Made by a program: the position numbers and the translations under genes
Source of the DNA: an uncultured Planctomycetia bacterium
GTDB lineage: Bacteria; Omnitrophota; Gorgyraeia; 1-14-0-20-64-10
Direction of reading: 5' to 3'
Assembly: GCA_964373805.1 (NCBI GenBank)
Contig: CAYJWF010000003.1
Coordinates: 23,001-87,000, forward strand
DNA: 64,000 nucleotides
Part shown: positions 1 to 64,000 of the stretch, in pieces
How the letters are laid out: every line of letters starts with the position of its first letter
Position numbering within the stretch: position 1 is the stretch's first letter
The notes under the pieces: model-generated
Told to the model about the DNA's origin: nothing
Seen by the model: the letters and a program-made list of their open reading frames with translations, nothing else
Database searches by the model: none

Positions 1-116
1 GTCAAGGCGAGGTTAACCTCTTTTACCGCCTCGATCCAGCGGGTGGGTTGGCCTAAGGTCCAGCGGCGTAAGGGAAACCGTTTGCTTAAATCGTTGGTCT
101 CTAAAATCGGTTCCAT
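1..116 (-). CDS. ABC transporter ATP-binding protein, OppF/DppF-type, N-terminal fragment truncated by window edge
   Basis: Hand translation of minus strand from ATG at 116: MEPILETNDLSKRFPLRRW...AVKEVNLAL, a typical OppF/DppF N-terminus. Not in ORF track because it runs off the window. Overlaps the stop of the upstream ATPase by ~16 nt. Confidence 0.6.
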   Translation of the reverse strand, partial: MEPILETNDLSKRFPLRRWTLGQPTRWIEAVKEVNLAL

Positions 117-934
117 GGAAGATTCTGTTTACCCTGGCCGACCTTGGGAATTGCTTTAAGAAGCGCCTGGGTATAAGGATGGCTGGGATTTCGGTAAAGC
201 TTGGACGTCTCGGCTGTCTCTACGATGCGGCCGGCCCGCATCACGGCCAGCCGATCCGAGAAGGGGGCCACCGCCATGAGGTCGTGGGTGATCAAAAGGA
301 TCGCCATCCCTAAGGAATTTCTCAGCTGCTTTAAGAGGGACAAGATCTCCGATTGGGTGGTTACATCCAGGGCCGTGGTCGGCTCATCGGCGATCAAGAG
401 GGCCGGTCGGCCGCTCAAGGCCATCGCGATCAGGACCCTCTGACGCATTCCCCCGGAGAGCTGATGCGGATACTGCCGCAGGCGTTCTTCTGGTAAAGGG
501 ATTTGAACTTGTTTAAGAAGTGCAACCGCTTTGCGCGAAGCGGCCTTCGTTGAGACCGGCTCGTAAAGCCGAATGCTTTCGCTCAGTTGTTCCCCGATGC
601 TCATCACGGGGTTTAAAGCGGCAAACGGATCCTGAAAGACGTAGGCGATTCCCCTGCCGCGGATCGCTCGAAGCTGCCTTTCCGAGAGAGAAGTCAGTTT
701 CTGCTGTTGAAAGAGGATTTGGCCGCGAACGATCCGAGCGAGAGGAGGCAGCAGCCGGCCGATGGAAAGGGCGAGCATCGTCTTTCCGCATCCGGACTCC
801 CCCACTAAGCAGAGGATCTCCTTCGGGCCCATTTCGAGGTCCACCCCATCGACCGCCCGGACAGGGGGTTCCAAGCGGGAGGAAGCGTCGATAAAGGTTT
901 GGAGATTCCGGATCGAGAGCAGAGGTGGGGCCAT
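101..934 (-). CDS. ABC transporter ATP-binding protein, OppD/DppD-type
   Basis: Walker A GESGCGKT, signature LSGGMRQRV, Walker B LLIADEPTTALD, H-loop ITHDL. ORF track gives 101..1120, but the first 62 aa are antisense-looking read-through. Internal ATG (MAPPLLSIRNL) at 934 makes an ATGA overlap with the upstream stop. Confidence 0.85.
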   Translation of the reverse strand: MAPPLLSIRNLQTFIDASSRLEPPVRAVDGVDLEMGPKEILCLVGESGCGKTMLALSIGRLLPPLARIVRGQILFQQQKLTSLSERQLRAIRGRGIAYVFQDPFAALNPVMSIGEQLSESIRLYEPVSTKAASRKAVALLKQVQIPLPEERLRQYPHQLSGGMRQRVLIAMALSGRPALLIADEPTTALDVTTQSEILSLLKQLRNSLGMAILLITHDLMAVAPFSDRLAVMRAGRIVETAETSKLYRNPSHPYTQALLKAIPKVGQGKQNLPWNRF

Positions 935-1650
935 CAAGAGGGAGAACGGAGGCGTCGGTTGAGACCATAGTAGCCGGAGCAGCGCAGCCACATGCCAAAG
1001 GAGGAGCTGGCCTTTTCGTGGATGCTGATTCGCCGCAAGGCCCATCGGTCGATGGGGAATCGCCGAGTCCCCCGATTGGTGGTGCAGGCGGCCCGGTAGC
1101 CGGCCTCTTTCGCCAGGCAAGCCACCTCGGCGGTAAAGCCGCCGCCGGGATAGCTTAAGGTGTCGACCGTTAACCCAAGGCTTCCTAAGATCTGCTTGGA
1201 CTTAAAAAGCTCCACCTGAGCATGGGTCAAGCTCAAGGAAGGCAGATAGGCGTGGTTAAGCGTGTGGCTACCGAAGGAGATCCCTTGGGTTGCCATCGTT
1301 CGGATCTGATCCTGGTTGAGAGAATTGGGTTTGCCGACGTTCTGGGCGATGAGGAAGATCGTCGCCGGGATTCGATAACGAATCAGAATGGGGCAGGCGT
1401 AGTCGAAGGTATCCTCCGTACCGTCATCAAAGGTGACCACGACCCCTTTGGGGTCGAGAGGCTTTTCCTTTTCGAGATGAAGGAGGAGATCCGACAGGGG
1501 AAGAGGCCGCCGTTTACGGGAGAGGATAAACATTTGTCGTTCGAAAGATTCCGGAGATAAGGTCGGGGTATCCGAAGACCTCTCCGGATGGATTCGGTGG
1601 TAAAGGAGGATCGGTGGATACCAGAGGGGATTCATCTTTTGGGGTCTCAA
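934..1650 (-). CDS. polysaccharide deacetylase, CE4/NodB-homology family
   Basis: ILLYHRI...VTFDDG...HTLNH motifs typical of NodB-type deacetylases. Stop overlaps the next start (ATGA). Confidence 0.75.
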   Translation of the reverse strand: MRPQKMNPLWYPPILLYHRIHPERSSDTPTLSPESFERQMFILSRKRRPLPLSDLLLHLEKEKPLDPKGVVVTFDDGTEDTFDYACPILIRYRIPATIFLIAQNVGKPNSLNQDQIRTMATQGISFGSHTLNHAYLPSLSLTHAQVELFKSKQILGSLGLTVDTLSYPGGGFTAEVACLAKEAGYRAACTTNRGTRRFPIDRWALRRISIHEKASSSFGMWLRCSGYYGLNRRLRSPS

Positions 1651-2462
1651 CCCGTTAGGGCCTTACGACCTGAAACGAGCAGGTAACGGCCGGTTCCCGG
1701 ACACCACGTTTGGGCCGCAAGGTCGGCCTTGAAGAGAAGATCCTCTCCCTCCGGATCGAGATGCTCCGGATTCACCACCCACCAGGAGAAGAAGCCAATG
1801 GGGGTAACGCTCAGCACCTCGACCTTTAACTCCCGATACCATTCCAGGAGCTGTTCCCTTTCCTGCCAGTTGTAATAGGAGTTTTCCAGCGTCCCTTCAC
1901 GGGCGCTGAGCAGGAGTTGGACCGATTTGAAATCTTTTCGTTGGAACGCCTCGGCCAGATAATAGCCGGTGGGACGGTGGGAGATAAAGCACAAACCTCC
2001 TGGACTGAGAACCCGGAGGAGTCCTTCCAACAGCTCCCGATGGTTGGGACGCAGGTACAACACCTCGCTGCAGATCACGGCGTCGTAAGAGTCGTTCGGT
2101 TGTCGCGGGAGCCATCGGGTTAAGTCGGCTCGGATCAGATGGACCGCAGCGCCAGCCTCTTGGGCATGCCGCCGGCAGCGGTGCAGGGCGAGCCCCGAGC
2201 TATCGACGCCGGTCACCTGGTGACCTGCCTGGGCCAGAGGGATCGCGAGCCTGCCGGTTTGGCAGCCGGCATCTAAGATCTTCCAAGGAACCTGTGGAAC
2301 CTGCTCCCGCAGGATCTGGTTCATCCGATTAAGATACAACCGGGCGAAGTACCGTTCTCCGGGATTCTCCCACATGTCGTAGTAGGTTGGCTCATCCCGT
2401 AAGATGGCCCGACGGATTTTTCGGGCCATCTTTGAGAAGGGGTCTCTCACGGGGTCCGCCAT
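1647..2462 (-). CDS. class I SAM-dependent methyltransferase
   Basis: C-terminal 271 aa of track ORF 1647..3173. Motif I ILDAGCQTGRLAI, acidic VDSS, motif II-like DAVICSEV. Start MADPV at 2462 preceded by GAGG Shine-Dalgarno. The upstream part of the track ORF is antisense to dppC. Confidence 0.7.
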   Translation of the reverse strand: MADPVRDPFSKMARKIRRAILRDEPTYYDMWENPGERYFARLYLNRMNQILREQVPQVPWKILDAGCQTGRLAIPLAQAGHQVTGVDSSGLALHRCRRHAQEAGAAVHLIRADLTRWLPRQPNDSYDAVICSEVLYLRPNHRELLEGLLRVLSPGGLCFISHRPTGYYLAEAFQRKDFKSVQLLLSAREGTLENSYYNWQEREQLLEWYRELKVEVLSVTPIGFFSWWVVNPEHLDPEGEDLLFKADLAAQTWCPGTGRYLLVSGRKALTG

Positions 2463-3262
2463 GCTCGCCTCAATCCCTCTGCGAGGAAGTGGCATCCCAA
2501 GACGGTGAAGAAGATCGCCGCTCCGGGAACGATCGTCAGCCACCAGGCAACGCCGAGGGTCGCCTTCCCTTCGGAAAGGATATTCCCCCAACTGGGGGTG
2601 GGAGGTTGGATCCCAATCCCTAAGAAACTTAAGCCGGATTCCAATAGGATGGCCGATCCGATCCCTAAAGGGATGCTGACGAGGATGGGAGCCATGGCGT
2701 TCGGCAAGAGGTGTCGAACGATGATCCGAAACCCCGAGGCCCCGATGGCTCGGGCGGCCTGGACGAAATCCCGTTCTTTTAAGGTCAAGATCTCCGCGCG
2801 AACGAGGCGGGCCAGGCCCATCCATCCGGTCAATCCGATGATCGCCATCAAATGAAAGACACCGGGCTCGAGAAAAGCGACGGCGGCTAGGATGAGGAAC
2901 AGAGTGGGAAAACAGAACAGGATGTCGACTACGCGCATGGCCAGCCAATCCACCCATCCTCCCTGGGTGCCGGCGATTGTTCCGACCGCGACCCCTATCC
3001 CGGTAGCCAGTCCCACGGCGAGGAATCCTATGCCTAAGGAGATGCGAGCCCCGTAGAGGATTCGGGCCAGTACGTCCCGACCCAATTGGTCGGTTCCGAA
3101 GGGATGCGTTCGGGAGGGAGCCGAGAGCGCCTCCTCCAGTCGGATCTCCTTGGGATCGGCGGGGCTGACCCAAGGGGCCAGCAAGGCTCCCGATAGAAAA
3201 CTGCCGAGAAGGATAAGACCGATCCAGCTCATGCCGTTCGGAGGGAAAACCGTCCGGGTCAT
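2447..3262 (-). CDS. ABC transporter permease, OppC/DppC-type
   Basis: C-terminal 271 aa of track ORF 2447..3835. Multiple TM segments and EAA-like loop (QAARAIGASGFRIIVRHLLPN). Start MTRTVFPP at 3262 in ATGA overlap with dppB stop. Confidence 0.85.
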   Translation of the reverse strand: MTRTVFPPNGMSWIGLILLGSFLSGALLAPWVSPADPKEIRLEEALSAPSRTHPFGTDQLGRDVLARILYGARISLGIGFLAVGLATGIGVAVGTIAGTQGGWVDWLAMRVVDILFCFPTLFLILAAVAFLEPGVFHLMAIIGLTGWMGLARLVRAEILTLKERDFVQAARAIGASGFRIIVRHLLPNAMAPILVSIPLGIGSAILLESGLSFLGIGIQPPTPSWGNILSEGKATLGVAWWLTIVPGAAIFFTVLGCHFLAEGLRRAWRTP

Positions 3263-4239
3263 GCGGTCTCCGCGGCGCGGATGCGGGGATCCGCGAAAGC
3301 GTAAGCGATATCGGCCAAGAGGTTCCCGAGAAGCGTTAAGGCAGCTCCCAAGGAGAGCAGCCCCATGATGACCGGATAGTCGCGGCTCATCACCGAGTCG
3401 AAGAAGAGCCGGCCCATTCCGGGAATCGCGAAGATCGATTCCAAAATGACCGATCCCCCCAACAGGCCCGGGATCGATAATCCGAGGAGCGTGATGAGAG
3501 GCAAAAGAGCATTCCGAAAGGCGTGCCGGTACAAAACAGCTCCCGGCGGCAAACCCTTTGCCCTGGCGGTGCGAATGTAATCCTGACGGAGAACCTCCAC
3601 CATTTGAGAGCGGACGTACCGGGAGTAACCGGCCAGCTCCCCGAAGGCGGCGATTCCAACCGGCAGGATGAGATGCCTCCCTAAATCGAGCCCCCGGTTC
3701 ATGGGACCCCATCGATCGGCTCCCAGGGAAAATAGGCCGGAGACTGGAAGCCACCCTAATCGGACACTCAGTCCATCCAGACACAGGAGGGCGACCCAAT
3801 AGGTGGGCAGCGCGAATCCAACGAAGGTCACCCACGTGACCGCGTGGTCAAAGACCGATCCTTCCCTGGCGGCGCTTGAGACGCCTAAGGGAATGGCGAT
3901 CCCAAGAACGAGAACGAGGGATAAGAGATTGATCGAGAGAGTGACCGGGATGCGCTCGAGGATCTTCTCGGCCACCGGCCGAGCGTCTCGAAAGGAAAGC
4001 CCGAAATCCCCTTTCAAGAGTCGACCCACCCAGGCCAGATACTGTTCGGGTAGCGGCCGGTCGAGGCCGTAGAGGGCGATCAACTGTTCCTTCGCTTGGA
4101 AAGAGACCTTCACGTTAAGATCGCTGATCACGTCGGTCGGTTTCCCGGGAGCCAGGTGCATCACGGCGAAGCTGATCAGCGTGATCCCCAGGAAGATCGG
4201 GATGAGGGACAACCCGCGTCGGATGAGAAACCGGACCAT
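3259..4239 (-). CDS. ABC transporter permease, OppB/DppB-type
   Basis: MVRFLIRRGLSLIPIFLGITLISF N-terminus, 6 TM helices, conserved YIRTARAKGL loop. Confidence 0.85.
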   Translation of the reverse strand: MVRFLIRRGLSLIPIFLGITLISFAVMHLAPGKPTDVISDLNVKVSFQAKEQLIALYGLDRPLPEQYLAWVGRLLKGDFGLSFRDARPVAEKILERIPVTLSINLLSLVLVLGIAIPLGVSSAAREGSVFDHAVTWVTFVGFALPTYWVALLCLDGLSVRLGWLPVSGLFSLGADRWGPMNRGLDLGRHLILPVGIAAFGELAGYSRYVRSQMVEVLRQDYIRTARAKGLPPGAVLYRHAFRNALLPLITLLGLSIPGLLGGSVILESIFAIPGMGRLFFDSVMSRDYPVIMGLLSLGAALTLLGNLLADIAYAFADPRIRAAETA

Positions 4240-5859
4240 CTATTCCTCCAATCGGTACCGCTGAAGATGGGGGGGGACGTACCAGTGGATCAGGTTCTGT
4301 CCGATCCCCAAGGGGGTCACCTCCACCTCTTGAAAACGTCGGTGGATCGCGGGTAAGCCATCGGGAACGTACAGGAAGCATACCGGCTGTTCATCGTAGA
4401 GCAACCGATGGAACGCGCGATAAATTTCCGCTCGCCGCTTCAGATCGAAGGTCAATCGCCCCTCGATGAGGAGTTGGTCGGCCTTGGGGTGAGAGAAACC
4501 TAGGAAGTTAAACTCACCGGGCTTTACCTTAGAAGAGTGCCAGAGGTCGTAGGGGTCCGGTTCCCGGGAGAGGGCCCAACCCAAGAGGATCGCTTCGAAG
4601 CGCCGCTTGTCGATGAACTCATGGAGGAGCGCCGACCATTCCAAGATTCGAATCTTGACGCGAATGCCCACGGAGCTTAAGCGACGCTGAATGATCTGAG
4701 CGGTTAATTCTCGGGAGAGATTCCCTTGATTGGTGAGAAGGGTGAATTCGAAGGGAGCGCCATCCCGATCCAGAATTCCGTCCCCATCGGTGTCGCGCCA
4801 TCCGGCTTGGGCGAGAAGGGTGCGAGCCTTCTCCGGATCGTAAGGAGCCGGATGGACGTCCGGGTTGTGCGCCCACGATTCCTCTGGGAAGGGGCCGGTG
4901 GACACCTTCCCTAACCCCAAGAGGACGCCTCGGATGATCTCGGATTTATCGATGGCCAGGTTGATTGCCTGGCGGACTCGTTTGTTCTGAAATTTTGGAT
5001 CCTTCAGGTTATACCCCAAGTAGGTGTATCCAAGGCTGGGATACTGAAATTTATGGAAATGCCGCGAGAATCGTTTCGTGTCCGTCATCCGGCTAAACTG
5101 TAACGGGGTCAAGCCGGCCGAATCGATCCCCTGAACTCCAAGCTCTAGGAAGATCGTGGCCTGATCCGGGACGATCCGAGTGACGGTGCCGTCCAGGTAA
5201 GGGCGCCCTTCAAAGTAGTCGGGGTTCGCCGTGAGTTCGATGCGATCTGCCCGAATCCAACGGTAAAACCGAAAGGGGCCGGTCCCTACCGGTCTTTCCC
5301 GGAATGGGGTTCGGGTTAACTCCTCTCCTTGCAGCAGATGCTTCGGGAGGATTCCCATTCCCCAGGAGCTTAAGGCTGGGGCAAACGGCTCCCGGTATCG
5401 AATCCGAATCGTATGGGGATCGACCACCTTAACCCAAGCCACCCGTTCAAAGTCCCCTCGGTAGGGGGTGGGAACCGAGGGGTCGATGAGCCGCTCGTAG
5501 GTAAAGGCGACGTCTTGAGCCGTGAAAGGGCGTCCATCGTGCCAGAGGACTCCTTCCTTAAGATGGAAAAGGATCTCTAACCCTTTCTCCCGGATCTCCC
5601 AGCTTTCGGCCAAGTCGCCCACTAAGGTTAAGTCTCGGTCGTACTTGACCAGGCCGTTAAAGATCAGTCCGCAGACCTCGGCCGAGGCGCTGTCGGAGGC
5701 AAGAATCGGAATCAAAGTGGAAGGTTCTCCCAAGCTGGCGGTGACGAGGGTATCCCCACGCGTGGGAACAAGGGTTTCGTCGGAAGTGTGGGCCAGCCGG
5801 GGCGAGGCTAAGGAAAATTGTGCGAGAAGAACCGCGGTAAAGAGATTCCGCTTATTCAC
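4240..5859 (-). CDS. ABC transporter substrate-binding protein, family 5 (peptide/nickel/oligosaccharide type)
   Basis: 539 aa with N-terminal signal peptide (MNKRNLFTAVLLAQFSLASP). Length and composition typical of DppA/OppA-family SBPs. Immediately followed by the permease genes. Confidence 0.8.
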   Translation of the reverse strand: MNKRNLFTAVLLAQFSLASPRLAHTSDETLVPTRGDTLVTASLGEPSTLIPILASDSASAEVCGLIFNGLVKYDRDLTLVGDLAESWEIREKGLEILFHLKEGVLWHDGRPFTAQDVAFTYERLIDPSVPTPYRGDFERVAWVKVVDPHTIRIRYREPFAPALSSWGMGILPKHLLQGEELTRTPFRERPVGTGPFRFYRWIRADRIELTANPDYFEGRPYLDGTVTRIVPDQATIFLELGVQGIDSAGLTPLQFSRMTDTKRFSRHFHKFQYPSLGYTYLGYNLKDPKFQNKRVRQAINLAIDKSEIIRGVLLGLGKVSTGPFPEESWAHNPDVHPAPYDPEKARTLLAQAGWRDTDGDGILDRDGAPFEFTLLTNQGNLSRELTAQIIQRRLSSVGIRVKIRILEWSALLHEFIDKRRFEAILLGWALSREPDPYDLWHSSKVKPGEFNFLGFSHPKADQLLIEGRLTFDLKRRAEIYRAFHRLLYDEQPVCFLYVPDGLPAIHRRFQEVEVTPLGIGQNLIHWYVPPHLQRYRLEE

Positions 5860-6163
5860 TCACGGGCGGCTTTTCTTCTGGGGCCGGTGGAACGACCGCT
5901 TTGGCCGGTACTTTCTCCAGGAGGGAGCGCCCCCGTTGAACGGAGAGGAAAGCCAAAGTAAACGAGGTCACCATAAAGATCGCGGCAAAGGCGGTGGTCG
6001 CCCGTGTCAGATACGCCGCGGCTCGGGTTCCAAAGATCGATTGCGCGGCTCCCCCTCCAAAGGCGTCGGCAAAACCTCCTCCCCGACCGGCCTGAAGCAG
6101 GATTACGGCAATCAGGACCACGCAGGCGAGGATATGGATCAAGAGCACTAACCCGTACAGCAT
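5852..6163 (-). CDS. secG: preprotein translocase subunit SecG
   Basis: 103 aa with two TM helices flanking a Gly-rich loop (LLQAGRGGGFADAFGGGAAQSIFG), the SecG signature. Confidence 0.8.
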   Translation of the reverse strand: MLYGLVLLIHILACVVLIAVILLQAGRGGGFADAFGGGAAQSIFGTRAAAYLTRATTAFAAIFMVTSFTLAFLSVQRGRSLLEKVPAKAVVPPAPEEKPPVSE

Positions 6164-6945
6164 GGGGATCCTTTCGCTCGTAAAGTGGATTCCACGATAG
6201 AGAGGAAGGCCTTTGGGTCTAAACTCGCTCCTCCGACTAAAGCGCCATCCACATTGGGTTTGTTCAAGATTTCACTCGCATTTTCCGGCTTGACCGATCC
6301 GCCGTACAGAATCCGAACCGCGTCGGTTTCGGTCCCACCAAACCGTTTGGTGAGCCACGATCGAATCTGCCCGTGGACTTCCTCGGCTTGGATCCCGGTG
6401 GCGTTGGCACCGGTTCCAATGGCCCAAACCGGTTCGTAGGCGATCACGACCTGACGATTTAACCGAGAGCCTTCCACCCCGTTTAAATCGGCCTCAAGCT
6501 GAGATTGAACCACCTCCCAGGTTCGTTTGCTTTTCCGTTCCGGGAGCGTCTCCCCCACGCAGAGAATGGCCCTCAAGCCTTCTTTTATAATAGTTAAAAT
6601 CTTTTTATTAATAACAATATCCGTTTCTCCCAGCGCATGGCGGCGTTCCGAATGTCCCACGATGGAAAAACGGCATCCCACCTCCTTCAGCATGGGGGCG
6701 GAGATCTCCCCGGTGAAGGCCCCCTGCAACTCCCAATGGAGGTTTTGCGCCCCCAAGGCGATGGGAGAGGCCTTTACGATCTCGGCCACCGTTGACAAGG
6801 CGGTAAAGGGAGGGCACAGAACCACCTCCACATCGGGCGATGGCGGCAGGCCTTTTAAGATCCTCTTGGCCAGCGCCGCCGCTTGGGTTAAGGTCCCGTT
6901 CATCTTCCAATTCCCCACAACCAAGGGAATTCGGTCCTTAGTCAT
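6148..6945 (-). CDS. tpiA: triosephosphate isomerase
   Basis: VGNWKMNG N-terminal motif, [26 protein letters not shown]. These are all TIM hallmarks. Confidence 0.92.
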
Positions 6946-8141
6946 AGGTCATTCTTCCGTAGGGCCGCTACCCCGGGTAAGATTTTCCCTTCCAGATATT
7001 CCAGGCTTGCCCCGCCGCCTGTGGAGACGTGGGTCATCCTGTGGGCTAACCCAAATTTTACCACTGCCGCGGCGGTATCTCCTCCCCCTACCACGGAGAT
7101 TGCCCCGGAGTTGGCCACGGCTTGGGCAATGGCCCGAGTTCCATGAGAGAACGGCTCCACCTCACAGACCCCCACTGGTCCGTTCCAGAGAATCGTCCGG
7201 GCCTTTGGGATAAGCCCGGTATAAGCGGCCACCGTTTTGGGACCGATGTCGACCCCTTCCCATCCCTCGGGGACGCCCGGCCTTTCCGTGGTTCGCGTGG
7301 GGGCATCTGGGGCGATCGATTTCGCCACGACGTGATCCAAGGGGAGTTTAAGATCGATCCCTTTTTGACGCGCTTTGTCGAGGAGCTCTCGGGCCACCGG
7401 CATCCGATCCTTCTCTACCGGAGAGCGGCCCACACCGATCCCCTGGGCGGCGAAGAAGGTGTACTGCATCCCGCCGCCAATCAGGATTCCATCCACCTGA
7501 TCGATCAAGCGGTCTATGAGCGGAATCTTATCGGAGACCTTCGCCCCTCCTAAGATCAACCAGTAGGGCCGCTCGGGATTTAACAGCACCTGGTCGAGCG
7601 CTTTAAGCTCCTTCTCCAGTAGGAATCCGGCCGCGGAGGGCAGAAGCTGGGCAACCCCCACCGTCGAGGCATGGGCCCGGTGGGCCGTTCCAAAGGCATC
7701 GTTCACGTAGAGGTCCCCTAACCGGGCCAAGGCTTGAGCGAAGGCGGGGGCGTTGGCCTCCTCTTCCGGATGGAATCGGAGATTCTCCAGAAGCAGCGCC
7801 CTCCCCGGTTTTAGGGCCGCGCCCTGGGCCTCGACCTCGGGGCCGATGCAATCGGCAGCCATCTCCACCGGTTGGCCCAGGAGACGCTGCAGGGATTCGC
7901 CCACCGGCCGCAGGGAGTATTCTCGAACCATTTTTCCATCGGGCCTCCCCAAATGGCTCATCAAGATGACCTTGGCTTGGGTTTCTAAGGCGTATCGAAT
8001 GGTCGGCAAGGCCGCTTCGATTCGGGTCGTGTCGGCGACCCGGCCGTCTGTAAGAGGGACGTTGAAGTCGACCCGGATCAGCACCCGACGCTGGTGGAGC
8101 TCTACGTCTCGGATCGTTCGCAAGGCCGTCGCGGTGGGCAT
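6942..8141 (-). CDS. pgk: phosphoglycerate kinase
   Basis: [12 protein letters not shown]-terminal motif, GGGDT...GGGASLE C-terminus. Track ORF extends to 8222 but would overlap gap. ATG at 8141 ([12 protein letters not shown]) gives a ~399 aa canonical PGK. Confidence 0.9.
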
Positions 8142-8149
8142 GAAAAGGT

Positions 8150-9175
<1,026 letters not shown>

Positions 9176-9188
9176 CTAAGAAAACTCC

Positions 9189-9217
9189 ATATTACCCCTT
9201 TCCAACAGTGGGATCAA
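9189..9217 (-). promoter_or_regulatory. candidate sigma70-type promoter for gap-pgk-tpiA-secG (and downstream dpp genes)
   Basis: Minus-strand reading of the 80-bp gap between fmt stop and gap start: TTGATC, 17-nt spacer, TAATAT. Then ~25-nt leader with AGAGGAGAA Shine-Dalgarno before the gap ATG. Confidence 0.45.
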
Positions 9218-9237
9218 GATAGGTGTTGCGAATCGGA

Positions 9238-10185
9238 TTAGGGGTGACCGGTGAGGACGGTTCCAACGGGAAGCGGGTGGCCGAGGAGGAAATCGGCGGC
9301 CTTAAGGACCTTTCCACCGGCCGGCTGAAGGCGGTTGATGCGCAGTTGCCCTTGGGCCGTCTGAACCCAGAGGCCGGCTTTGGGATCGGCCAAGACCACC
9401 GTGCCGTAAGGAACGTGCGGGTCGTGGCGACCCGGATCAGGCGTGGTGGCGATCAGCTTCAGGGATCTTCCATTCACCCAGGTCTGTGCCCCTGGCCAAG
9501 GTTGGACGGCCCGAATCCGGCGGTGGATCTCGAGGCAGCTCGACTTCCAATCGATGATCCCATCCCCTTTTTTCAGAACCGGGGCGTAGGTGGCCTCCTC
9601 TTCTTTCTGTGAGACGATCGGTGGCGACCCTAAGCCGATGAGGTCCAGACCTTTTAACATCAGGAGGCTCCCCAACTCGGCCAGTTTTTGGGAGAGGGTC
9701 ATGGCGGTATCTTCAGGGTCGATCGGATGCTTGGCCTGTAAGAGGATCGGCCCATGGTCCAGCATCTCGTCCAGTTGGAAAATCGTGATACCGGTCTCGG
9801 ACTCGCCAAGGAGGATGGCCCAAGGGATCGGGGCAGCTCCCCGGAATTTGGGCAGCAAGGAGGGGTGAAGGTTGTAGGCTCCTCGGGGAAAGAGCTGCAA
9901 CAGGGCCAACGGGAGGAGACGTCCGTAGGCCACTACCACGGCGACTTCCGGCTTGAGGCGTTGGATCTCTTTAAGGAAAGGGCTCGCCCTTAGGCTGTCA
10001 GGTTCCAGGACCGGCAGCTTGGCCGCTTGGGCCGCCAGCTTGACGGCCGAGGGGGACGGTCTCCTTCCCCGCCCTTGAGGGCGATCCGGTTGGGTCACCA
10101 CGGCCAACACCGAATGAGGGCTTTCGATCAGCCGCTGAAGAGCAGGAACGGCGAACTCAGGGGTCCCGAAAAAGAGTAGTTGCAT
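9238..10185 (-). CDS. fmt: methionyl-tRNA formyltransferase
   Basis: MQLLFFGTPEFAVPAL N-terminus, HPSLLPKFRGAAPI (SLLP motif), C-terminal domain. Track ORF 9238..10431 has an antisense-like N-extension. ATG at 10185 overlaps the def stop (TAATG). Confidence 0.85.
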   Translation of the reverse strand: MQLLFFGTPEFAVPALQRLIESPHSVLAVVTQPDRPQGRGRRPSPSAVKLAAQAAKLPVLEPDSLRASPFLKEIQRLKPEVAVVVAYGRLLPLALLQLFPRGAYNLHPSLLPKFRGAAPIPWAILLGESETGITIFQLDEMLDHGPILLQAKHPIDPEDTAMTLSQKLAELGSLLMLKGLDLIGLGSPPIVSQKEEEATYAPVLKKGDGIIDWKSSCLEIHRRIRAVQPWPGAQTWVNGRSLKLIATTPDPGRHDPHVPYGTVVLADPKAGLWVQTAQGQLRINRLQPAGGKVLKAADFLLGHPLPVGTVLTGHP

Positions 10186-10697
10186 TACACGGTAACCCGG
10201 CTTAAGGCCTTGGAGAGTTGGTGGTACGTTTGAAGCAGACGTCTCCTCGACCAGAACCCAAGTCGATCGATGAACAGATGTCCTTGAAGGTGGTCCACCT
10301 CGTGCTGCAGGATCTTGGCCAGCAGTCCATCCGCTTGAAGCGTGACCGGCCTCGCCTCTCGATCTAAACCCTTCGCGGTGAGCCGGACCGAGCGGGTAAC
10401 AGAGGAAGAAATGCCGGGCAAGGAGAGGCATCCTTCGGCAGAGGTGCCCCGGCCGCGGCGATCCGTTAAAACGGCGTTCAAGAGGACCAGCTCTTTTCCC
10501 GGTTGCCCGTCGGGACTGGCGACGAGGATGTTCCAGGGAGAGCCGACTTGGTTCGCCGCCAGTCCCACCCCTTGGGCAGCGTGCATGGTTTCGATCATGG
10601 CGTCGATCAGACGGTGGATCTCTTGCGTGACCTCCGTGACGGTAACGGCCTTTCGATGCAGCAGCGGATGAGGCTCTTTCAGGATTGGTCGAATCAC
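10185..10697 (-). CDS. def: peptide deformylase
   Basis: GVGLAANQVG, EGCLSLPG and HEVDHLQG are the three PDF motifs. Canonical def-fmt order. Confidence 0.92.
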   Translation of the reverse strand: MIRPILKEPHPLLHRKAVTVTEVTQEIHRLIDAMIETMHAAQGVGLAANQVGSPWNILVASPDGQPGKELVLLNAVLTDRRGRGTSAEGCLSLPGISSSVTRSVRLTAKGLDREARPVTLQADGLLAKILQHEVDHLQGHLFIDRLGFWSRRRLLQTYHQLSKALSRVTV

Positions 10698-10711
10698 GTT
10701 ATCGACTCACC

Positions 10712-12715
10712 TTAAAGGGGATCCACGTCGATGGTGAGGAGACAACCCTTTGGAGTAGGACAGGCCCGAAGGGCGGCCGATAACTCCTCATCCCATGATT
10801 TCTCGGATGGCCCTTTGAGGTGGATCTGCCAGCGGTAATGCCGACGCAATCGATAGGGAGTGGCAGGAGCCGGCCCCAACACCTCCACCTCAGGAGGAAG
10901 GTGGCTCCTAAAGAGCTCGGCACCTTTAAGAGCGTGGGAATGGGCCTTCTTCTCATTCATGGAGCGAACGGTCCATTGTACCAAACGGGTGAAGGGAGGC
11001 AGGCGCAATTGGCGTCGGATATTGATCTCCTGACGGTAGAAGGCGTCGTAGTCGTGGGTTTGGGCGGCCTGAATCGCGTAATGGTGCGGGGTGAAGGTCT
11101 GCACAATCACCCGGCCGGGAAGCGCCCCTCGTCCCGCCCGGCCAGCGACTTGAGTGAGGAGGTTAAAGGTTCGTTCGGCCGAGCGGAAAGCGGGCAGGTT
11201 GAGGGCGGTATCGGCCGAGATGACGCCCACCAAGGTGACTTTTGGAAAATCCAATCCCTTGGCCACCATCTGCGTGCCAACCAACAGATCGATTTTGTGC
11301 TCTTGGAAATCCTTGAGGATTCGTCCGTGGGATCCTCGGGTCTTGGTCGAATCGGTATCCATGCGGGCGATCGCCGCCTCCGGAAACCGTCGGGCCAATT
11401 CGCTTTCTACCCGTTCCGTCCCGGTTCCTTGGAACCGGACGTATTGCGAGCGGCAATGGGGACAGACGTCGGGCGCCGCGAGGGTGGCTTCGCAGTAGTG
11501 ACAAACCAAGAGGCGGCGCACCAGGTGGTAGGTCAAGGCCACCCGACAGGATTTGCACCGAAGGACCTCGCCGCAGCTTCGGCACTGAACGAAGGTAGAG
11601 AAGCCGCGGCGGTTTAAGAACAGAATCGCCTGTTGGCGGGCCCCCAAGGTTTCGGCCAAGGCATCCTCCAAAGCTCTCGAAAAGATTTTCCCTTGGTGTT
11701 TCAAAGAGAATTCCTCCCGCAGGTCGATCACCTCTACCTTGGGCAGAGGCACCGCTTCGATCCGCTGCCGAAGGGCAAGAAGTTTGAACCGCCTTTTCAT
11801 GGCGTGGTAAGTCGTTTCCATCGCGGGGGTGGCACTTCCTAATACAACGGGAGCTTGATTCTGTTGGGCTCGGTGGATCGCTACCTCCCGGGCATGGTAG
11901 CGGGGGGCGTCCTCCTGTTTATAGGAAGGCTCATGTTCCTCATCCACGACCACGAGGCCCAGGTCCCGAACCGGCGCGAAGACGGCCGATCGGGCTCCCA
12001 CCACGATCCGGGCAACTCCTCGCCGGATTCGCCACCATTCCCGCAGCCTCTGGCTTTCCAACAGACCGCTGTGGAGGACGGCGACCCGCTGGGACCCAAA
12101 TCGACCTTGAAAGCGCTCGATGGCCTGGGGCGTCAAGGAGATTTCGGGAACCAGAACGATGCTGGTTCGACCTTGGGCGAGCACCTCTTGGATCGCCTGC
12201 AGGTAAACCTCGGTTTTTCCGCTTCCGGTGATTCCGTGAAGAAGAAAGACTTGATGGCGGCGGTCCCCCATGGCGCGGACGATCGTTTTCAAGGCTTGTT
12301 CCTGTTCCGAGTTCAACTTTAACGGTTCCGTGGGTGGGAAGGAAGGGACCGGTTCCTCCTCTCGACCCTTCATCGTATGGAGACCTCTGCGCAGAGGTCT
12401 CGGCAGCGCCGTCTGAAGCGCTTCGCCCCAACCGGTTTGATAGGTGGAGGCGACCCAACGGGTCAGTTCCAGAAGCTCTGGGTCCAGGACCGGTTCCTCA
12501 TCCAGAATCTCGTCGATCGCCTTGAGGTGAGGAACCTCCGGACGATTGGGGAACCCGACGATCATCCCTAAGAGTCGTCGGTCGCGAAAAGGGACCCACA
12601 CCCGTTGGCCGATGGCGACCTTGCGCTTGAACGGTTGGGGGACCCGATAATGAAAGGTGGTCCGAATGGCGAGCGGCACGGCTACCTCTACGTACGCCTT
12701 CCCATGAAGGGTCAT
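10712..12715 (-). CDS. priA: primosomal protein N' (replication restart helicase PriA)
   Basis: Walker A GITGSGKTEVYL, DEEH box (VVVDEEHEPSYKQ), Cys-rich zinc-binding insert (CRSCGEVLRCKSCRV...CHYCE...CPHCRS), helicase C domain. Internal ATG (MTLHGKAYVEV) at 12715 in ATGA-type overlap with the upstream stop. Track ORF 10712..12964 is over-extended. Confidence 0.85.
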   Translation of the reverse strand: MTLHGKAYVEVAVPLAIRTTFHYRVPQPFKRKVAIGQRVWVPFRDRRLLGMIVGFPNRPEVPHLKAIDEILDEEPVLDPELLELTRWVASTYQTGWGEALQTALPRPLRRGLHTMKGREEEPVPSFPPTEPLKLNSEQEQALKTIVRAMGDRRHQVFLLHGITGSGKTEVYLQAIQEVLAQGRTSIVLVPEISLTPQAIERFQGRFGSQRVAVLHSGLLESQRLREWWRIRRGVARIVVGARSAVFAPVRDLGLVVVDEEHEPSYKQEDAPRYHAREVAIHRAQQNQAPVVLGSATPAMETTYHAMKRRFKLLALRQRIEAVPLPKVEVIDLREEFSLKHQGKIFSRALEDALAETLGARQQAILFLNRRGFSTFVQCRSCGEVLRCKSCRVALTYHLVRRLLVCHYCEATLAAPDVCPHCRSQYVRFQGTGTERVESELARRFPEAAIARMDTDSTKTRGSHGRILKDFQEHKIDLLVGTQMVAKGLDFPKVTLVGVISADTALNLPAFRSAERTFNLLTQVAGRAGRGALPGRVIVQTFTPHHYAIQAAQTHDYDAFYRQEINIRRQLRLPPFTRLVQWTVRSMNEKKAHSHALKGAELFRSHLPPEVEVLGPAPATPYRLRRHYRWQIHLKGPSEKSWDEELSAALRACPTPKGCLLTIDVDPL

Positions 12716-13395
12716 CACTTCTTGAGCTGTTCTAAGACCTTCTTCAAGTCGGCCCAGGCGGTCGGTTTGGCGGCAGGGTTTCGAAGAAGATAGGCCGGAT
12801 GAAAGGTCACCACGACCGGAATCCCCTGCCAGTGGTGTGTCTGTTCCCGGAGTTGATGCAAAGGGGCCTGGGATTCCAGCAGGGCCGTGGCGGCGGTCCT
12901 GCCTAAGGCGCAGATCACCTTCGGTCGGATGACCCTGAGTTGGGCCATCCAGAAGGGACGGCAAGCCAACATCTCATCCGGTTCTGGAGGACGATTCTGG
13001 GGGGGACGACACTTCACGACGTTCGTGATGTAGACTTCGGGTCTGCTTAGCCCCATGGCCTGAATCATCTTCGTGAGCAGCTCTCCCGCCGCGCCGACAA
13101 AGGGTCTGCCTTGGAGGTCTTCCTCTCGGCCGGGCCCTTCCCCCACGAAGACGAGGGACGCTTCCAGAGAGCCTTCTCCAAAGACCACCTTTTTTCTATC
13201 TTGGCTCAAGCGGCAGGCCCGGCAGCCCAGGGCTCGTTGCCGTACCGGCTCGAGGATCGATGTTTTTGAACCTTGGGGAGGAGAGCTTTTTCTGAGAAAG
13301 AGGGTGGTTACCCCAGATTCCTGGGTCCTTTTTAAGAAGGCTTTTGCCCCTCGCACAATCTCTCGGGCCTCGTCAAAGGATTGGTTGGGCATCAA
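12715..13395 (-). CDS. uracil-DNA glycosylase, family 4 (Fe-S type)
   Basis: Motifs FVGEGPGREED and the HPAYLLRN region, plus conserved Cys (GCRACRL...C). Typical of thermophile-type UDG family 4. Confidence 0.75.
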   Translation of the reverse strand: MMPNQSFDEAREIVRGAKAFLKRTQESGVTTLFLRKSSPPQGSKTSILEPVRQRALGCRACRLSQDRKKVVFGEGSLEASLVFVGEGPGREEDLQGRPFVGAAGELLTKMIQAMGLSRPEVYITNVVKCRPPQNRPPEPDEMLACRPFWMAQLRVIRPKVICALGRTAATALLESQAPLHQLREQTHHWQGIPVVVTFHPAYLLRNPAAKPTAWADLKKVLEQLKK

Positions 13396-14516
13396 AAGGG
13401 GCTAGACTCCATGGCCCAGCGAGCGATCTCAAACGCTGCCTCCGGGAGGCGCACTTCGGCTGCCCGTCGCCGCATCCTTTCCAGTGGTTCACCGTTCTCA
13501 TAGAGGTTTTCTACCAGGTGCGGGATCTCTTTCAGCTGATGAACCGCCTGAGCCGTTCCCAGGCTCGTGAGGACGCGCAGGTTGCGAGTCTCCTGCCCTG
13601 GAATGGCCGGAATCAGAATGAGCGGAAGTCCCTTCGTCATCGCTTCCGCACAGGTCAATCCCCCGGGTTTCGTGATCATGAGATCCGAGGCGTCCATGAG
13701 TTCGTCCACGTTGTCGACAAACCCGCAGACCTTTAAGGGATGGGGAACCGTAGGCTTTAGATTCTCCAAGGTTCGAAGGAGAGCTCCATTTTTCCCAGCG
13801 ACCACCACGATCTGGATTGGTTTTTGGACGCGCTGTAAAACCTGCACCAGAGAGACGACCGGTCCCAGCCCTTCCCCACCGGATCCGATGAGCAGGGTAA
13901 ACCGTTCGGGCTCAAGTCCCAATCGGTTCTTAAGATTGTTTCGGTCGTTCTTTCCCTTAAACTTGGGGTCCACCGGGATCCCGGTGACCCGAATTCGATC
14001 GGAAGGGATGCCCCGAGTCAGGAGCTCCTCCTTCGTCTGAGGGGATCCCACCGCGTAACCGTCCACCCCTGGAGAGATCCAGAGGATGTGTGGGAGGTAA
14101 TCGGTAATGACGGTGATCAACCGGGACAAGAGGCGACGCGTCCGTTTCAGATGCGCCGCTACCTCCATGGGGAAAAAGTGACTTCCAATCACGACATCCG
14201 GCTTGAGGGCAAGGAGGAAAGATTCCAGATCTCTTCCATGGCAGGCGTTGCTGAATCGATGGAGGGCCTGAACCGGCCCCATGAGAGGGCGTGCGTCCGT
14301 TAGGTAGTACAGGCCTCCCCAAAGAATGGGGGCCCGTTGAACAAGGTTGAGGTACCCTTGGGTGAAGCACCATCGGTACCAACGGTCGGCCTGGTCTAAG
14401 GCGTTTAGAAAGAAGAGCTCGGCTTCCGGCTCCAAGTGATGGAAAGCTACCGCCAAGGCTTGAGCGGCTTTCTCATGGCCGGATCCCGCCGGGACGTGGG
14501 TGATCACGATTCTCAT
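13392..14516 (-). CDS. GT28 glycosyltransferase, MGDG-synthase/UgtP-like (diacylglycerol glycosyltransferase)
   Basis: N-terminal MGDG_synth-like region (MRIVITHVPAGSGHEKAAQAL) plus C-terminal GT28 region (VVAGKNG...ITKPGGLTCAEA). Confidence 0.7.
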   Translation of the reverse strand: MRIVITHVPAGSGHEKAAQALAVAFHHLEPEAELFFLNALDQADRWYRWCFTQGYLNLVQRAPILWGGLYYLTDARPLMGPVQALHRFSNACHGRDLESFLLALKPDVVIGSHFFPMEVAAHLKRTRRLLSRLITVITDYLPHILWISPGVDGYAVGSPQTKEELLTRGIPSDRIRVTGIPVDPKFKGKNDRNNLKNRLGLEPERFTLLIGSGGEGLGPVVSLVQVLQRVQKPIQIVVVAGKNGALLRTLENLKPTVPHPLKVCGFVDNVDELMDASDLMITKPGGLTCAEAMTKGLPLILIPAIPGQETRNLRVLTSLGTAQAVHQLKEIPHLVENLYENGEPLERMRRRAAEVRLPEAAFEIARWAMESSPF

Positions 14517-15067
14517 GGGTGCCCCAGGATGTACCGGACCGCGCGGTCGAGGTCTTTGACCACCCGGTGGGGGCGAACAGACATGAATCGAGTTGAGGCG
14601 TGGGTTTGTTTTCCCGACAGGACTAGAATCGCCCGACAGCCGGCCTTCAAGCCCATCGCGATATCGGCCTCAGCGTCCCCCACCACGAACGATCGCTTGA
14701 GGTTGATCCCAAAGCGCTGGGCCGCTTTTTTAAGCAGCCCTGTTTTGGGTTTCCGACAGGAACATCCGGCGTCCGGGCGGTGGAGACAGTAGAAGACCGC
14801 GCGGATCTTTCCTCCGGCGGACTCGACTCTTTGGAGCATCCTCTGGGTAATATCGTTCAATTGATTTCGCGTGAGGATGCCACGCCCCACCGCCGACTGA
14901 TTGGAGACGACGATCACCTTCTTGCCGTGGGCCTTGAGCCTCTGAAGGGCCTCGAGGACGCCTGGAAGGAACCGGAACTGTTTCCAGTCCGTTACAAACC
15001 GAGTGGTTGGCGATGCATTGATGACCCCGTCCCGGTCTAGGAAGACCGCTCCCCTTTGGCTTCTCAT
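14513..15067 (-). CDS. gmhB: D-glycero-D-manno-heptose 1,7-bisphosphate phosphatase (HAD family)
   Basis: FLDRDGVIN motif I, VVSNQS motif II, Zn-binding Cys cluster (CLHRPDAGCSCRKP), GDAEAD motif. Confidence 0.8.
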   Translation of the reverse strand: MRSQRGAVFLDRDGVINASPTTRFVTDWKQFRFLPGVLEALQRLKAHGKKVIVVSNQSAVGRGILTRNQLNDITQRMLQRVESAGGKIRAVFYCLHRPDAGCSCRKPKTGLLKKAAQRFGINLKRSFVVGDAEADIAMGLKAGCRAILVLSGKQTHASTRFMSVRPHRVVKDLDRAVRYILGHP

Positions 15068-16035
15068 TCGGGATGAAAGGATCGGATTTTTGTTCTCCAG
15101 TAGTTCAAGAGATCTTCAACTGTTTTTCGCAGTGGGATCTGTGTCTTCCAACCGGTCTTCTCATAGAATTTCGTGCAGTCCCCTCGCAATACCGGGACGT
15201 CGCTCGGACGGAGTCTGCTTTCATCCACCTGGATGGAGATCGGTTTATCCGTCATTTCCAAAAGGGTCTCAAGGACTTGGCGAACGGAGACATCGGTTCC
15301 GGAACAGAGGTTATAAACCTCCCCCGGCTCCCCCTGTTCCAGGGCCAGCCAGTAGCCACGGACGATATCGCGGACATCGCTGAAATCTCGCCGGGCCTGA
15401 AGGTTTCCAACGAGGATGACCGGTTCTTGCTGTCCTGCTTCAATCAGGGCAATCTGTTTTGCAAAGTTGGAGGTCGCAAAGACTTCCCCCCGCCGTGGAC
15501 CGGTGTGGTTAAAGGCACGCGTTCGGACGATCTGCATCCGGTAGCTCTGCGTGTATTGATATCCCAACAGATCCTGGGCCACCTTGGAGACTGCGTAGGG
15601 GCTTAAGGGGCGCAGAGGGTTTGTTTCCTTGACGGGGAGCTCGTTCTCCAAAACCAGGCCGTACTCTTCGGAGCTGCCCGCTATTTGAATGCGTGTGGGA
15701 AGTCCGCTTTCACGGATGGCCTCCAGGAGATTGATTTGTCCCACGGTATTGGTGCTCATCGTTTCCGAGGGGGCAGACCACGACATGGGGACAAAGGACT
15801 GGGCCGCCAGATGGAAGACACGGTCCGGCTTCACCGCGGCGATCACCTGACGAACCGAAGAGGCGTCCCGCAGGTCGCACTCGTACATCTTGATCTTGCC
15901 CTTCAGATGTTCGATGTTGTCGGTCTTGCTTCGCCAGCGCTGGGTCCCGAAAACCTCGATGGCGCCTTGTGCCAGGAGAAACTCTGTCAGGTGACTCCCC
16001 ACAAAACCGGTGATCCCTGTTATGAGGACGCGCAT
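15064..16035 (-). CDS. NAD-dependent epimerase/dehydratase, GDP-mannose 4,6-dehydratase / GDP-6-deoxyhexose reductase-like SDR
   Basis: ITGITGFVGSHL Rossmann motif, YAVSK catalytic motif, 323 aa. Confidence 0.7.
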   Translation of the reverse strand: MRVLITGITGFVGSHLTEFLLAQGAIEVFGTQRWRSKTDNIEHLKGKIKMYECDLRDASSVRQVIAAVKPDRVFHLAAQSFVPMSWSAPSETMSTNTVGQINLLEAIRESGLPTRIQIAGSSEEYGLVLENELPVKETNPLRPLSPYAVSKVAQDLLGYQYTQSYRMQIVRTRAFNHTGPRRGEVFATSNFAKQIALIEAGQQEPVILVGNLQARRDFSDVRDIVRGYWLALEQGEPGEVYNLCSGTDVSVRQVLETLLEMTDKPISIQVDESRLRPSDVPVLRGDCTKFYEKTGWKTQIPLRKTVEDLLNYWRTKIRSFHPE

Positions 16036-16803
16036 TTAAGACTCCTTATGGTGGATGAGTTCCCAAACCTTTGTCCATTTTATGAAATGGACAAAACTGA
16101 ACAGCCCGGAAAAAATCAGCCCATGCCTCCCTTCCAGAAACCCCAGCTTCTTGACGTACATCTTCCAGAAAAGCTTGGCTGGTTTAACCATGATTTGATA
16201 GCGTAGATCCTTCTCGCAGATGCCGCCTTGGCGCTCAAAGATCTCCAGGGCCTCCAGGGTCGTGTAGCGGTTCTGTCGATCACAGAACTGTTCCAGGGAA
16301 TGAAAGGGATGGTGTTCGATCGGGGCCTCTAAGACCCCGATGGTTCCATCAACGATGAGGTCATGATGGACCCGTCCCCGGTAGAAGGCCTTGCCCCTTC
16401 TAAAGAAATGGAGGGAGTAGTGGTACCACCCGCCATGGCGCATCCGGTGGCCCAGGAAGAAGTTTAACCGGCGAAACCGGTAAGCGGCGTGAGAAGAGCC
16501 GTTCTCCAGGATCCGGCCTGCGGCCTGCCGGAACGATTCCGTCACCCGGTCATCCGCATCCAATTGGAGGATCCAATCCTTTGTTGCATGGTCGTTGCCG
16601 ATGTTTCTCTCTTGGCCGAAGTCCCCTTCAAATCGGTGGGTGATGACCTTGGTCCCATAAGAACGACAAATATCCGGCGTACCGTCTGTGCTTTCTCCAT
16701 CCACCACAACGATCTCATCCACCCACCGGATCGTCTCCAGGCAATCCCGGATCTGGAGGGCCTCGTTTTTGGTTAGGATAACGGCGGTGACGGTTTGGCG
16801 CAT
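16036..16803 (-). CDS. GT2 family glycosyltransferase (LPS core-type, WaaE/KdtX-like)
   Basis: VILTKNEA...VVVDGESTDGT...QLDADDRV. These are DxD-containing GT-A motifs. Confidence 0.7.
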   Translation of the reverse strand: MRQTVTAVILTKNEALQIRDCLETIRWVDEIVVVDGESTDGTPDICRSYGTKVITHRFEGDFGQERNIGNDHATKDWILQLDADDRVTESFRQAAGRILENGSSHAAYRFRRLNFFLGHRMRHGGWYHYSLHFFRRGKAFYRGRVHHDLIVDGTIGVLEAPIEHHPFHSLEQFCDRQNRYTTLEALEIFERQGGICEKDLRYQIMVKPAKLFWKMYVKKLGFLEGRHGLIFSGLFSFVHFIKWTKVWELIHHKES

Positions 16804-17555
16804 GTTTGGCGGGCAAGCCAGTACTTCGAGAAGCTTAAGAATTGGTACATGCCGGCGAGAACGGCCATGATAAAACCCAACAGCCCCTCTTTGTAACCTT
16901 CTTTTCCTCTATAGACTCGAAAAAATCGGTCCACGGTTCGCCAAAGCCCCTTGCCTACCCCCATCGATCGGCCGTCCCTCAGCCATTTTTTAGCCTCCAG
17001 GGTGGTCTGTCGATTGAGTTTGGCGACGAAGTCCTCCAGATCCCGATAGGAGTAATGGAGGAGGTCGTTTTTTAGACAACCGGTGTCCCCATCGAGGAAG
17101 GCCCTCGGGTGGACCTCCACTTCTTCATACCGAAAGCGCCCCTTTCGAAACAACCTCAACTGTGGGCTTGGGTAGAACCCACCGTAGCGTAACCAGTGCC
17201 GACCCAGGAAGTTCCGTCGGGGAATCGTGTAGCCGTGGCAGACCGGCGAACCTTCTAAGAGACGGATCATCTCTTCTCGAAGTTCCGGGGTCACCCGTTC
17301 ATCGGCATCGAGGCTCAAGATCCACTCTTGGGATGCCAAGCCGTAGGCGAAGTTGCGGTGCCTGCCCTCCACATCCATCTTTCGCTGGATGACGCGATCG
17401 GTAAACCGCCTGGCAATCGCCACCGTACGATCCGTACTAAAGTCATCCAGGACGATCAGCTCCGCGGCCCATCGGACCGATTCAAGACAGTCGGCGAGGC
17501 GCCCCTCTTCATTCTGGGTGATGACGACTACAGAGAGTGGGACAGGGCTTGGCAT
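16773..17555 (-). CDS. GT2 family glycosyltransferase, paralog of the previous gene
   Basis: LSVVVITQNEE...LDDFSTDRT...SLDADERV, with the same architecture as 16036..16803. Start assigned to internal ATG (MPSPVPLSVVVIT). Track ORF extends to 17612. Confidence 0.65.
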   Translation of the reverse strand: MPSPVPLSVVVITQNEEGRLADCLESVRWAAELIVLDDFSTDRTVAIARRFTDRVIQRKMDVEGRHRNFAYGLASQEWILSLDADERVTPELREEMIRLLEGSPVCHGYTIPRRNFLGRHWLRYGGFYPSPQLRLFRKGRFRYEEVEVHPRAFLDGDTGCLKNDLLHYSYRDLEDFVAKLNRQTTLEAKKWLRDGRSMGVGKGLWRTVDRFFRVYRGKEGYKEGLLGFIMAVLAGMYQFLSFSKYWLARQTCAKPSPPLS

Positions 17556-18622
17556 CGCTTGAGAAGTTCTTCCTCGGAAGGGGTCTCCAGAAGTTGGGCC
17601 CGATAGAGCCATCGGAGCCGCCTCAACCAGCCGGACCAGGTGGCATCGTAGCTGACGACGAGGTCAAACGGCTTCTTCCGTTTCAAGAGCAGACGCACGG
17701 TCCCTTGGAGTCGCCATCGATTTCCTTGGGTTGGAAGGCGGCTCACCTGCGCATGGGTTAAGATCTCTGAGGACAAGTTCTCGGATGGGGTCAGTAGGGT
17801 GAGCCAATGGCCTTGACGGGTGCAGTCCAACAGAACCTTCTGCCAACCGGGCTCGGTGGCGGTCTCCGTCCGCAAGGGCCCTAAGAGGATTCGTAGCCGG
17901 CGACCCCACCTTTCTTCAAACCGCTGGCGGTTCTTTTCAAAGGCCTCTTCCCAACCCGCCAGCTCCCTGAAGCTTGCCTTCTCTTCGTGAAACACATAGG
18001 CCGCACAGGCCCGTACAGATCGCAGGCCCTTTGCTTGGACCCGTCGGGACAGGTCATCGTCATCAAAGTTGCCCATGCCGAATGATTCGTCCAAAAGGCC
18101 GATCCGATCAAACAGCCGGCGTCTCGCCAGCAGGCAGAACCCCAGCGCGGTGGACAGCTCGGTCCATTGTCCGGACTGGGATTGGAGGCTCTTGGCGTAC
18201 TCACCAGGGGTGAGCCGGCCGGGGGAAAAACCGAGGGAATTGCTGGTGGGATTGACCAGGCCAATGGAGGAATCGGCTTGGGCTACCCGCAGCATCTCGG
18301 TGAGCCATCCCGGGGTGACGACGGTGTCGTTGTTTAAAAGGCAGACCCAGGGAGACTGGGAGGCTCGAATCCCTTGGTTCGTCGCCTGGATAAAGCCAAG
18401 GTTGGTGGCGTTCCGGATCAGGGTAACCGGTAACCGATTTTGGGTTTGGAAATGTTCGAGATACTCCTCCGTGGGGGGAGAAGATCCGTTGTCGATCAGG
18501 ATAAGACGGACCGGTTCCGAGGTCGATTCCAGAATGCTGTCAAGACAACGCTGGGTGAGCGCGAGCTTGTTCCAGATGGGGATAACGATATCGCAGACCG
18601 TGGCAAAGGTGGTTTCACTCAT
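17528..18622 (-). CDS. GT2 family glycosyltransferase with ~120 aa C-terminal extension
   Basis: IVIPIWNK...ILIDNGS...LLNNDTVV...NFDDDD, a typical rhamnosyl/galactosyl-transferase-like GT-A N-terminal domain. Confidence 0.7.
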   Translation of the reverse strand: MSETTFATVCDIVIPIWNKLALTQRCLDSILESTSEPVRLILIDNGSSPPTEEYLEHFQTQNRLPVTLIRNATNLGFIQATNQGIRASQSPWVCLLNNDTVVTPGWLTEMLRVAQADSSIGLVNPTSNSLGFSPGRLTPGEYAKSLQSQSGQWTELSTALGFCLLARRRLFDRIGLLDESFGMGNFDDDDLSRRVQAKGLRSVRACAAYVFHEEKASFRELAGWEEAFEKNRQRFEERWGRRLRILLGPLRTETATEPGWQKVLLDCTRQGHWLTLLTPSENLSSEILTHAQVSRLPTQGNRWRLQGTVRLLLKRKKPFDLVVSYDATWSGWLRRLRWLYRAQLLETPSEEELLKRCQALSHSL

Positions 18623-19731
18623 CCTTGGGTGAGCCCTCGGATCTTAAGTTCCTGGGTCGCCTGCTCGACTCGATCTTCGGCAACCTCTGGTTGGCCCCAC
18701 TCCACCAGTTGACTTAAGCCGCTTTTTAAGGAGACGGCTGGGTGAAATCCTAGGGTGCTCAGCTTAGAGATGTCGGCCAGACAATGGCGAATATCTCCGG
18801 CTCTAAATTGTTGGGTGAGCTGTGGTCGAACGGAAACCCGGAAGAGCTCGATTAAATTCTCAGCCATTTCAAGAATCGTGGTGGGCTGACCGGTCCCCAC
18901 GTTGAAGACCCCGTAGTCCGCCCGGCGGTTTTCCATGGCGAGGAGATTCGCCTGAACGATGTCTGAGACGTGGATAAAATCGCGGGATTGCCGGCCGTCC
19001 TCGAAAATCAAGGGGGGATGCCCATTTTTGATTCGCGAAGAGAAGATGGCGCAGACCCCGGTGTAAGGATTGGAAAGGGACTGCCGAGGTCCGTAGACGT
19101 TAAAGTATCGTAAGGCCACCGTTGGAATCGAATAGCTTCTGCCTACGGTGAGGCAGAGCTCTTCCTGGTCTCGCTTGGAGATCGCGTAGACAGAGGTGGG
19201 GGAGAGCGGCTTTTCCTCCAAGGTAAGAGAAGGTTCCACCGGCTGACGGCACCGGGGGCAAGTTATCTCCCATTTTCGTTCTTTAAGCTGTAGCTCGGAC
19301 CGAAGAGAAGGGAAAACCGGTCCGCATCGACCACAGCGGTAGGCCCCCTCCCCGTAGAGGCTCATGGAGCTGGCCACCACCAACTTCTGAATGGGAAAAC
19401 GCTCCTGGACAATCGTTTCCAAGAGTACCGCCGTTCCCACGACGTTGTTGGAGGTGTACTTCTCGATCTGATACATGGACTGCCCTACCCCCACCGAGGC
19501 GGCTTCATGGAAGATGATCTCTCGCTCCTGTAGGGCCTGTCGTAGCAACCGCCGGTCTCGGACATCCCCCCAGAGATATTCCGCCTTGGCGTTAAGGTAC
19601 GCAGGCCTCTTTCCCCCGTGCACCTGCTCCTCGAGGTTATCCAGGACCCGGACCGAATGGCCCTGCTGCACCAAGGCATCGACCAGATGGGAGCCGATGA
19701 ACCCCGCCCCTCCGGTAACGAGGATTCTCAT
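18619..19731 (-). CDS. NAD-dependent epimerase/dehydratase with inserted Cys4 zinc-ribbon
   Basis: VTGGAGFIGSHLV and YAISK motifs. About 50-aa insertion YRCGRCGPVF...WEITCPRCRQPV between the Rossmann core and the catalytic Tyr. Confidence 0.7.
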   Translation of the reverse strand: MRILVTGGAGFIGSHLVDALVQQGHSVRVLDNLEEQVHGGKRPAYLNAKAEYLWGDVRDRRLLRQALQEREIIFHEAASVGVGQSMYQIEKYTSNNVVGTAVLLETIVQERFPIQKLVVASSMSLYGEGAYRCGRCGPVFPSLRSELQLKERKWEITCPRCRQPVEPSLTLEEKPLSPTSVYAISKRDQEELCLTVGRSYSIPTVALRYFNVYGPRQSLSNPYTGVCAIFSSRIKNGHPPLIFEDGRQSRDFIHVSDIVQANLLAMENRRADYGVFNVGTGQPTTILEMAENLIELFRVSVRPQLTQQFRAGDIRHCLADISKLSTLGFHPAVSLKSGLSQLVEWGQPEVAEDRVEQATQELKIRGLTQG

Positions 19732-20571
19732 CTAGGGGATGATATCAAGCCCATGATAGGGATGCCCTTGCATAACAGAGGGCAAATCATCCGGAGGTTG
19801 ATACAGGACCCGAGGAAACTTCGGAGGATCCACCGGGTGGATATTCGTCATCTGCCGGTGATTTGGCCACTTAAGCCATACCCTCTCGTACCAGCCGTTG
19901 AGAATCTCCTGGGCGTGCGGGAAGGTGGCCAGTTTTTCCCGCATCCTTCCCGAGGAACGGGCGTAGGAGAAGTGGTAGAAGGCCGCCTCTTCCGGTGGGA
20001 ATTCGTAGATTGGCCCCAGGCTGTTCAAGTCGTTGATTCCCTGGAATCGGAGCCGATGGGGAAATGGGACCTTTAAGAGGCGTCTTACCCGGGTGAGCTT
20101 GAAGATGCGACGCGGTCTCCAGGAAAGCCTCTGCGGGGGAATTCGGTACCGGAAGGATCGCCAAAGGGTGTGACATTTCACGATAAAGGTGCCAACCTGC
20201 GGCCGTTTCATGAGCATTTCACGGATTCGTTCCAAATGATCCGGACGGTACACCTCATCCCCGTCCACCAGAAAGTAGTAGTCCATTCCTTCCTCGAGAC
20301 AACGCCTCAGGCCGGCATCTCGGTGTTCCATCTGAGAGGGCCAGGACCCCTTGATGATCTCCAACTTGTCGGGGAACTGTTCCGCCAACTGGTCCACGAT
20401 CTCCTCGGTGCGGTCGGGAGGATAATCGTGGGCAGAGATCCGGCCGTAGGCCGTGTAGGGGCCATTCCCCAGGCAGAGGATGACCCGATCCGCCATCGGC
20501 AGGAGGGAACGGACCGAATAGGCAATGTATTCCTCTTCGTTATAGATGCAGTAGACCGCCGCGATCTTCAC
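19732..20571 (-). CDS. glycosyltransferase-like protein (distant GT2/GT-A)
   Basis: KIAAVYCIYNEEEYI...YFLVDGDEVY (DxD-like). Start set to GTG (VKIAAV) at 20571. Track ORF begins 20670 but overlaps the upstream gene by ~130 nt. Start uncertain. Confidence 0.5.
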   Translation of the reverse strand: MKIAAVYCIYNEEEYIAYSVRSLLPMADRVILCLGNGPYTAYGRISAHDYPPDRTEEIVDQLAEQFPDKLEIIKGSWPSQMEHRDAGLRRCLEEGMDYYFLVDGDEVYRPDHLERIREMLMKRPQVGTFIVKCHTLWRSFRYRIPPQRLSWRPRRIFKLTRVRRLLKVPFPHRLRFQGINDLNSLGPIYEFPPEEAAFYHFSYARSSGRMREKLATFPHAQEILNGWYERVWLKWPNHRQMTNIHPVDPPKFPRVLYQPPDDLPSVMQGHPYHGLDIIP

Positions 20572-21565
20572 TCTTTCTACCTGGGTTAGACAGATCCACG
20601 CTGGGGCGGGGCTTTCCACCGACGATCTCCTCCCGAATGAGAAACAGGGGCCGGCTCTTGACCTCCTCAAAGATCACGGCCACGTATTCGGAGAGGGCGG
20701 CCAAGACCAGGGATTGGACAAATCCCATCATCCCGATCAAGGCGGTGGTGGTGGCCCACCCGGGCACGGCCAAATGGGTGAAGAGGCGTATCCCGATGGC
20801 GGTTAAGCCGATTAAGAAAAGGATTCCCCCGCACAAGAGAGAGAGGAGGCTGGCGTATCGAAGGGGAGTCTTGGAAAAAGAAATGAGCGCGGTTCGGGCC
20901 AGTCGGAGAAGGCCTCGCGCCCCCACGCGGCTTCGACCGTGGGCCCGGGCCGGTCGGTCGTAGGTGACCACCGATTGGGTACCCCCTACCCAAGCCCTTA
21001 AGCCCGCAAAATAGCGGTCCTTTTCCGGCAGCCGATTCAGGACGTCCACCACCTTCCGGTCCATGAGACAAAAGGTCCCCGCCTGGGCAGGGATGGGGGT
21101 TTCGGTGATCTTCTGAAACAGCCAGTAAAAGAAGGAGGTCCCTGCTTTTTTTACCGGATGACCTTCCCTGCTGGTTCGAAGGCCGTAGACGACATCGGCC
21201 CCGGAGCGCCATTGCGCGTAGAACTTCGGGATCAACTCCGGCGGATCCTGGAGATCTCCATCCAGAACCACGACCCCCTCTGCCTGGGCTAATGCGACCC
21301 CGGCGCTCAGGGCCGCCATGTGTCCGAAGTTCCGAAAGAGACTGACGACCCGGAGTTCTGCAGTTTCTCGGCTGGCGGCCACGAGACGCTGTTGGGTTTC
21401 ATCGCTGCTTCCGTCGTTGACCACGATAAACTCGAAAGTGACCTTAAGCGAACGGCAGCTTTCCACCACCCGCCGGACCAACTCCGAGACGACCTCTTCT
21501 TCGTTGAAGACGGGGACGACCACCGAGAGAACAGGTCGAGGTGAATATTGCTCAATCGACATGAT
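20540..21565 (-). CDS. polyprenyl-phosphate glycosyltransferase (GT2, ArnC/GtrB/DPM1-like) with C-terminal TM helices
   Basis: LSVVVPVFNEEE...FIVVNDGSSD...VVVLDGDLQDPPE, then two C-terminal TM helices. Start assigned to internal ATG (MSIEQYSPRP) at 21565. Confidence 0.75.
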   Translation of the reverse strand: MMSIEQYSPRPVLSVVVPVFNEEEVVSELVRRVVESCRSLKVTFEFIVVNDGSSDETQQRLVAASRETAELRVVSLFRNFGHMAALSAGVALAQAEGVVVLDGDLQDPPELIPKFYAQWRSGADVVYGLRTSREGHPVKKAGTSFFYWLFQKITETPIPAQAGTFCLMDRKVVDVLNRLPEKDRYFAGLRAWVGGTQSVVTYDRPARAHGRSRVGARGLLRLARTALISFSKTPLRYASLLSLLCGGILFLIGLTAIGIRLFTHLAVPGWATTTALIGMMGFVQSLVLAALSEYVAVIFEEVKSRPLFLIREEIVGGKPRPSVDLSNPGRKSEDRGGLLHL

Positions 21566-22325
21566 CGGGCTTTCTTCGGGGGACGATCGTCCCGGATTCT
21601 CGGCGCAGGAGGGCGATGAGACTGACCCCCCTTCGAAATCCATCCGGCCGCTTTCCTTCCAGCGCGTCGATCAAGACCCTGGTTTCTGCTGAGAAGATTC
21701 GGGTGAGCAACCCGTTCAAAATTCGAGGAGGCGTTTTAAAGTCGGTACCGTCTTCTCCAAAGCTTGTTCCCTGCCATCGATTCACCGCGCGAATTCCCCG
21801 AATCAGAGGATAAAGCAAAGCGTTGTAGTAAGACAAGAGGGCGACCGTGATGGGCAATCCCTCCCAAAGTTGTTGGAGGCGTCTCTTATCGTAACGCCGA
21901 TGGTGGCCAAAGGCCACATCGTGTTGGCTCCAAAGTTTGGGATCCGCCGGTACCGTAAGGAGGACGTAACTCGCCGGCGGCATCTTCGAAAGCCACTCGG
22001 AGAAAAACCAAAAGTCGTCATCGATGTGCTCCAATACATCCATGAGGAGAAGAAAATCGGCCTGAGAGGCCGCGCCCCCTAAGTCCATCGGTTGAGATCC
22101 GAAGACAAACGTGACGTGCCGGAACCTTTCTCTGGCTAGCCCAATGGCTTCTTCCGAGGGGTCCATCCCGATGCATGCGTAGTCGTTCACCAAAGAGGCG
22201 ATGTTCCCCCCGGTTCCACAACCGATGTCGACCATGACCTTGTCCGTGGAAGGGGGAACCGTTCGGTGGATGAGCTCGGTGACGATTTTTCGCCGGCCGA
22301 GAAACCACCAATGGCGTTCCTCCAT
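21552..22325 (-). CDS. class I SAM-dependent methyltransferase
   Basis: HWWFLGRR N-terminal motif common in polysaccharide-cluster methyltransferases. VDIGCGTGGN motif I, acidic GMDPS, LLLMDVLEHI. Start at internal ATG (MEERHWWF). Track ORF extends to 22469. Confidence 0.7.
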   Translation of the reverse strand: MEERHWWFLGRRKIVTELIHRTVPPSTDKVMVDIGCGTGGNIASLVNDYACIGMDPSEEAIGLARERFRHVTFVFGSQPMDLGGAASQADFLLLMDVLEHIDDDFWFFSEWLSKMPPASYVLLTVPADPKLWSQHDVAFGHHRRYDKRRLQQLWEGLPITVALLSYYNALLYPLIRGIRAVNRWQGTSFGEDGTDFKTPPRILNGLLTRIFSAETRVLIDALEGKRPDGFRRGVSLIALLRRESGTIVPRRKPDHVD

Positions 22326-22353
22326 CTGAGCATGCAAAGCGAATTGAGGCGTT

Positions 22354-23835
22354 TCATCCGAACTCCACTTTCCGTTGGTAAACCAAAACGGGAAGAGCCT
22401 TCGGATCGGATCGAAACCGGTGATAGCCCGGATCGGGACGATTCTGCCAAGGGATGTCCGGTGCGTCAAGAAGAATGGGTCGGTAGCGCCTCTGGATCTC
22501 CTGATGGTAGGGGCTGTTGAAGAATTCCAGGGAGATCCGGTCTCGTCGAATGACGATCCAATCGGGGTAAGTCTCGCGCGTAAACTCTCCCAGCCGTCGC
22601 AGCGGCTCCACCTTGAGACCCGTATAGAAAATGATCGGCATCTCTTCGTAAGGGGTTTTCACGACCTCCCCCGGCTTAGCGTTGGCCTTGAAGAACTCCA
22701 CCACCCCATCGATGGGTCCCCGATAGGGATGGGTCAGTTCTCCCAAGAACTCGATGAGAAGAGAACGCACCGGGACCTCCGGATGGGAGAGTTGTTTCTT
22801 GACCACTGGAATCTGAGCCGCCAGGATCGAGGAACCGGAATATTGGAGGAGATAAACCCAAGGCAGAAGAAAGATGAGATACCGGAAGTGGCGTTGTTCG
22901 GGAATGAAGATGAGGAAGAGGAAGCCCACTCCCAGCAAGCACCCCACGAGGCTCCAAGCCTGGCGGATACGAACCTCGGAATCTCCAAAGAGAGCTCGAG
23001 GAGAAGTTTTGGTGAGGGCCAAGAGGAGAGTCCAGAAAACAATGGGAACCACGAAGCGGTTCACCTGACGAAAATAAAATTCCAGGTGATGTCGGATTTC
23101 CAGCCCCAAGAAGGCGCGGTGGTGTTGCCCGCTTTGAAGGTAGATCATCCAAGGTACGGTCAGGAAGCCGACCGCCACGAGTAGGGCTAGCCCCCGGTTC
23201 AGTTGGGACGCCAAGGGGCGACTTAAGGCAAAGTGGAGTCCCAGAGCAGCCAGGGTGGCCGCGAATACCCCGTGGTCGGTATGGAACAGGAGAGCCAACG
23301 CCGCCATCAGCTCCAGGCCGGCCCACCTTCTTTCCCGGAGGAACCGCCAGTAGGCCAACGCGCTCCACAAGGAAAAGAAGACTGTGGGGGCGTAATATCG
23401 GCATTGGCGCATATGGAGAAGGAACGGCACGGAGGTTACCAGAAAGAGGCTTACTCCTCGAGCCAAGGAGATGTTTTGAAAGAGCCTTTTTACAACCGCG
23501 TAACTTAAAAGTAAGGCCGCCAGACCAAAGAGGGCGAAGGGAAAACGGGCAGAGACGGTGCCTTCTCCAAACAAAGAGAAGGAGGCCGCCGCCAAAACCA
23601 TCGGCAACCAAGAATGGTAAGTCCAGGCGTACCCTTCCCTCACGGGTAAGGCGGGGTTCACGTAATTTGCACCGTCAAAGGCCTTGGGATATCCGAATTG
23701 GAGGGTATGGCGGCCTAAAAGAGCCGTCTCCGCTTCATCCTGCCAGAGTCGGCCGTTACCTAAGTTGGTTAAAAGGAAAAGAGAACCGATCACGAGTAAC
23801 CCCAGGGCCCAAGGATCCGACTTAAGAAATTTCAT
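22354..23835 (-). CDS. GT-C fold membrane glycosyltransferase, ArnT/PMT-like (GT39/GT83 family)
   Basis: 493 aa, ~11 predicted TM helices. N-terminal loop with DE motif (GRLWQDEAETAL) characteristic of polyprenyl-P-sugar dependent GT-C enzymes. Sits next to the ArnC-like gene. Confidence 0.65.
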   Translation of the reverse strand: MKFLKSDPWALGLLVIGSLFLLTNLGNGRLWQDEAETALLGRHTLQFGYPKAFDGANYVNPALPVREGYAWTYHSWLPMVLAAASFSLFGEGTVSARFPFALFGLAALLLSYAVVKRLFQNISLARGVSLFLVTSVPFLLHMRQCRYYAPTVFFSLWSALAYWRFLRERRWAGLELMAALALLFHTDHGVFAATLAALGLHFALSRPLASQLNRGLALLVAVGFLTVPWMIYLQSGQHHRAFLGLEIRHHLEFYFRQVNRFVVPIVFWTLLLALTKTSPRALFGDSEVRIRQAWSLVGCLLGVGFLFLIFIPEQRHFRYLIFLLPWVYLLQYSGSSILAAQIPVVKKQLSHPEVPVRSLLIEFLGELTHPYRGPIDGVVEFFKANAKPGEVVKTPYEEMPIIFYTGLKVEPLRRLGEFTRETYPDWIVIRRDRISLEFFNSPYHQEIQRRYRPILLDAPDIPWQNRPDPGYHRFRSDPKALPVLVYQRKVEFG

Positions 23836-24913
23836 CGGCCCTTTCCTTCCCGAAAAGTTGATCGATGGTTTCTAGGACCTCTGCCACGGTTAACCCCTTG
23901 AGACAAGCGTTGTCCCAAGGGCACGGGGGGAATCGGAATCCCTGATAGCAAGGTCGACAGGCGAGACCTTTGGCCACGGTGCGATGACCGTTTCCCTGGG
24001 GCCCGTAGACCGTGCCGTCCACGGGCCCAAAGATCGTTACAGTCTTCGTTCCCACCGATGCGGCCAGATGCATGGGACCGCTGTCGTTGCCGATGACCAG
24101 AGCGCATCGTTTGAGAAGTCCAGCCAGGAGCAGGAGGGAGGGAACCTGGACCGCGAGGATCGCCGCAGAAGGCGAGAGGGTATGGGCAATGGCTTGACAG
24201 AGGAAGGCCTCTTCGGAATCTCCCAGCAGTAGGATCCGAGCCCGGTAGCGTTTGGCCACATGGGCGGCCACCTGAGCGAAGCGCTCGGCCGGCCACTGCT
24301 TGAAAACCGCCTGTGGCCCCCAACTGGCTCCTCCTCCCGGGACGATGCCGACGATGGAATCGCGGTCGCCGACGTCTTGAGATTTTAGGTACTCGGCCGC
24401 TTCCTCCCGGACCGTTTCTGGAAGGTCAAACGAATGACGGATCGAAACCCGCGGCCGGATTCCAAGAGGCGTCAAAAGCTCCAGATAATGGTGGGCCACC
24501 GGTTGGTGGTGGAATCCGTTCAGGGGAAAGCGGTCGGTGAGAAATTTCCCCCGTCCGTGGAAGTCAAAACCTATCCTCTTGGGGATCCCGGCCAGCCGGC
24601 CGGCCAACCCGTACTGCCATCCGAGCGAAAGGTCCACCAACACGTCGAAGGGCTGCTGTCGGATCGTATCGATGAGTTTCCCCAAATAGCGTAATCCCTC
24701 TAAGAGAGATTCACGCCAAAAGGCCCGAAATGTATCCTTTTCAAAAACGTAAACGCGATCGACGAACGGCCAGCCTTCCACCAGCTCGCTGGTTCGTCGG
24801 TTACAGAGAAACCCCAGGAAACCGTGGGAATCAAAATCCCGTAAGGCGTGAAGGAGGGGCAGCGTGGCTAGGACATCTCCAATTCCGAAGGGATTCGCGA
24901 TCAGGATTCGCAT
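23822..24913 (-). CDS. GT9 family glycosyltransferase (LPS heptosyltransferase-like)
   Basis: MRILIANPFGIGDVLATLPLL N-terminus and C-terminal GNDSGPMHLAA motif. Confidence 0.8.
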   Translation of the reverse strand: MRILIANPFGIGDVLATLPLLHALRDFDSHGFLGFLCNRRTSELVEGWPFVDRVYVFEKDTFRAFWRESLLEGLRYLGKLIDTIRQQPFDVLVDLSLGWQYGLAGRLAGIPKRIGFDFHGRGKFLTDRFPLNGFHHQPVAHHYLELLTPLGIRPRVSIRHSFDLPETVREEAAEYLKSQDVGDRDSIVGIVPGGGASWGPQAVFKQWPAERFAQVAAHVAKRYRARILLLGDSEEAFLCQAIAHTLSPSAAILAVQVPSLLLLAGLLKRCALVIGNDSGPMHLAASVGTKTVTIFGPVDGTVYGPQGNGHRTVAKGLACRPCYQGFRFPPCPWDNACLKGLTVAEVLETIDQLFGKERADEIS

Positions 24914-24932
24914 AAACTTTCCGAATGGAGGG

Positions 24933-25922
24933 CTATGTTTTTCCGGCCAGGGCGACGATGTTGGGAGCCAAAGAGCCGATGGACCCCATTCGGAGCCACC
25001 GCTCAGGCTTCGCTAACCAGTAGAAGAGGGAACGCCCCAGATGCCGCTTCCAGTCCATAGTCCAAGGAGATGGATACTGGTAATACTGCCCGACGTACTG
25101 ATGCCAGACCGGTGTCTGGATCGGTTTTCCTATTGTTATTCGAACTATGGAAAAACCGGCTCGCTCCAGCATGCGGACTAATGTCTTATCGGTGTAATGG
25201 ACAACGTGTTCATAAGAATCCCAGATACCCTGGGTTGGCCTTTTTCCCATGAGCTCGAGGGCCCTTTGTTTATAGAGGTTCCAGCGGCCGTTCGGCACCT
25301 TAACATAGAGGATGCCATCGTCCGCCAAGAATCGGTGGACGTCCTTTAAGAAGGGTAATGGCTCACCGATGTGTTCAAGGACATCTGAGAGCGCGATGAC
25401 GTCGAATGCCCGTTGTTCACATTCGGGAAGCTCATGGAGGAAACAGTTGTAGACGGTAAGGCCAAAATGCTGGACGGCCAGCTTTGAGATGGAGGGTGAT
25501 GGCTCAACGCCAACAGCGCTCCAGCCTTCTCTCCTAACGTGTCGAAGGAGCATCCCCATGTTGCAACCAACATCTAGAAATCTGCCGGAGGGTTTATAGC
25601 GTTTAATGAGCTCTAGCTCTTCGATATAGTTGGGGTCTCGATGGTGAGCAGCTTTTTCCTCGAATATAAGACGGGCCTCGGCGTAATACAGGTCGGGATC
25701 TCCCCAGTAGATTTTCTCAGGCGCCTTGATTCTCGGACATGCATAGAGGAGCGAACACGACAGACATCTGGAAATACCAATAGAACCATGCTCGGTATAA
25801 ATTTGCTTCCGGCGCTCACTCCTACAGAAGGGACACGGGACGGTCACCACTTCCTCGGGTGAATAATGATCCTTCTGGGTTCCGCCCCTGACGTAAGCCT
25901 GGGATTCTTCAATGAGTGGCAT
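24933..25922 (-). CDS. SAM-dependent methyltransferase with N-terminal Cys4 zinc-ribbon
   Basis: CPFCRS...CLSCSLLY zinc ribbon, then LDVGCNMGMLL motif I and DVIALSDVLEHI. Confidence 0.7.
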   Translation of the reverse strand: MPLIEESQAYVRGGTQKDHYSPEEVVTVPCPFCRSERRKQIYTEHGSIGISRCLSCSLLYACPRIKAPEKIYWGDPDLYYAEARLIFEEKAAHHRDPNYIEELELIKRYKPSGRFLDVGCNMGMLLRHVRREGWSAVGVEPSPSISKLAVQHFGLTVYNCFLHELPECEQRAFDVIALSDVLEHIGEPLPFLKDVHRFLADDGILYVKVPNGRWNLYKQRALELMGKRPTQGIWDSYEHVVHYTDKTLVRMLERAGFSIVRITIGKPIQTPVWHQYVGQYYQYPSPWTMDWKRHLGRSLFYWLAKPERWLRMGSIGSLAPNIVALAGKT

Positions 25923-26915
25923 TCAGCCGGTCCTCCGATGGCCTTGGATGGATAGGCTCTCCTGGACGGCAGCAGTCACTTCTTCAGGCACGGGGGAAAG
26001 AAGAAGATGGTGCCCTTCCCCTAGAGGACGCCATCGGGCAAGCAAAGATCCATGGTTGCACGGAGCGACCACAACGGTTGGGGTTCCGACGGCTGCTGCA
26101 ACGTGAACCGGCCCACTATCGTTTGATACCAGTACGGCGCATTGTTTCAAAAGAGCCGGAAGAATCCCTAGCGGGACTCGGCCGACCAGGTTTATATAAC
26201 CGGTAGAAAACATGGGTTTCGCTTCATCCATGGAGTGGATGGATTCTGGTCCTCCTATGACGACGATGGTATGCCCGCTTTTCTGAAGCAGACGGGTGAC
26301 TTCTCCAAAGGATTCCAGCGGCCAGCTTTTTTGAGGGTTGCTTGTCCAGGGATGGATGGCAATGGGGTGATGGCCTAGGGCAATACCACAAGCATTCATG
26401 AGCTGTTGGGCTTGACTTTCTTTCTCTGGATCGGTGGGTAGGTGTAAGGTCGATGGGGATGCCGGGATTCCTAAGAGGCGAACCAGTTCGAGATTATAGT
26501 TTACCTCATGGTGGTTTCTGAACACCTTGGTATCTGGAATGGACAAGGTCAGTAGAACTCCTAGTTTTCGATGGTAGCCAATCCGGGTGGGAATGCCGGC
26601 GAGAAAAGCGGCAACGTGAAATAGTTTGGTGGGATTAAGTATAATGGCACTATCGAACCTTTCCTTTCGCAGACGCCTTGCAACTCGAAAAGCTCCAACC
26701 CAACCCTTCCCTTCCTCAGGGGAACACGTCAGGATTCGATCGACGTCCGGATGCCCTTCGATGAGCGGCTCCAGGCCTTGCTGAACCAAGAGGGTGATTT
26801 GAGCTTTGGGGAAAGCCTCACGAGCAGCATGGACGGCCGGCAGACTCAAGAGCAATTCCCCCATCCGATCTGTCCGTACGAGCAGGATTCGTGATAGCGT
26901 TCGAGGTTCTTTCAT
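25923..26915 (-). CDS. GT9 family glycosyltransferase (LPS heptosyltransferase-like)
   Basis: ILLVRTDRMGELLLSLPAV N-terminus and SNDSGPVHVAAA motif. Confidence 0.8.
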   Translation of the reverse strand: MKEPRTLSRILLVRTDRMGELLLSLPAVHAAREAFPKAQITLLVQQGLEPLIEGHPDVDRILTCSPEEGKGWVGAFRVARRLRKERFDSAIILNPTKLFHVAAFLAGIPTRIGYHRKLGVLLTLSIPDTKVFRNHHEVNYNLELVRLLGIPASPSTLHLPTDPEKESQAQQLMNACGIALGHHPIAIHPWTSNPQKSWPLESFGEVTRLLQKSGHTIVVIGGPESIHSMDEAKPMFSTGYINLVGRVPLGILPALLKQCAVLVSNDSGPVHVAAAVGTPTVVVAPCNHGSLLARWRPLGEGHHLLLSPVPEEVTAAVQESLSIQGHRRTG

Positions 26916-26930
26916 GGAGTCCGCATGTTT

Positions 26931-28190
26931 TCACTCCTCCCTTATCTCTTCGGAACGTAAGATCTGAAGGCTCAAGCCAACCGCTAAGCCGGAGAGAACC
27001 CAGAAGAGCGTTGCTTGTCTTAAGGCGTAAAGGTTGGTATCAAAGATAGACTGGACCAGAAATGCGGCTATTCCCGCAACGAGCCCCAGGAGAAATAATC
27101 TCAAGTCCGGTGGAGCAGGTTTTCGAAGGGCCTTATTCCACACCATAAAAAGTGAACCCAAAAATAGGAGAAAACTTATTAAGCCGAGCAACCCCGTTTC
27201 TGCAGTAATCTGGAGAAGACAGTTATGGGCATAGGCAGGTCCGTTATTCGGAACATCGGCATAGTCGAGGTAATTTGCCATAAAGGTATTCAGTCCATGC
27301 CCAAGGAATGGCCTGTCCTGGATCATACGCCATCCCACTTTCCACATAACGTGCCTTTCTTGTAGACCGGCGTCTGAGAAAGCCAACATCTCGAAGAATT
27401 GGCCCTTTCTGAAGAATAAGACGGCTGAGCTCATGGCTAACGCAACACTGAGGCCGATTCCTACCATTCTTTTTCGTGAATAGATCAACAGAAGAGAAAG
27501 TCCAGCCCACAGACCAATCAGGGCTCCCCTCGAAAGAGTCCAGGCAAGGCATCCCAGAATAAGAAGCCCGCCTAGCCACCCGCTAATCCGAGTCTGTTTG
27601 GGACGACTCAGCAGATGAGCAAGCATCACAAGACCCACGACCATCAGAAAGGTGGCGAGGTCATTCGGGTTCTCATAGGGTCCTACCATTCGAGAATAGA
27701 CCAGCGCTCTATCCCGGATCGGGTCGCGTCCGGCGACCTGCTGTATCACCGCGTAGATCCCAACTAACCAGGCAGCGCCGAGTAAGGCCCGAAGGCTACG
27801 AGGAGCTACTGTAGGGTGGTCGGCTATCTCCATCACAATGACAAAAAATAGAAGATACTCGGCTGTTTTTCGAACAAGAGCTTGGATGCTGAGGAAGGGA
27901 TAGGTGCTGTAAGATACCGACCAGATGCAGACGCCCAGATAGGCGAACAGAGTGAATAAGATGGCCTGATTCGGCACGGATTTTACTAGGAGGGGCTCTT
28001 TCCTCCCAGGCCAATGCCATCCGATTAACCATGACACGAGCAGGAGCGGAAAGAGGATCTCGATCCCTGCCTTGGAGAACGGTATAACCCATAGAAGGCT
28101 GTAGAGAAGCCCACGAGCTATCCTTTGCATCCGGGGGGGTAAACCGTAGTTATTAACTTTCCCTCTGGGATCTAAATTCTCCCTGCGCAA
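26931..28190 (-). CDS. O-antigen ligase family protein (WaaL/Wzy_C domain)
   Basis: ~10 TM helices. Conserved periplasmic loop AHNCLLQITAETGLLGL and the upstream SRGAL motif. Alternative start at internal ATG ~28130. Confidence 0.7.
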   Translation of the reverse strand: MRRENLDPRGKVNNYGLPPRMQRIARGLLYSLLWVIPFSKAGIEILFPLLLVSWLIGWHWPGRKEPLLVKSVPNQAILFTLFAYLGVCIWSVSYSTYPFLSIQALVRKTAEYLLFFVIVMEIADHPTVAPRSLRALLGAAWLVGIYAVIQQVAGRDPIRDRALVYSRMVGPYENPNDLATFLMVVGLVMLAHLLSRPKQTRISGWLGGLLILGCLAWTLSRGALIGLWAGLSLLLIYSRKRMVGIGLSVALAMSSAVLFFRKGQFFEMLAFSDAGLQERHVMWKVGWRMIQDRPFLGHGLNTFMANYLDYADVPNNGPAYAHNCLLQITAETGLLGLISFLLFLGSLFMVWNKALRKPAPPDLRLFLLGLVAGIAAFLVQSIFDTNLYALRQATLFWVLSGLAVGLSLQILRSEEIREE

Positions 28191-29961
28191 GAGTACCGAC
28201 CACCTTCCAACTCAGGCCGTTTTCCTCACAATAGCCCTGAATTTGTTGAACAAGATCTTCGGGTGGTTGGCGTATGGCGATGAGAACTTCCCGAACGCCG
28301 AATTCCTGTACGACCTTCCCTAACCCCTGACGAGATCCGATGATCCGAATCCCGTGTATGCTGTCTCCCTGCTTGGTGAGATCGTCATCCAAGAAGCCAA
28401 CCACCCGATACTTTCCTGAACCGGCTAACTTCAATTGTTGAAGCAGGAGTTCCCCGGTGTCACCGGCTCCGACAATAAGAACGGGAATACCCCCTTGAAT
28501 GGAAGAGGTGATCCATTCGTTTAAGAGCGGTTCTATGATTCTCGCCCCGCTGACCGCTACGAACAGGAGAAGGCCATCAATAACAAAAACAGCTCGGGAG
28601 TACCCCTCAAAGCGCCACAGGTACAGCACGACGAGGGCCGAAAAAACGGACCCAACGATAACCGCTCGAAGTATGTTGGTCAGATCGGGTAGGCTGATGT
28701 ATCGCCACACTCCTCGATAAAGCCCGCACGAGAAGAAGCAGATCATCTTTACGGCAATGATCCAGGGAAGGGATCTTAAGATGAGAATTTCCAGATCCGG
28801 AGTGAGGGTCGCTTCGAACCGCAGCGCATGGGCGATGACATAAGAGGCGCAGATCAGTGCAAAATCCACGCAGACTTCCACGAGTCGCCGTTTATGCATC
28901 AGCATCGTTTCGATAAAGGCAACGCGTGATCCCATTACGGACGAAGAAACCCGTGTGTAAACGCGGACCTTGGCGAAGTAAGCTCCGATGACGAAGAGAA
29001 GTCCCGTGGCCAATATGGAGATGCCCGTTAGGGCCATGGGCTTTTGTTTGGATAACAGAATACTTATCGCCCCGCAGGAGGCGGTAAAGGCATAGAGGGC
29101 GAAAACAACCTGACGGGGGGTCAACCCAAGAATTCCTAACCGGTGGGAGAGGTGATCTGTGCCTCCTTGGAATGGATGCCGACCATTGAGAAGTCTTTGG
29201 ATGGTCACAAAACAGGTGTCGAAGATCGGCACCGCCAGCAAAAAGGTAGGCAGGGCTAAGATTCCCGCCAGGCGTGCTGGCTGGTGCCAGGTGCCCATCA
29301 AGGCGAGCGTCCCCAGACCCAGCCCTAAAACCTGGCTGCCCGTATCTCCCATGAAGATCTTTGCTGGCGGAAGGTTGTATCGAAGAAATCCTAATGTCGC
29401 TCCGCCCAAACTCGCAGAGATAAGGGCAACCAACCACTGTTGGGTCTCAAGGGCATGCCAGGCACAAAAGCTTGCCGCAATGACGCCAATCCCACCGGAA
29501 AGTCCATCCATGTTGTCCATCAGGTTAAAGGCGTTCATGACAAGAACAAGCCATCCGATGGTCAACGGAATGGTAAGCCATGGGATCACGATGTCGGCTT
29601 GGATGCCTGAGACAACGACGAGACACCCTGAAAGAATCTGAACAATCAGTTTCGAATAAGGATGGAGCCTCCGGAGATCGTCTACAAGTCCAGCAAGCAA
29701 CATGAGCACCCCTCCGAGCATCAGGCCGATCATCCGGGGATCCTTGTGGATTGCCCATCCAACGGCTGCCAAAAAGCCCAAGGCGATTGGAAGGCCGCCG
29801 AGACGGGCAACGACTCGGCGACCCCATCGATCTTGAGAGGGACGAGAAACACATCCGATGGAGATGGCAACTGTCCGTACCAAAGGTGTCAGGAGGATGG
29901 AAAAGAGGTAGGCTCCACTGCCTATCAACAAGATCTGTAACAGCGATGCGGCCAGCGTCAT
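28153..29961 (-). CDS. polyprenyl-phosphate N-acetylhexosamine-1-phosphate transferase (GT4 MraY/WecA family) fused to a C-terminal TM + Rossmann (CoA-binding-like) module
   Basis: N-terminal ~350 aa carry the WecA/MraY motifs DDLRRL, NAFNLMDNMDGL and IFMGDTGS. C-terminal ~250 aa carry 4 TM helices then IPVLIVGAGDTGELLLQQLK...YRVVGFLDDD. That resembles the N-terminal domain of WbaP/CapD-type enzymes but lacks their catalytic domain. Confidence 0.7.
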   Translation of the reverse strand: MTLAASLLQILLIGSGAYLFSILLTPLVRTVAISIGCVSRPSQDRWGRRVVARLGGLPIALGFLAAVGWAIHKDPRMIGLMLGGVLMLLAGLVDDLRRLHPYSKLIVQILSGCLVVVSGIQADIVIPWLTIPLTIGWLVLVMNAFNLMDNMDGLSGGIGVIAASFCAWHALETQQWLVALISASLGGATLGFLRYNLPPAKIFMGDTGSQVLGLGLGTLALMGTWHQPARLAGILALPTFLLAVPIFDTCFVTIQRLLNGRHPFQGGTDHLSHRLGILGLTPRQVVFALYAFTASCGAISILLSKQKPMALTGISILATGLLFVIGAYFAKVRVYTRVSSSVMGSRVAFIETMLMHKRRLVEVCVDFALICASYVIAHALRFEATLTPDLEILILRSLPWIIAVKMICFFSCGLYRGVWRYISLPDLTNILRAVIVGSVFSALVVLYLWRFEGYSRAVFVIDGLLLFVAVSGARIIEPLLNEWITSSIQGGIPVLIVGAGDTGELLLQQLKLAGSGKYRVVGFLDDDLTKQGDSIHGIRIIGSRQGLGKVVQEFGVREVLIAIRQPPEDLVQQIQGYCEENGLSWKVVGTLAQGEFRSQRES

Positions 29962-31781
29962 GTACGCCGAAACAAATGGGTAATCCCGTGTACGGAGGAG
30001 TACAGGAATAGACCGAAGCCGATAACCCCAATAAAACGAAAAGGTTCCGCGGAAAATCGGCCGAAACGCCAGAGGGTTTTTTGACTTTCCAATGGATAAT
30101 AGACGACTAGGCCGTTTGTGAGAGTCCCCTGGCTATCCAGGGAAAAAGCGCGTCGGATTCGAAGGTAGGAATTTCCAAGCCCGTTGTTGTAAAGATCCGT
30201 CCGTTCCTGAGGGCTAAGGAGCCGCCTCCAGATGCTGACCTCATCAATGCAGCCGTTCATATAGCCCCCGCCCTCGTGGAAATTGGAGAAACGGCCAATC
30301 GTGAACTCGAAAGGGCTGTCGTAGCTGGTTGTCTCCGGTGGCATCGTGGCCGTATCGATGGAGCCATTGTTAACCTGTATGGAGAGGGTATTCGGATCTA
30401 TCCCACTTGTCTGGTACCAGGCCACGATATAGTACCAAGTTCCAGTAGCAGGAGCACTAGAGTTGTAAGAACCAGTGGCCCAGGAGTTTAAACCGTTGCC
30501 TACCGTAAACTCAAAGACGTCCTGGCTGGGGCTGTAGCGTAGTAGATACTCATTAGAATGGGTCTTACTCGAATCTCCTTTGCTGGCGAAAATCATCTCC
30601 TCCTTGCTCTCTAAATAAACCCAGGCTGCCACCGTAAAGTCGACGTCCCCCATGCTGAGCTTCGGATTGTCTGGAGTACTGAGATACTGTGCTTCAGTCC
30701 GAACAAACTTAGCCGTTTTGCCTACTTTACCATCCACTGAGGTGACGTTGTTATGGTTCACAAGTTGGGTTTCACCATCACCCGGGTGGCTGGCGTCCGA
30801 AAGATTGGGCAGTGTCAAGAGCTGTGCCTTCCACGGATTTTCCTGGAAGAACCTGGCCTTCCAGCCTCTGTCTTCTGCGGCAGCGACCCAGACAATTTGG
30901 GGGAAGGCTGTTAAGGTGCTGGGCCAACGCCAGCTTTCCTTTCCGGCGGAAGCGACGAGGATAACCTTCTGACGAGCGGCATAGGCCGTCGTTTCCACCA
31001 AGCTTTGGGAGGCCCACCAACCTCCAAAGCTTAAGTTGATCATTTGAACTCCCTGCTTGACGGCGTAGGTAATGGCTTCGCAGATGGCTGCGGTCGACAG
31101 CCACGGACCGGATCCCACCCGTAACGGTAAGAAGAACAATTCCGTTTCCTCTGTTCCGGTGAGGATGGAAGAGATGACCTCGCTTCCATGAGATTTAAAA
31201 GCCCCTTCCCCACGGGGATCGGGGTCCCGTCCGTAAAAATCGTAACCCTGGAAATCATCGATGTAGCCGTTCCCATCATTATCGGTCTGATCGACTGGGA
31301 TTTCGCCGGCATTCTTCAGCAGCCGATCCGATAAGATGGGCTGCGTCAGATCAAAACCAGAGTCAATCACGGCTATGGAAAATCCTTTGCCGGCCGCTTG
31401 TCCAGTGACGATCGCTGATCCTTTGGTATCCACGGTGTGAAAGAAGGCTGTTAACTTGTAGTTCGGCTCAGCGTATACGACGGCCGGATAGGTGCGAAGA
31501 TGTTCGAGAACCTTCGCCACGGGTATCGACTGATTGAAGCTAACCAAGTAGAGTCCCCAGGGAGCGATTTCGCGCTCAATGGAGATATGGACCTCCTCTG
31601 TAATCTTTTTAAGTTGGGATAAGGGCGTTTCCAGATCAAACCTGACTAAGGCCTGCCCCGGCAGAAAATCCGGAGAGGCTTCCTCAATCCTTGCCTCTGC
31701 CGGGCAATCCTTCGCGTTTAGGATTTCCATGCAAAGGCAGATTGCGACGAACCAGAATACCCTACGGCTGACCATACACAC
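29958..31781 (-). CDS. secreted subtilase-like (S8) protein with degenerate active site, LamG/ConA-like lectin domain and C-terminal hydrophobic anchor
   Basis: Signal peptide. S8 Asp (AVIDSGFD) and His (HGSEV) regions and INLSFGG are present. The oxyanion Asn position reads SAGK, and no GTSxA serine segment was found. Instead a LamG-like domain follows (DVDFTVAAWVYL...IDEVSIWRRLLSPQERTDLYNNG). C-terminus AEPFRFIGVIGFGLFL...RRT resembles a PEP-CTERM-type sorting signal. Confidence 0.6.
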   Translation of the reverse strand: MCMVSRRVFWFVAICLCMEILNAKDCPAEARIEEASPDFLPGQALVRFDLETPLSQLKKITEEVHISIEREIAPWGLYLVSFNQSIPVAKVLEHLRTYPAVVYAEPNYKLTAFFHTVDTKGSAIVTGQAAGKGFSIAVIDSGFDLTQPILSDRLLKNAGEIPVDQTDNDGNGYIDDFQGYDFYGRDPDPRGEGAFKSHGSEVISSILTGTEETELFFLPLRVGSGPWLSTAAICEAITYAVKQGVQMINLSFGGWWASQSLVETTAYAARQKVILVASAGKESWRWPSTLTAFPQIVWVAAAEDRGWKARFFQENPWKAQLLTLPNLSDASHPGDGETQLVNHNNVTSVDGKVGKTAKFVRTEAQYLSTPDNPKLSMGDVDFTVAAWVYLESKEEMIFASKGDSSKTHSNEYLLRYSPSQDVFEFTVGNGLNSWATGSYNSSAPATGTWYYIVAWYQTSGIDPNTLSIQVNNGSIDTATMPPETTSYDSPFEFTIGRFSNFHEGGGYMNGCIDEVSIWRRLLSPQERTDLYNNGLGNSYLRIRRAFSLDSQGTLTNGLVVYYPLESQKTLWRFGRFSAEPFRFIGVIGFGLFLYSSVHGITHLFRRT

Positions 31782-32772
31782 TGACGTGGATATCGGGTGT
31801 GATCCCGTTTATCTCCTTTCGGTAGTAGGCGATGACGTTCTCAAGGATATCGTTGAGTTTCATGGTGGGGGAAAAGCCGACAAAACGGTTTGCCTTCGTA
31901 ATATCAGGCACTCGCCTCACCATATCTTCGAATCCCTCTTCATAGGCTTTATCGTAGGGGATGTAGGAAATCTGAGACCGGCTTTCGGTCAAGTCGATGA
32001 CGTGTTTGGCCAGCTGCTCAATGGAAACCTCCTCTTGACTCCCGATGTTGAAGGCCTCTCCTGCCGCCTCGGGTAATTCCATCAGCCTTGCCATCGCGAG
32101 AACGGCATCCTTGACGTAGAGAAAACAACGAGACTGTTTCCCGTTTCCATAGATGGTCAAGGGATCTCCTCGTAGGGCCTGCTGGACGAAACGGGGGATC
32201 ACCATGCCGTAGGCTCCCGTTTGACGGGGACCTACCGTATTGAACAGTCGGACGATCACGGTAGGAATTCCCTTTTCCTTCCAATACGTGTAGGCAAGGA
32301 TTTCATCAACCGCCTTCGATGTGGAATAAGCCCACCGACTTTTCAAGGGAGAACCCAGTATCCGATCCTCATCCTCTTTGAGAGGTCCATTGGTGTTCTT
32401 GCCATAAATCTCTGAGGTAGAGGTGATGAGGACTCGTCTCCGATAGCGGTGGGCCATATCCAGGACAATCTCGCTGCCTCGAATGTTTGTCGTCAATGAT
32501 TCCAGCGGATGCTTGATGATCAGGTCCACTCCCACGGCCGCTGCCAAATGAAAAACAGCATCGGAGCGCTCCACAAATTTGTCCACGAGACGCTCATCCA
32601 GAATAGAGCCCACTACCAGCTGGAAGGAGGGATGTCCCTTGAGTGGGTTGCAGTTTTCGACGCGGCCCGTTGAGAGATTATCGAGAACTACCACCTGATG
32701 TCCTTGAGCGATGAGAACCTCGGCCAAATGAGATCCGATAAAACCAGCGCCACCTGTAATGAGTACTCGCAC
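31762..32772 (-). CDS. NAD-dependent epimerase/dehydratase (UDP-sugar epimerase / decarboxylase-like SDR)
   Basis: ITGGAGFIGSHL and YSTSK motifs, 336 aa. Confidence 0.75.
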   Translation of the reverse strand: MRVLITGGAGFIGSHLAEVLIAQGHQVVVLDNLSTGRVENCNPLKGHPSFQLVVGSILDERLVDKFVERSDAVFHLAAAVGVDLIIKHPLESLTTNIRGSEIVLDMAHRYRRRVLITSTSEIYGKNTNGPLKEDEDRILGSPLKSRWAYSTSKAVDEILAYTYWKEKGIPTVIVRLFNTVGPRQTGAYGMVIPRFVQQALRGDPLTIYGNGKQSRCFLYVKDAVLAMARLMELPEAAGEAFNIGSQEEVSIEQLAKHVIDLTESRSQISYIPYDKAYEEGFEDMVRRVPDITKANRFVGFSPTMKLNDILENVIAYYRKEINGITPDIHVSVYGQP

Positions 32773-33992
32773 TAACCTTTTCCTCCTAACTGCTCATACA
32801 GCGTTGAGATATCCTGTATGAGCCGCTCCTGGTTGAATTCCTTTAGGGCGTAGGAACGGGCCGCTTCCCCCAGCTTCCTTCGGAGGCCGGCATCTGCTGC
32901 AACCAACTTCAGCGCGGCGGCCATCCCTTGCGCATCTCCCGGGCGGATGAGTATCCCTCGATCGGTGACTTCGTATCCGCCGCTCGGAATATCCGCCGTG
33001 AGAACTCCTTTGCCCTCTAACAAGTCACGAACCCCTCCGACGTCCATTGCGACAACGACACGGCCAGCCGCCATGGCCTCAATAAGACAAACCGGTGTCC
33101 CCTCATTCTGTGAGGTGAGACAGACGACGTCCAGGCACTCGTACCAAGTACGGAGATCTTTCTGCCAACCGATGAACCGAACGACCCCTGCGAGATCTCG
33201 CCTTCTCACCTCTTCCTCCAATTTTTCTCTCAGAGGCCCATCGCCTACCACGAAAGCCTCTACGGCATGGAGAGGGATCTGCTTGACGAACTGTCCTACC
33301 GCTTCAAGGAAGAGGCTTGGGTTCTTAATAGCAACCAGTCTGCCTACCAGGCCGCATCGGAAGACGCAGGAGCCATTCCGGGATGGAATCTTGGCCAAGG
33401 CAGACAGATCAATCCCCAGAGAGATCACTTGGACCTGATCCTCTCGACCGATTCCTTTTTCTAGAAGTTCCTGACGTATGGCTGCACTCACTGCGATAAG
33501 GCGGTCCGTATAAAGCGACAACCACCGTTCGAGAAAGATAAAAGCCCTTGTCAGCCAGGGATGGAAATAGCCTTCGAGAACATGCCCATGGAACGTGTGG
33601 ATCAGCACCGCCTTTTTCCCCGATGTTCTCCCGTAACCGATCCGGTTATACAGAATCCCCGCCAGGCGGCCTAGGGTTCCTGATTTGGCCATGTGCGTAT
33701 GGAGGATATCGGGCCGTTCTTTCCATACAATCAAAACGATTTGAAGCAGAGCAACAGCATCCGCCCAAGGGCGGATCGAGCGGCGAAGGCTCTTGATTTG
33801 AATGAGCCGTGTTGGGTGGCCCTTGAACCGCTCACTTAAATCACCTTCTCTCGCATCGGATTCTCCAACCACTAGACACGTGGAGAATCTTTCCGAATCC
33901 AGTCCGGCCGACAAAACAGAAGCGTGAACAGCCGGACCCCCAATATTTAAGCGGGTTAAAACCCTGAGGATCTTTATCACGGCTTGGCACAT
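32772..33992 (-). CDS. GT4 family glycosyltransferase (GT-B)
   Basis: N-terminal Glyco_trans_4-like region (LNIGGPAVHASVL) and C-terminal E..E motif region (SQNEGTPVCLIEAMAAGRVVVA). Confidence 0.75.
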   Translation of the reverse strand: MCQAVIKILRVLTRLNIGGPAVHASVLSAGLDSERFSTCLVVGESDAREGDLSERFKGHPTRLIQIKSLRRSIRPWADAVALLQIVLIVWKERPDILHTHMAKSGTLGRLAGILYNRIGYGRTSGKKAVLIHTFHGHVLEGYFHPWLTRAFIFLERWLSLYTDRLIAVSAAIRQELLEKGIGREDQVQVISLGIDLSALAKIPSRNGSCVFRCGLVGRLVAIKNPSLFLEAVGQFVKQIPLHAVEAFVVGDGPLREKLEEEVRRRDLAGVVRFIGWQKDLRTWYECLDVVCLTSQNEGTPVCLIEAMAAGRVVVAMDVGGVRDLLEGKGVLTADIPSGGYEVTDRGILIRPGDAQGMAAALKLVAADAGLRRKLGEAARSYALKEFNQERLIQDISTLYEQLGGKG

Positions 33993-34044
33993 CCATCCGG
34001 AAAAACGATTATAGCACTAATCACGCAATCGACCAAGGTCTCCA
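33993..34044 (-). promoter_or_regulatory. candidate sigma70-type promoter inside the glycan locus
   Basis: 52-bp gap read on the minus strand: TTGGTC, 17-nt spacer, perfect TATAAT. The GT4 ATG lies ~15 nt downstream, giving a very short leader. Confidence 0.4.
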
Positions 34045-34767
34045 TTAGGATGAAGGTCTAAAGAGTCTTAAGATCTCCATCTTCAGCCGAGGCCAGGGTT
34101 TCTGCCGTTGTATCCGGGAAGGATTGACGCCCAACTCAGAGACGGTTTCAAAATAGCGCTCGTAGGCGATGCCGTTGATCTGAAGCCCTTTGGCAGCGGC
34201 TCGGATGAGCTGAGGATCTCTCTGAAGTTCTTCCCAATGGGCTAACTGACCCCGTTCGTTGGTAAAAAAAATCCCGTTGGCTACATCAAAAAGGATTACC
34301 TTTTCTTCCCCTACCTGAACGACTGCCACAATGATCTGGTGTGAGAGTCCTTTGGCCTTCAAGATGGTTGAGCCTGTAGGGAAGCCACCATAACTTGCGA
34401 GCAGTGCGAAAGCCTCGGTCCTTTGATCGGGCGCTCCATATCCCCGGATGAGGACGTTGAGGATGTGGTCGTCTACAATGGGGAAATTGCCCGGGATCGG
34501 GCGTACGTTCTTCACCGTCCAGAAGAAAAGCTTCTCCAGTCTCTCTTGATCCGTGGTCGCCCCCTGCGTGATCTCTTGTGCTAAACGTCGGGCCTGGAGG
34601 TCGCGACTTACGAAATGGATGGCCTTCTCATACAGGGGAATTTCCTTACTCGACCAAACGAAATCTATCCCTGAGCGCGTTGTCACGGGCCAGCTCAGGA
34701 TTAAAGTTCCTGTCACGACGACAAGCGTTGCACCAATTCCCCAGTGAACCGAGCTCAATTTTTTCAA
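34045..34767 (-). CDS. membrane-anchored transglutaminase-like protein with substituted catalytic Cys
   Basis: Track ORF 34045..34980 overlaps the upstream gene by 216 nt. An in-frame TTG at 34767 forms a TTGA overlap with the upstream stop and is preceded by AAGGG. It would give (M)KKLSSVHW plus a TM helix. The TGase-like core is GATTDQERLEKLFFWTVKNV...RGYGAPDQRTEAFALLASYGG (Gly where the Cys is expected)...SHQ...FDV. Confidence 0.45.
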   Translation of the reverse strand: MKKLSSVHWGIGATLVVVTGTLILSWPVTTRSGIDFVWSSKEIPLYEKAIHFVSRDLQARRLAQEITQGATTDQERLEKLFFWTVKNVRPIPGNFPIVDDHILNVLIRGYGAPDQRTEAFALLASYGGFPTGSTILKAKGLSHQIIVAVVQVGEEKVILFDVANGIFFTNERGQLAHWEELQRDPQLIRAAAKGLQINGIAYERYFETVSELGVNPSRIQRQKPWPRLKMEILRLFRPSS

Positions 34768-36041
34768 CGAAGTGCCCTTTTTTGTCTCATGAACCAAATT
34801 CCGGAAAGTCGACCTCTTATCCACCCTAGGCTTATGGCAGCGAACAAGAGCAGGACCGGTTCTACCAGCCACCGGTGACGGCCATCCACGTAGTAAAGGC
34901 TTTGATAGGCGGCGATCGAGGATGCGTAAGCCAGAAGAAGAAGTAACGGTGTGTTCCTCCACTGTCGGCGTAAACGCCAAAATCCCGCCAGGATCAGGGT
35001 TCCTACAACGCTATAGTACCACCGGTACCAGCGGGAATAGGGAGGAGGATATTTCAAGCCGGCTTGTGGGGCGAACCACCAAAAGGTCTTCAGCTTCTTC
35101 CCATAGAGGCGGAGGGTCGAAAGCGGGTGGTCTTGGATAAATCTCCAAGCCTCTTGTTGGAACAACCGACTTTGGCCACCCTCGTCCAACTGGGAGAGCT
35201 GGCGGTAAAATGCCGGCGAGGCCGTGCTCAATACCGTCCTACCATCGGGTAGGTGAGCGGATCCGGATGCAAGGGGGTTGTTTCCCTGCCAGAAAGATTG
35301 GCTGGCCGAGGTGATAACGATGGGAAAGCGGTGGAGACGCAAGGCATTGCGGATAAGCCACGGGGTTACCAGGACGCCGGTAGTAAATCCCATTAGCCCC
35401 AAGAGTGCCAGAGTTTTCTGAGGCCGATCTCGAAATTCCCAGTAAAACCATCCGGTGGCCAATAGCAGAAAAGGGATGATGGTTCCTCTGGACAGGAGGG
35501 CAAAGCCGCTTGCGAGTCCAACGTGAAGAGCCATGACGCCCGTAGGTTCTTGCCGGAAACGCAACCAGGCCCATAAGACCCAGAGAAAAGCAAAGTGATC
35601 CAACGTCAGGGTATGGAGAAGACTCGAATAAAAAATTAAGGGAGGATGAAACGCCACCAACCAAGCTCCCGCGTCTGCCGCGTTGGGATGGGCTGGGAAA
35701 ACGTGATTTCCAATGGCGCGCACCTGAAGACAGGCGGCGGCGCTGATCAGACACTGGAGGATCAGCAAGGCAACCTGATGATGATGGGTCAGGGCGTAGA
35801 CGGCGGCACAGAAGAGGGGATAGGCGGGCAATAAGAAGGCACGGTAAGGTACACCGAGATGCTCAATGACAAACCCCTGCCCGGCTAGGAGGTTATTGGC
35901 GATGATCTCCATTTCTAAGGGAGTTGGATTGAAAAAATGCCCCAGCTGCCAGCCGACGACTAGTCGAATCGCAAAAGCTGTCAGGAAAAGAACAACGGTC
36001 TGTGTAACGGTGGACTTCGCTTGAGCGGGGATTGGATTCAT
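34764..36041 (-). CDS. polytopic membrane protein, GT-C/ArnT-like glycosyltransferase or polysaccharide polymerase candidate
   Basis: 425 aa with ~10 TM helices. Aromatic/His-rich loops. Family is not identifiable by eye. Confidence 0.45.
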   Translation of the reverse strand: MNPIPAQAKSTVTQTVVLFLTAFAIRLVVGWQLGHFFNPTPLEMEIIANNLLAGQGFVIEHLGVPYRAFLLPAYPLFCAAVYALTHHHQVALLILQCLISAAACLQVRAIGNHVFPAHPNAADAGAWLVAFHPPLIFYSSLLHTLTLDHFAFLWVLWAWLRFRQEPTGVMALHVGLASGFALLSRGTIIPFLLLATGWFYWEFRDRPQKTLALLGLMGFTTGVLVTPWLIRNALRLHRFPIVITSASQSFWQGNNPLASGSAHLPDGRTVLSTASPAFYRQLSQLDEGGQSRLFQQEAWRFIQDHPLSTLRLYGKKLKTFWWFAPQAGLKYPPPYSRWYRWYYSVVGTLILAGFWRLRRQWRNTPLLLLLAYASSIAAYQSLYYVDGRHRWLVEPVLLLFAAISLGWIRGRLSGIWFMRQKRALR

Positions 36042-37084
36042 GGGTGTGCGGCACGCAAGAGGGAACGCATCCGATGAACGTAGGTATGTTCCTTTAAAAC
36101 TCTGGCCCTGCCCCGTTGCGCGATGCGCGCCCGCTCATCGGGGTGGCGAAGGTAATATTCCGCCAAATCCTTGGCTTCTTCAGGAGAATGGTAGGCGGCA
36201 ATCTCCTGCTGGGGTTCGAGCAGCTCCTCCATTCCGGGAACGGCATCCATCAGTTGGAAAGCTCCCGTTGCCAACACCTCGAAGGTACGCAGATTCAAGC
36301 CGGCCTCATGGGTTTGATCGGAATGGATGTTCAGGCAGATTTTCGCGGCGCTGTAAATTCTGGCTGCGACGGTATCGGGGATGAAGCGTGAACTGCGGAC
36401 AATCAACCGCTGTGCGGGAAGGAGCAATCTGCGTGCCTCACCGCTGGTCCAGCCCCGCCCCCAGATGCTCAGGTCGAGATCGCAGAGGGCCCGAGCCATC
36501 TCAGCGCGCTTGGGATAATACCACGCGACCAAGGCGACGTCACAAGCGTAGCGCTTCTTTTCCATTCGACTTAATACCTGAGGTCGGTAGATGTTTTCAT
36601 CGCTGGCACAGGGTAGAAACTGGACATTGGGAGCACCTTCTGCACGGAGTCTGGCCATGTACGATCGATCGAAGATGAAGAAGATATCGTAGAGGGGTAA
36701 AAGGTCCTTCACCGGTTTTCGGAACGGGTCGTCGAGCCACCAAGTCAATAAGGGGCATCGAGCCAGGGCCTTCATCGACTGAACGACGTTTACCGAGAGG
36801 GAATGTCCCCAGAGGACCAGGATAAGATTGGGTCGTATCTTCGCAACGGTTCGAAGGAGCCTTTGGTCTCGAGCTTCATGCCAGTGGGATCTCCAGCGGT
36901 CAAGCCACTCGGTCAGTCCCGGAAGGGTAGGGGCGAGGGATCGAGCCCTGCGAAGCGTGAACCTGTCTAACGACAAACTCGTGGAGTAAAAGACTGAAAC
37001 CGACTGCCCCAACCGCTCGAGTGCCCGCGTGGTGTAGGTCGCCCACGGCATAAACAACGATGGAGCGATAAGCAATATGCGCAT
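36038..37084 (-). CDS. glycosyltransferase, CgeB-like / GT-B (Glyco_trans_1_2-type C-terminus)
   Basis: C-terminal region ICLNIHSDQTHEAGLNLRTFEVLATGAFQLMD is typical of CgeB/spore-maturation-type GT-B proteins. Confidence 0.55.
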   Translation of the reverse strand: MRILLIAPSLFMPWATYTTRALERLGQSVSVFYSTSLSLDRFTLRRARSLAPTLPGLTEWLDRWRSHWHEARDQRLLRTVAKIRPNLILVLWGHSLSVNVVQSMKALARCPLLTWWLDDPFRKPVKDLLPLYDIFFIFDRSYMARLRAEGAPNVQFLPCASDENIYRPQVLSRMEKKRYACDVALVAWYYPKRAEMARALCDLDLSIWGRGWTSGEARRLLLPAQRLIVRSSRFIPDTVAARIYSAAKICLNIHSDQTHEAGLNLRTFEVLATGAFQLMDAVPGMEELLEPQQEIAAYHSPEEAKDLAEYYLRHPDERARIAQRGRARVLKEHTYVHRMRSLLRAAHP

Positions 37085-37093
37085 AAGGAGAAA

Positions 37094-39220
37094 CTATGAG
37101 GCCGCGCCGACTGAGGCGTGGCCGGGGGTTGAACCCTTTGGCATAAGCGGGTGGCCCCTACGAGGGAAAAGGTCAGAGGTTATTAGAAAATCGTATAACG
37201 TGCTACAGGGGTTAACCTCCGAGGAATAATAGAGACGTTCCAGCAGGTCTGGCCAGCGGTTCTTTCGTTCAAGGACCCCTCCCTCTTCCTGGATGCATTT
37301 CGATAGGGCCCAGCGCAGGCTTTCTGCATCCTGGAAAAAGAACACACCCTCTTCGATGTCCCACATGGGCGACTGATCGTAATGCCTAGCGGTGTCGTAG
37401 ACAATCGGCATACTGCCGAAGGCGATGGCTTCTATTCCCACCGAGGTCGTGCCCGTAATGGTGGCTCGCGATGCGCTCCATAGATTGGAAGACCACGACT
37501 CGACCATGCCGTAGCGATGGAATCCTTGCCTTGCTGCAATCGTCGCTGCCTCTCGACGGACCGGACAGAGGGGATGATCCTTGATGAGAAAAAACGTTTT
37601 CGGAAACGCCTTTCCGGCCTCGAAGGCAAGCCTCAGGATGGCCACTGAATCGGTGCGAAGAAAGGTTGTTGCGATCAACACCGGCAGGCATCCCTTTGGG
37701 AGGTCGATGTCCCACTGTTTTAGACCATCTTCGAACTGGTGGCCTTGCCTGGCCAGGTGCCGGGGATGTCCTAGGCGAACCGGTCCAGTGAGTACCACTC
37801 GCTTCGGGGCCAGCCGTTCCTGCAGAATGTTCAGCGTCGTCTTCCCATTGACAGCAATCAAATCAGGCAGTGGTGCTAATCGCGGATTCCGGTCACCACC
37901 ATTTTGACGAATCTGGCCCCGGGGAAATCGGTAACCCAGGTGATTCTGACCGGTCAGACCCGTCTGCAGGCCAATGACCGGAACGCTTGGCTGAGCAGAT
38001 TTTAACCCGGCCGTGAAGGCTCTTTCCGTTGGTTGATATTCGAACGGGATGGTCATACAGCCGATGTTTCCCAACCGCGCGGCTAACCGACGGATGGCCT
38101 CTGCCGCACATAAATTAAAGGGGATCTCGGGACTCTGAATATCGTGCTCTATTTCCCTCATCAGTAAAGGGCCGACTTCAATGCCCCTGAAGTGAGCCGT
38201 CCGTTTTCGGCCTCTACGCCAGGATTGATAGGACCGTCTGCAGCTGTTGCCAAAACAGAAGCGCAACAGCTCCAGAAAGGTTAATTGGGATTCGAGCAGA
38301 ATGATCCTGGACTTGGTCATCTGACGACGCATCTGCCTTGACAGGAAAAGGATTTTGCCGGCATGGGTCATGGTCGTCGCCGCAAATACGGGGGGGTATC
38401 CATGGTCTTCCAGAAACTTCGGCCACTCACCAAACGATCGGTTGTGCCACTGTCCTGGCTGACGGAATTCCCACATCGATGGAAACAGCGTACAAAACAA
38501 GGCCCAGGACCGGGCAGGCGGTGGGACCCCACCGGCAGAGCCCGGTGCACCTTGCTCTGGCCCGGTTGGGGCGACATCCCGAGCAACCACCTTGCCTATG
38601 CCGGTGAGTCGCAGAACAACCCATCGTAAACATTGTTGCAGGCCAAACCACCATCGCCTGAGCCATGGGAACTGGCTTAAGGATTGGCGCAGTGTTCGCC
38701 GTCGTTTAGCCCGAATCACCCCGTCCAGCCGCGCGTTATAACGCTGGGCAAGCTGACGAATCGCTGGCACAACTGCAAGATCATCGGTTAAGAGCGTTAC
38801 CCGCTTAGGTCGATGCTCAGCCAATACTTGATCGATGATCTGTAACCGGTAAAGAAGATGAATCAGGGGGGTACGCATCGGACTCATCTCAGAGATCGGC
38901 ATGAGCCACCAAACGCCAATTTGACCCCGCCAGGTCCAAAGATCCCAAAGGCCATTTTCCCTGACGAATCGGTCGAGAAAGGGAGGGTACTCTTGGCGTA
39001 TTCGCCGGCGTGCTTCTTGTGCATAAGGAGTGGGTGAGATCCATCGCGCTCTGTCTCCAATCTCTTGAGGGATACCGTCACCCGCTTCCAAGGACGAAAA
39101 TTCCAACCATTGGACGGTGCATCCGTCTCTTTGCAGGGCCTGGAGGGTACGAAGGCGACTTCGTTTCGACTGCGCTTGCTCTGTCAAGCCGATAAAGAGA
39201 ATTTCTTCCCCGATTTTCAT
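37094..39220 (-). CDS. hypothetical protein, paralog A of a three-member family (putative transferase)
   Basis: 708 aa, unrecognised family. Shares an N-terminal EILFIG motif and a central IPFEYQPTE...VPVIGLQTGLTGQNH block with 46633..48471 and 61727..63808. Confidence 0.5.
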   Translation of the reverse strand: MKIGEEILFIGLTEQAQSKRSRLRTLQALQRDGCTVQWLEFSSLEAGDGIPQEIGDRARWISPTPYAQEARRRIRQEYPPFLDRFVRENGLWDLWTWRGQIGVWWLMPISEMSPMRTPLIHLLYRLQIIDQVLAEHRPKRVTLLTDDLAVVPAIRQLAQRYNARLDGVIRAKRRRTLRQSLSQFPWLRRWWFGLQQCLRWVVLRLTGIGKVVARDVAPTGPEQGAPGSAGGVPPPARSWALFCTLFPSMWEFRQPGQWHNRSFGEWPKFLEDHGYPPVFAATTMTHAGKILFLSRQMRRQMTKSRIILLESQLTFLELLRFCFGNSCRRSYQSWRRGRKRTAHFRGIEVGPLLMREIEHDIQSPEIPFNLCAAEAIRRLAARLGNIGCMTIPFEYQPTERAFTAGLKSAQPSVPVIGLQTGLTGQNHLGYRFPRGQIRQNGGDRNPRLAPLPDLIAVNGKTTLNILQERLAPKRVVLTGPVRLGHPRHLARQGHQFEDGLKQWDIDLPKGCLPVLIATTFLRTDSVAILRLAFEAGKAFPKTFFLIKDHPLCPVRREAATIAARQGFHRYGMVESWSSNLWSASRATITGTTSVGIEAIAFGSMPIVYDTARHYDQSPMWDIEEGVFFFQDAESLRWALSKCIQEEGGVLERKNRWPDLLERLYYSSEVNPCSTLYDFLITSDLFPRRGHPLMPKGSTPGHASVGAAS

Positions 39221-40149
39221 TGTGGGTCTGACGAGGGAGGGGATGTCTGGGGGGAAAGGCTGTTCATCTGCTCATGTATTTCCTCCAGACAATCCAGCAA
39301 TCCTTGCCCCATATCCAGGTAATAGTGGCTGACCAGCTTCTTCGCGATTTGAGGCCGAAAGGTATACGGAGTGACGGTATAGTGCGGGCTTTTGCCTTCC
39401 CTCTGTTGCGCAGGGTCGATGGGGCGAAACTCCACAAGGACATCTGACCCGACGATCTCTCGGATCATCTCCAGCAGATCTCGAACACGCAACGGATGAT
39501 GACCGGTTAAAACCACGTGTTCGTTCCGAAACGCAGGTTCAAGAACTTGCACGCTGGCACGAGATACATCGGCAACGTGGACGTACTCTCGCAGCTCATC
39601 GCCGGTACCCTGGAGGACCATGCGTCGGTCTCTTAAGGCCTGGATTAAATACTGTCGCACCCCATTGTCACTATCGGCTCGTCTTCCATAGATAGATCCG
39701 TAACGCAGAATCGTGTAATCGAGGCCAAACCATCGTTGGTACTCTTCCACGTAGAGTTCACAAGCTTGCTTGCTTGCCCGATAAAATCCGCCCGAATGTC
39801 CAGAGACATAGATCGTGCTGGCAAAGATGTATCTTTTCAGAGACGCGCGACGCGCCTCTTCCAAAAGAATGGCATTGCCCAAGATATTGTTCCGGACCGT
39901 CTCAACGGGATGTTCCTGTGCCTGATCGAGATCGGCAAGGCCTGCAAAATTGTAGGCGACCTCTTGTTTCTCCAGGATTCGCCGGACGGCTGCAGCATCC
40001 AGGATATCCCCCTGGACAAACCTTTGTCCCTGCCTCAAATAGGGAGAAGGCCTTAGGTCATAGATCGTCACTTCATGGCCTGCCTCCAAGAGTGCATCCG
40101 CTACATGACTTCCGAGGAAGCCGGACCCGCCAAACACAACCGCTTTCAT
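39217..40149 (-). CDS. NAD-dependent epimerase/dehydratase (SDR)
   Basis: VFGGSGFLGSHV and YRASK motifs. Start at internal ATG (MKAVVFGG) at 40149 in ATGA overlap. Track ORF extends to 40302. Confidence 0.7.
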   Translation of the reverse strand: MKAVVFGGSGFLGSHVADALLEAGHEVTIYDLRPSPYLRQGQRFVQGDILDAAAVRRILEKQEVAYNFAGLADLDQAQEHPVETVRNNILGNAILLEEARRASLKRYIFASTIYVSGHSGGFYRASKQACELYVEEYQRWFGLDYTILRYGSIYGRRADSDNGVRQYLIQALRDRRMVLQGTGDELREYVHVADVSRASVQVLEPAFRNEHVVLTGHHPLRVRDLLEMIREIVGSDVLVEFRPIDPAQQREGKSPHYTVTPYTFRPQIAKKLVSHYYLDMGQGLLDCLEEIHEQMNSLSPQTSPPSSDPQ

Positions 40150-40937
40150 TGTTCTGCTGCCTTCACGACTTGTCCCGTGTTCTCCAAGGCTGGTTTGACT
40201 CCGTGGGCTTTTAACCAGAACTCCACCAATGGAATCTGCCATTCGTAGTCCACATCGAGGCCCCCCCATTGCCTGAGCGGCCAAATTTTCTGTCCCATCC
40301 ATCTTTGCGGGAGCAACCCGCTCTTTAGATTTTCGAGGCAGCGTGGCCTGACGACAGACACTCCCATGTCTGCAAAATAGACATCCCCTTGCGAATCCCT
40401 GTCACAGCTTAAAGTGGTCGGATCTCCCCAGGCCTCAAACGGTACGAATGGATGGAGCAAACCGTCGGAGCCTAGTCGGCGTGCTCGGGGTGGACTCCAC
40501 ATGTTATAGACCGACACCGATACCGCAGAATCAATCTCTGGGCGTTTTCTAAGGACATCCACTCCTTCATCAATTAATGCCGAGGTAACCGTCGGGGCGT
40601 TGCAGAACAATAACACCATCAGCTCCAGATGCTTCCCCTCAGCCATCAGCTCATTACGGATGATCTGGTAACCGTGGACAAAGGCCTCTTCGCCTAGAGC
40701 TTCTTGAGTAGCCAGATGAGGTGGTCGATCGAGGATTCGTGCGCCGTATTGAATCCCAATCGCCTTGATGAGGTCAGAATCCGTGGACACAAAAACGCGA
40801 TCTACGCTCCGGGCCCCTTGTGATGCCAGCAGAGGATAAACCATAAGGGGGCGGCCAAGGATGGGAGTGAGATTCTTTCCCGGAAACCCCCTGCTTCCTT
40901 CCCGGCCTATAAGGAGCGCACAGATCATAGCTCTCAT
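40146..40937 (-). CDS. acylneuraminate (nonulosonic acid) cytidylyltransferase family protein (CTP_transf_3)
   Basis: ICALLIGREGSRGFPGKNLTPILGRPLMVYPL matches the NeuA/PseF/KdsB N-terminal glycine-rich nucleotide-binding motif. ATGA overlap at 40937. Confidence 0.7.
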   Translation of the reverse strand: MRAMICALLIGREGSRGFPGKNLTPILGRPLMVYPLLASQGARSVDRVFVSTDSDLIKAIGIQYGARILDRPPHLATQEALGEEAFVHGYQIIRNELMAEGKHLELMVLLFCNAPTVTSALIDEGVDVLRKRPEIDSAVSVSVYNMWSPPRARRLGSDGLLHPFVPFEAWGDPTTLSCDRDSQGDVYFADMGVSVVRPRCLENLKSGLLPQRWMGQKIWPLRQWGGLDVDYEWQIPLVEFWLKAHGVKPALENTGQVVKAAEQ

Positions 40938-42955
40938 CCTTCTTCGGAAAGCGACCGCGCTAACCCGATCGAGAAAGCCTCCATCAAATCGGGAGGGCCA
41001 AGCGTGACTCGGATGCAGTTGGCCAAACAAGGGGAATCAAAAGGCCCTTTAACCAAATAGCCGTGATAACGGAGTCTTTCTACTAATTGCGATGGGTCAC
41101 AGCGGCCTGCAACGCGCAGCAGCATGAAGTTCGTGTGGGTGGGCAGAGGAATCAACCCTAAGGCCTGGGCCCGTTTCGCCAGCCATTGTCCACCTGCTTC
41201 GACTTGGGCGACATAGTCGTCCATGATCTGAGGCTGCTTGAGGAGTTGACCTAGGCACATAATGGCTATGCTGTTGATATCATGGACTGACCGTACCTTA
41301 GAAAGATGGCTCATGACTTCAGGGTGTCCAGCAGAAAAGCCGATCCGTAGGCCTGCCAGTCCGGCTGCCTTGGAGAAAGACCGGATCGCCACCAGATGAG
41401 GGAATCGTTTAATCCAGGGAAGTATCGTGGTACGAGAGAATGGATAGTAGGCTTCATCAACCACCAGCAAGGCTCCTACCGAGGCTGTCCGATCAGCTAA
41501 CTGAAGCAGAACATCTTCCCCTAAGAGAGTTGCCGTTGGCTGGTTCGGGTTAGCGATCATGACCAAACGGACTCCTTCTGACACGCTACGGACCAATTGC
41601 TCGCCGTCCAGTACAAGGCTTTCGTTAAAGGAGATCTTCCGAGCCTTTGCATGAAACATCTGTGCATAAACCTCGTACATCGCGTAACTGGGATCCAGCA
41701 TCACCACGGTATCCCCTGGCTGGACGTAGGCTTGATAAAGGGCCTTAATGGCGGCATCGGATCCTGCCGTTAAGAGAAGCTGCTCTTCTGGGATGCCAAG
41801 CCATGCGCTCAACTGTTGGTAAAGCCCATGGGTGACGGGGTAATGGGTAAGCAACCGACTATGAAAGGATTGGCGCAGGGCGGTCATGAACTGTTCGGGT
41901 AACGGCTGCTGTCGCTCATTTCGATTCAGCCGGATGAGATTCTCCTGGGCACTTGGCTCCGGAGTCCGGTACAGCCCACTTAATCCAGGTACCGGCAGTG
42001 GGAGGGTCTTGGGACTCTCCACCGGAACGGGACCGGTTTCTGAGAACTTTGTGGCAACAGAAAAGATGGTATCGCAAAGCCAACGGGTTTTCAGACATCG
42101 GGCATATTCTTGATCGAGTTTCCAGTCGAATAGGTGGCTGTACTTGCCTTTCCCTCCCGGCTGTCCGGTGAGGAGCCAATGGATGTGATTGGAAAGATCG
42201 TAACGTTGCTCGGGAAACATTTTAAAACGAAAACCGGCCTGTTCCAAAACCCTGGCTAGCGTCCTGTGCGAGTAGTTGAAATAATGGGCCTTCTGCCAAT
42301 AGAACCGGTCGAAACTTTCCAGTTGGTAGAATCGCACTAAGGCGTCGTCTACGTTGGGCACTTCCATCGCCAACAGTCCCCCAGGCTGAAGCATATCGCG
42401 GAATTTGGCCAAACTTCTAACCGGTCTCTGCAGATGCTCGATCACATAGTAGGCCAGGATGAGATCAAAGCGTTCTTTCGCCACCTCATAAAGATTCGAA
42501 ACCGTCCGGATTCCCCGCCGATTGGCGTAATCCGCATAAAGCTTACCAGGTTCCACGCCAGTAATCGATGCCACGTAAGGCTCGACGGCAGCCAGCAGGA
42601 AACCGGTTGAACTTCCAATCTCAAGGACTCGCATGCTTGAACGCAGGTACGGCTGCAAGTGAACCAAACGGCGTTTTGCCTCCGCTTGGTTTTTCTTGAA
42701 GTGCTCTTCGGGCTCTGTCTCGCCAGGTCCTCCCCTCTCCTTCATGTAGTGCGCAAATTCAGCGCTGTAGAACTGCTTCTCCTCCTCTTCCATCATGGTC
42801 GGATGAATGAAGACAATCTCACAGGCGCTGCATCGACAGACAAAGGACCCGGGCATTCCCCAGACGGTATCGGCGATGCGATAGCGTGTTCCCCCATCTT
42901 GACAGAGCGAACATGGGATATCGACCTTGGGAGCCGTGTTGCTCCAGTTGGGCAT
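40934..42955 (-). CDS. bifunctional fusion: Zn-ribbon SAM-dependent methyltransferase (N) + class I/II PLP-dependent aminotransferase (C)
   Basis: N-terminus has CSLCQDGG...CRCSACEI then LEIGSSTGFLLAA motif I and LILAYYVIEHL. C-terminal ~370 aa has VVDEAYYPF and the SFSKAAGLAGLRIGF PLP-Lys motif, as in histidinol-phosphate/aspartate aminotransferase-like enzymes. Confidence 0.7.
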   Translation of the reverse strand: MPNWSNTAPKVDIPCSLCQDGGTRYRIADTVWGMPGSFVCRCSACEIVFIHPTMMEEEEKQFYSAEFAHYMKERGGPGETEPEEHFKKNQAEAKRRLVHLQPYLRSSMRVLEIGSSTGFLLAAVEPYVASITGVEPGKLYADYANRRGIRTVSNLYEVAKERFDLILAYYVIEHLQRPVRSLAKFRDMLQPGGLLAMEVPNVDDALVRFYQLESFDRFYWQKAHYFNYSHRTLARVLEQAGFRFKMFPEQRYDLSNHIHWLLTGQPGGKGKYSHLFDWKLDQEYARCLKTRWLCDTIFSVATKFSETGPVPVESPKTLPLPVPGLSGLYRTPEPSAQENLIRLNRNERQQPLPEQFMTALRQSFHSRLLTHYPVTHGLYQQLSAWLGIPEEQLLLTAGSDAAIKALYQAYVQPGDTVVMLDPSYAMYEVYAQMFHAKARKISFNESLVLDGEQLVRSVSEGVRLVMIANPNQPTATLLGEDVLLQLADRTASVGALLVVDEAYYPFSRTTILPWIKRFPHLVAIRSFSKAAGLAGLRIGFSAGHPEVMSHLSKVRSVHDINSIAIMCLGQLLKQPQIMDDYVAQVEAGGQWLAKRAQALGLIPLPTHTNFMLLRVAGRCDPSQLVERLRYHGYLVKGPFDSPCLANCIRVTLGPPDLMEAFSIGLARSLSEEG

Positions 42956-42957
42956 CG

Positions 42958-44046
42958 TTAGGAACCCTTCCTCGCCGGCTCAAGCCGCGAGATAGGCGCC
43001 TGAGAGAGGAGCTCCTGAGGATTGATCGGCCTTTTTTGACTAGTACAGAGACGAGCCGCCTCCAGGACAGCCAAGGTTCGAAGATTGTCCCAGGCGGGAG
43101 AGATGAGGGGCTCTGCTTGGGTTATCGCCGCATAAAAATTTCGCAATAGGGCCAGGTCCGAAAGATCGTATTGACCATTCCGGTCTCGGATCCTGACCTC
43201 TGAGGTCAAATCCACCGGCTTCTCATCGCCAGACCGCGAGAGATGAAGCGGCGGCTCACTGTATTCGCTTTCGTTAAACAAGGTTCCCAGCTCTCCCTCC
43301 ACCTGGAGGCTCTCCAGAGGTAGATGGCCATTTCGAGAAGAGAGTGTGGCCACGTAGCTTATCCCTACCCCTGCCTCTGTCTCCATCCAGAGCTGCATGC
43401 TGGAAGGGTATCGATAGCGACTCCAGATTGGCCGAAACGCGTGACCCTCCACCTGAATAATCTCCTGACCGAGGATGTATCGAAACAGGTCGAAGTGATG
43501 GATGGACATAGAAAACAGCAAGGGATCCGGTTCTTCAAACAGGTATCCTGGTAGATGGGACAGCTCTCGGTTGCGCAGATACCGAAAGAAGATGTGGGAG
43601 ACCTGACCGATGGCCTCCTCCGCAATCGCTTTTCGCAGCGCCTGGCCTACCGATTTTACTCGCCAATTCTGAACCACACCCAACACCCGGTGGCTTCGTT
43701 CAGCCAGTTGAGCCAAGCGAGCGCCATCCGAGAGATTTGTCACGAACGGCTTCTCCACCAGAACGTGGCAATTGGCCCGCAACCCTGCTTCTACGGTCGC
43801 GCCATGAGCATCGTTGGTGTTGCAAACGATCAATACATCCGGCTGGGTCTTTCTTAATAGATCATCCAGGTCACCGTATCTCTCTTGAGAGGAGATCAGT
43901 TCCATGGCCTGAGCGCGATCCAGCTCTTTCGGGTTGATATCCTGCACGCCTACCAAAATGAAACTGTCCGTTTGGCGTAGATGCCGCTGCCAGGCCGTTC
44001 GACTTCGGTTTCCCGAACCGGAAATGGCGACTCGCAACTGGGTCAT
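42958..44046 (-). CDS. Gfo/Idh/MocA family NAD(P)-dependent oxidoreductase
   Basis: N-terminal Rossmann (VAISGSGN), conserved EKP motif (VLVEKPF), C-terminal alpha/beta domain. Typical of sugar-nucleotide 3-dehydrogenases. Confidence 0.7.
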   Translation of the reverse strand: MTQLRVAISGSGNRSRTAWQRHLRQTDSFILVGVQDINPKELDRAQAMELISSQERYGDLDDLLRKTQPDVLIVCNTNDAHGATVEAGLRANCHVLVEKPFVTNLSDGARLAQLAERSHRVLGVVQNWRVKSVGQALRKAIAEEAIGQVSHIFFRYLRNRELSHLPGYLFEEPDPLLFSMSIHHFDLFRYILGQEIIQVEGHAFRPIWSRYRYPSSMQLWMETEAGVGISYVATLSSRNGHLPLESLQVEGELGTLFNESEYSEPPLHLSRSGDEKPVDLTSEVRIRDRNGQYDLSDLALLRNFYAAITQAEPLISPAWDNLRTLAVLEAARLCTSQKRPINPQELLSQAPISRLEPARKGS

Positions 44047-44984
44047 AAAGCAAACTTCTGGTGTGTGCGGGCCCAGTTCACCATTCGGCAGATGCCATCC
44101 CGGAGAGGGACCCGCGGTTCCCAGCCCAACCCCTTCCGGATAGCTCGGATATCGGCGAAAATAACCTCCTGGTCTCCAGGCGTCGCCTCTATTTGTCTGA
44201 TCGGATAATCTTCATGGAGTCCCATGGCCATGAGCAGTTCGGCAATTAAGGCGCGAACCGAAGTCCGACAGCCGCCGGCCACGTTCAAGACGCCTTTTGC
44301 CGGTCCTTCAAGCGCCATCTCCCAGGCGGTGACGACATCCTCTACATAAACGAAATCACGTATTCGATCCAAGGAACCCTTCACGATCAAGGGTTCCTGT
44401 TTGAGCAGATAGGCCAGATAGATGCTGACCATCCCCTGCTTCTGATCTTCTAGGTTTTGGCCAGGGCCGTAGACGCTGAACATGCGCAAGGAACATGTTC
44501 GCAATCTTTGGGCGGTGACGACTCGCAGGATCTGTTCAGCGCTGTGTTTCGATGCGCCGTAGTAAGATATCGGTCTTGGGTGGGTCACCTCTGAAACAGG
44601 TTGATCGCCCACGAGCCCGTAAACGGCCATAGAGCTGGCGTGCAGGAACGTGGGGATACCCTGTTCGATGGACCAAAGGGCCAAAGAAAGTGTCGAGCGA
44701 GCATTGGCATCGAAGTCATCCAAGGGATCTTCAAAGGATTTTTCGCCAGAGGATTGGCCCGCCAGGTGACAGACAGCCTTGTAAGGCCCACGGGGTAGTT
44801 CATGGGTGGAATCGGGCCTTCTCAGATCAACCTTAAGAAACTCTGCTTCCGGTGGAACGTTCTCTTTCGAGCCCGTGGAAAGATTATCTACGATGGTGAC
44901 GGAGTAGCCTTTCAAGATCAGTCGCCGTGCCAGATGGGATCCAATAAACCCCGCCCCTCCCGTGACCAAAATACGTCCTCGCAT
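44043..44984 (-). CDS. NAD-dependent epimerase/dehydratase (SDR)
   Basis: VTGGAGFIGSHL and YGASK motifs. Start at internal ATG (MRGRILVTGG). Track ORF extends to 45056. Confidence 0.7.
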   Translation of the reverse strand: MRGRILVTGGAGFIGSHLARRLILKGYSVTIVDNLSTGSKENVPPEAEFLKVDLRRPDSTHELPRGPYKAVCHLAGQSSGEKSFEDPLDDFDANARSTLSLALWSIEQGIPTFLHASSMAVYGLVGDQPVSEVTHPRPISYYGASKHSAEQILRVVTAQRLRTCSLRMFSVYGPGQNLEDQKQGMVSIYLAYLLKQEPLIVKGSLDRIRDFVYVEDVVTAWEMALEGPAKGVLNVAGGCRTSVRALIAELLMAMGLHEDYPIRQIEATPGDQEVIFADIRAIRKGLGWEPRVPLRDGICRMVNWARTHQKFAL

Positions 44985-44997
44985 TATGGGGTTCCTT

Positions 44998-45873
44998 TCA
45001 CTCCATGTCCTTGATCGACAAGAGGTCCCCGACGGTTTTCCCTTTGGGGTACTCAACGTTATCCAGATGAACCTGAGCCAGGATATCGTTAGGCAAATCC
45101 ATTAGGGTATCCGTCTTGCCCGAAGGCGTATCTCCCTTGCCGAGATAAACCACACAGTAACAGACCGACTTTACGGGCAAAATGGCAGATTCAGGTGGCT
45201 TCCCATAGTAACCGATAGCGACCAGGGTGCGAGGTCTTGGTTCCAACCCGTTATGGAGGAATTCAAATATGGCCTGAGGGTTGCTCAAGACGTAAGGGAC
45301 GACGGTCTGGCCTTCATGGATCGGATCCGCTGTTGGAAACCGCTTCTTCAACACCATGTGCGATGTCGATAGTTCGTATTGATAGGGAACCGATACAAGA
45401 CGAGGCAGGTCAAGGACACAACCCTTGGCGGCTACACGGTATAGTTCCTGGACGATCCTTTGATAATTCGGGTTATGGTTCAGCACCCCTGTGCACACCG
45501 CCAGATCAAAGCTTCCATCCGGGAAGGGTAAATGGGAGCCATCGTTAACTTCAAACTGTACCGACGGATAAAAGGACCTGGCCTTCCGGATCATTTCGGG
45601 TGAGACATCAAGCCCCACATAGCGAATCCTCCGATTTAGAGTTTGGAGAAGGCTTAGGAATCCTCCTGCTGCGCAACCGAAATCCAGGATGCTGGCGCAG
45701 TTTTTAAGGGCCGGCATGAGGAGTGCGCGCTCTGAGTCGTAAAGGTCACCGACGTTTCGGCGCTCCTTCGCATAGTATTCGACGATATTCGATTGAGACC
45801 AGGCGGTGAAATTGTTCTCAGCCTGTGAAACGGGATTCATAGGCTTGTCATCCATTCCGGTGAAATAAAACAT
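44998..45873 (-). CDS. class I SAM-dependent methyltransferase
   Basis: LDFGCAAGGFL motif I, acidic GLDVS, LAVCTGVLNH. Strong AGGGAG Shine-Dalgarno 6 nt upstream of the start at 45873. Confidence 0.7.
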   Translation of the reverse strand: MFYFTGMDDKPMNPVSQAENNFTAWSQSNIVEYYAKERRNVGDLYDSERALLMPALKNCASILDFGCAAGGFLSLLQTLNRRIRYVGLDVSPEMIRKARSFYPSVQFEVNDGSHLPFPDGSFDLAVCTGVLNHNPNYQRIVQELYRVAAKGCVLDLPRLVSVPYQYELSTSHMVLKKRFPTADPIHEGQTVVPYVLSNPQAIFEFLHNGLEPRPRTLVAIGYYGKPPESAILPVKSVCYCVVYLGKGDTPSGKTDTLMDLPNDILAQVHLDNVEYPKGKTVGDLLSIKDME

Positions 45874-46675
45874 TGGAAGCTCCCTTAAATTGCGGATGAA
45901 GATGTCCGTACCGGTAAGGGTAGCAGGCTGCTTCTTTAAAACCCCGATCCGACAAGAAGGTTCGAACCAAAGAAGATTGAGGATGGGCCTCGTCCAATTC
46001 TACTAAAAGGCTCTTTACGCTCCGGAGGCTCCCTTCGGCGCCCTGAAGGATAATCAACTCGGTTCCATCCACATCCAGCTTTAGGTGAGTTGGGGCGGGC
46101 AGCTTAAATTGCTCAACGAGGGTATCCAGGTCAAACGTTAATACAGCCGCGCTCGCGGCAGGATGAAAATCCCTGCCCCGGTAATCCTTCGCCTCGCCCA
46201 AGGCATGCAGGGCGCCTCCCGGCGTCAGATTCGCGTAATGAAAAGTGTCCAAACCTGTGGTGTTGGCCAAGGCAACGGGCAATGGCGTTACCCATCGTTC
46301 GAATCCGTTTAACGTCAGATTCGAGAGTAAACGGGCAAAATTGAATGCACTCGGTTCAATCGCCACAACCCGGACGAGTTCCTTCCAGTAAGAAGCGGCC
46401 ACCAGCGTGTAGGTTCCCACGTTTGCGCCGATGTCGTAGAAGACATCCCCCTTTTCCATCTCGCGTTCAATCCAGGCGACCATCTCCGGTTCCTTGCGAC
46501 AGGCATGTAACCGAGTGTGGTATTCCACTTCCGAGGAAACCCCTAATCGGATGGCGTGTCGATCGTAATCGAGCAGCCCGATGACTTGTCCCGGAAGGCC
46601 CAGCCGAAAATGAAGCTTGGCAGAAACACGTCTTAGATACCTGGAGATCGCTTCCACCATCGGTTTCCTAGACAC
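45848..46675 (-). CDS. FkbM family methyltransferase
   Basis: FYDIGANVGTYT motif diagnostic of FkbM-type O-methyltransferases. Confidence 0.7.
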   Translation of the reverse strand: MSRKPMVEAISRYLRRVSAKLHFRLGLPGQVIGLLDYDRHAIRLGVSSEVEYHTRLHACRKEPEMVAWIEREMEKGDVFYDIGANVGTYTLVAASYWKELVRVVAIEPSAFNFARLLSNLTLNGFERWVTPLPVALANTTGLDTFHYANLTPGGALHALGEAKDYRGRDFHPAASAAVLTFDLDTLVEQFKLPAPTHLKLDVDGTELIILQGAEGSLRSVKSLLVELDEAHPQSSLVRTFLSDRGFKEAACYPYRYGHLHPQFKGASNVLFHRNG

Positions 46676-48471
46676 CCGTCGCTCTGCAGGGCTATTTCTT
46701 CTGTGAGCCTTTTCGTCCAGTCATCCAGCCAGTTTTTCTTTTCACGCGCGTAGCGATCCACAAAAATGCTTCGGGCCTGTTGGATCTCTTGGCCTCTCCA
46801 CCACAGCTCGGGGTCATGACAAATCGCCTTGACCTTGACCGCTGCCTCTTCAGGTGAATTCCACAGGATACCAGCGCGACGGAGTTCTTCGAAATAAGGA
46901 ACGGCTTCATCTCGTATCTCCCACCTCTGAGGATCCCAGAACATCACTGTCGGAACATTCGCTGCCAAGATTTCTAAAAGGGGAGTGGATAAATGGTCAA
47001 CGACAACGAGACGGCTTTTCCGAAGGCTCCGACAAAACGGAGTGCCATTGCCGTCCCAACGCAATTCGGGAAACTCTGTGGAGTACCACTCTCGGAGCTT
47101 GTGCCCAAAGTGATGCCGATGGGGCCGAAAAAGGATAAGCGCACGCAGCGGATTGGGAAGCGCTCTTAAAAAACGAAGTTGCCAATCAAAATATTCCTGG
47201 AGCTGTGTTCCTTGGGGCGAAGAGTAGAAGCGGTAGAGATATCGAGGATTGGTTGTGGCAACAAAAAGGACACCCCGCATCTTCTGAGGATCCCGATGGC
47301 CCAGCCGATTCGTCAAGGAAGAAATTTGGAGAGAAGGTACGTTCTGCAGGTGTCCCTTCTTCTGATCGGCCCATCCCCATACGAGAAAAGAGTCCGATAC
47401 ACAGCGCTCATGTTGTTCCATCGGGGCCGCACGGTAGATCCCGTATCCGCCTCCATGTTGAACAGCGACCAACCGGCGTCCTTTTAGCTGGGCCTCCGCG
47501 GCCAGGAATTTGAACGGTTCGTTAAAATACCAGCCGTTTCCCGATACAATTACAGACGGAATTCTAGGGTTTTTTCTAAGCAGCTCCTTATGGGCTTGAT
47601 GGAATCCTTCACAATAGAGGGTCGGGAAATTCTTTGGCAGGGAGTTCACAAAGACAGATTCGAACCCGTTGACTGTAGGAAGTGCGGCAAGCCCATTCCG
47701 GCGGTGGTCAAAGATCGGGTTCCACGTGGTCTGGGTCCATCCACCCCTTGGCTTTAAGGGCAGGGCTCGCAGGCCACTGCGCCAGGCCAGGGTCCATGCC
47801 GTGATGCTGGAAACAGCGAGGTCACAAAGAGCGACCTCACATCGGCGACTCAAGAGTCCTTGGGCAACGTCCTCTAGCTGGTCAAGGCTCCGCCGGACTG
47901 CAACCTTTACCCAACCGGATCCAGCGGCTCTCAGCGTGGGCTTTTTCTTCACGGCCCAGTCGGGTTGCAGCTTTTGAGCTGGAAAGAAAAGCCCCATGGC
48001 TTGGAACAATTGAGAAAAGATCTGAAGATTATACGGATCCTCCCGGATGGAATCGATGTACTCCGATGTGTCCTGGGGGACATGGAACGATTGAGGGTCC
48101 AAAACAATCGTCTGCCATTTTGGATATTTATCGTAGGCCTCTAGGAGATGCATGTACCTATCGTAGGCAGCGTGAAGATAGTGAAAGAGCCATGGCCCTA
48201 CGAGTATCCGCCAATACCGACGATTAAAGCTCACTTGATGAACCCCGTTCAAGTAATCGCTCAAGTCAACCAGCATACGCTCATAGCATTCCTCGAGATA
48301 GCGGGTCGCGTGGAGGTGCCGGCTTCGATCATCCCAAGGGCTTGGCATCACCCGATACCGAAGAGGGTTCCACTCCGAGCGCCTGTCGTATCGAAGACAC
48401 CAAGAACCCAGGAAGAGGATTTCTTGGTTCTTATCCCAGAATTGGCTCAGCGCGGTTGTTGCCAGAAACAT
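46633..48471 (-). CDS. hypothetical protein, paralog B of the three-member family (putative transferase, LIC12162-like?)
   Basis: 612 aa. N-terminal EILFLG and central PSVIVSGNGWYFNEPF...RLVAVQHGGGYG block align with 37094..39220 and 61727..63808. Confidence 0.5.
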   Translation of the reverse strand: MFLATTALSQFWDKNQEILFLGSWCLRYDRRSEWNPLRYRVMPSPWDDRSRHLHATRYLEECYERMLVDLSDYLNGVHQVSFNRRYWRILVGPWLFHYLHAAYDRYMHLLEAYDKYPKWQTIVLDPQSFHVPQDTSEYIDSIREDPYNLQIFSQLFQAMGLFFPAQKLQPDWAVKKKPTLRAAGSGWVKVAVRRSLDQLEDVAQGLLSRRCEVALCDLAVSSITAWTLAWRSGLRALPLKPRGGWTQTTWNPIFDHRRNGLAALPTVNGFESVFVNSLPKNFPTLYCEGFHQAHKELLRKNPRIPSVIVSGNGWYFNEPFKFLAAEAQLKGRRLVAVQHGGGYGIYRAAPMEQHERCVSDSFLVWGWADQKKGHLQNVPSLQISSLTNRLGHRDPQKMRGVLFVATTNPRYLYRFYSSPQGTQLQEYFDWQLRFLRALPNPLRALILFRPHRHHFGHKLREWYSTEFPELRWDGNGTPFCRSLRKSRLVVVDHLSTPLLEILAANVPTVMFWDPQRWEIRDEAVPYFEELRRAGILWNSPEEAAVKVKAICHDPELWWRGQEIQQARSIFVDRYAREKKNWLDDWTKRLTEEIALQSDGCLGNRWWKRSPGI

Positions 48472-50503
48472 CCACCCTCCTCCCGTACGTCATTCTCCTC
48501 GTCAACCGCTGGATTCCTCCCAGCCTTTGGATCAGTTTGACCATCCCGGAGAGTTGGGTTCCATAACGAGTAAGGGCATCCTGTCTTAAGAGGACTTGCT
48601 CCTCACTGAACGTAAAGCTTAGCCAAATTGGGTCAGCCCGATGGTACGATCCCAGCGACGCCGAGGGATCATCGGTCAGCCAGGCGGGCAGATCAAAGCT
48701 GAAGCTTTCGCTCAGTGCCTCTGGGTGCGCAGTCAGTTGAAAAGCTCCCTCCATGCGACACAGGGTAAAACGCTTTAACTCCTCGAGCTCTTGTGGTTGG
48801 ATATCCCGCAGCCTTTCCTCTAAGAATTTTTCCGAGATGGCAAAAACCGTGTCCAGCCACTCTCGTGCAGCCTGGGATAGCATCCACGTTTTGTGCTTGT
48901 AAAGAACATTGCCGCCCGCCTCACCGGTGAGAAGCTTTTGGTAATGCTCAGGGCTGGAGTAAAAAGCGATGAGCTCCTCCTCGGAATCCCAAAGCTCGTT
49001 GAGGGTTTCAGAGGTAAAGCTATCAAAAATGGTCTTAACGGCTGCAGGCAGATGGGTGGTTTCACGATAAATGGCTTCGATCCAATCCGAGATTAGCAAT
49101 CGATGGGAGCGAATATATTTCTTAAGCGCTTCACAGAGAGTGCCGTTGTAGCAAAGGTCAATCACAAAGAGGAGTTTTCGGGATTCCAGGTAATCTTCTA
49201 GTGAAAAGGCGTTGGTCGCTACGGCGACTTCCTCGGTGTCAAATACGCAACGTCCATTGTAAGTTCCAAAATCAAGTGGAACCACCCGGTATTTTCGGAT
49301 AAAGCCATATTCCCGGATATAGGCATCGTTATCTTTGTAAGGCGTTCCATGCAACATTTGCAGCGTGTGTACGACGATGGTACTCACCTGAGAATCCAGA
49401 AGGTTTCGGATGCCTCCCAGATGCGAGATCCAGGTCTCGCCAGGCAAAGGGACAATCAGTTCAGCCACCTGCGGCCGCCCCTGGGAATTGAGCTCCTCGG
49501 AGATCGCCCGATAATGATCCAGTCGGATGTTGGACCTTTCGATCTTCTTTAACACGGTACTGTCCATCGATTGAACCGCCATGTTGATGATCAGGGTATC
49601 TTTTAGAATTCTCGTCACATCGATAACACGCTGCTTGCTATTTTTTCCGGTCCAGGCGGTTACCGAAAGAGGCCACCCATACCTTTCCTGAAGCCGATGC
49701 ATAAGTTCAGCCGTTTTGTAGTCTCGGGGAATCATGCCGAAATTGTTATCCGCGAGTGTCAGGTGTCCGACGCCCGCCCGTGAAGCCCGTTGAGCGACGT
49801 ATTGCCATTCCTCTTGCACGTATTGGTCGCTGAAAAAATCCACCCGATTGAAATACGAATTTCCCGCGTTACAGAAATTACAGGTAAAGGGACAGCCTCG
49901 CGCCGTCTCAAGCAAAGGCGCCAACCGGCCATCGAAGAATCTATCCAGAAGGCCCGTTGCGTATGGAGAGGGAATGGAGTCAAGATCTTTGATTCTTTCG
50001 ATGGATGGGCCGGAAAAGAATTCGCCGCTCTCCTTCTGGATGAATTGGCACCCTGCGATCGGCTTGGCCAGTACCTCTGGGTATTCCAAGCAAGAGAGGC
50101 GCTTTTCAATAACATTGGAGAAAGCGATTTCAGCCTCATAAAACGTATGACAATCCAATTGCGGCCTTTTGAGAAGAAATTCTCTTTGCTTCGATGGATC
50201 GAATGGGTAATTGGTTCCTCCAAAAACGGTTAGGATTTTTGGGTCAATCGATTTCACGAGTTCTAAGAAATAATAGGAAAGGTTGCTGTTCCACGTATAA
50301 TTACTGCAGCCCAAAACATGAGGGGCCCTCCGATCGATGGCCTCTCTTAAGTCCTCAGGATATTTAAAGAAAGACACCTCGATCTCGTTTCCAAATTTTT
50401 TGATCGCATAGGAACCGATCAGACCGATATTCAGAGGAAAGGCTTCTGTCGCAATTCCAACCCCCATGTGGGTCAAATCGGCAAGATAAATTCTTAGCGG
50501 CAT
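48431..50503 (-). CDS. B12-binding domain-containing radical SAM protein (class B radical SAM)
   Basis: N-terminal cobalamin-binding-like Rossmann region. CPFTCNFCN = CxxxCxxC radical SAM cluster motif at ~aa 200. Large C-terminal domain, 690 aa. Confidence 0.7.
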   Translation of the reverse strand: MPLRIYLADLTHMGVGIATEAFPLNIGLIGSYAIKKFGNEIEVSFFKYPEDLREAIDRRAPHVLGCSNYTWNSNLSYYFLELVKSIDPKILTVFGGTNYPFDPSKQREFLLKRPQLDCHTFYEAEIAFSNVIEKRLSCLEYPEVLAKPIAGCQFIQKESGEFFSGPSIERIKDLDSIPSPYATGLLDRFFDGRLAPLLETARGCPFTCNFCNAGNSYFNRVDFFSDQYVQEEWQYVAQRASRAGVGHLTLADNNFGMIPRDYKTAELMHRLQERYGWPLSVTAWTGKNSKQRVIDVTRILKDTLIINMAVQSMDSTVLKKIERSNIRLDHYRAISEELNSQGRPQVAELIVPLPGETWISHLGGIRNLLDSQVSTIVVHTLQMLHGTPYKDNDAYIREYGFIRKYRVVPLDFGTYNGRCVFDTEEVAVATNAFSLEDYLESRKLLFVIDLCYNGTLCEALKKYIRSHRLLISDWIEAIYRETTHLPAAVKTIFDSFTSETLNELWDSEEELIAFYSSPEHYQKLLTGEAGGNVLYKHKTWMLSQAAREWLDTVFAISEKFLEERLRDIQPQELEELKRFTLCRMEGAFQLTAHPEALSESFSFDLPAWLTDDPSASLGSYHRADPIWLSFTFSEEQVLLRQDALTRYGTQLSGMVKLIQRLGGIQRLTRRMTYGRRVDVSGNNRAEPILG

Positions 50504-51462
50504 GATTCCTTCTCGAGGCAGACAAAGTGGTAACCGCCCAGCGCCTTACTTCTTCCATCCAATTCAACCAGTTCTTTGAGAAAGGGTCGAATCGTATCAA
50601 TCCAATCCGATTTGATGGACCGGCGATTGGCTTCGCTCATCTTTTCTACCATTCGAATCAGGACGGGAAATAGGGGGCGCAGGCCGATGTCCCATACCCT
50701 CAAGGTCAAAGGAGAAAGATAGGAATGGTGCGACACCATCTTAAACCTGAGGCTATGGGAGAGCCTTCCCAATTCAGATTGAGAAATGGTCCAGCGGATG
50801 GATTCGCTTCTTCCTCTGTTTAACAAATGGAGAATGGGTGAGCCCGACTCTCTCCAGTGGTAACTCATGCAGTATTCCTTGAGCTTGGGATCCGGTAAAC
50901 ACAGGAAGGCCCGGCCTCCCCACCGGAGGATCCGCCACACCTCCTTGAGCGATGCCTCAGCCGAATTGAGCCAGTACAACATATTGGAAAAAATCGTCTG
51001 AAAGGATTCCTCCTGGAAAGGAAGCCCATGGTTGGCGTTTGAGGCAGCCACCCAACGATAGAATCCCAACGCTTCTGCCTGGCGTAATAAATTCGGTTTG
51101 CCGTCCAAGGCCCCATCGAATGAGGCCTCCGGTTTTCTTACGATCCAAGCCGGTTCGAAGGGAGCTCGAAGGCAGTCATACACGTCCCCATGGGTCCAAA
51201 AGCCCTTTACATCGACGTTTCGATACCAATCAAACTCCGGTGAGAACGATCCTCCCGCTGTGATGAAACTGAAAATTCCGTTCCCACAACCGAGGTCAAG
51301 CGATGGAGAATCGAACCTCACCGATGCAATCACAGAGGAAGCAATGGCATCCCATAACGCCGATTCGGGTCGAAGCCAGTGTACATTCAGATGCTCCTCA
51401 AGAAAACAGAATGGCCCCGCTTGAGATCCCCGTAAAGCTGGACTAGAGATTTGCTGAGGCAT
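50494..51462 (-). CDS. class I SAM-dependent methyltransferase
   Basis: LDLGCGNGIF motif I. Start assigned to internal ATG (MPQQISSP). The first 54 aa of track ORF 50494..51624 look antisense-derived. Confidence 0.6.
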   Translation of the reverse strand: MPQQISSPALRGSQAGPFCFLEEHLNVHWLRPESALWDAIASSVIASVRFDSPSLDLGCGNGIFSFITAGGSFSPEFDWYRNVDVKGFWTHGDVYDCLRAPFEPAWIVRKPEASFDGALDGKPNLLRQAEALGFYRWVAASNANHGLPFQEESFQTIFSNMLYWLNSAEASLKEVWRILRWGGRAFLCLPDPKLKEYCMSYHWRESGSPILHLLNRGRSESIRWTISQSELGRLSHSLRFKMVSHHSYLSPLTLRVWDIGLRPLFPVLIRMVEKMSEANRRSIKSDWIDTIRPFLKELVELDGRSKALGGYHFVCLEKESCR

Positions 51463-52078
51463 AGGCCTGCCTGCGTTGGAGCACCTTCTCTGCCAGCCAG
51501 AAGTCGAATTCATCGTCAATCTCGAGGTTTTGTTCTCGATCAGTGAACATTCGCTCGATTCGTGTTCCATACCGATCCCCTTGTTGGATGAGACTCGCTC
51601 TAATGACGTACACGTTTCCATCATCGCAAAAGAGGCCGGGCAACTCTTGGCGCCTCAACGTATTCTTCCCATACTCAACAGATTTACAGAGAAAGCCGGT
51701 CGCAAGGGAGTCTGCCTTTGTTTCGAGAAACCTCTCGATGCAACGATCGATGAGACCCGGTTCCCGAATAGGGGAAGTCGCCTGAAGGAGGACCACTATC
51801 TCTGCTGGGATCTGGGTGAGTACCTGTTGGAGAACGCTTAAGGTTGTCGCTTCGTCGCTGGCTAGGTGGTGGGGTCGGTGAATGAACTCACCTGTCCATC
51901 GCCGTGTCACCTGAGCAATCTCAGGGTCTTCCGTAGAAACGACATGCCGATCGAGAAGTCGGGAGGCCTTACCGGCTTCGATCGTCCAGGCGATGAGCGG
52001 CTTACCGGCCAAGATCCGGATATTCTTCCGAGGGACCCCTTTGCTTCCTCCCCGTGCGGGGGTTATTCCCAAGATCAT
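51443..52078 (-). CDS. acylneuraminate/pseudaminate cytidylyltransferase (CMP-nonulosonic acid synthetase family)
   Basis: MILGITPARGGSKGVPRKNIRILAGKPLIAWTIE is the canonical NeuA/PseF/LegF N-terminal motif. 211 aa. Confidence 0.75.
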   Translation of the reverse strand: MILGITPARGGSKGVPRKNIRILAGKPLIAWTIEAGKASRLLDRHVVSTEDPEIAQVTRRWTGEFIHRPHHLASDEATTLSVLQQVLTQIPAEIVVLLQATSPIREPGLIDRCIERFLETKADSLATGFLCKSVEYGKNTLRRQELPGLFCDDGNVYVIRASLIQQGDRYGTRIERMFTDREQNLEIDDEFDFWLAEKVLQRRQAYASANL

Positions 52079-52106
52079 CTTATTTTCTCTAGGCTCCTCG
52101 CCCTCA

Positions 52107-52772
52107 CTAAGTCCATTGATCCCGAATAACCATAAAGGCCTCCGCAGCGGAAAACCCGATTTCCATTCCGCGTTTTTGGGAAAGTACCTCGATCCCCTTA
52201 GGAGATCGAGGATGTGGGAACTCCCTGCTCTCCCTTACATAGGCCTTCAGCGCTTCGATCTTGCGATCAAGGAAATGGCTGATATCGACATAGAAATTCG
52301 GCTGAAAGGCATACTCCTGAAACGGCGGCGCCTGTTCCGTAGAAGAAGCCACTTCATAACAGAGCAGTCGTGGTACCTTTGGCTGTGCAATCGCTCGGCA
52401 GGCGACAAGTGTTGCCTGGAAAACCGCCCGGTGGTCCTGGTTGGAATCGCCTCGATGGTGTGTGTACACGATCGAGGGTTTTACCTGCTGCAGGCAGTTC
52501 TCCAATGGGACGATGATATCCAAAAGTCTTTCATCCAATAATTCATCCCTTAGATCAAGGAATCGCACGTCTTGATAGCCCAATACCTTTGCCGCCCGCT
52601 CAGCGGCCTCTTTCTCCTCTTGGACAATGGGAGGATCGAATCGGTGGTTATAGGCCCGTTTACAAGCGATACAGACCGTCACCGAATCGCCTGCTGCCAC
52701 GTGTTTGGCAATGGTTCCCCCTACCCCAAGTATCTCGTCATCCATGTGAGCCGCAAGGATTAACACCCTCAT
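52107..52772 (-). CDS. PIG-L/LmbE family N-acetylglucosaminyl deacetylase
   Basis: AHMDDE motif, HRGDSNQDH and the second His motif region. 221 aa. Confidence 0.75.
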   Translation of the reverse strand: MRVLILAAHMDDEILGVGGTIAKHVAAGDSVTVCIACKRAYNHRFDPPIVQEEKEAAERAAKVLGYQDVRFLDLRDELLDERLLDIIVPLENCLQQVKPSIVYTHHRGDSNQDHRAVFQATLVACRAIAQPKVPRLLCYEVASSTEQAPPFQEYAFQPNFYVDISHFLDRKIEALKAYVRESREFPHPRSPKGIEVLSQKRGMEIGFSAAEAFMVIRDQWT

Positions 52773-53764
52773 TCCGTTGTCCTCGCAGCCAGCACAAGTT
52801 GATCTCGAATCAGGCCCATGATTCTTTCGGCCCCCCGACCATCCACCAAACTCTTACCTCGTAGGCTCATTCTCTGTCTAGCTTGGAAATCTGCGGCGAG
52901 TCGATCAACGGTCTGATGAATCTTGGCGTCATTAAGGTTCCCGCCAAAACCAAGATTCACCACAGTCCCCATGCCCTCTAGTCTAAGGGCCGTCTCCACC
53001 TCAAAAGGCTCCCCACAAATGGCGATGGCAGGTGTCCCTACACAAGCCAATTCAAACAAGGTGATCCCACCAGCCGAAATGGCCAGATCGGCCTCGTGCA
53101 TCAGCCTGGCCAAATTTGTCGCATCGTGAATGTGGGTCAGATCAAGAGTGGAAGCCGCCAGCGCTTCCTTTAGTTGGGATTGGTGCCGAAAGGCCGGTCC
53201 CGTAACAACCCACACATGGGGACGGTGGGCCATGCCTTCCAATGCGCGGACAACCTTGGGGGTAAAACCATAGGTGTCACTTCCTCCCTGGGTGATTAAC
53301 AGTTTCTGAACCTGCCGTCGACTCGGTTTCTCCCGGCAGTGGAGCTTTTGGAATTCTCTCCTAAGCGCCATGTAAGAGATCTCGGTTACAGCCCGAGGGG
53401 TATGGTACAAAATGTTGATTCGCAGATCTGCAAGCTGTGCGCCCTCCGCCGTATCTTCCATGGTGACGACCAGGCCAGCAAGGCTCTTAAGGGCGCGGAT
53501 GTATTCGGGGAAGTTATTCAACTTGTTAACCACCACGACGTCCGGACAAAAGGATCGAAGAAACTCCTGTTCTTCCGACAATGAATGGAATCCATGGAAA
53601 CGAAGGCCTTCTTTTTCCAGAATCTCCTGGGCCTGCGTATCCTCAGAGATCATAAACGCCGTTTCATCCGAACGCCTCAGGCACTCCTTGGCCAAGGCGA
53701 TACATCCCCAGAGATCTCCCAGCCCTTGGCGGTGATTGCCTTCTGTTCGAAAGACGATTCTCAT
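52769..53764 (-). CDS. PseG-like UDP-sugar hydrolase (MurG-like GT-B fold; pseudaminic-acid-biosynthesis-associated family)
   Basis: MRIVFRTEG...GDLWGC N-terminus, LLITQGGSDTYGFT and AISAGGITLFELACVGTPAIAI blocks resemble PseG. Assignment is from memory of the family, not a search. Confidence 0.5.
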   Translation of the reverse strand: MRIVFRTEGNHRQGLGDLWGCIALAKECLRRSDETAFMISEDTQAQEILEKEGLRFHGFHSLSEEQEFLRSFCPDVVVVNKLNNFPEYIRALKSLAGLVVTMEDTAEGAQLADLRINILYHTPRAVTEISYMALRREFQKLHCREKPSRRQVQKLLITQGGSDTYGFTPKVVRALEGMAHRPHVWVVTGPAFRHQSQLKEALAASTLDLTHIHDATNLARLMHEADLAISAGGITLFELACVGTPAIAICGEPFEVETALRLEGMGTVVNLGFGGNLNDAKIHQTVDRLAADFQARQRMSLRGKSLVDGRGAERIMGLIRDQLVLAARTTE

Positions 53765-53768
53765 GGGG

Positions 53769-54788
53769 TCATTCCAACTTTTCCCAGGTAATGACCTCGT
53801 CCTTCCGGATGGCTTGCTTGGCGAGTCGGCCGATAACGGTCCGATAAAGCGAAGGGGCTACGCCCGTTCCAGGGCGCTTCAAAATAATCTGGTCCTCAGA
53901 GATCGCTTCCCCTGCCTGAATGTCACTACGAGCGATGGCGCTCTTCCGAGTCTGCAGCCGCATATTCTCCTCAGTGGGGGCTGGACGTTTCACCTCATCT
54001 CCTAGGGCTTGTTCAAGCTCCCGAACGGCTAAGACCAACGCCTTCATTTCCGGTGGATCTGCAGAGAAAAAAGCGTCGGGTGAATCCAGGTGCTTATCGA
54101 GAGTAAAATGGCGCTCAATCACCGATGCTCCTAAAGCGACAGCACCCAGCGGAACACTCAGGGTCATCGTGTGATCTGAAAAGCCAATCGGCGCCTTGTA
54201 CGCCTTTTGCAGGGCACGAATGGCCTTGAGATTAACGAGGTGAAGATCCTTGACCGGATAGTTGGAAATGCAGTGGAGAATGGCCACCTGGTTGTTTCCC
54301 GTGTCGAGGATAGCTCGCACAGCCTCATCGACCTCCGCTAACGTAGCCATCCCCGTTGAGAGAATAATCGTTTTACCCTTCTGGGCGACATAGCGGATGA
54401 ACGGGAGATTGGTCAGATCGTCCGAACCGACCTTGTAAGCCGGCACCTCAAGTCGTTCAAGGAGGTCCACATCATCAAAATAGCTGGGGGTTGAAAAGAC
54501 CATGATCCCACGGTTTCGAGCGTGAGCAAAAAGTTCACCGTGCGCTTGTTCAGAAAGCTCATATCTCTGGAATTCTTCAAATTGATTCGTGCCACCGGCC
54601 TCTGCTGGAAAATCGACCATTCGAGAAGTAACCGTTTCTGCCCTAAACGTCTGGAACTTCACAGCATCTACGCCGCATTCCATAGCAGCGTCGATAGTGG
54701 CCTTGGCCTCTTCCAGTGTATTAAAGTTATATCCGATCTCAGCGATAATGAAGACCGGTTGGCCTGTGCCGATGAAACGATCCGCCAT
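53769..54788 (-). CDS. N-acetylneuraminate/pseudaminate/legionaminate synthase family (NeuB/PseI/LegI), full length with C-terminal SAF domain
   Basis: PVFIIAEIGYNFNT (IAEIGxNHxG-like), AVKFQTF, KVGSDDLTN, ILSTGMATL, GFSDHT, IERHFTLD, then a C-terminal SAF/antifreeze-like region. Start at internal ATG (MADRFIGTG) at 54788. Confidence 0.8.
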   Translation of the reverse strand: MADRFIGTGQPVFIIAEIGYNFNTLEEAKATIDAAMECGVDAVKFQTFRAETVTSRMVDFPAEAGGTNQFEEFQRYELSEQAHGELFAHARNRGIMVFSTPSYFDDVDLLERLEVPAYKVGSDDLTNLPFIRYVAQKGKTIILSTGMATLAEVDEAVRAILDTGNNQVAILHCISNYPVKDLHLVNLKAIRALQKAYKAPIGFSDHTMTLSVPLGAVALGASVIERHFTLDKHLDSPDAFFSADPPEMKALVLAVRELEQALGDEVKRPAPTEENMRLQTRKSAIARSDIQAGEAISEDQIILKRPGTGVAPSLYRTVIGRLAKQAIRKDEVITWEKLE

Positions 54789-54816
54789 CTTTACCTTCTG
54801 CTGGAGGGTGGAAGGA

Positions 54817-55536
54817 TTATTCAAGGATTTTCTCCAAAGTTTGCGCGCCGATTCCTTTCAAGATATCGCCACTCCTTGGACCATGGTTGAATAGAAGATC
54901 AATAGCAGACATACAAGGCAGAAACGTTTCATGGAGCTGCTGATAAATGGGATGGTGGAACGCCTGAATTTGAACCTCAACGCCCTCACTGCGGAACTTC
55001 TCTAGGTCAAGGTAGGCTTTCCCTGAAATACCGGACAGATACCTTGAAGCCCCAACCTTCTGACAAATCTCTAGGTTCAAATCTCCCTTTCGTGCTTGGA
55101 TTCCAAGTTCCGAAGAACGTTTCAAGGGTACGGAGATCGCAAAGGCCTCCAGCAGGTACCGGATGATGGTTTCGTTAAGGTCAACAAGCCATTTCCATTG
55201 GCAGTGATACAGCTTTTCAAAAAATTCGGCGTGCGCAGGAAAAAAGCAGGCCTTCCGGTAACAATCCATCAGAAGACGTAAGCAGGTCCTTCGCCAATGA
55301 GGACTCCCCGTATTATCAATCTCAACCTGATTAATGGATTGCAGGTGTCTTCCCTTAATCAAGATGGGAACCGTAAGCCAGCGGAATCCTTCAGAGGATC
55401 GGATTCTGTTCCGGTTTTGGAAATACTGTTTTCTGTACTGCACATGATCCAGAAGAACCAATAGATCCACCTGCCGGGCCTTATCGAAAAAACCAAGCCA
55501 CGGAAGGTGCTCGGGTTGGTGGATGGTTACCGTCAT
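54817..55536 (-). CDS. WbqC-like family protein
   Basis: MTVTIHQPEHLPWLGFFDKARQVDLLVLLDHVQY is the conserved WbqC N-terminus. Start at internal ATG. The upstream 101 aa of track ORF 54817..55839 are antisense-like. Confidence 0.65.
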   Translation of the reverse strand: MTVTIHQPEHLPWLGFFDKARQVDLLVLLDHVQYRKQYFQNRNRIRSSEGFRWLTVPILIKGRHLQSINQVEIDNTGSPHWRRTCLRLLMDCYRKACFFPAHAEFFEKLYHCQWKWLVDLNETIIRYLLEAFAISVPLKRSSELGIQARKGDLNLEICQKVGASRYLSGISGKAYLDLEKFRSEGVEVQIQAFHHPIYQQLHETFLPCMSAIDLLFNHGPRSGDILKGIGAQTLEKILE

Positions 55537-55564
55537 CTGGCCTGCCTTTTTACCTGCCCGGGGT

Positions 55565-56641
55565 TTACTTCCCCACTTCCTGTGGTCGTCCCACCAGATC
55601 GTCCAAGACGATGGTTCTGCTTCCGATCTTCCGGGGAACCTTGACGGTTGCTCGAGGAAGATAACACACCTGACAGGGCTCGAAGGTTTCAACGCCTTTA
55701 GATCTTCCGTGCACCTGCCGGATTTCCCGCATCGGTTTCCCGTTCCAAATCTCGTAGAGAGACTGAATTCGGGCGTCTCCAATGGGCTGACGGCCCAATT
55801 CATCGTTGATACACATAAACGCGCGGCCATCCGAGCCAATCACAAGGCGCTGAAAAGGCACGGGACAGACAAAATTCTTCACGTACTGAATCTCCGTATC
55901 CTGGTGAAGATAATCCAACAGGGTGTTGACGCTGATCTCATCGGCTATAGCCTCAAACGTACTCCAGTAGTCCTCGGGATTTTCTTGGATGGCAGGCCAG
56001 ATCCCTTGTATCCTGACGACCGGCTTAACGCTCTTGTTTCTTTTTTTGATTTCAGCGAATTTCCGAATTTTATCAACCATCGCAGGGAATTGCGCCGGTG
56101 CCCGGATTTTCTCATACGTCTGCCCTACCCCATCGAAGGAGATGGTGAGCCAATCCATCTGGAGATTGACCATCTCTTCAAACATCTCCGGGGTAAGCCT
56201 CAGGGCATTGGTGAGGGAATCCACCTCTTTGATCCCCCTCTGTTTTGCGTAACGAATGCAATCCATGAAACGGTGGTTCAGGGTCGGTTCCCCTCGCCAG
56301 CTTAGGCGGATGGAATAGACGTGGTGATCCGCCAGTTCATCTACGATCCTACAAAAGAGGGAATAGTCCAGATTCGTGTGTGGGACGGTTTTTCGAAAGG
56401 CCTCGGTAACGGTATAACACATTGGACATTTCATGTTGCAGGAGGAAGAAAGCTCCAAATCGACATGATCCGGATAGGAACCAGCCAGCCGAAGCCGAGG
56501 ATAAAGGTGCCATCGCACGCGGTTCCAGAAATATCGGACCCGGTGCCCTTTCCCTCGGTTCCAATGAAATTGGGCATGTCTCCAAAAGCCGCTAGCGCCG
56601 AGGTCTGATTTATTTATCTGCATATTTCTCTTGTCCGCCAT
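55565..56641 (-). CDS. radical SAM protein with C-terminal SPASM/twitch Cys-rich domain
   Basis: CNMKCPMC = CxxxCxxC, then C-terminal CPVPF...C...CQVCYL cysteines. Start ambiguous: ATG at 56641 or 56623. Track ORF starts 56704. Confidence 0.65.
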   Translation of the reverse strand: MADKRNMQINKSDLGASGFWRHAQFHWNRGKGHRVRYFWNRVRWHLYPRLRLAGSYPDHVDLELSSSCNMKCPMCYTVTEAFRKTVPHTNLDYSLFCRIVDELADHHVYSIRLSWRGEPTLNHRFMDCIRYAKQRGIKEVDSLTNALRLTPEMFEEMVNLQMDWLTISFDGVGQTYEKIRAPAQFPAMVDKIRKFAEIKKRNKSVKPVVRIQGIWPAIQENPEDYWSTFEAIADEISVNTLLDYLHQDTEIQYVKNFVCPVPFQRLVIGSDGRAFMCINDELGRQPIGDARIQSLYEIWNGKPMREIRQVHGRSKGVETFEPCQVCYLPRATVKVPRKIGSRTIVLDDLVGRPQEVGK

Positions 56642-57638
56642 GATAATACAGGGGCACACACCAGTGGTTCTTGGCCACCCAGTCGGTGTTTGGCAGTTCG
56701 ACATCGCGGTGGAATATCCGGTGACACGGCTGGTCGTATACCTTACCGGTAGATTCCTTCACCGGTTCAAAGACAATGTACTTGTAGTAACCGGAGCTCA
56801 TCCCCTCCGGAAACGTTAGCCGGGAAGGATAGACAGGATCCAGAACCCTCTGGGCAAACTCTCTCTTCCAATCTACGATCTCTGGCATTCGCTCGACTTG
56901 GAGGCAACCAAGGGCTGCTGTAAATTCACTGATTCTGTAGTTAAGCCCTTCGATGGAGTAGCTCGGTTTCCCGTAGTTTCGATAGGATCGGGCAAAGGCT
57001 GCCAGTGTCTCATGTCGGGTCACCAGCATTCCCCCCTCCCCTGTCGAAATGGTCTTTGTGGCGGTGAAGGAATAGATCCCCGCATCCCCCCACGTTCCAG
57101 GCCTGCGACCGTTCCACTGGGCGCCATGAGCGTGCGCGCAGTCCTCCAGTAAGAAGATCCCCTGCTTTAGGCAATAGGCAGCGATGGCCGCCACATCAAA
57201 GGCGATGTGACCTCCGATGTGAACAAGCCATGCGGCGGTTGGACGATGCGCCTTAGCCTTGCGGACAAAGTCTTCGTAAGACATGCAGAGGTCTCTTGGA
57301 TTGCAGTCGACAAATTCCACACGACCCCCCGCCTTAAGCGTAGAAAGAGGAGTGGCCATGAAGGTATTGGAGGGACACAACACCACCTGGTCTCGAACAT
57401 GGGCGTACTCCAGGGCCGCCATGGCAGCCCCAGCCCAGCTTCCCGTCGCCACCGAAGGCAACCCGTTCCATAAGGACCAGAGCTCCTCAAAGCGAGCCGT
57501 AAATGGTCCTTCCGTCCAGCGTTGGGATGTCAGAATGCGGTCCCACATTTCATGAAGACGGTTCCTGTCCCGTTGGTCAAATCCGATGGCGAAGGCCATC
57601 GTTTGTTCCGGACACATCTTAAGGTCGGAGGGCAGCAT
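56610..57638 (-). CDS. DegT/DnrJ/EryC1/StrS family PLP-dependent aminotransferase (sugar-nucleotide 4-aminotransferase, PseC/LegC-like)
   Basis: Fold-type I sugar aminotransferase layout. The FTATKTISTGEGG block is where DegT-family enzymes carry their PLP-binding lysine. ~340 aa. Alternative start ATG ~57617. Confidence 0.7.
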   Translation of the reverse strand: MLPSDLKMCPEQTMAFAIGFDQRDRNRLHEMWDRILTSQRWTEGPFTARFEELWSLWNGLPSVATGSWAGAAMAALEYAHVRDQVVLCPSNTFMATPLSTLKAGGRVEFVDCNPRDLCMSYEDFVRKAKAHRPTAAWLVHIGGHIAFDVAAIAAYCLKQGIFLLEDCAHAHGAQWNGRRPGTWGDAGIYSFTATKTISTGEGGMLVTRHETLAAFARSYRNYGKPSYSIEGLNYRISEFTAALGCLQVERMPEIVDWKREFAQRVLDPVYPSRLTFPEGMSSGYYKYIVFEPVKESTGKVYDQPCHRIFHRDVELPNTDWVAKNHWCVPLYYHGGQEKYADK

Positions 57639-58563
57639 CTGCCTTATTCCAAGTTTGGATCTGTTGTTCCTGACGGGAGCGATACCAATCGATATAACGC
57701 TCTAGTCCATCTCGGAAGGTGGTGGTGGCCTTCCAGCCCAACTCCTTCTCCGCCTTGGCGCTGTGGACACGCTTGCCCGGAAAATCCCCTGGTCGAGCGG
57801 AGGTGGCCAGAACCTGAACGTCTCCTAAGATCTCCTGAAGGGTCTGGACAATCTGTTTAATGCTGATACGATCACTTCCATCCAGGTTGTAGATCTGGTT
57901 GACTGCACCGGGTTTCAGGCTCAGCACAATGCCTTCCGCTAAGTCCTCCACGTAAACAAACTGGCGGAACTGCATGCCGTCCCCTGCAACCGTTAGCGGC
58001 TCTCCCTTCAAGGCCCTGCCGACGAAAATGGGGATGACTGCCCCATCGCGCGCTCGCGGACCATAAGGAATGCCAAAGCGAAGGATCGTGTATTCCAAGT
58101 TGTACAGTACGGAATAGGCACGGCAGTAGTATTCGGAGGCAATCTTGGTGGCCGTATAAAGGTGCGAAGGGGGTGGGATCGGCGTCTCCTCATTCACCTC
58201 CGCATCGGGGCAATCGCTGTAAACCCAGCTGGTACTTCCATAGAGGAGGCGCTTGACACGACAGCGTCGTGCAGCCTCTAGAACACAGAGGGTACCCCGT
58301 GTATTAACGGTTTCTGCGTAGGATGGATCTTCCATGACCTCCTTGACATCGGCGACTGCCGCGAGATGTATGACGGCGTGGATTCCCGCCATGGCAATCC
58401 GGAGAGCCTCAACGTCCAGGATGCTTCCGATGAAATGTTCCACCTCTGTATGAACCGTTGAACGATGATGGTCAAAGATCAGGGGTGTAATCCCGTGCGA
58501 CATCAAGCGATCCACCACATGGGAACCAATAAACCCCGCGCCACCTGTCACGAGAACTCTCAT
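57619..58563 (-). CDS. NAD-dependent epimerase/dehydratase (GalE-like SDR)
   Basis: VTGGAGFIGSHVV and YTATK motifs. Confidence 0.75.
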   Translation of the reverse strand: MRVLVTGGAGFIGSHVVDRLMSHGITPLIFDHHRSTVHTEVEHFIGSILDVEALRIAMAGIHAVIHLAAVADVKEVMEDPSYAETVNTRGTLCVLEAARRCRVKRLLYGSTSWVYSDCPDAEVNEETPIPPPSHLYTATKIASEYYCRAYSVLYNLEYTILRFGIPYGPRARDGAVIPIFVGRALKGEPLTVAGDGMQFRQFVYVEDLAEGIVLSLKPGAVNQIYNLDGSDRISIKQIVQTLQEILGDVQVLATSARPGDFPGKRVHSAKAEKELGWKATTTFRDGLERYIDWYRSRQEQQIQTWNKADAALRP

Positions 58564-59573
58564 GCGACCGTTCCTTTTTGGGCAGACGCCAGATGCCGTC
58601 GAAGAAGCTCCAAAGCGGTCTTCGCCGCTTTGGTCTGAGATTCCACGGTGGCCCCTGCCATATGCGGTGTGATGACGATCTGCCCCCGTTGATGGTAAGC
58701 CAAAAGAGGAGAGTTCTTCTGCTGATGGGTTACCTCCCCGGCTAACACATCCAATCCAACGCGCAGATCCGGTCGCTTGGAAAGAACATCGGCCAAGTCC
58801 TGTTCAAGGATGACCTCTCCACGGGATGTATTGACCAGACAAGCCCCCCATTTCAGTCTTTCGAGAAAGGAGTGGTTAATGAATCCTGTCGTTTCAGGGG
58901 TAAGTCGACAGCAAAGACAGATAACTTCCGATCGGCTAAAGAGTTCCTCCAGCGATTCGGTGGGATAGACATCGGAGGTGACGTACGGATCGAAGTAGGA
59001 TACTCGAGCCCCAAAGGCAATGCAGTAATGGGCCAACCGCTGACCGATTCGCCCAAGGCCGATGATTCCCACCCGTTTACCCTGCAATTCGTGGCCTCGA
59101 AGTCGCTCCTCTCGATCCCGCCATCGCCCAGCAGAAACTTCTTGGATTGCTACATCGAGGCGGCGAAGGGTGTTCAGAAGTAACAAAAACGTGAATTCCG
59201 AGCTGGCCGAGATCTGCACGAGAGCGGCTCGATCATCCAAGAGGCTGTAGACGGAAACCCCTCGCCGGGTACACGCCTCCAGATCGATGTGGTTACAGCC
59301 GGTGGAGGGGGTAACCAACACGGACAGAGAAGGATACAGGTCCAAGATCGCCTCATCGATGACAAACAGTTGTCCAGGGTTTACCACCCATGCCGTAAGG
59401 TCCTCCGCAGGACTCAGCTCTTGACGACGCCAGATCTCTTTAAAGATGGTTGGGATCAAGGACTGGTAGGCCTCCACGAGCTTTCCGAGGAATTCAAACG
59501 GCGCACTAAAGAGGCACCATCCGGTTTTTACACCTGCGAGAGCCGTTGGGGAAGATGGATGGGGTGTCCCCAT
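58560..59573 (-). CDS. D-isomer-specific 2-hydroxyacid dehydrogenase family protein (NAD-binding)
   Basis: GIIGLGRIGQRLA dinucleotide-binding motif, conserved R/E/H catalytic arrangement (TSRG...ITPHMAG). Confidence 0.7.
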   Translation of the reverse strand: MGTPHPSSPTALAGVKTGWCLFSAPFEFLGKLVEAYQSLIPTIFKEIWRRQELSPAEDLTAWVVNPGQLFVIDEAILDLYPSLSVLVTPSTGCNHIDLEACTRRGVSVYSLLDDRAALVQISASSEFTFLLLLNTLRRLDVAIQEVSAGRWRDREERLRGHELQGKRVGIIGLGRIGQRLAHYCIAFGARVSYFDPYVTSDVYPTESLEELFSRSEVICLCCRLTPETTGFINHSFLERLKWGACLVNTSRGEVILEQDLADVLSKRPDLRVGLDVLAGEVTHQQKNSPLLAYHQRGQIVITPHMAGATVESQTKAAKTALELLRRHLASAQKGTVA

Positions 59574-59574
59574 A

Positions 59575-60318
59575 TCAAAGATTCCTCGCTACCCCGGAGA
59601 GGTTGTTCAAGGTTGCCTCTGCCATCATGGACAACTCCGGTCCCAGAGTCGTCAAAAGACGAAACTCATCTGGTGTAGCGCTTAAGATGTGATCGCGGAT
59701 AACCTGGGAAGTCTTATTCAACGTAAAGTGCTTCTCGATGTAACGTGCACCCCGAGCTGCAGCCAACAAACAAGCGGCGATTCCATGGCAATGGTCGCTG
59801 TAGCCATAATAGCCATCCGATCCAAAAAGCGGGGGGAAATCCGTTAGGTCCGAAGGATAGGTCGGGTATTTCGACCGGCAGTAAATGTAATGCAGGCGAT
59901 GGGCATCGGGCTGCCCGAATGGGAAACCAGGCCTGTCCCACATACCAAGCGAAACGTAGGTCGGCTTGCCCTCCGATAAGATCCGCTCGCATAAGGCGGG
60001 GTTGTCAACCACCGTCCTTGAAGCGATCTTGTATCGCTGCAATCCAATGCCCTGGGCAAGGGCGAGCCCTTCCTCCGTTATGAGGGAAGCTAACATCTCA
60101 ATGCCGATGCCCTCACACCAGGCCTTTAGTTGCCTAGCTTGCTTCTCATCGATCTGATTGATTTCCCCTGGATTGCAACGCCATCCGAACTGGAACTTCG
60201 CCAGTTCAGCGCCGGCCATCCTTGCCTGCCGGATCAGCTCGTAGGCCAGATCGAAATTGCCATCGTGGTTTAATCCGATCTCAGCAACAAGAACCATCTG
60301 TTTATCTGCTAAGGCCAT
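59575..60318 (-). CDS. NeuB-family TIM-barrel protein lacking the C-terminal SAF domain (divergent nonulosonic/ulosonic acid synthase-like)
   Basis: VAEIGLNHDGN, AELAKFQ, YKIASR, YVSLGM, YSDHCHG and IEKHFTLNK match NeuB barrel motifs. The protein ends ~40 aa after the barrel, 247 aa. Confidence 0.6.
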   Translation of the reverse strand: MALADKQMVLVAEIGLNHDGNFDLAYELIRQARMAGAELAKFQFGWRCNPGEINQIDEKQARQLKAWCEGIGIEMLASLITEEGLALAQGIGLQRYKIASRTVVDNPALCERILSEGKPTYVSLGMWDRPGFPFGQPDAHRLHYIYCRSKYPTYPSDLTDFPPLFGSDGYYGYSDHCHGIAACLLAAARGARYIEKHFTLNKTSQVIRDHILSATPDEFRLLTTLGPELSMMAEATLNNLSGVARNL

Positions 60319-60336
60319 CTTATGTTCTTTCCTCCA

Positions 60337-61737
60337 TCACATCGCAGTAGACAGACTTACCGTTCTTTGTAAAAGGATCTGTTCGATAAGCCAAGCGTCA
60401 TAAGGCGTTTTAATTTGATAGCTCTCGTGCCCGGGCATAACCACATGCCCAACTTTTCGACCGAGGAGGTCTTTCGCGGTCAACACATCGCGCCAGCATG
60501 CCTTGATCGCTCCATTGTCCACATACAGTGCTTCCCGCTCGATTCGTATCTGATGGTGCATGGCTGGGTTTAAGGGTGTGAGTCCATGGATGCCATGGAC
60601 ATAATGAAGTTTATAATCCTCATAGACGCTCAGGACGCTGTCTGTGTTATACAGGATGAGCGTGTCAATCGCTTCCCGGATATGTTCTGCTCGACGAAGC
60701 GGAGTATGAACATTCAGCAGAACAAGAATATCCGAGTAGACCCCGTGTTCCTCTTCCAGGCGGCGCACAGCATCCTCGGCTATTTCGCTTTCCAGGATCC
60801 GATCCCCAGAAAGTTCCACTGGCCGGAGCATCGCTAGGACTTCGGGAAAACGCCGACAGTATTCAACTACTTGCGGATCATCGGTAGTCACCAGCATGAC
60901 CTCAAAACTGCCAGTTTGTTGGGCGGCCTCTATGGTGTAATCAATCAGCAGGCGATCTGCCAACTTCGTCAGGACGATGTTCGGTAGAGCTTTATACGTG
61001 TTTTTAGCGGTCACAATCGCCACGGCACGGGGTGTACCGTTCCCACCTCTTCGTTCCACTATATCTCGCTTGATCCGACCTCGTGCTTGCAGCAATCGTG
61101 ATTCATCTTTTGTGAGTGACTCATCATGTTGCCGGTAGAAGAACAGAGGTGTGTGGACATTCGCTACGCCATAACGGTGTAGTATCTTTAGCCACAACTC
61201 ATAACCATCCTGGCTGTTGTAACGTTCGTCATATCCACCCAAGCTCTTGAGCGCCCGTTTACGGATTAAGGTGCCTGCGCCGTGCGCAGGAAGATCCAAA
61301 AGTTGTGCCTCTTGCCCAATCCGTTTACGCTGCTCAAGCCCTAAATAGTTGCCACGTTCATCTACATAGATGTAGTTCGGATAGACTAACGCCACCTCCG
61401 GATAGCGATCAAGATAAGATCCCAGGACAAGGAGTGCATTCTCATCCAGGTAGTCATCGGCATCCAGCCGCATGATATAAAGGCCACGGGCAATGGCAAG
61501 GGCCTCATTCGCAGACACCTGAAGACCCCGCACTTGAGGATGGGTGATGACGGAGATCTTTGAAGGGTTACTTGCCCGATAGGAGGCGGCAATGGCCGAC
61601 GTTTGGTCCTGCGACCCATCATCAATGATGATCAGTTCCCAATCAGGCATTGTTTGTAACAGTACGCTTTCTATCGCCTGGGCGAGGAAGTGTCCATACC
61701 GGTGGCATGGAATGTAAACGGTAACTCTACATTCCAT
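60337..61737 (-). CDS. fusion protein: GT2 glycosyltransferase (N) + acylneuraminate cytidylyltransferase-like CTP_transf_3 domain (C)
   Basis: N-terminus has VYIPCHRYGHFL...IIIDDGSQD...RLDADDYL (GT-A DxD). C-terminus has AIVTAKNTYKALPNIVLTKLADRLLIDYTIEAA, a NeuA/KdsB-like glycine-poor variant. Confidence 0.6.
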   Translation of the reverse strand: MECRVTVYIPCHRYGHFLAQAIESVLLQTMPDWELIIIDDGSQDQTSAIAASYRASNPSKISVITHPQVRGLQVSANEALAIARGLYIMRLDADDYLDENALLVLGSYLDRYPEVALVYPNYIYVDERGNYLGLEQRKRIGQEAQLLDLPAHGAGTLIRKRALKSLGGYDERYNSQDGYELWLKILHRYGVANVHTPLFFYRQHDESLTKDESRLLQARGRIKRDIVERRGGNGTPRAVAIVTAKNTYKALPNIVLTKLADRLLIDYTIEAAQQTGSFEVMLVTTDDPQVVEYCRRFPEVLAMLRPVELSGDRILESEIAEDAVRRLEEEHGVYSDILVLLNVHTPLRRAEHIREAIDTLILYNTDSVLSVYEDYKLHYVHGIHGLTPLNPAMHHQIRIEREALYVDNGAIKACWRDVLTAKDLLGRKVGHVVMPGHESYQIKTPYDAWLIEQILLQRTVSLSTAM

Positions 61738-63808
61738 GCCACACCTTTTCGTTGATAATCGGCACGGCCACTTCTCTGGTCTCTATCTCAAGAGGAATCT
61801 GTTGTTTTCTAGGTTGATCAGGGTAAGAATCGCCGCGCTGCACCCTGACGACCAAGCCCCAAATCGCCTCACGGAAGCGCTGAATATTCTGGCCATCGGC
61901 GAAGTAAGTCTGCTCATGGGCAAAACGCTCCCATTCGCAATCCAGGATGGGATGACCATAGAGGGCTCCCTTCATGGCGCGTACGAATTGATCGGCCTTG
62001 GTTATGACGAAGTCGGCCCCGTAATCACCAAAGGTCACTTCCCCTAATCCCTCGGTATCAAACGAAAAACATTTTTTCCCAGCCGCTCCCGCTTCGATAA
62101 CCACGGAAGAGGCTGAATTGCCGACCACAACATCAGCGACTGCAATCCATTCATAGGTAGAGAGCTCAACCGAATCCCAGATAACACGAGGGTGAGTCAT
62201 CAGAGACCGCAGGGACGGTTCGCCACGGTACCTTTCCAAGCTTTTCCGGCTGCGGGGTCGAAGGACGACCCATAACTCTGGAATGGCCTCTAGGGCTTGG
62301 AGGATCCCACGGTACAACTCTGGAAAACGATCTGGGATTTGATATTCAACATCAGCCGGATGAGTGGGTAATGTGACCAAAACCACGGCACCATGGATTC
62401 CCCACCGACTCCGTATCTGGGTACGTAGTGATCCGAGACTTTCTGGTTTTAGAGCTTGTACCACATAATCCAACCGATGATTTCCAATGGGCATACATTC
62501 AACAGCATCCCAATGGTGGCCGAACGCCTTTCTAAATCTTTCGTTCCATACACACAAACGATTCATAAACAGATAGCGGATCTCTGGAAATACATGGGTC
62601 AGAGAATTTGCGGAATGGTGTACACCGACGGTGGCTCTGCCAAAATGGTTTGCAACGATGGTTCGCATCACGCTGTTGGGCTCATAATCAGCGCACTCAA
62701 CGCGAACAGAGTACTGTACACGGCGATTGAACAATAGCTCCTTCAGCAGTGCCGACAAGATGAAGCCTGATGCAAGAACGACGGCAGGTGGTTCCATCAA
62801 AAGCGCGACAGGATTTTGGATAAGTGCCTTTGCCAAACTTGCTGCTAGTCTGTAGATCTCAGACCGATGAGACTTGTCCGCACGAAGGGTGACCGCGTCA
62901 AACCATCGGATTCCCCGTTGTGACATCAAACGTTCTTGTTCGGCCCGTTCTTCTGCGGTAAGCCTCCATGAACTGTAATAGAAGGCTACTGTATGGCTGT
63001 TTAATTCCCCACCGAAAAATGACTCATTATCCCATTGCAGCCGCTTCTTATCGGACAACTTCCAAACCAGAGGAACGACGACCGGTACGTTTACAACCGG
63101 CTGGTCGGGAACACCCGGATGAAAAGATCGAAAGATATGGCGAATCAACACCGCTGGCCAGACAGCCCCATTCATAAAAAGTGCCGTTATCCTTCGCCGC
63201 CACACGCTCCATGGATTGAGCATCCGAATAGATCGAGGAAACTGGGCTCCCTTGAGCTCGAAGTGGCGACGAGTCTGCCAAGGATCGTCATCTTCTGGAA
63301 TCAGGGTAATGGCGCCTTCCTCCTTCAGGAGATATTCTGCAAACCGATAGAACTGAGTTGCGGCATGGATGTATGGTAGCAGAAGTCTGCTGTACATCCG
63401 GTCCACAGCGTCATTCGCCACAATCTTGTACAATACCTGATAACTTTTCATGCACCGGACACGCTGCATGGCCGCTTCGACATAGACGTCGCTGGCGTAA
63501 AGATTCAACTGTCCCAGTCGGTTACGTGTGGCACGATCGACCCTACTGACCTGACCGCCTGCCAACCGGCGGAGCAACCACCATGTCAGCCGGTTCACCC
63601 GTCCTTCGGGCCGCCTATCCTCAAGCGTATAAGGGTCGAATACCAGAACTTTCTTTGCCTGTCGGATCTCGCGCCATGAAGCAACTATTCGGGCCAGGCC
63701 GACCGATTGTAATAAGACAATATCTCGGCTTCTATTGCTTTCCGGCATATTCTTCCACGAAGCCTCGTTCCATAATCTTGTAACTTTCTTCCGCCTTCTG
63801 CGGTTCAC
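61727..63808 (-). CDS. hypothetical protein, paralog C of the three-member family (putative transferase)
   Basis: 693 aa. Central block VRVECADYEPNS...RATVGVHHSANSLTH aligns with the other two paralogs. Start uncertain: an internal ATG ~63748 reduces overlap with the next ORF. Confidence 0.5.
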   Translation of the reverse strand: MNRRRRKKVTRLWNEASWKNMPESNRSRDIVLLQSVGLARIVASWREIRQAKKVLVFDPYTLEDRRPEGRVNRLTWWLLRRLAGGQVSRVDRATRNRLGQLNLYASDVYVEAAMQRVRCMKSYQVLYKIVANDAVDRMYSRLLLPYIHAATQFYRFAEYLLKEEGAITLIPEDDDPWQTRRHFELKGAQFPRSIRMLNPWSVWRRRITALFMNGAVWPAVLIRHIFRSFHPGVPDQPVVNVPVVVPLVWKLSDKKRLQWDNESFFGGELNSHTVAFYYSSWRLTAEERAEQERLMSQRGIRWFDAVTLRADKSHRSEIYRLAASLAKALIQNPVALLMEPPAVVLASGFILSALLKELLFNRRVQYSVRVECADYEPNSVMRTIVANHFGRATVGVHHSANSLTHVFPEIRYLFMNRLCVWNERFRKAFGHHWDAVECMPIGNHRLDYVVQALKPESLGSLRTQIRSRWGIHGAVVLVTLPTHPADVEYQIPDRFPELYRGILQALEAIPELWVVLRPRSRKSLERYRGEPSLRSLMTHPRVIWDSVELSTYEWIAVADVVVGNSASSVVIEAGAAGKKCFSFDTEGLGEVTFGDYGADFVITKADQFVRAMKGALYGHPILDCEWERFAHEQTYFADGQNIQRFREAIWGLVVRVQRGDSYPDQPRKQQIPLEIETREVAVPIINEKVWHGM

Positions 63809-63989
63809 GGCTGGGTGTAAGGATGAAGTTGCTGTCTTCCGTTACTGGGAGCCGAACCGCATCAACACCAGGGTCGTCTCGATGGCGCATAACCGAGTCC
63901 CTTAGTGACCAGTTCCCCTTATCGTCCTGTTCCCAAATCGATGAGGACCGCTTTGCATCGACCCATTCCCAAAACTCCCGCTCATTCAT
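63732..63989 (-). CDS. possible small hypothetical protein (85 aa) at window edge
   Basis: Only ORF-track support. Acidic/Trp-rich sequence, not antisense to any gene. May extend beyond the window. Confidence 0.25.
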   Translation of the reverse strand: MNEREFWEWVDAKRSSSIWEQDDKGNWSLRDSVMRHRDDPGVDAVRLPVTEDSNFILTPSREPQKAEESYKIMERGFVEEYAGKQ

Positions 63990-64000
63990 GTCCAGCCAAG

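Follow-up and report, generated by a model that had tools for sequence, protein, structure and literature searches.

Three remotely related, putative GT-B-type transferases beside cytidylyltransferase genes in a surface-glycan cluster of an uncultured Planctomycetia bacterium

Known nonulosonic acid transferases and the Planctomycetia locus

Transferases for pseudaminic, legionaminic and related acids represent a recognised gap, with few types known so far, namely Maf, the Tannerella BFO_1060 type and KpsS1/GT118. New families of ulosonic-acid transferases continue to be established, GT118 in 2024 and GT140 in 2026 (PMC12887879), and the transferase has not yet been identified in a system as well studied as the spore crust of Bacillus subtilis (PMC7439481). 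In Tannerella forsythia, the addition of Pse/Leg derivatives requires BFO_1060, Tanf_01245 and TFUB4_00887, which are GT-B/TagB-like proteins carrying an HP motif (PMC5420450). This motif lies in a conserved C-terminal domain, and the genes adjoin the CMP-Pse/Leg pathway.

LIC12162- and LIC13510-type proteins are widespread, and pathogens are among the bacteria that have them, for example Leptospira and clinical Herbaspirillum (PMC6679464). NCBIfam groups such proteins loosely under 'surface carbohydrate biosynthesis'. The families TIGR04326, TIGR04331 and TIGR04417 are functionally uncharacterised, as are the clades of the three proteins described here, and our literature search on the three families retrieved one annotation-level mention only.

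The window analysed here is a stretch of 64,000 nucleotides from an uncultured Planctomycetia bacterium (GCA_964373805.1 CAYJWF010000003.1:23001-87000). Within it, a surface-glycan cluster of ~50 kb holds three large proteins, hereafter P1, P2 and P3, whose ORFs are all intact, co-directional and on the minus strand. P1 (37094..39220) and P2 (46633..48471) have ATG starts and encode 708 and 612 aa, respectively, while P3 (61727..63808) encodes 693 aa when counted from a GTG; the sequence-only reading had given these ORFs and lengths exactly. The public gene call of P3 starts at the Met at 63748 and yields 673 aa, and this ATG is likely the true start. The window contains three CTP_transf_3 genes and three proteins of the P1/P2/P3 type, a clean pairing of three candidate transferases with three CMP-sugar synthetases. 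An O-antigen ligase/Wzy_C-type protein is also encoded in the cluster. Among the ~45 cluster proteins scanned, none matched the Pfam models of Maf (DUF115), KpsC/KpsS (Capsule_synth) or sialyltransferases.

Family placement and remote homology

Comparison with family HMMs placed the three proteins in different NCBIfam neighbourhoods. P2 scored 483.9 bits against TIGR04331 (cutoff 225) over model positions 1-585 of 585, and its precomputed assignment is PF27859 'LIC12162'. On these profile scores, P2 is a bona fide full-length member of the LIC12162 family and a putative transferase, for which 319 homologues were found. The LIC12162 type had been suggested for all three proteins, which holds for P2 but not for P1 and P3, as both gave no match to TIGR04331 at E<=1 and hence are not members. 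Unannotated proteins of 517-528 aa downstream of the LIC12162 genes in two loci (L014 and L015) were considered as additional family members and rejected, since none of the three HMMs matched them.

P1 aligned with TIGR04326 (the LIC13510 family) over model positions 19-579 of 602 with an E-value of 3.3e-23, at 81.9 bits versus a cutoff of 250. Ten sampled relatives scored 38-88 bits against the same cutoff (E 1e-10 to 1e-25), and the alignment extended over near the whole model length in several of these proteins, P1 included. These scores place P1 in a large sister clade of TIGR04326, outside the family proper; with an E-value of 1e-3 or less, the P1 profile by itself reaches 2103 cluster representatives. 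Meanwhile, P3 matched TIGR04417 (PFTS-motif protein) with an E-value of 4.2e-5 and 22.6 bits versus a cutoff of 100, and only at model positions 390-516 of 522. Its relatives scored 18-33 bits, four out of five aligning weakly over the C-terminal ~125 residues, and the literal PFTS string is absent from the P3 sequence. Only six homologues of P3 were found, and a metagenome scan for its relatives returned one locus only. P3 represents a rare clade, weakly and distantly related to TIGR04417.

The sequence-only reading had described the three proteins as paralogous. Taken literally, this describes copies that arose by duplication within the locus, and the common size (~600-700 aa) and strand of the three ORFs agree with such an origin, as does the exact occurrence of the motif EILF[IL]G in two of the three proteins. 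However, pairwise BLASTP returned only short chance-level segments (best E-values 0.02, 0.4 and 0.15), the N-terminal halves showed no homology when their profiles alone were compared by hhalign (probability <=1%), and each protein has relatives in other phyla (29-58% identity) that are closer to it than any in the window. Together with the three different NCBIfam neighbourhoods, this refutes duplication within the locus, an origin to which we attach hardly any credence. The EILF[IL]G motif, located at residue 6 of P1 and residue 17 of P2, has two exact matches versus 0.004 expected by composition in 29,137 residues. It had been attributed to all three proteins, but P3 has DIVLLQSVG instead, and the motif varies even among P1-family members (7-sequence alignment). 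Given the profile result for the N-terminal halves, we claim no shared N-terminal domain.

Homology among the three families became visible only with a deep alignment of one of them. With shallow alignments (7, 37 and 6 sequences), hhalign gave negative or weak results (0.4%, 19.9% and 0.6% probability), and signal came only with a 135-sequence profile of the P1 family. This profile matched the P3 family at 97.4% probability (E 1.1e-11, 264 columns), with 96-97% for P3 across runs, and the P2 family at 94.3% (E 9.6e-8, 205 columns), while reversed decoys reached at most 0.5% and non-GT-B controls at most 4.4%. The matched region comprises the central block and the C-terminal domain, in which the family-conserved residues of the three proteins coincide. 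Against single sequences, the same profile gave 15% for P2 and 95% for the window's own GT28-like gene, and by this measure P2 is no closer to it than a generic GT-B protein is. Collectively, these comparisons point to a true but remote homology among P1, P2 and P3, at the level of a superfamily and limited to the central block and C-terminal domain; kinship of this remote kind is what is left of the idea of paralogous copies.

The P1 family also displayed a remote link to the Tannerella transferases. Through its C-terminal half, the BFO_1060 family model NF046086 matched the C-terminal domain of seven of ten diverse P1-family members (best E-values 1.5e-11 and 4.8e-10), with scores of up to 44 bits versus a cutoff of 200. 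P1 itself scored 10.1 bits against that cutoff (E 0.3), one P3 relative matched at 1e-3, and P2 gave no match. The Tannerella proteins, of ~445 aa, differ from the 708 aa of P1 in length and are unrelated to it over the N-terminal two thirds. These matches tie the P1 family to this genetically validated family of NulO transferases by a homology that is remote and confined to the C-terminal domain.

Conserved modules with CTP_transf_3 genes

P1, P2 and P3 each sit in a module that is conserved across phyla and has its own CTP_transf_3 gene. Their proximity to nucleotide-sugar genes had already been pointed out from the sequence alone, and it can now be narrowed to CTP_transf_3 genes specifically, in modules that are conserved in other phyla.

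In the P1 module, an NAD-dependent epimerase/dehydratase (39217..40302, minus strand) lies directly upstream of P1 with a 4-nt overlap, and the CTP_transf_3 gene (40146..41030, minus strand) was identified through Pfam and NCBIfam as a PseF/KdsB-like cytidylyltransferase. The genome scan for P1 relatives was based on a 36-sequence alignment. Of nine genome loci, seven (L002-L008) have a copy of this cytidylyltransferase with 63-73% identity upstream of the P1 relative, and loci L002-L005 carry a second copy (36-40% identical); in L009 the only CTP_transf_3 gene is a weaker one, located downstream of the P1 relative, and L010 has none. Loci L002-L005, L007 and L008 also have the epimerase upstream of the P1 relative, as copies with 57-62% identity, and the CgeB-like glycosyltransferase (Glyco_trans_1_2/DUF3880; 36038..37084, minus strand) found downstream of P1 has 30-36% identical copies downstream of its relatives in L003-L005. 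P1 relatives from MAGs of Chloroflexi, Elusimicrobia and Actinomycetes keep the set of epimerase, methyltransferase-aminotransferase, CTP_transf_3, epimerase, P1 and CgeB-like glycosyltransferase. The P1 module also holds an inositol-dehydrogenase-like GFO enzyme and a HisC/CobD-like aminotransferase. It is built around the highly conserved cytidylyltransferase, the GFO oxidoreductase and the methyltransferase-aminotransferase fusion. Most P1-family loci have no NeuB gene within 10 kb, suggesting that these proteins may use a donor other than a nonulosonic acid.

The P2 module encodes a PseF-like CMP-nonulosonate synthetase (51443..52078, minus strand; TIGR03584, E 2.9e-28), of which L014-L016 have 67-76% identical copies upstream of the LIC12162 gene, in two of the three loci either as its neighbour or at a distance of one gene. 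A NeuB/PseI-type nonulosonate synthase (53769..54824, minus strand), a PseG-like gene (52769-53764), a PIG-L gene (52107-52772) and a PseC-like gene (56610-57638) complete the set, which is also found upstream of LIC12162 in L014-L016. In all three loci the P2 relatives sit in NeuB/PseG/PIG-L/WbqC/radical-SAM modules, and like P2 they close modules of NeuB, PseG-like and PseF-like genes.

Immediately downstream of P3, with an 11-nt overlap, lies a gene in which Pfam identified a GT2 domain fused to CTP_transf_3 (60337..61737, minus strand). This fusion is kept near P3 relatives in L011, L012, L013 and L017, and in all four loci the P3 relatives adjoin CTP_transf_3 and/or the fusion, together with NeuB. 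The module also encodes a short NeuB-like protein of 247 aa (59575..60318, minus strand), with a 64% identical copy in L011.

These neighbours could themselves attach the nonulosonic sugars. If the GT2-CTP_transf_3 fusion conserved beside P3 relatives and the CgeB-like glycosyltransferase conserved beside P1 relatives did so, P1, P2 and P3 might be ordinary NDP-sugar GT-B glycosyltransferases or scaffold/accessory proteins; that P1 is tied to P2 no more strongly than to generic GT-B proteins fits this possibility as well. We consider it unlikely, as the synteny of each family with CTP_transf_3 is tight and specific across distant phyla, and the P1 family is remotely similar to a validated NulO transferase family. 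To our knowledge, CMP-sugar users have not been described among GT2 enzymes, which are metal-dependent, of the GT-A type and act on NDP-sugars.

As members of apparently GT-B-type families, each located beside its own CMP-sugar-activating gene, P1, P2 and P3 are reasonable candidates for the attachment of sialic-acid-like sugars to a glycan of the bacterial surface. A role in the transfer of nonulosonic sugars, which the sequence-only reading had put forward, is the best available reading and is backed by the remote likeness of the P1 family to BFO_1060 (PMC5420450). That the three are dedicated CMP-(non)ulosonic acid glycosyltransferases, with putative donor, activity and acceptor, is in our judgement an evenly balanced proposition.

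Predicted fold, conserved residues and proposed mechanism

The AlphaFold (AF2) model of P1 reached a pLDDT of 91.1 and a pTM of 0.92. An earlier model built from 7 sequences (pLDDT 58.8) was discarded and kept out of the fold search. Foldseek comparison of the P1 model to the PDB gave 280 hits at E<=1e-3, the best with an E-value of 8e-9, and the top hits were all GT-B proteins. Among these were UDP-GlcNAc 2-epimerases, the GT20 enzyme Tps1, LmbT and the capsule polymerase Cps3D, with target-normalised TM scores of 0.5-0.67. In the search of PDB sequences, the deep P1 profile matched a UDP-sugar 2-epimerase (8sxv, 3e-7), a GT28 glucosyltransferase (9e-7), TagF (3l7i, 6e-5), KpsC (6mgb, 2.4e-4 over 86 residues) and LpxB (4e-4), while the profiles of P2 and P3, like the shallow one of P1, retrieved only noise. 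P1 is thus predicted with confidence to have a GT-B fold, as in the Tannerella transferases. The same fold may be extended to P2 and P3 through hhalign, in which the P1-family profile matched both families over the central block and C-terminal domain. The statement that these proteins lack a GT-B signature is contradicted by the P1 model and by the matches of its profile to GT28, TagF, KpsC and LpxB.

UDP-GlcNAc 2-epimerases (WecB/NeuC) are the best match of P1 in both structure (TM of at most 0.67 on the target) and PDB sequence. The three proteins might hence be GT-B enzymes that act on a nucleotide sugar without transferring it, either hydrolysing 2-epimerases (NeuC/LegG-like) or hydrolases (PseG-like) that feed NeuB-type synthases. 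Consistent with this, the top Foldseek matches include NeuC (5xvs, 8e-9), WecB and MnaA, relatives give weak wecB, NeuC and PseG matches in NCBIfam, and, among the genes read, the P3 module encodes a NeuB-like protein while neither NeuC nor PseG is recognisable. Yet these epimerases are non-transferases of ~370 aa, and P1 to P3 are ~300 residues longer than such enzymes, in the case of P1 including a long N-terminal extension; the Pfam model Epimerase_2 gave no match at E<=1. Furthermore, P1-family members score up to 44 bits against the BFO_1060 model versus 16 bits for wecB or PseG, and P2 belongs to a module that already holds a PseG-like gene, at whose end, downstream of the CMP-synthetase, P2 occupies the place expected of a transferase. 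An epimerase or hydrolase role is therefore quite improbable.

A second line of resemblance leads to the CDP-alditol phosphotransferases TagF/TagB/TarL and the beta-Kdo transferases KpsC/KpsS, which have in common with P1 a C-terminal domain of the GT-B type that binds nucleotides and carries a basic-x-His-Pro motif; the likeness of P1 to TagF and KpsC is confined to ~90-150 residues. Kinship to KpsC or Maf had been among the earlier guesses, with TagF among the proposed comparisons. At E<=1, DUF115 (PF01973) matched none of P1-P3, the 36 P1-family members and the 6 P3-family members scanned, so that a Maf-like identity has no support. Glyphos_transf (PF04464) gave no match at E<=1 in P1-P3 and weakly matched 6 of the 36 P1-family members (best E 4e-4), and Capsule_synth (PF05159; GT107) matched none of P1-P3 and one of the 36 P1 relatives (E 0.085). 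What stands is a distant resemblance within the GT-B superfamily, not membership in the KpsC or TagF families.

This resemblance admits the possibility that P1, P2 and P3 are TagB/TagF-like phosphotransferases, moving an alcohol-phosphate or sugar-phosphate from a CDP-activated donor to make a teichoic-acid-like or phosphodiester-linked decoration. In addition to TagF, the P1 profile matches TarL in the PDB (0.02), a TagF-like capsule polymerase (8qoy) is among the Foldseek matches, and the inositol-dehydrogenase-like and HisC/CobD-like genes of the usually NeuB-less P1 module would fit such a product. On the other hand, the adjoining cytidylyltransferases belong to the CTP_transf_3 (CMP-ulosonate) family, and the CDP-alcohol-forming enzymes TagD, TarI and LicC fall in other families. 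The P2 and P3 modules hold NeuB-type synthases, and P1-P3 themselves do not match Glyphos_transf. We regard phosphotransfer as very unlikely.

A shared central block had been proposed in a literal pattern that matches P2 only; in relaxed form the pattern fits P1 (395-420), P2 (316-340) and P3 (375-399), and the deep P1-family profile places the block in register across the families. Its closing Q/H is conserved within each family, as Q419 in P1 (83%), Q338 in P2 (100%) and H397 in P3 (100%). The P1 block (37961..38065, minus strand; residues 386-420, IGCMTIPFEYQPTERAFTAGLKSAQPSVPVIGLQT) is modelled as a strand, the ExQPxE motif, a helix and a strand ending in Q419, with E394, Q396, P397, E399 and A401 at least 90% conserved among 135 sequences. 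In the P2 block (47449..47526, minus strand; residues 316-341, FNEPFKFLAAEAQLKGRRLVAVQHGG), Q338 and G340 are invariant among 37 sequences, as is G344. From residue 331 (GRRLVAVQHG) it aligns with P1 412-421, while P2 316-330 falls outside the aligned region. The P3 block (62612..62686, minus strand; residues 375-399 in the 693-aa numbering, YEPNSVMRTIVANHFGRATVGVHHS) aligns with P1 393-421, and its Y-x-P, RTIVAN and HHSAN elements are invariant among 6 sequences.

In the C-terminal Rossmann domain of P1, an 'HP'-type motif (K547-D-H549-P550; 37571..37582, minus strand) follows the second strand, with H549 98% and K547 77% conserved. This region aligns with the HP segment of the UDP-sugar 2-epimerase, and the region matched by TagF and KpsC contains the motif. 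P2 has H451 at the position of this His, but 65% of the LIC12162 family have Tyr there, and the P3 family has Arg. Sialyltransferase-type GT-B enzymes (GT38/52/80) have an HP motif in their CMP-binding C-terminal domain, and the H549-P550 of P1 is only partly mirrored in the P2 and P3 families; Pfam-A models, those of sialyltransferase families included, gave no match in P1-P3. A further strand and helix of the P1 C-terminal domain (37397..37465, minus strand; residues 586-608, ATITGTTSVGIEAIAFGSMPIVY) contain E597 (95% conserved), which aligns with E500 of P2 (95%) and E572 of P3 (100%).

Based on these findings, we propose that each protein would act as the putative transferase of its own module, in which the CTP_transf_3 enzyme would make a CMP-activated (non)ulosonic acid. 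P1, P2 and P3 would be soluble or peripheral cytoplasmic enzymes, and the C-terminal Rossmann domain may bind the CMP moiety through two residues that follow C-strand 2, one basic and the other His/Arg (K547/H549 in P1, R449/H451 in P2, R517/R519 in P3), and through the conserved Glu of the following helix (E597, E500 and E572). As a third element, the central block (ExQPxE ... Q/H) would sit at the edge of the N-terminal domain, line the inter-domain cleft and supply acceptor-binding and catalytic residues. The sugar would go to a lipid-linked glycan, later handled by the O-antigen ligase/Wzy_C-type protein of the cluster.

The best explanation of our data is that P1, P2 and P3 are three anciently diverged members of the GT-B superfamily from separate uncharacterised families, the fold being modelled for P1 and predicted by homology for P2 and P3. 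We suggest more tentatively, with rather less than even confidence, that each of these GT-B families is the dedicated transferase of its own CMP-activated derivative of a nonulosonic or ulosonic acid, with the usually NeuB-less P1 module supplying one of these donors. Our analysis yields a confident GT-B model of P1 and specific candidate residues, while the function stays putative. If this proposal is true, CAZy would gain as many as three new glycosyltransferase families from P1, P2 and P3, and a single bacterium would decorate one surface glycan with three different sialic-acid-like sugars, some carrying C-methyl groups added by B12-radical-SAM enzymes.

Three large proteins of a surface-glycan cluster

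Nearly all of the window is one gene array on the minus strand, and a surface-glycan cluster spans from ~13 kb to the window end. Three large ORFs reported by a sequence-only reading were recovered at exactly the coordinates it gave, all on the minus strand: P1 (37094-39220, 708 aa), P2 (46633-48471, 612 aa) and P3 (61727-63808, 693 aa from a GTG; the public gene call starts at a Met at 63748, giving 673 aa). Each can be aligned over its full length to homologues found in other samples, indicating that these are intact genes. Their nearest relatives come from uncultured Nitrospira, Omnitrophica, Anaerolineales and Elusimicrobia, and identical proteins are present in Logan assemblies (e.g. ERR4904391).

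The cluster encodes two NeuB-type synthases (53769-54824 and a short one at 59575-60318), a PseG-like hydrolase, a PseC-like aminotransferase, a PIG-L deacetylase, WbqC, numerous methyltransferases and two radical-SAM enzymes, including a KedN5-like B12 C-methyltransferase. It also encodes three CTP_transf_3 (CMP-ulosonate synthetase-type) cytidylyltransferases, at 40146-41030, 51443-52078 and in the C-terminal half of 60337-61737. Downstream are an O-antigen ligase/Wzy_C-type protein, heptosyltransferases and a WecA-type initiating transferase; at 28153-29961 (minus strand) lies a 602 aa WecA/MraY-type polyprenyl-phosphate sugar-phosphate transferase (Glycos_transf_4) with a C-terminal CoA_binding_3/PglD_N-like extension. 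A subtilase (Peptidase_S8) is also encoded mid-cluster (29958-31781, minus strand); it has a LamG/ConA-like domain and a fervidolysin-like prodomain.

Family assignment and remote relatedness

Pfam-A gave zero matches to P1, P2 or P3 at E<=1, and by NCBIfam the three fall in separate neighbourhoods. The proposed LIC12162-type affiliation held for P2, a full-length protein of this family (TIGR04331, 483.9 bits vs a cutoff of 225; PF27859 'LIC12162' was also assigned), but not for P1 and P3. P1 is similar to TIGR04326 (LIC13510 family) along its entire sequence, but far under threshold (81.9 vs 250 bits), and ten of ten diverse P1-family members also matched it sub-threshold; P3 matched TIGR04417 weakly and only C-terminally (22.6 vs 100 bits). 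Word-indexed searches returned more than 300 close homologues of P2, seven of P1 and six of P3; for the P1 profile, exhaustive HMM searching at E<=1e-3 reached 2103 cluster representatives. P2 adds one member to a family that is catalogued but functionally uncharacterised; the P1 and P3 clades lie outside present curated thresholds, and that of P3 is very rare. No experiment on the LIC12162, LIC13510 or PFTS families was found in the literature, the sole mention being an annotation. In Herbaspirillum, genes annotated as a LIC12162 transferase and a 'surface carbohydrate biosynthesis protein' immediately follow neuABC-type genes (PMC6679464).

The three proteins had been described as paralogous. 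Pairwise BLASTP among them returned short chance segments only (best E 0.02, 0.4 and 0.15), and profiles from shallow homologue sets yielded no convincing link (0.4%, 19.9% and 0.6% probability). A P1-family profile of 135 sequences, drawn from the 2103 representatives, aligned in profile-profile comparison with the P3 family (97.4%, E 1.1e-11, 264 columns) and the P2 family (94.3%, E 9.6e-8, 205 columns); reversed-sequence decoys gave <=0.5% and non-GT-B Rossmann proteins from the window <=4.4%. Calibration against single sequences tempers this result: the P1 profile matched the window's ordinary GT28-like glycosyltransferase (13392-14516; 95%, 153 columns) as well as P3 (96%, 257 columns), and P2 at 15% only. 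Based on the deep-profile matches and this calibration, we regard P1-P3 as distant members of one fold superfamily, with P1 and P3 somewhat nearer each other. What they share is remote, superfamily-level homology, running from a central block through the C-terminal domain; profile comparison of the N-terminal halves detected no relatedness (<=1%). Duplicated copies were rejected, given the lack of BLASTP similarity, the separate NCBIfam neighbourhoods and the unrelated N-terminal halves.

Fold and conserved residues

A first P1 model, from a 7-sequence alignment, was poor (pLDDT 58.8) and was set aside. The model from the 135-sequence alignment was confident (pLDDT 91.1, pTM 0.92) and displayed 280 Foldseek matches in the PDB at E<=1e-3, the top ones all GT-B: UDP-GlcNAc 2-epimerases (NeuC, E 8e-9; target TM up to 0.67), GT20 trehalose-6-phosphate synthases, LmbT and the TagF-like capsule polymerase 8qoy. 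The deep P1 profile matched PDB sequences of a UDP-sugar 2-epimerase (3e-7) and a GT28 diacylglycerol glucosyltransferase (9e-7), and more weakly TagF (6e-5), KpsC (2.4e-4) and LpxB (4e-4), over the inter-domain linker and C-terminal domain; the epimerase alignment passes through the K-x-H-P segment. For P1, then, the earlier statement that no GT-B signature is present is wrong; profile alignments suggest the same fold for P2 and P3. Since the best structural matches of P1 are 2-epimerases, a 2-epimerase or hydrolase activity is a rival explanation. TagF-like phosphotransfer is another; Glyphos_transf was weakly matched by 6 of 36 P1-family members. As for KpsC-like proteins, the PDB match of the deep profile was accompanied by a single marginal match to Pfam Capsule_synth in the P1 family and none for P1-P3 themselves, while a Maf-like identity found no support, as DUF115 was never matched in our searches.

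The P1 model also contains a confidently predicted long Trp/Arg/Leu-rich helix (WLRRWWFGLQQCLRWVVLRLTG, residues ~185-206), a possible membrane-interface anchor; the Pro/Gly-rich loop after it (207-238) is modelled with low confidence and is missing from homologues.

The central block singled out from sequence is real. In P1 it comprises strand 386-393, E394-x-Q396-P397-x-E399 (conservation of 90% or more at each of the four named residues), a helix, and a further strand whose last residue is Q419. Positions conserved within each family fall at matching places across the three (P3 in 693-aa numbering): Q419 of P1 with Q338 of P2 and H397 of P3; K547 with R449 and R517; H549 with H451 (Tyr in 65% of the P2 family) and R519; and E597 with E500 and E572. 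An EILF[IL]G motif attributed to all three is found in P1 and P2 but not P3 (chance expectation by composition, 0.004). In the P1 model it lies in the first beta-strand (6-12); it is not conserved within the P1 family, and is treated here as a possibly vestigial strand-plus-glycine pattern rather than evidence of paralogy.

Gene modules and proposed function

Each protein belongs to a CTP_transf_3-containing module that recurs in other genomes, in agreement with the proximity to nucleotide-sugar enzymes originally remarked upon. In three long metagenomic contigs, P2 relatives (46-50% identical) end a NeuB/PseG-like/PIG-L/WbqC/radical-SAM set; a PseF-like gene (67-76% identical) lies upstream of them in each contig, and in two it is either the direct neighbour or separated by a single gene. 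Within the Pse-like module of the window, directly upstream of P2, lies the B12-binding radical-SAM KedN5-like protein (48431-50503, minus strand), which is conserved in locus L014 (45%), pointing tentatively to a C-methylated nonulosonic acid. Downstream of LIC12162 genes in other genomes (L014, 12375-17818; L015, 11415-17779) are HpcH/HpaI aldolase, HMGL-like, SIS and further CTP_transf_3 genes, which may make up a pathway, independent of NeuB, to a further CMP-activated ulosonic acid.

P1 relatives (27-30% identical), from MAGs of Anaerolineales, other Chloroflexi, Elusimicrobia, Actinomycetes and Solirubrobacteraceae, occur in the order epimerase, (GFO oxidoreductase), methyltransferase-aminotransferase fusion, CTP_transf_3, epimerase (57-62% identical), P1, CgeB-like glycosyltransferase. 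The CTP_transf_3 protein (40146-41030, minus strand) is 63-73% identical across the Chloroflexi, Elusimicrobia and Actinomycetes loci L002-L008, well above P1 itself, and is followed in several loci by a second copy (36-40%). The fusion (40934-42955, minus strand, 673 aa) joins a SAM-methyltransferase to a HisC/CobD-like class I/II aminotransferase; both occur in every P1-family locus with an upstream flank, fused in L007 and L008 and apparently separate elsewhere. No NeuB was seen within 10 kb in most P1-family loci, which leaves the donor of this module uncertain.

P3 relatives (45-58% identical) adjoin, in four of four loci, CTP_transf_3 and/or a GT2-CTP_transf_3 fusion, plus NeuB or a short NeuB-like gene. 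The short NeuB-like protein (59575-60318, minus strand, 247 aa) has no SAF domain and matches the NeuB profile partially; its 64% identity to a counterpart in L011 (10869-11582) makes it look like a distinct truncated NeuB-type family, not a pseudogene. The fusion (60337-61737, minus strand), kept near P3 relatives in L011, L012, L013 and L017 (41-67% identity), is a possible bifunctional synthetase-transferase and a competing candidate for nonulosonic acid transfer: P1-P3 might be ordinary NDP-sugar transferases, with the nonulosonic acid added by this fusion or by the CgeB-like glycosyltransferase.

The O-glycan of Tannerella forsythia loses its terminal pseudaminic or legionaminic acid derivative when BFO_1060, Tanf_01245 or TFUB4_00887 is deleted; the source paper calls these proteins GT-B/TagB-like and proposes that their conserved C-terminal region, which carries an HP motif, binds CMP (PMC5420450). 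The corresponding profile, NF046086, was matched over the C-domain by seven of ten diverse P1-family members (best E-values 1.5e-11 and 4.8e-10) and by one P3 relative (1e-3).

We propose that P1-P3 are three dedicated GT-B glycosyltransferases, each for the CMP-activated (non)ulosonic acid supplied by its own module, a reading we hold at about even chances overall, better for P2 and poorer for P3. The basic/His pair and conserved Glu of the C-terminal domain would bind CMP, and the central block would line the inter-domain cleft. We infer the transferase step from the GT-B fold, remote homology to a validated nonulosonic acid transferase family and synteny. Overall, what was first noticed in the sequence is confirmed in part, and its interpretation, the three as candidate transferases of nonulosonic sugars, has partial support. 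A putative GT-B transferase in a nonulosonic acid cluster is of a kind already known, and is so annotated by NCBIfam. The value of these findings lies in three such families paired one-to-one with three CMP-sugar synthetases, and in a confident GT-B model with a residue-level, directly testable hypothesis.

Follow-up and report, generated by a model that had tools for sequence, protein, structure and literature searches.

The window, which is the whole stretch of 64,000 nucleotides analysed here, contains an open reading frame for a 673-aa protein in which a methyltransferase (MT) is joined to an aminotransferase (AT). The frame is placed as the earlier note had described, with a cytidylyltransferase gene downstream and a Gfo/Idh/MocA oxidoreductase gene upstream (Table 1). 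The true start of the cytidylyltransferase gene is most likely the ATG at 40928, which gives a protein of 260 aa, and not a TTG that extends it to 294 aa and overlaps the fusion. The PDB matches of the Gfo/Idh/MocA protein included WlbA (3q2i, 3q2k) and WbpB (3o9z), with E values from 4e-11 to 1e-6. The 708-aa protein matched TIGR04326 at 81.9 bits, which is below the cutoff of 250, was 30% identical to the protein unk626 of locus L004, and had no PDB or Pfam match. The window also holds a NulO pathway, with NeuB, DegT, SDR and WbqC genes.

Table 1. Positions of the fusion gene, its modules and motifs, and neighbouring genes in the window.
Feature	Position	Strand	Basis or remark
Whole fusion ORF, 673 aa	40934..42955	-	ATG start; stop codon 40934-40936, counted in the end coordinate
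N-terminal module, residues 1-305 (about): Zn-ribbon and class I SAM methyltransferase, MT_23 family	42041..42955	-	PF13489
Zn-ribbon knuckles, C15-x2-C18 ... C42-x2-C45	42821..42913	-	76-member family alignment
SAM-binding motif I, VLEIGSSTG, residues 110-118	42602..42628	-	Family conservation
Linker S305-T317 (SETGPVPVESPKT), 13 residues, Pro-rich	42005..42043	-	Alignment across the junction
C-terminal module, residues 318-673: HisC/CobD-type class I/II PLP aminotransferase	40934..42004	-	PF00155
SFSKA motif, PLP-binding Lys529 (41369-41371)	41366..41380	-	Aligns with the Schiff-base lysine motif of HisC
Gfo/Idh/MocA oxidoreductase, immediately upstream	42958..44046	-	Stop 2 nt before the fusion ATG
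SDR1, GalE-like extended SDR, first gene of the SDR1-Gfo-MT_23 sub-module	44043..44984	-	58% identity to L010 SDR1
Methyltransf_11 protein, 291 aa	44998..45873	-	Closest window relative of the post-AT MT-A, 30-33% identity
CTP_transf_3 cytidylyltransferase, 260 aa, NeuA/PseF-like, downstream of the fusion	40146..40928	-	Profile match
SDR2, extended SDR, 310 aa, conserved cassette member	39217..40149	-	Homologs in other loci
TIGR04326-like surface-carbohydrate protein, 708 aa, candidate transferase for the product	37094..39220	-	TIGR04326
NeuB	53769-54824		
DegT gene, separate ORF from the fusion	56610-57638		

The MT_23-AT fusion in the window is genuine, end-to-end and rare. The 673-aa frame was unbroken across the junction, where the other two reading frames were interrupted by stop codons, and re-translation of the join showed neither a frameshift nor a stop. 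A Pfam scan, for which the earlier note had asked, found two domains in the single polypeptide that it had claimed: Methyltransf_23 (PF13489) at residues 90-243 (71.9 bits against a cutoff of 27, E 6.8e-20) and Aminotran_1_2 (PF00155) at residues 339-658 (132.5 bits against a cutoff of 19.7, E 2.8e-38). The family-invariant residues were retained in both halves alike. It is very unlikely that there are really two genes, joined by a sequencing or assembly error that erased a stop or shifted the frame. Exactly such an error produced P0002 of L001, the only other apparent fusion, which was rejected as a long-read frameshift artefact: indels are present, and the genuine C-terminus of the MT is encoded in a different frame, ending in a TGA that overlaps the GTG start of the AT (GTGA overlap). 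However, the join in the window is in frame with homologous sequence on both sides, an independent Logan assembly of run ERR4904392 (L003) was the same as the window at 15,502 of 15,503 bases with the same ORF intact, and the identical protein, P0001, was found on four contigs from NCBI and Logan. A search for the same architecture among 1.84 billion representatives gave no second true MT_23-AT fusion, in keeping with the suggestion that such a fusion had not been described.

MT_23 and AT are encoded by two genes, side by side and in a conserved order, in nine distinct loci that span several phyla. In L008, L009, L010/11, L012/13, L014 and L021, an MT_23 gene (about 305 aa) is directly followed by an AT gene (about 370 aa, but only 227 aa in L012/13, where it is truncated) with a gap of 0-35 nt, and in L014, a Blastocatellia MAG, the two genes are in the same frame with a single stop codon between them. 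The junction alignment showed that the MT part of the fusion ends in CDTIFSVATKF, which is the end point of the standalone homologs; SETGPVPVESPKT follows, and after it comes LPLPVPGLSGLYR, a match to the N-terminal sequence of the standalone ATs. Where the genes are separate, the place of the linker is taken by the MT stop codon, the spacer between the genes and the very start of the AT protein. Structure prediction gave two domains joined by a disordered linker (pLDDT <50 at residues 305-316 and 328-349), with no defined inter-domain interface (pTM 0.54). These data showed that the MT_23 stop and the short spacer behind it were lost, and that the two genes were thereby fused through a flexible linker of 13 residues. 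It is a read-through of two neighbouring operon genes and no special invention, and it brings no chemistry beyond that of the unfused operon.

The MT half has 353 homologs, more than 100 of them standalone proteins of about 305 aa at 50-71% identity, and its model is Rossmann-type (pLDDT 92.9). Among the 76 members aligned, C15 was present in 75, with a gap in the one other row; C42 and C45 were invariant; and the second Zn-ribbon ligand was a Cys or a His at position 18/19. In motif I, G114 was invariant, and E112, T117 and G118 were at least 90% conserved. The Pfam match, the conserved Cys motif and the SAM motif thus bear out the Cys4 ribbon and the methyltransferase that had been assigned to this half. 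The protein at 24933-25922, which had been called its standalone paralog, has the same architecture and an aligned CxxC...CxxC pattern, but it is a distant relative (27% identity over 242 aa, E 1e-16) and not a close paralog.

The best full-length Foldseek matches of MT_23 were the keto-sugar C-3 methyltransferases TcaB9, KijD1 and MtmC, with alignments of about 320 columns, Zn domain included, to 5t6b, 4e2w and 4rv9 (E about 1e-14). In these enzymes too, a Zn domain with four ligands lies at the N-terminus, ahead of a class I SAM fold; they share the FDxxY motif with MT_23 and act on a keto sugar nucleotide (a dTDP-4-keto-sugar), often in pathways that also have an aminotransferase. However, the identity was only 16-20% and the TM-score 0.54, and the catalytic Glu-His dyad of TcaB9 (Y222/E224/H225 in the numbering of the PDB mutant titles) is not retained in MT_23, where it aligns to Gln221-Lys222. 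In the profile alignment, FDTIYHEHLSY of MtmC stood against FDRFYWQKAHY of the window protein, with the Tyr retained and the invariant H224 of MT_23 two residues beyond Q221-K222. TcaB9, KijD1 and MtmC are also longer (about 405-416 aa), and their sugar-binding C-terminal domain of about 100 residues is absent from MT_23; the Pfam scan found no PF08484-type domain in the fusion, and the MT module ends at about residue 304. By sequence profile, generic methyltransferases without an assigned function (2p7h, 3cc8, 1vlm) scored nearly equal to the TcaB9 group or better.

In the AT half, the SFSKA PLP-lysine motif was found as previously noted, and K529, D500, N471, Y424 and R537 were nearly invariant in 33 AT-clade sequences. 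The best NCBIfam match was TIGR01141 (HisC) at 230.6 bits, followed in our comparison by TIGR01140 (CobD threonine-phosphate decarboxylase) at 147.6 bits, and the closest solved structures were HisC enzymes (Foldseek, TM about 0.8). The AT resembles the HisC/CobD enzymes in its fold, its PLP lysine, its Asp/Asn/Tyr PLP ligands and an Arg equivalent to R335 of E. coli HisC. It differs from them in belonging to a separate clade, marked by an N-terminal L-x-R-N-E-R motif and by additional conserved basic residues, and in its glycan-cluster context, which replaces his or cob operons. In spite of these top matches, a housekeeping HisC or CobD-type threonine/serine-phosphate decarboxylase is hardly credible, since both scores were under the curated cutoffs (276.55 and 290.55) and the AT clade (50-68% identity) was always within surface-glycan clusters beside methyltransferases and a cytidylyltransferase, with no his or cob genes near it in the loci examined. 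The AT had also been likened to WbpE, which belongs to DegT/DnrJ/EryC1 (PF01041); the Pfam scan found no such match in the fusion, the genuine DegT gene of the window lies elsewhere, and this comparison has to be given up. The known substrates of the HisC family are otherwise small phosphorylated compounds or 2-oxo acids, and we know of no HisC-type AT that acts on nucleotide sugars, for which DegT-type enzymes are used.

The two genes are part of a cassette found in Acidobacteriota, Verrucomicrobiota, Thermoleophilia, Dehalococcoidia, Syntrophia, Omnitrophota and Gemmatimonadota, and no description of it was found in the literature searched. Its usual order is GalE-like SDR, Gfo/Idh/MocA, Zn-ribbon MT_23, HisC-type AT, one or more methyltransferases, CTP_transf_3, SDR and a protein of about 600-700 aa. 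CTP_transf_3 is the most conserved member (67-81% identity across phyla). Gfo homologs 48-74% identical to that of the window were found in 12 other loci, besides L003 from the window's own organism, and Gfo was directly upstream of MT_23 in every MT_23 locus whose genes were read (for example L008 and L022); a Gfo homolog was likewise detected in the remaining MT_23 loci. The methyltransferases that follow the AT (MT-A and MT-B) differ from MT_23, and MT-A had no detectable similarity to solved sugar N-methyltransferases. Three other fusions, AT-MT-A (P0016, in the order opposite to that of the window and with a different methyltransferase), Gfo/Idh/MocA-AT (P0185) and SDR-MT_23 (P0221), tie these genes, together with the window fusion, into a functionally linked cassette. 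MT_23 was also found with Gfo/Idh/MocA without AT (L022, with the order Gfo-MT_23-GT2-GT4, and L019-L026), and AT without MT_23 (L004, L005 and L015), so the fusion bridges two sub-modules. Only the window, L001, L007 and L020 had NeuB at a distance of less than 10 kb from the cassette; many loci carry Pgl, Ldh_2 and HAD instead, which suggests that the acid being activated may be something other than a nonulosonic acid.

ElaB (a CTP-transferase), ElaA (Gfo/Idh/MocA, C8 oxidation of CMP-Leg5,7Ac2) and ElaC (an SDR) carry out the C8 epimerisation of CMP-legionaminic acid in Acinetobacter baumannii KL49 and Vibrio vulnificus (PMC13656337). The window has a co-located Ela-like gene set (39217-45056, with NeuB), with CTP_transf_3, Gfo/Idh/MocA and SDRs in one cassette inside a NulO glycan cluster. 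The proposed logic is also alike, in that a hydroxyl of a CMP-sugar would become a ketone on which a second enzyme acts. However, the ketone of the window would be transaminated and methylated and not reduced from the opposite face, and the SDRs differ in kind, those of the window being extended (GalE-like) and ElaC being classical and ketoacyl-reductase-like. A second precedent is EpaA/EpaB, where EpaA is a CTP_transf_3 fused to an aldo/keto reductase (PMC12053666), which shows that cassette enzymes of such kinds do become fused.

With WbpB/WbpE (WlbA/WlbC), which oxidise UDP-GlcNAcA at C3 and transaminate it, the locus shares a Gfo/Idh/MocA dehydrogenase beside a PLP aminotransferase. Unlike the HisC/CobD-type AT of the window (PF00155), WbpE/WlbC is of the DegT/DnrJ/EryC1 type, and that pathway has no methyltransferase and a UDP-linked substrate, whereas the window genes are associated with a CMP-transferase. 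Of the WbpB/WbpE-like pair proposed in the earlier note, the link to the adjacent Gfo/Idh/MocA stands, and its position directly upstream of MT_23 and the Gfo-AT fusion P0185 make an oxidise-then-transaminate logic reasonable; the aminotransferase is not of the WbpE type. The TylB/TylM1 and DesV/DesVI pairs of deoxyamino-sugar pathways (an AT and an N,N-dimethyltransferase) recall the arrangement in which the AT gene comes right before those for the small class I methyltransferases MT-A and MT-B. However, TylB/DesV-type ATs are DegT-type, and it is the upstream MT_23 that is fused to the AT of the window, and not MT-A, which is the one fused to AT in P0016.

With somewhat better than even confidence, we read the locus as a fusion of adjacent genes whose product methylates and transaminates a keto intermediate on a nucleotide-activated, probably CMP-ulosonic, sugar. 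The Gfo/Idh/MocA enzyme would oxidise a hydroxyl of the activated sugar to a ketone, and the sugar would most likely be a CMP-ulosonic/nonulosonic acid from the neighbouring NeuA-like cytidylyltransferase, as with ElaB and ElaA on CMP-legionaminic acid. The MT domain would methylate the keto intermediate; our leading guess is C-methylation beside the carbonyl, with O-methylation as the alternative. The AT domain would then turn the ketone into an amine, presumably with glutamate as the donor, separate MT-A-type methyltransferases may N-methylate this amine, and the TIGR04326-like protein may place the completed sugar on a surface glycan. With both enzymes on one chain, an unstable keto intermediate would stay close by, and the two activities would be present in a fixed 1:1 ratio. 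The order that had been supposed, in which the fused MT methylates after the amination, is unlikely: MT_23 precedes AT and occurs with Gfo/Idh/MocA in AT-less loci, which makes the methylation independent of the amine, and MT_23 probably does not N-methylate the newly formed amine. Nothing in the gene content supported the suggested substrate UDP-3-keto-GlcNAc(A), the conserved partners being a NeuA/PseF-like CMP-transferase and extended SDRs.

A more specific version, to which we give a low probability, is that a HisC-family AT was recruited to aminate a nucleotide-activated ulosonic acid and, joined in this lineage to a TcaB9-like MT, works with the adjacent Gfo/Idh/MocA to build a C-methyl-branched or otherwise methylated amino ulosonic acid, a class of sugar that to our knowledge has not yet been described. 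Under it, the extended cassette may form the ulosonic acid without a NeuB/KdsA-type aldolase, by a route from a sugar phosphate to a lactone (SDR), an aldonate (Pgl) and a 2-keto acid (Ldh_2), followed by dephosphorylation (HAD) and CMP activation.

HisC/CobD chemistry uses phospho-substrates, and it is conceivable, if unlikely, that the AT converts a phosphorylated hydroxy-ketone (for example DHAP to serinol phosphate) or a ketose-1-phosphate to an amino-alcohol phosphate, which would then be methylated and CTP-activated as a phospho-linked glycan decoration. Serinol phosphate is part of C. jejuni capsule biosynthesis, where Campylobacter Cj1437 is reported to make it from dihydroxyacetone phosphate. 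Two substrate-binding Arg equivalents and clade-specific Arg/Lys residues are conserved in the AT, L002 has a GlpD-like glycerol-3-phosphate dehydrogenase, several loci have HAD phosphatases, and one large cassette protein has a weak TagF-like Glyphos_transf match. However, the cytidylyltransferase belongs with the CMP-ulosonate enzymes (NeuA/KdsB/PseF family) and not with the TagD, IspD or LicC families that serve for alcohol phosphates, conserved along with it are two extended SDRs of the nucleotide-sugar type and a WlbA/WbpB-like Gfo/Idh/MocA, and DHAP requires no dedicated dehydrogenase.

The separable sub-modules also mean that MT_23 and AT may not act on the same molecule. One module (SDR1-Gfo-MT_23) could make a methylated neutral sugar and the other (AT-MT-A-CTP-SDR2) an amino sugar acid, the fusion being an accident that is tolerated and channels nothing. 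The loci with one module only agree with this, as do the fusion point exactly at the module boundary, the restriction of the fusion to one lineage and the predicted lack of an inter-domain interface. We nevertheless consider it rather improbable: the order of the modules is kept across several phyla with the short or overlapping MT_23-AT gaps described above, which suggests co-translation and one pathway, and P0185 joins an enzyme of the type found in the first module to AT.

It is improbable that the Gfo/Idh/MocA enzyme is an inositol dehydrogenase whose product the AT turns into an inosamine for methylation, as in aminocyclitol/rhizopine biosynthesis. Its best NCBIfam match was IolG, at 139.7 bits for the L010 type and 57.4 for the window type; AP_endonuc_2 (IolE/IolI-like TIM barrel) genes adjoin the cassette in L001 and L012; L006 has an inositol monophosphatase gene; and where Gfo is missing, a radical-SAM/SPASM gene directly upstream of AT recalls BtrN. 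However, the IolG scores were all far under the cutoff, known inosose aminotransferases are DegT-type, and the strictly conserved NeuA-like cytidylyltransferase and extended SDRs would be left unexplained.

The fusion itself is a modest finding from one lineage, and its value is as a pointer to an uncharacterised, widespread sugar-tailoring operon, for which the single-polypeptide form would be a handy reagent for reconstituting both steps together. If a HisC-type AT truly aminates a nucleotide sugar acid, amino-sugar enzymology would extend beyond the DegT family, and many uncultured bacteria of soils and sediments would be predicted to carry a new methylated amino sugar acid on their surfaces.

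In the Pfam scan, one 673-aa ORF matched Methyltransf_23 over residues 90-243 (E 6.8e-20) and Aminotran_1_2 over residues 339-658 (E 2.8e-38), which bears out the single two-domain polypeptide described in the earlier note. Re-translation of the junction showed no in-frame stop, and both remaining frames contained stops. An independent Logan assembly of ERR4904392, from the window's own organism, differed from the window at a single base (15,502 of 15,503 identical) with the ORF intact, and an identical fusion protein was present on four contigs (NCBI and Logan). Because of the open junction frame, the Logan agreement, and the identical protein on four contigs, a sequencing artefact is unlikely. 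The Cys4 N-terminus (C15-x2-C18 ... C42-x2-C45), the SFSKA PLP-lysine motif (lysine K529), and the adjoining Gfo/Idh/MocA and CTP_transf_3 cytidylyltransferase genes were also found as the earlier note had read them. The CTP_transf_3 gene has an alternative TTG start overlapping the fusion; the ATG was judged most likely. The observation of a methyltransferase-aminotransferase (MT-AT) fusion was confirmed, and its earlier interpretation was supported in part.

Features of the window discussed in the text
Feature	Position	Strand	Remarks
Large protein, 708 aa	37094-39220		
SDR2	39217-40149		cassette member after CTP_transf_3
CTP_transf_3 (cytidylyltransferase-like)	40146-40928		most likely ATG 40928, 5 nt past fusion stop
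Fusion ORF	40934-42955	minus	673 aa, ATG start
Gfo/Idh/MocA	42958-44046		ends 2 nt before fusion ATG
SDR1, GalE-like	44043-45056		first gene of conserved order
FkbM-type methyltransferase and one further methyltransferase	45848-46675, 50494-51624		
Large protein, 612 aa	46633-48471		
B12-binding radical SAM enzyme, 690 aa	48431-50503		candidate C-methylase
Two further cytidylyltransferase-like genes	51443-52078, 60337-61737		one of the three in the window fused to GT2 glycosyltransferase
NeuB-like gene, full length	53769-54824		SAF domain
DegT gene	56610-57638		genuine, separate from fusion
NeuB-like gene, short	59575-60318		247 aa, adjoins 2-hydroxyacid dehydrogenase 58560-59573
Large protein, 693 aa	61727-63808		
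602-aa ORF	28153-29961		adjoins subtilase ORF
Subtilase, 607 aa	29958-31781		fervidolysin-type prodomain and LamG domains, borders glycan cluster

The AT half had close homologs at 50-68% identity, almost all of them standalone proteins of about 372 aa, and the homologs of the MT half (353 matches, 50-71% identity) were standalone proteins of about 305 aa. Five standalone MT_23 genes lay in one order (GalE-like SDR, Gfo/Idh/MocA, MT_23, AT, one or two MTs, CTP_transf_3) with an MT_23-to-AT spacer of 14-35 nt, and the window gene order was exactly the same, with MT_23 and AT fused. In a Blastocatellia MAG (L014), the MT (4783-5706) and AT (5707-6858) genes were in the same frame with a stop codon as the sole separator; judged from its sequence, this pair is one mutation short of the fused architecture. 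The MT part of the fusion stopped at ...CDTIFSVATKF, the end point of standalone MTs, and was followed by SETGPVPVESPKT and then by LPLPVPGLSGLYR..., which matched the standalone AT N-terminus. The combined MT and AT alignment (A2, MAFFT) included bridging sequences, with reduced MT rows. In the full-length model, pTM was 0.54 and pLDDT fell below 50 at residues 305-316 and 328-349; the disordered linker and this pTM indicate two tethered domains that are independent of each other. The fusion is genuine, a simple variant in which a conserved gene pair has lost the stop codon between its members.

The same architecture was searched for with HMMER across all 1.84 billion representatives. No second protein matched both halves, so the MT_23-AT fusion looks confined to the window's lineage, in agreement with the rarity supposed earlier. 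P0002 (542 aa, L001:9589-11629), a public database protein from a divergent genome, was rejected as a second fusion, being an annotation artefact of long-read indels. On this 1.3-Mb long-read contig the MT gene was split over three frames (tblastn and three-frame translation); its true C-terminus was ...WLCDTVFAVARNPA*, and its TGA overlapped the GTG start of the AT gene (GTGA). The neighbouring Gfo/Idh/MocA and Ldh_2 genes of the contig were fragmented too.

Other fusions joined other cassette members. In P0016 (L002:10001-11968), the same AT clade was fused to MT-A, the methyltransferase conserved after AT in the cassette, in the order AT then MT, opposite to the window, and the MT subtype was Methyltransf_25/11, unlike the window's fused MT. 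The representative search also gave P0185 (704 aa), a Gfo/Idh/MocA-AT fusion. P0221 (594 aa) was a GalE-like SDR-MT_23 fusion, the SDR part of which was 38% identical to the window's SDR1. P0016, P0185, and P0221 are independent fusions and link the cassette genes functionally. In the representative search, P0193 was an AT fused with a 'sugar-transfer associated ATP-grasp' domain.

We analyzed the MT half by alignment and structure prediction. Across 76 MT_23 family members, C42 and C45 of the Zn-ribbon were invariant, C15 was present in 75 (the remaining row was a gap), and the second ligand was Cys or His at position 18 or 19. The MT half alone was predicted with a pLDDT of 92.9 and a pTM of 0.90. 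Its best full-length Foldseek matches were KijD1, TcaB9, and MtmC (E ~1e-14, TM 0.54), which are dTDP-4-keto-sugar C-3 methyltransferases; the alignments spanned ~320 columns and therefore included the Zn domain. Small uncharacterised MTs nearly matched that Foldseek score and ranked higher by sequence profile. Profile alignment showed that the FDxxY motif was common to the TcaB9 group and the MT half. However, the Glu-His that follows it in the TcaB9-group C-methyltransferases was Q221-K222 in the MT half, which also lacked their C-terminal domain of ~100 residues. The MT_23 family therefore resembles the TcaB9 group without belonging to it.

The gene at 24933-25922, called a standalone paralog in the earlier note, did share the Zn-ribbon-plus-MT_23 architecture, but proved a distant relative with only 27% identity (E 1e-16). 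As read from translations, it was flanked by two heptosyltransferase-like genes (~330-363 aa) and followed by a 419-aa O-antigen-ligase-like membrane protein. This region (window 23822-28190) looks like a core-oligosaccharide block carrying its own methyltransferase.

The best curated match of the AT half was HisC TIGR01141 (230.6 bits, below the cutoff of 276.55), and its score against CobD was 147.6 bits (below the cutoff of 290.55). The closest solved proteins were histidinol-phosphate aminotransferases (E 5e-36), and the predicted structure superposed on HisC and CobD with a target TM of about 0.8. K529 was nearly invariant in the AT clade, as were the PLP ligands D500, N471, Y424, and R537. 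The AT half is thus of HisC/CobD type and not the WbpE-like sugar aminotransferase proposed earlier, and the window has a genuine DegT gene elsewhere. HisC-type enzymes normally use phospho-ketones or 2-oxo acids; this counts against a CMP-ulosonate substrate and leaves a serinol-phosphate-like route via the AT a small but appreciable probability. In the plasmid collection, the AT matched only rhizobial hisC (~30% identity), and the cassette cytidylyltransferase had zero matches. For HisC-type aminotransferases in nonulosonic acid clusters, the literature search yielded no relevant work.

A tblastn matrix of all loci showed two sub-modules. Several Actinomycetota loci had SDR1-Gfo-MT_23 with neither AT nor cytidylyltransferase (the order in L022 on inspection was Gfo, MT_23, GT2, GT4), and AT-MT-A-CTP_transf_3-SDR2 occurred without MT_23 in L004, L005, and L015; the fusion was located at the boundary between them. 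MT_23 is therefore unlikely to be the N-methyltransferase of an AT-installed amine, which it does not need, and the earlier proposal that the fused MT methylates the AT product was not upheld. For N-methylation, the MTs after AT are better candidates than MT_23. A case for MT-A as an N-methyltransferase via likeness to TylM1/DesVI was rejected, since such PDB matches were absent; neither the MT-A of L010 nor the window's MT_11 showed similarity to solved sugar N-methyltransferases in the PDB. That the MT and AT domains act on different molecules is also improbable, slightly more so than the serinol-phosphate-like route, and a cyclitol route for the cassette is very improbable.

The position upstream of MT_23 was taken in different loci by one or the other of two unrelated types of Gfo/Idh/MocA, about 25% identical (42958-44046 in the window and L010:8878-9978). 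The window type was common to L001, L008, L014, L016, L018, L019, and L022-L026, and the L010 type was found in L002, L009-L013, and L021. The cassettes of L004, L005, and L015 were without Gfo/Idh/MocA and carried a radical-SAM/SPASM gene (~382 aa) directly upstream of AT (L004:8836-9984, L005:8838-9986). BtrN is a radical-SAM oxygen-independent dehydrogenase that supplies a ketone, and this gene may, by analogy, encode a BtrN-like enzyme. The window's radical-SAM/SPASM gene (55565-56704) was only 23% identical to these genes.

The cytidylyltransferase was the most conserved cassette member (67-81% identity across phyla) and was NeuA/PseF/KdsB-like (PseF 61-81 bits, below cutoff; NeuA structures E 1.5e-13). 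PDB matches of the Gfo/Idh/MocA partner included WlbA and WbpB, and both SDR1 and SDR2 were extended SDRs of the nucleotide-sugar type. The link to the adjacent oxidoreductase held, as Gfo/Idh/MocA precedes MT_23 in the conserved order; the keto-sugar substrate suggested with it was not supported. The cassette shares its trio of CTP-transferase, Gfo/Idh/MocA, and SDR with the Ela system, in which ElaB makes CMP-Leg5,7Ac2, ElaA is proposed to oxidise the C8-OH, and ElaC reduces the 8-keto group (PMC13656337). EpaA/EpaB, in which EpaA is a fusion protein, is a pair similar to the Ela trio (PMC12053666). The gene associations are observed, and by analogy with the Ela and Epa systems we infer every chemical step of an oxidation-methylation-transamination scheme. 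Gfo/Idh/MocA would oxidise a nucleotide-activated sugar, probably CMP-ulosonic, the MT domain would methylate the oxidised intermediate, and the AT domain would transaminate the ketone; separate MTs might N-methylate the new amine, and the 708-aa TIGR04326-like protein would transfer the product. Literature searches on the cassette and on TIGR04326/LIC12162 found nothing relevant.

The window contained nonulosonic acid pathway genes (PseB/LegB-like SDR, DegT, WbqC, NeuB, a PseG-like gene, and PIG-L). Among the loci compared, only the window, L001, L007, and L020 had a NeuB gene within 10 kb of the cassette; because this adds only three other loci, the CMP-nonulosonate reading cannot be generalised. 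In many loci, a protein above the 6-phosphogluconolactonase cutoff (TIGR01198, 207 vs 124 bits), Ldh_2, and HAD lay beside the cytidylyltransferase. This extended cassette, seen in L010:14762-19047 as CTP_transf_3, the 6-phosphogluconolactonase-type protein, an extended SDR that weakly matched Azf-type G6P-dehydrogenase, an Ldh_2 2-hydroxyacid dehydrogenase, and HAD, was also present in L001, L004, L005, L011, and L015; its 6-phosphogluconolactonase-type, Ldh_2, and HAD genes were absent from the window. These three proteins could supply another 2-keto acid, a point against the CMP-ulosonate reading, and the extended cassette might convert a sugar phosphate into a CMP-activated 2-keto sugar acid by an aldolase-independent route.

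The three cytidylyltransferase-like and two NeuB-like genes suggest that the window's glycan cluster makes at least two CMP-activated acids. The three large proteins, putative transferases, contained no Pfam domains and had no detectable mutual similarity. The 708-aa protein had no sequence matches in the PDB, matched TIGR04326 weakly, and shared 30% identity with the ~626-aa protein closing the L004 cassette. Because the cluster holds a candidate C-methylase and two methyltransferases, the final glycan is probably heavily methylated. The interest of the fusion is mainly as a flag for an uncharacterised, widely distributed sugar-tailoring cassette.

Follow-up and report, generated by a model that had tools for sequence, protein, structure and literature searches.

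The window, by which we mean the whole stretch of 64,000 nt analysed, raises the question of what two radical SAM enzymes do amid genes for sugar-nucleotide metabolism. The original prediction for this locus was radical C-methylation or epimerisation of a sugar nucleotide. Our results indicate that both proteins are enzymes of the sugar pathway and not peptide maturases. The explanation that we favour, and to which we give slightly better than even chances, is that one of them oxidizes a sugar for amination by the adjacent DegT aminotransferase and that the other, as an optional step, C-methylates the sugar made by a nonulosonic acid operon. Nonulosonic acids cap bacterial surfaces, where they determine how phages attach, how the immune system recognises the cell and how flagella assemble, and their environmental diversity is known by mass spectrometry, largely without assigned genes.

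Gene content of the operon

The genes lying between 46.6 and 58.6 kb constitute a single, tightly packed operon on the minus strand, with start and stop codons overlapping between genes. Read along that strand, it comprises an extended SDR whose PDB profile matches and motif place it nearest to short GalE-type 4-epimerases (57619-58563), a DegT/PseC/LegC-like sugar aminotransferase (56610-57638; PF01041, E 6.2e-54), a BtrN-like Twitch-domain radical SAM enzyme of 352 aa with Radical_SAM and SPASM Pfam matches (55565-56623), and a WbqC-family protein of 239 aa (54817-55536; PF08889, E 1.4e-68). These are followed by a NeuB-type nonulosonate synthase (53769-54824), which has the NeuB domain (PF03102, E 5.6e-84) and C-terminal SAF domain (E 2.5e-12) that define its family, a PseG-like nucleotide-sugar hydrolase of GT-B fold (52769-53764; TIGR03590 PseG, E 1.9e-30), a PIG-L/LmbE-family N-deacetylase (52107-52772; PF02585, E 1.8e-22) and a CMP-nonulosonate synthetase-like cytidylyltransferase (51443-52078; PF02348, E 6.6e-26). 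The remaining genes encode a class-I SAM methyltransferase (50494-51462; PF08241; 322 aa in the public gene call, locus L001), a cobalamin-dependent (class B) radical SAM enzyme of 690 aa with Pfam B12-binding and Radical_SAM domains, which is a putative C-methylase (48431-50503), and a LIC12162-family transferase (46633-48471), which matches TIGR04331 over its full length with 484 bits (cut-off 225).

The Twitch gene lies between those for WbqC and DegT, as had been predicted. The cobalamin-dependent enzyme is likewise flanked by the methyltransferase and the LIC12162-family transferase; the latter had been taken for one of three large paralogous transferases, and this part did not hold, BLASTP having found no pairwise similarity among the three (E 0.15, 0.41). 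Judged from sequence, the operon would build a CMP-activated nonulosonic (sialic-acid-like) sugar and transfer it for the surrounding LPS/O-antigen region, which is the best explanation and in our estimate somewhat more probable than even. The transfer of the finished sugar to the glycan is likely the task of the LIC12162-family transferase. Its gene comes after the module in 17 of the 37 GTDB species-representative loci, each of at least 12 kb, which were found with the Twitch protein and are compared throughout.

In the canonical pseudaminic and legionaminic acid pathways, an NAD-dependent 4,6-dehydratase makes the keto sugar. The operon resembles canonical PseBCHGIF and LegBCHGIF in that a DegT aminotransferase, a PseG-like hydrolase, a NeuB-type synthase and a CMP-transferase are encoded together; however, all of these shared enzymes scored below the equivalog cut-offs. 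The aminotransferase obtained 129 bits with the PseC model (cut-off 423) and 111 bits with the LegC model, the hydrolase 106 bits with TIGR03590 (cut-off about 153-154; Epimerase_2, looked for as a mark of the hydrolysing 2-epimerase LegG, matched at only E 0.0013), the synthase 348 bits with NeuB_NnaB and 290 bits with PseI (cut-off 340), and the cytidylyltransferase 99 bits with PseF (cut-off 205.7). The module also differs by its conserved Twitch radical SAM enzyme, WbqC, PIG-L, methyltransferase and LIC12162 transferase, and by the absence of a PseB/LegB-type 4,6-dehydratase and of PseH/LegH. The best PDB matches of its SDR are the UDP-glucose 4-epimerases 4zrm and 2p5u, and 20 orthologues keep ST[TS]W[VT]Y at the place of the TDE or TSE of dehydratases; a W thus replaces the dehydratase E/D, and the acid/base pair of 4,6-dehydratases is absent. 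The SDR obtained 45.6 bits with the PseB model (cut-off 408) and 130 bits with the LegB model (cut-off 475). An SDR with the dehydratase motif was nearby in only 8 of the 37 loci by a tblastn motif screen, which PseB-type dehydratases could have escaped. No acetyltransferase, LegH included, was found among the ORFs of at least 200 aa scanned from 19.7 to 64 kb. Since neither a canonical 4,6-dehydratase nor, among these ORFs, a PseH/LegH acetyltransferase was found, we rejected both the textbook pseudaminic and the textbook legionaminic route.

The Twitch enzyme and its conserved module

The longest ORF for the second radical SAM protein (55565-56704, minus strand; 379 aa) contains Radical_SAM at residues 85-223, SPASM (PF13186, E 8.9e-11) at 280-348 and the predicted motif CNMKCPMC. 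The true start is at 56623 (MQINKSD...), as judged from public gene calls and from over 100 homologues that are each exactly 352 aa long, and the gene product accordingly has 352 aa. PF04055 scored above its cut-off and C62, C66 and C69 are invariant in the family alignment, as in the radical SAM superfamily. The protein had been assigned to the SPASM type, an assignment that has to be revised. Among 26 homologues the only invariant cysteines are seven, namely C62/C66/C69 and C253/C271/C317/C320, and no other cysteine reaches 90% conservation; with four invariant C-terminal cysteines, the seven-cysteine arrangement of two SPASM clusters is not present. The four align column for column with Cys 169, 187, 232 and 235 of BtrN (numbered by count on chain 4m7s), whose auxiliary cluster is ligated by four cysteines (PMC10337720). 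BtrN was also the best PDB match of the family profile (E 1.1e-9) and the top Foldseek match of the AF2 model (pLDDT 90; 4m7t, E 4.5e-10, TM 0.72 on BtrN). The protein is on these grounds a Twitch enzyme with one predicted auxiliary cluster and not a full SPASM enzyme. The PF13186 match is significant, but this model matches Twitch domains too.

BtrN, the 2-deoxy-scyllo-inosamine dehydrogenase of butirosin synthesis (PDB 4M7T), shares with the Twitch enzyme the CX3CX2C motif and the one four-Cys auxiliary [4Fe-4S] cluster at matching positions and spacing, and it acts on an amino-carbohydrate. In butirosin synthesis the DegT-family aminotransferase BtrS works with BtrN, and a PIG-L deacetylase, BtrD, takes part as well; the radical SAM, DegT and PIG-L families are all found in the present module too. 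On the other hand, the Twitch enzyme exceeds BtrN by 100 aa and has a conserved N-terminal helical hairpin rich in Arg, His and Trp and a C-terminal beta-hairpin, and its context is NeuB-type nonulosonate instead of 2-deoxystreptamine synthesis. Its candidate substrate is probably nucleotide-linked, unlike the free aminocyclitol used by BtrN. An orthologue of BtrN was rejected in view of about 15% sequence identity and a NeuB/CMP-transferase context in 36 of 37 loci; moreover, protein-family scans of the window and related loci detected neither 2-deoxy-scyllo-inosose synthase nor other aminoglycoside-pathway families. The fold scores of SkfB, SuiB, DesII, anSME and the epimerase EpeE were nearly equal to that of BtrN. 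Enzymes of the Twitch and SPASM types differ widely in the reactions that they catalyse.

Within 10 kb of the Twitch gene, NeuB was found in 36 of the 37 loci, DegT in 32, WbqC in 29, the PseG-like hydrolase in 28 and PIG-L in 27. The loci belong to Chloroflexota, Elusimicrobiota, Omnitrophota, Nitrospirota, Nitrospinota, Planctomycetota, Acidobacteriota, Proteobacteria and one archaeon, and the association with NeuB persists over many phyla down to 33% identity. Single ORFs fuse the Twitch enzyme to NeuB plus SAF, CTP_transf_3, an SDR, two kinds of methyltransferase or a 2-hydroxyacid dehydrogenase; the one with NeuB was confirmed on the contig that carries it. At E<=1e-30, the Twitch profile matched about 1,000 clusters of 50% identity, more distant Twitch-type paralogues included. 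Whereas the Twitch enzyme belongs to the core of the module, the cobalamin-dependent enzyme is an accessory that occurs now and then. The prediction that both lie inside a sugar pathway was supported, the pathway being of the NeuB/DegT/cytidylyltransferase kind and the two enzymes being conserved along with it. It had not been foreseen that the module lacks a canonical 4,6-dehydratase and an N-acetyltransferase and is therefore no ordinary Pse/Leg cluster with two additions. No link between radical SAM enzymes and nonulosonic acids was found in the literature searched. We concluded that the Twitch enzyme is core to a widespread, previously undescribed variant of the nonulosonic pathway, now defined in many bacterial phyla and one archaeon.

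The cobalamin-dependent enzyme

The 690-aa protein has a predicted cobalamin-binding domain (PF02310, residues 46-131, 35.5 bits, cut-off 32.1) upstream of Radical_SAM (PF04055, residues 199-358, above its cut-off), the order that defines class B. Its motif C204-P-F-T-C208-N-F-C211 (CPFTCNFC) is as predicted, with all three cysteines invariant in 25 homologues. Searched against the PDB, the family profile matched TokK (E 1.6e-63) and CysS (E 2.2e-57) and nothing else below 1e-3. The best NCBIfam match was the KedN5 family (NF033712), with 181 bits over residues 53-402 only, far below the curated 700. Most of the TokK/CysS-type motifs, the lower-axial Trp among them (PMC9204698), could be recognized: W76 of TokK, which blocks the lower axial Co position, corresponds to invariant W71, D250-A-N252 in the 'GGE' position to invariant D252-N253-N254, and R324, whose Arg contacts the SAM carboxylate, to invariant R323. 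An equivalent of TokK W215 in C-X3-C-X2-C-X-W was not seen, the sequence being CNFCNA with A213 invariant in the family.

The enzyme thus resembles TokK, ThnK, CysS and the KedN5 family in its N-terminal cobalamin Rossmann domain with lower-axial Trp, its radical SAM core, its D-x-N in the 'GGE' position, its length (about 680-690 aa) and its extra C-terminal domain; the residues beyond about 470 match nothing solved. It differs in having Ala213 where W215 of TokK stacks between cluster and cobalamin, in its score below the KedN5 cut-off, and in its place in a surface-sugar operon instead of an antibiotic cluster. The predicted affinity to class B C-methylases was supported, as TokK and CysS, the characterised members of the clade, methylate unactivated sp3 carbons. 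From these similarities, the protein is probably a radical C-methylase that resembles TokK and CysS, uses methylcobalamin and acts on a nonulosonic sugar. The closest precedent for such a sugar C-methylation is GenK/Fms7, class B radical SAM C-6' methylases of a terminal amino-sugar carbon in aminoglycosides, which by description in a review belong to another sequence cluster than TokK/CysS (PMC9204698). Against a methylase it may be noted that the cobalamin radical SAM enzymes OxsB, BchE and HpnJ are not methylases (PMC9204698). Homologues with 44-67% identity occur in clusters with NeuB, PIG-L, CMP-transferase and LIC12162, sometimes as two tandem copies.

Proposed pathway and its alternatives

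From the domains and families, cluster-ligand conservation, fold, gene order, co-occurrence and fusions observed, we infer substrates, sites of attack and products as follows. The Twitch enzyme, with a predicted SAM-binding [4Fe-4S] cluster and one Cys4-ligated auxiliary cluster, would generate a 5'-deoxyadenosyl radical that takes the carbinol hydrogen of an amino-sugar intermediate, in the simplest case C4-H of UDP-HexNAc. The auxiliary cluster would accept the second electron to leave a ketone, which the adjacent DegT aminotransferase would convert to an amine. This oxidation of a sugar hydroxyl to feed DegT, our best reading of the Twitch enzyme, would stand in for the NAD-dependent 4,6-dehydratase step absent from the module. 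PIG-L and WbqC might exchange the N-substituent and, together with the PseG-like hydrolase, NeuB, the cytidylyltransferase and the methyltransferase, complete and decorate the sugar. As optional tailoring, the cobalamin-dependent enzyme may add at least one methyl group to an unactivated sp3 carbon, for which terminal C9, the N-acyl methyl or a methyl from the upstream methyltransferase are candidates. Against the dehydrogenase reading it may be noted that a 4-keto sugar could come from the GalE-like SDR, leaving the radical enzyme a different role, that 5 of the 37 loci have no detectable DegT and that 7 have neither WbqC nor PIG-L.

Nonulosonates known so far vary chiefly in stereochemistry, and in the module an SDR of the retaining, GalE-like type accompanies the PseG-like hydrolase, the inverting PseB being absent. 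The Twitch enzyme might be a radical epimerase of the type of NeoN on neomycin or EpeE/YydG on peptides, inverting for example hexose C5 or nonulosonate C8 in place of PseB, and EpeE is indeed among the good fold matches (best rmsd 4.7 Å). In the known radical SAM epimerases, such as NeoN, PoyD and EpeE, however, a hydrogen atom is returned from a conserved Cys thiol, and in the Twitch enzyme no cysteine besides the three plus four cluster ligands is invariant or nearly so, all four C-terminal ones being aligned with cluster ligands of BtrN. With no conserved spare Cys as hydrogen donor, dehydrogenation is favoured and epimerisation is unlikely. We regard as equally improbable that the Twitch enzyme is a radical dehydratase with the SDR next to it serving as ketoreductase, after the logic of AprD4/AprD3 in apramycin, which would convert for example a C8/C9 diol to a 9-deoxy end and replace the missing 4,6-dehydratase. 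In 8 loci the SDR gene is next to the Twitch gene, and in one protein the two are fused; dehydratase residues are missing from both the window SDR and the fused SDR, as expected of a plain reductase, and the good fold matches include DesII, which acts on a nucleotide sugar as a radical deaminase/dehydratase. Yet SDRs of the W type occur in only about 15 of the 37 loci, whereas the tie of NeuB and Twitch holds in 36, the fused SDR is just 29% identical to that of the window, and a redox-neutral reaction has no obvious need of a fully ligated, electron-accepting auxiliary cluster.

That one or both enzymes are RiPP, peptide or cofactor maturases merely beside sugar genes is very improbable. The SPASM Pfam match and weak NCBIfam matches (a tungsten-cofactor maturase with 91 bits, sactipeptide and ranthipeptide maturases) would suit it, but every such NCBIfam match is far below cut-off, the overlaps with sugar-pathway neighbours leave no space for a precursor peptide gene, and the association with NeuB across phyla and the fusions to NeuB and cytidylyltransferase contradict it. 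None of the outcomes that would have overturned the original prediction was observed: there was no RiPP precursor, neither protein was assigned to a HemN-like family, and both have CxxxCxxC. A less remote, though still doubtful, alternative concerns the cobalamin-dependent enzyme, which could spare the sugar skeleton and extend a heteroatom-bound methyl from the upstream methyltransferase to O-ethyl or O-isopropyl, exactly as CysS does in cystobactamid and as is predicted for KedN5. CysS and the KedN5 family are among its closest characterised relatives, CysS methylates a methyl group iteratively (PMC9204698), the cobalamin-enzyme gene shares 10 nt at its start with the methyltransferase gene, methyltransferases are unusually numerous in the cluster, and in one homologue a methyltransferase domain forms part of the same protein. 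This domain, however, is not orthologous to the methyltransferase of the window, which has orthologues in 17 of the 37 loci; in other loci the cobalamin-enzyme gene comes after PIG-L or NeuB, and in one (L008) no methyltransferase lies within 10 kb. In addition, the best match, TokK, methylates a ring carbon first (PMC9204698).

If C-methylation of the sugar and oxidation by the Twitch enzyme are correct, radical chemistry so far found mainly in aminoglycoside antibiotic pathways would reach primary cell-surface glycan biosynthesis, and a diamino sugar precursor would be made independently of oxygen and NAD. Ulosonic acids with more carbons (C10+) would also gain candidate genes. Magnetospirillum gryphiswaldense has unexplained C10 CMP-activated alpha-keto sugars in a +CH2 mass series (PMC8157484; bioRxiv 10.64898/2026.04.20.719630). 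It is conceivable, although we give it rather low odds, that a radical, dehydratase-free route, with BtrN-like oxidation supplying the amination step, leads to sugars other than Neu, Pse and Leg and that TokK-like methylation of the terminal carbon, single or repeated, yields C10+ CMP-ulosonic acids, which would provide the missing genetic basis for those of M. gryphiswaldense.

A further comparison concerns the amine. Another environmental bacterium, Ca. Kuenenia stuttgartiensis, has a Leg-like nonulosonate cluster with a deacetylase and a formyltransferase, in which the deacetylase acts within the pathway and leaves the nucleotide sugar with an amine that is free or acylated anew (SugarBase preprint, 10.64898/2026.04.20.719630); the present module has WbqC instead of the formyltransferase, and radical SAM enzymes are unmentioned in the preprint. 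The AF2 model of WbqC (pLDDT 89.5) gave no significant PDB fold match, only weak nucleotidyltransferase-like ones (best E 0.23). PIG-L and WbqC were both present in 26 of the 37 loci, both absent from 7 and discordant in 4, which makes WbqC a candidate partner of PIG-L for re-derivatisation of the amine. WbqC, a Pfam family without known function or fold relative, thereby gains a partner and a pathway for testing.

Gene models and class of the two radical SAM enzymes

The original prediction described two radical SAM proteins within a sugar-nucleotide pathway, and both genes were recovered together with the neighbours it had named. The 690-aa ORF at 48431-50503(-), the B12 enzyme, combines a PF02310 B12-binding domain with a radical SAM core behind it whose motif is CPFTCNFC. 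The ORF at 55565-56704(-) likewise encodes a radical SAM core, of motif CNMKCPMC, and matches the SPASM domain significantly. The public gene calls on the identical contig and more than 100 homologues of exactly 352 aa place the true start of the latter gene at 56623; its 352-aa product is called here the Twitch enzyme. By the same gene calls, WbqC lies at 54817-55536 and the methyltransferase at 50494-51462. The pathway interpretation proved largely right; what changed is that the second enzyme is of the Twitch and not the SPASM type, that one of the two is a core and the other an accessory enzyme, and that the pathway is not a canonical one. The family and genomic-context assignments of both enzymes are solid, and the chemistry proposed for each is a well-motivated hypothesis.

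An alignment of 26 homologues of the Twitch enzyme (53-77% identical) revealed seven invariant cysteines, C62/C66/C69 and C253/C271/C317/C320, and no further cysteine conserved at 90% or more. The best solved relative found with the family profile was BtrN (E 1.1e-9), and in the profile alignment C253/C271/C317/C320 coincide exactly with the four cysteines of BtrN, which has one auxiliary cluster ligated by four cysteines (PMC10337720). The AlphaFold model (pLDDT 90) likewise gave BtrN as the best Foldseek match (E 4.5e-10, TM 0.72 normalised to BtrN), followed by SuiB, SkfB, DesII, anSME and EpeE. We concluded that the presumed SPASM protein is a BtrN-like Twitch enzyme; a full SPASM assignment is ruled out by the number of cysteines. 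All its NCBIfam matches score far below the cut-offs, and the family therefore lies outside every curated model. Its nearest homologue in species-representative genomes is 71% identical.

Conserved neighbourhood and fusions of the Twitch enzyme

The arrangement of the window operon (46.6-58.6 kb, minus strand) is repeated around four Twitch homologues that were inspected individually, from Rhodoferax, Elusimicrobia and metagenome contigs. The gene order there is DegT, SDR, Twitch enzyme, WbqC, NeuB, PseG-like, PIG-L and cytidylyltransferase, with or without the methyltransferase and the LIC12162 transferase. A Twitch scan using one genome per species yielded 45 loci from many phyla and one archaeon. 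Within 10 kb of the Twitch gene in the 37 loci of at least 12 kb, NeuB was present in 36, DegT in 32, WbqC in 29, the PseG-like gene in 28, PIG-L in 27, the module-type SDR in 25, the cytidylyltransferase in 18, the methyltransferase and the LIC12162 transferase in 17 each, and the B12 enzyme in 3. The association with NeuB is still seen at 33% identity.

Searching the Twitch profile against 1.8 billion cluster representatives gave 1,008 matches at E<=1e-30. Among the best of these are single proteins in which the Twitch enzyme is fused to NeuB with its SAF domain, to a cytidylyltransferase, to an SDR, to two kinds of methyltransferase or to a 2-hydroxyacid dehydrogenase (P0426). The NeuB-Twitch fusion is one ORF on its contig (locus L134). 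The SDR and 2-hydroxyacid dehydrogenase partners are 29-30% identical to their window counterparts, and the fused methyltransferase has no similarity to that of the window; these sequence comparisons indicate that the fusions back pathway linkage and not orthology of the partners. We concluded that the Twitch enzyme is a member of the sugar pathway. We rejected a RiPP- or cofactor-maturase reading on the basis of the gene context, the gene overlaps and the fusions, and at the Twitch locus there is neither a sign of a precursor peptide nor space for one.

Many related glycan clusters contain a second, distant SPASM/Twitch-type radical SAM gene (22-27% identical), namely L004, L013, L014, L016, L020, L023-L026, L036, L046, L047 and L050-L052, which suggests that radical chemistry is common in such surface-sugar regions.

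The occurrence of WbqC is coupled to that of PIG-L, with both genes found in 26 loci, neither in 7, and only one of them in 4. In Ca. [quoted passage not shown] Pfam finds only WbqC (PF08889) in the protein at 54817-55536(-), a family that the literature calls uncharacterised. No sequence match was obtained in the PDB, nor a significant Foldseek match there for its AlphaFold model (pLDDT 89.5); the weak fold matches that recur are HUP-class nucleotidyltransferases, class-I tRNA synthetases and pantothenate synthetase. In L134 (3022-5532), genes for a carrier protein, an AMP-ligase and an aminoglycoside-3-N-acetyltransferase-like protein follow the NeuB-Twitch fusion and replace WbqC, and L061 (2096-9680) has comparable acyl-chain genes, LuxE, LuxC, FabA and KR. 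These genes hint at a role of WbqC in N-acylation.

Missing canonical steps and the proposed Twitch reaction

The models for PseB, PseC, PseG, PseI, PseF and LegB all scored under their cut-offs, so the module is neither a canonical pseudaminic nor a canonical legionaminic acid pathway. No acetyltransferase was found among the scanned ORFs of at least 200 aa from 19.7 to 64 kb, and the core genes of those related loci that have Pfam labels include none either. The nearest relatives of the SDR beside DegT (57619-58563(-)) are short GalE-type 4-epimerases. In this SDR, as in 20 orthologues, the motif ST[TS]W[VT]Y occupies the place of the T-D-E or T-S-E of 4,6-dehydratases such as RmlB, GMD and UXS. 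The subfamily with tryptophan at the dehydratase Glu/Asp position is present alongside the Twitch gene in roughly 15 of the 37 loci and may act as a 4-epimerase, an oxidase or a ketoreductase. An SDR with a dehydratase motif lies within 10 kb in 8 of the 37 loci, by a screen that could have missed PseB-type enzymes.

Since the substrate required by DegT is a keto sugar and the enzyme that normally makes it is absent, we favour an oxidation by the Twitch enzyme that would feed DegT. By analogy with BtrN, the enzyme would oxidise a sugar carbinol by two electrons; its fully ligated auxiliary cluster would serve as the electron acceptor, and the resulting ketone would pass to DegT. The same three families cooperate in the butirosin pathway, where the ketone is made by BtrN and aminated by BtrS, of the DegT family, and where BtrD, of the PIG-L family, deacetylates. 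As to epimerisation, which had been raised in the original prediction, the lack of a spare conserved cysteine in the Twitch family argues against a thiol-dependent epimerase. A dehydratase-reductase pair of the AprD4/AprD3 kind, formed by the Twitch enzyme and the SDR, is a possible alternative because a fusion of a Twitch enzyme to an SDR exists. Our literature search found nothing linking radical SAM enzymes to a nonulosonic acid pathway.

The B12 enzyme and the surrounding glycan region

Compared with solved structures, the B12 family (alignment A3, 44-67% identity) matched TokK (E 1.6e-63) and CysS (E 2.2e-57) and no others; the best curated family was KedN5, at 181 bits against a cut-off of 700. 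Four features of TokK are W76, D250-x-N252, R324 and W215 (PMC9204698), of which three are kept as W71, D252-N-N254 and R323, and the equivalent of W215 is an invariant alanine. TokK, ThnK and CysS put several methyl groups on sp3 carbons (PMC9204698). The B12 enzyme is most probably a C-methylase. The CMP-activated ulosonic acids of Magnetospirillum gryphiswaldense have a ten-carbon backbone and form a +CH2 mass series to which genes have not been assigned (PMC8157484; bioRxiv 10.64898/2026.04.20.719630), and Kleikamp et al. reported the C10 marker in a Methanococcus strain as well; methylation of a terminal carbon by a TokK-like enzyme would explain ulosonic acids of ten or more carbons.

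Homologues of the B12 enzyme occur within NeuB/PIG-L/cytidylyltransferase/LIC12162 clusters; one that is 57% identical lies in a sulfated-glycan cluster, and one that is 36% identical adjoins acyl-chain enzymes. Locus L006 (10001-14157) has two tandem paralogues; the copy in L002 carries a fused methyltransferase domain, and the one in L008 has no methyltransferase nearby. The short pattern used for this family in the metagenome scan was too general, true members being found in 8 of the 80 loci. We concluded that the B12 enzyme is an accessory tailoring enzyme of NeuB-type glycans. The Rosetta-stone link to the window methyltransferase is weakened; the methyltransferase domain in the homologous protein P0101 lies at the C-terminus and resembles the window enzyme at the SAM motif only (E 4e-4). 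Downstream of the B12 genes, L006-L008 have HMGL-like and LdpA-like Fe-S genes and L007 also an HpcH/HpaI aldolase gene, none of which is in the window. A search of the whole window against Rfam gave zero matches, and thus no cobalamin riboswitch.

From about 19.7 to 64 kb every long ORF is on the minus strand and overlaps or abuts the next. Family scans identified this as a surface-glycan region with two GT9 heptosyltransferases, an O-antigen-ligase-like protein, a GT4 initiating transferase and several GT2/GT4 enzymes; it also encodes at least six methyltransferases and three cytidylyltransferases and has two NeuB-like genes. The housekeeping genes PriA, Fmt and Pgk lie upstream, and the DNA is therefore chromosomal. 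Downstream of the B12 enzyme, also on the minus strand, is the LIC12162-family transferase (TIGR04331, 484 bits). The three large transferases of 612, 693 and 708 aa, thought to be paralogous, are not detectably so, as no pairwise comparison gave any similarity. The 708-aa protein (37094-39220(-)) has no Pfam domain and a weak match to TIGR04326, a Leptospira LIC13510-type surface carbohydrate protein; the 693-aa protein (61727-63808(-)) has no Pfam domain and no family match.

The second NeuB-like gene (59575-60318(-), 247 aa) is truncated and without a SAF domain. It is flanked by a D-2-hydroxyacid dehydrogenase gene (58560-59573(-)) and a GT2-cytidylyltransferase fusion (60337-61737(-)), and 58560-61737(-) may be a second module, of the ulosonic-acid or acyl-side-chain type. 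At 40934-45056(-), a 673-aa fusion of a methyltransferase with a HisC-like class-I/II aminotransferase adjoins a GFO/IDH/MocA oxidoreductase and a GalE-like SDR, which looks like a separate amino-sugar branch within the same cluster. A 607-aa protein at 29958-31781(-), with a fervidolysin-like prodomain, a subtilase domain and a concanavalin/LamG-like domain, is odd company for sugar genes.
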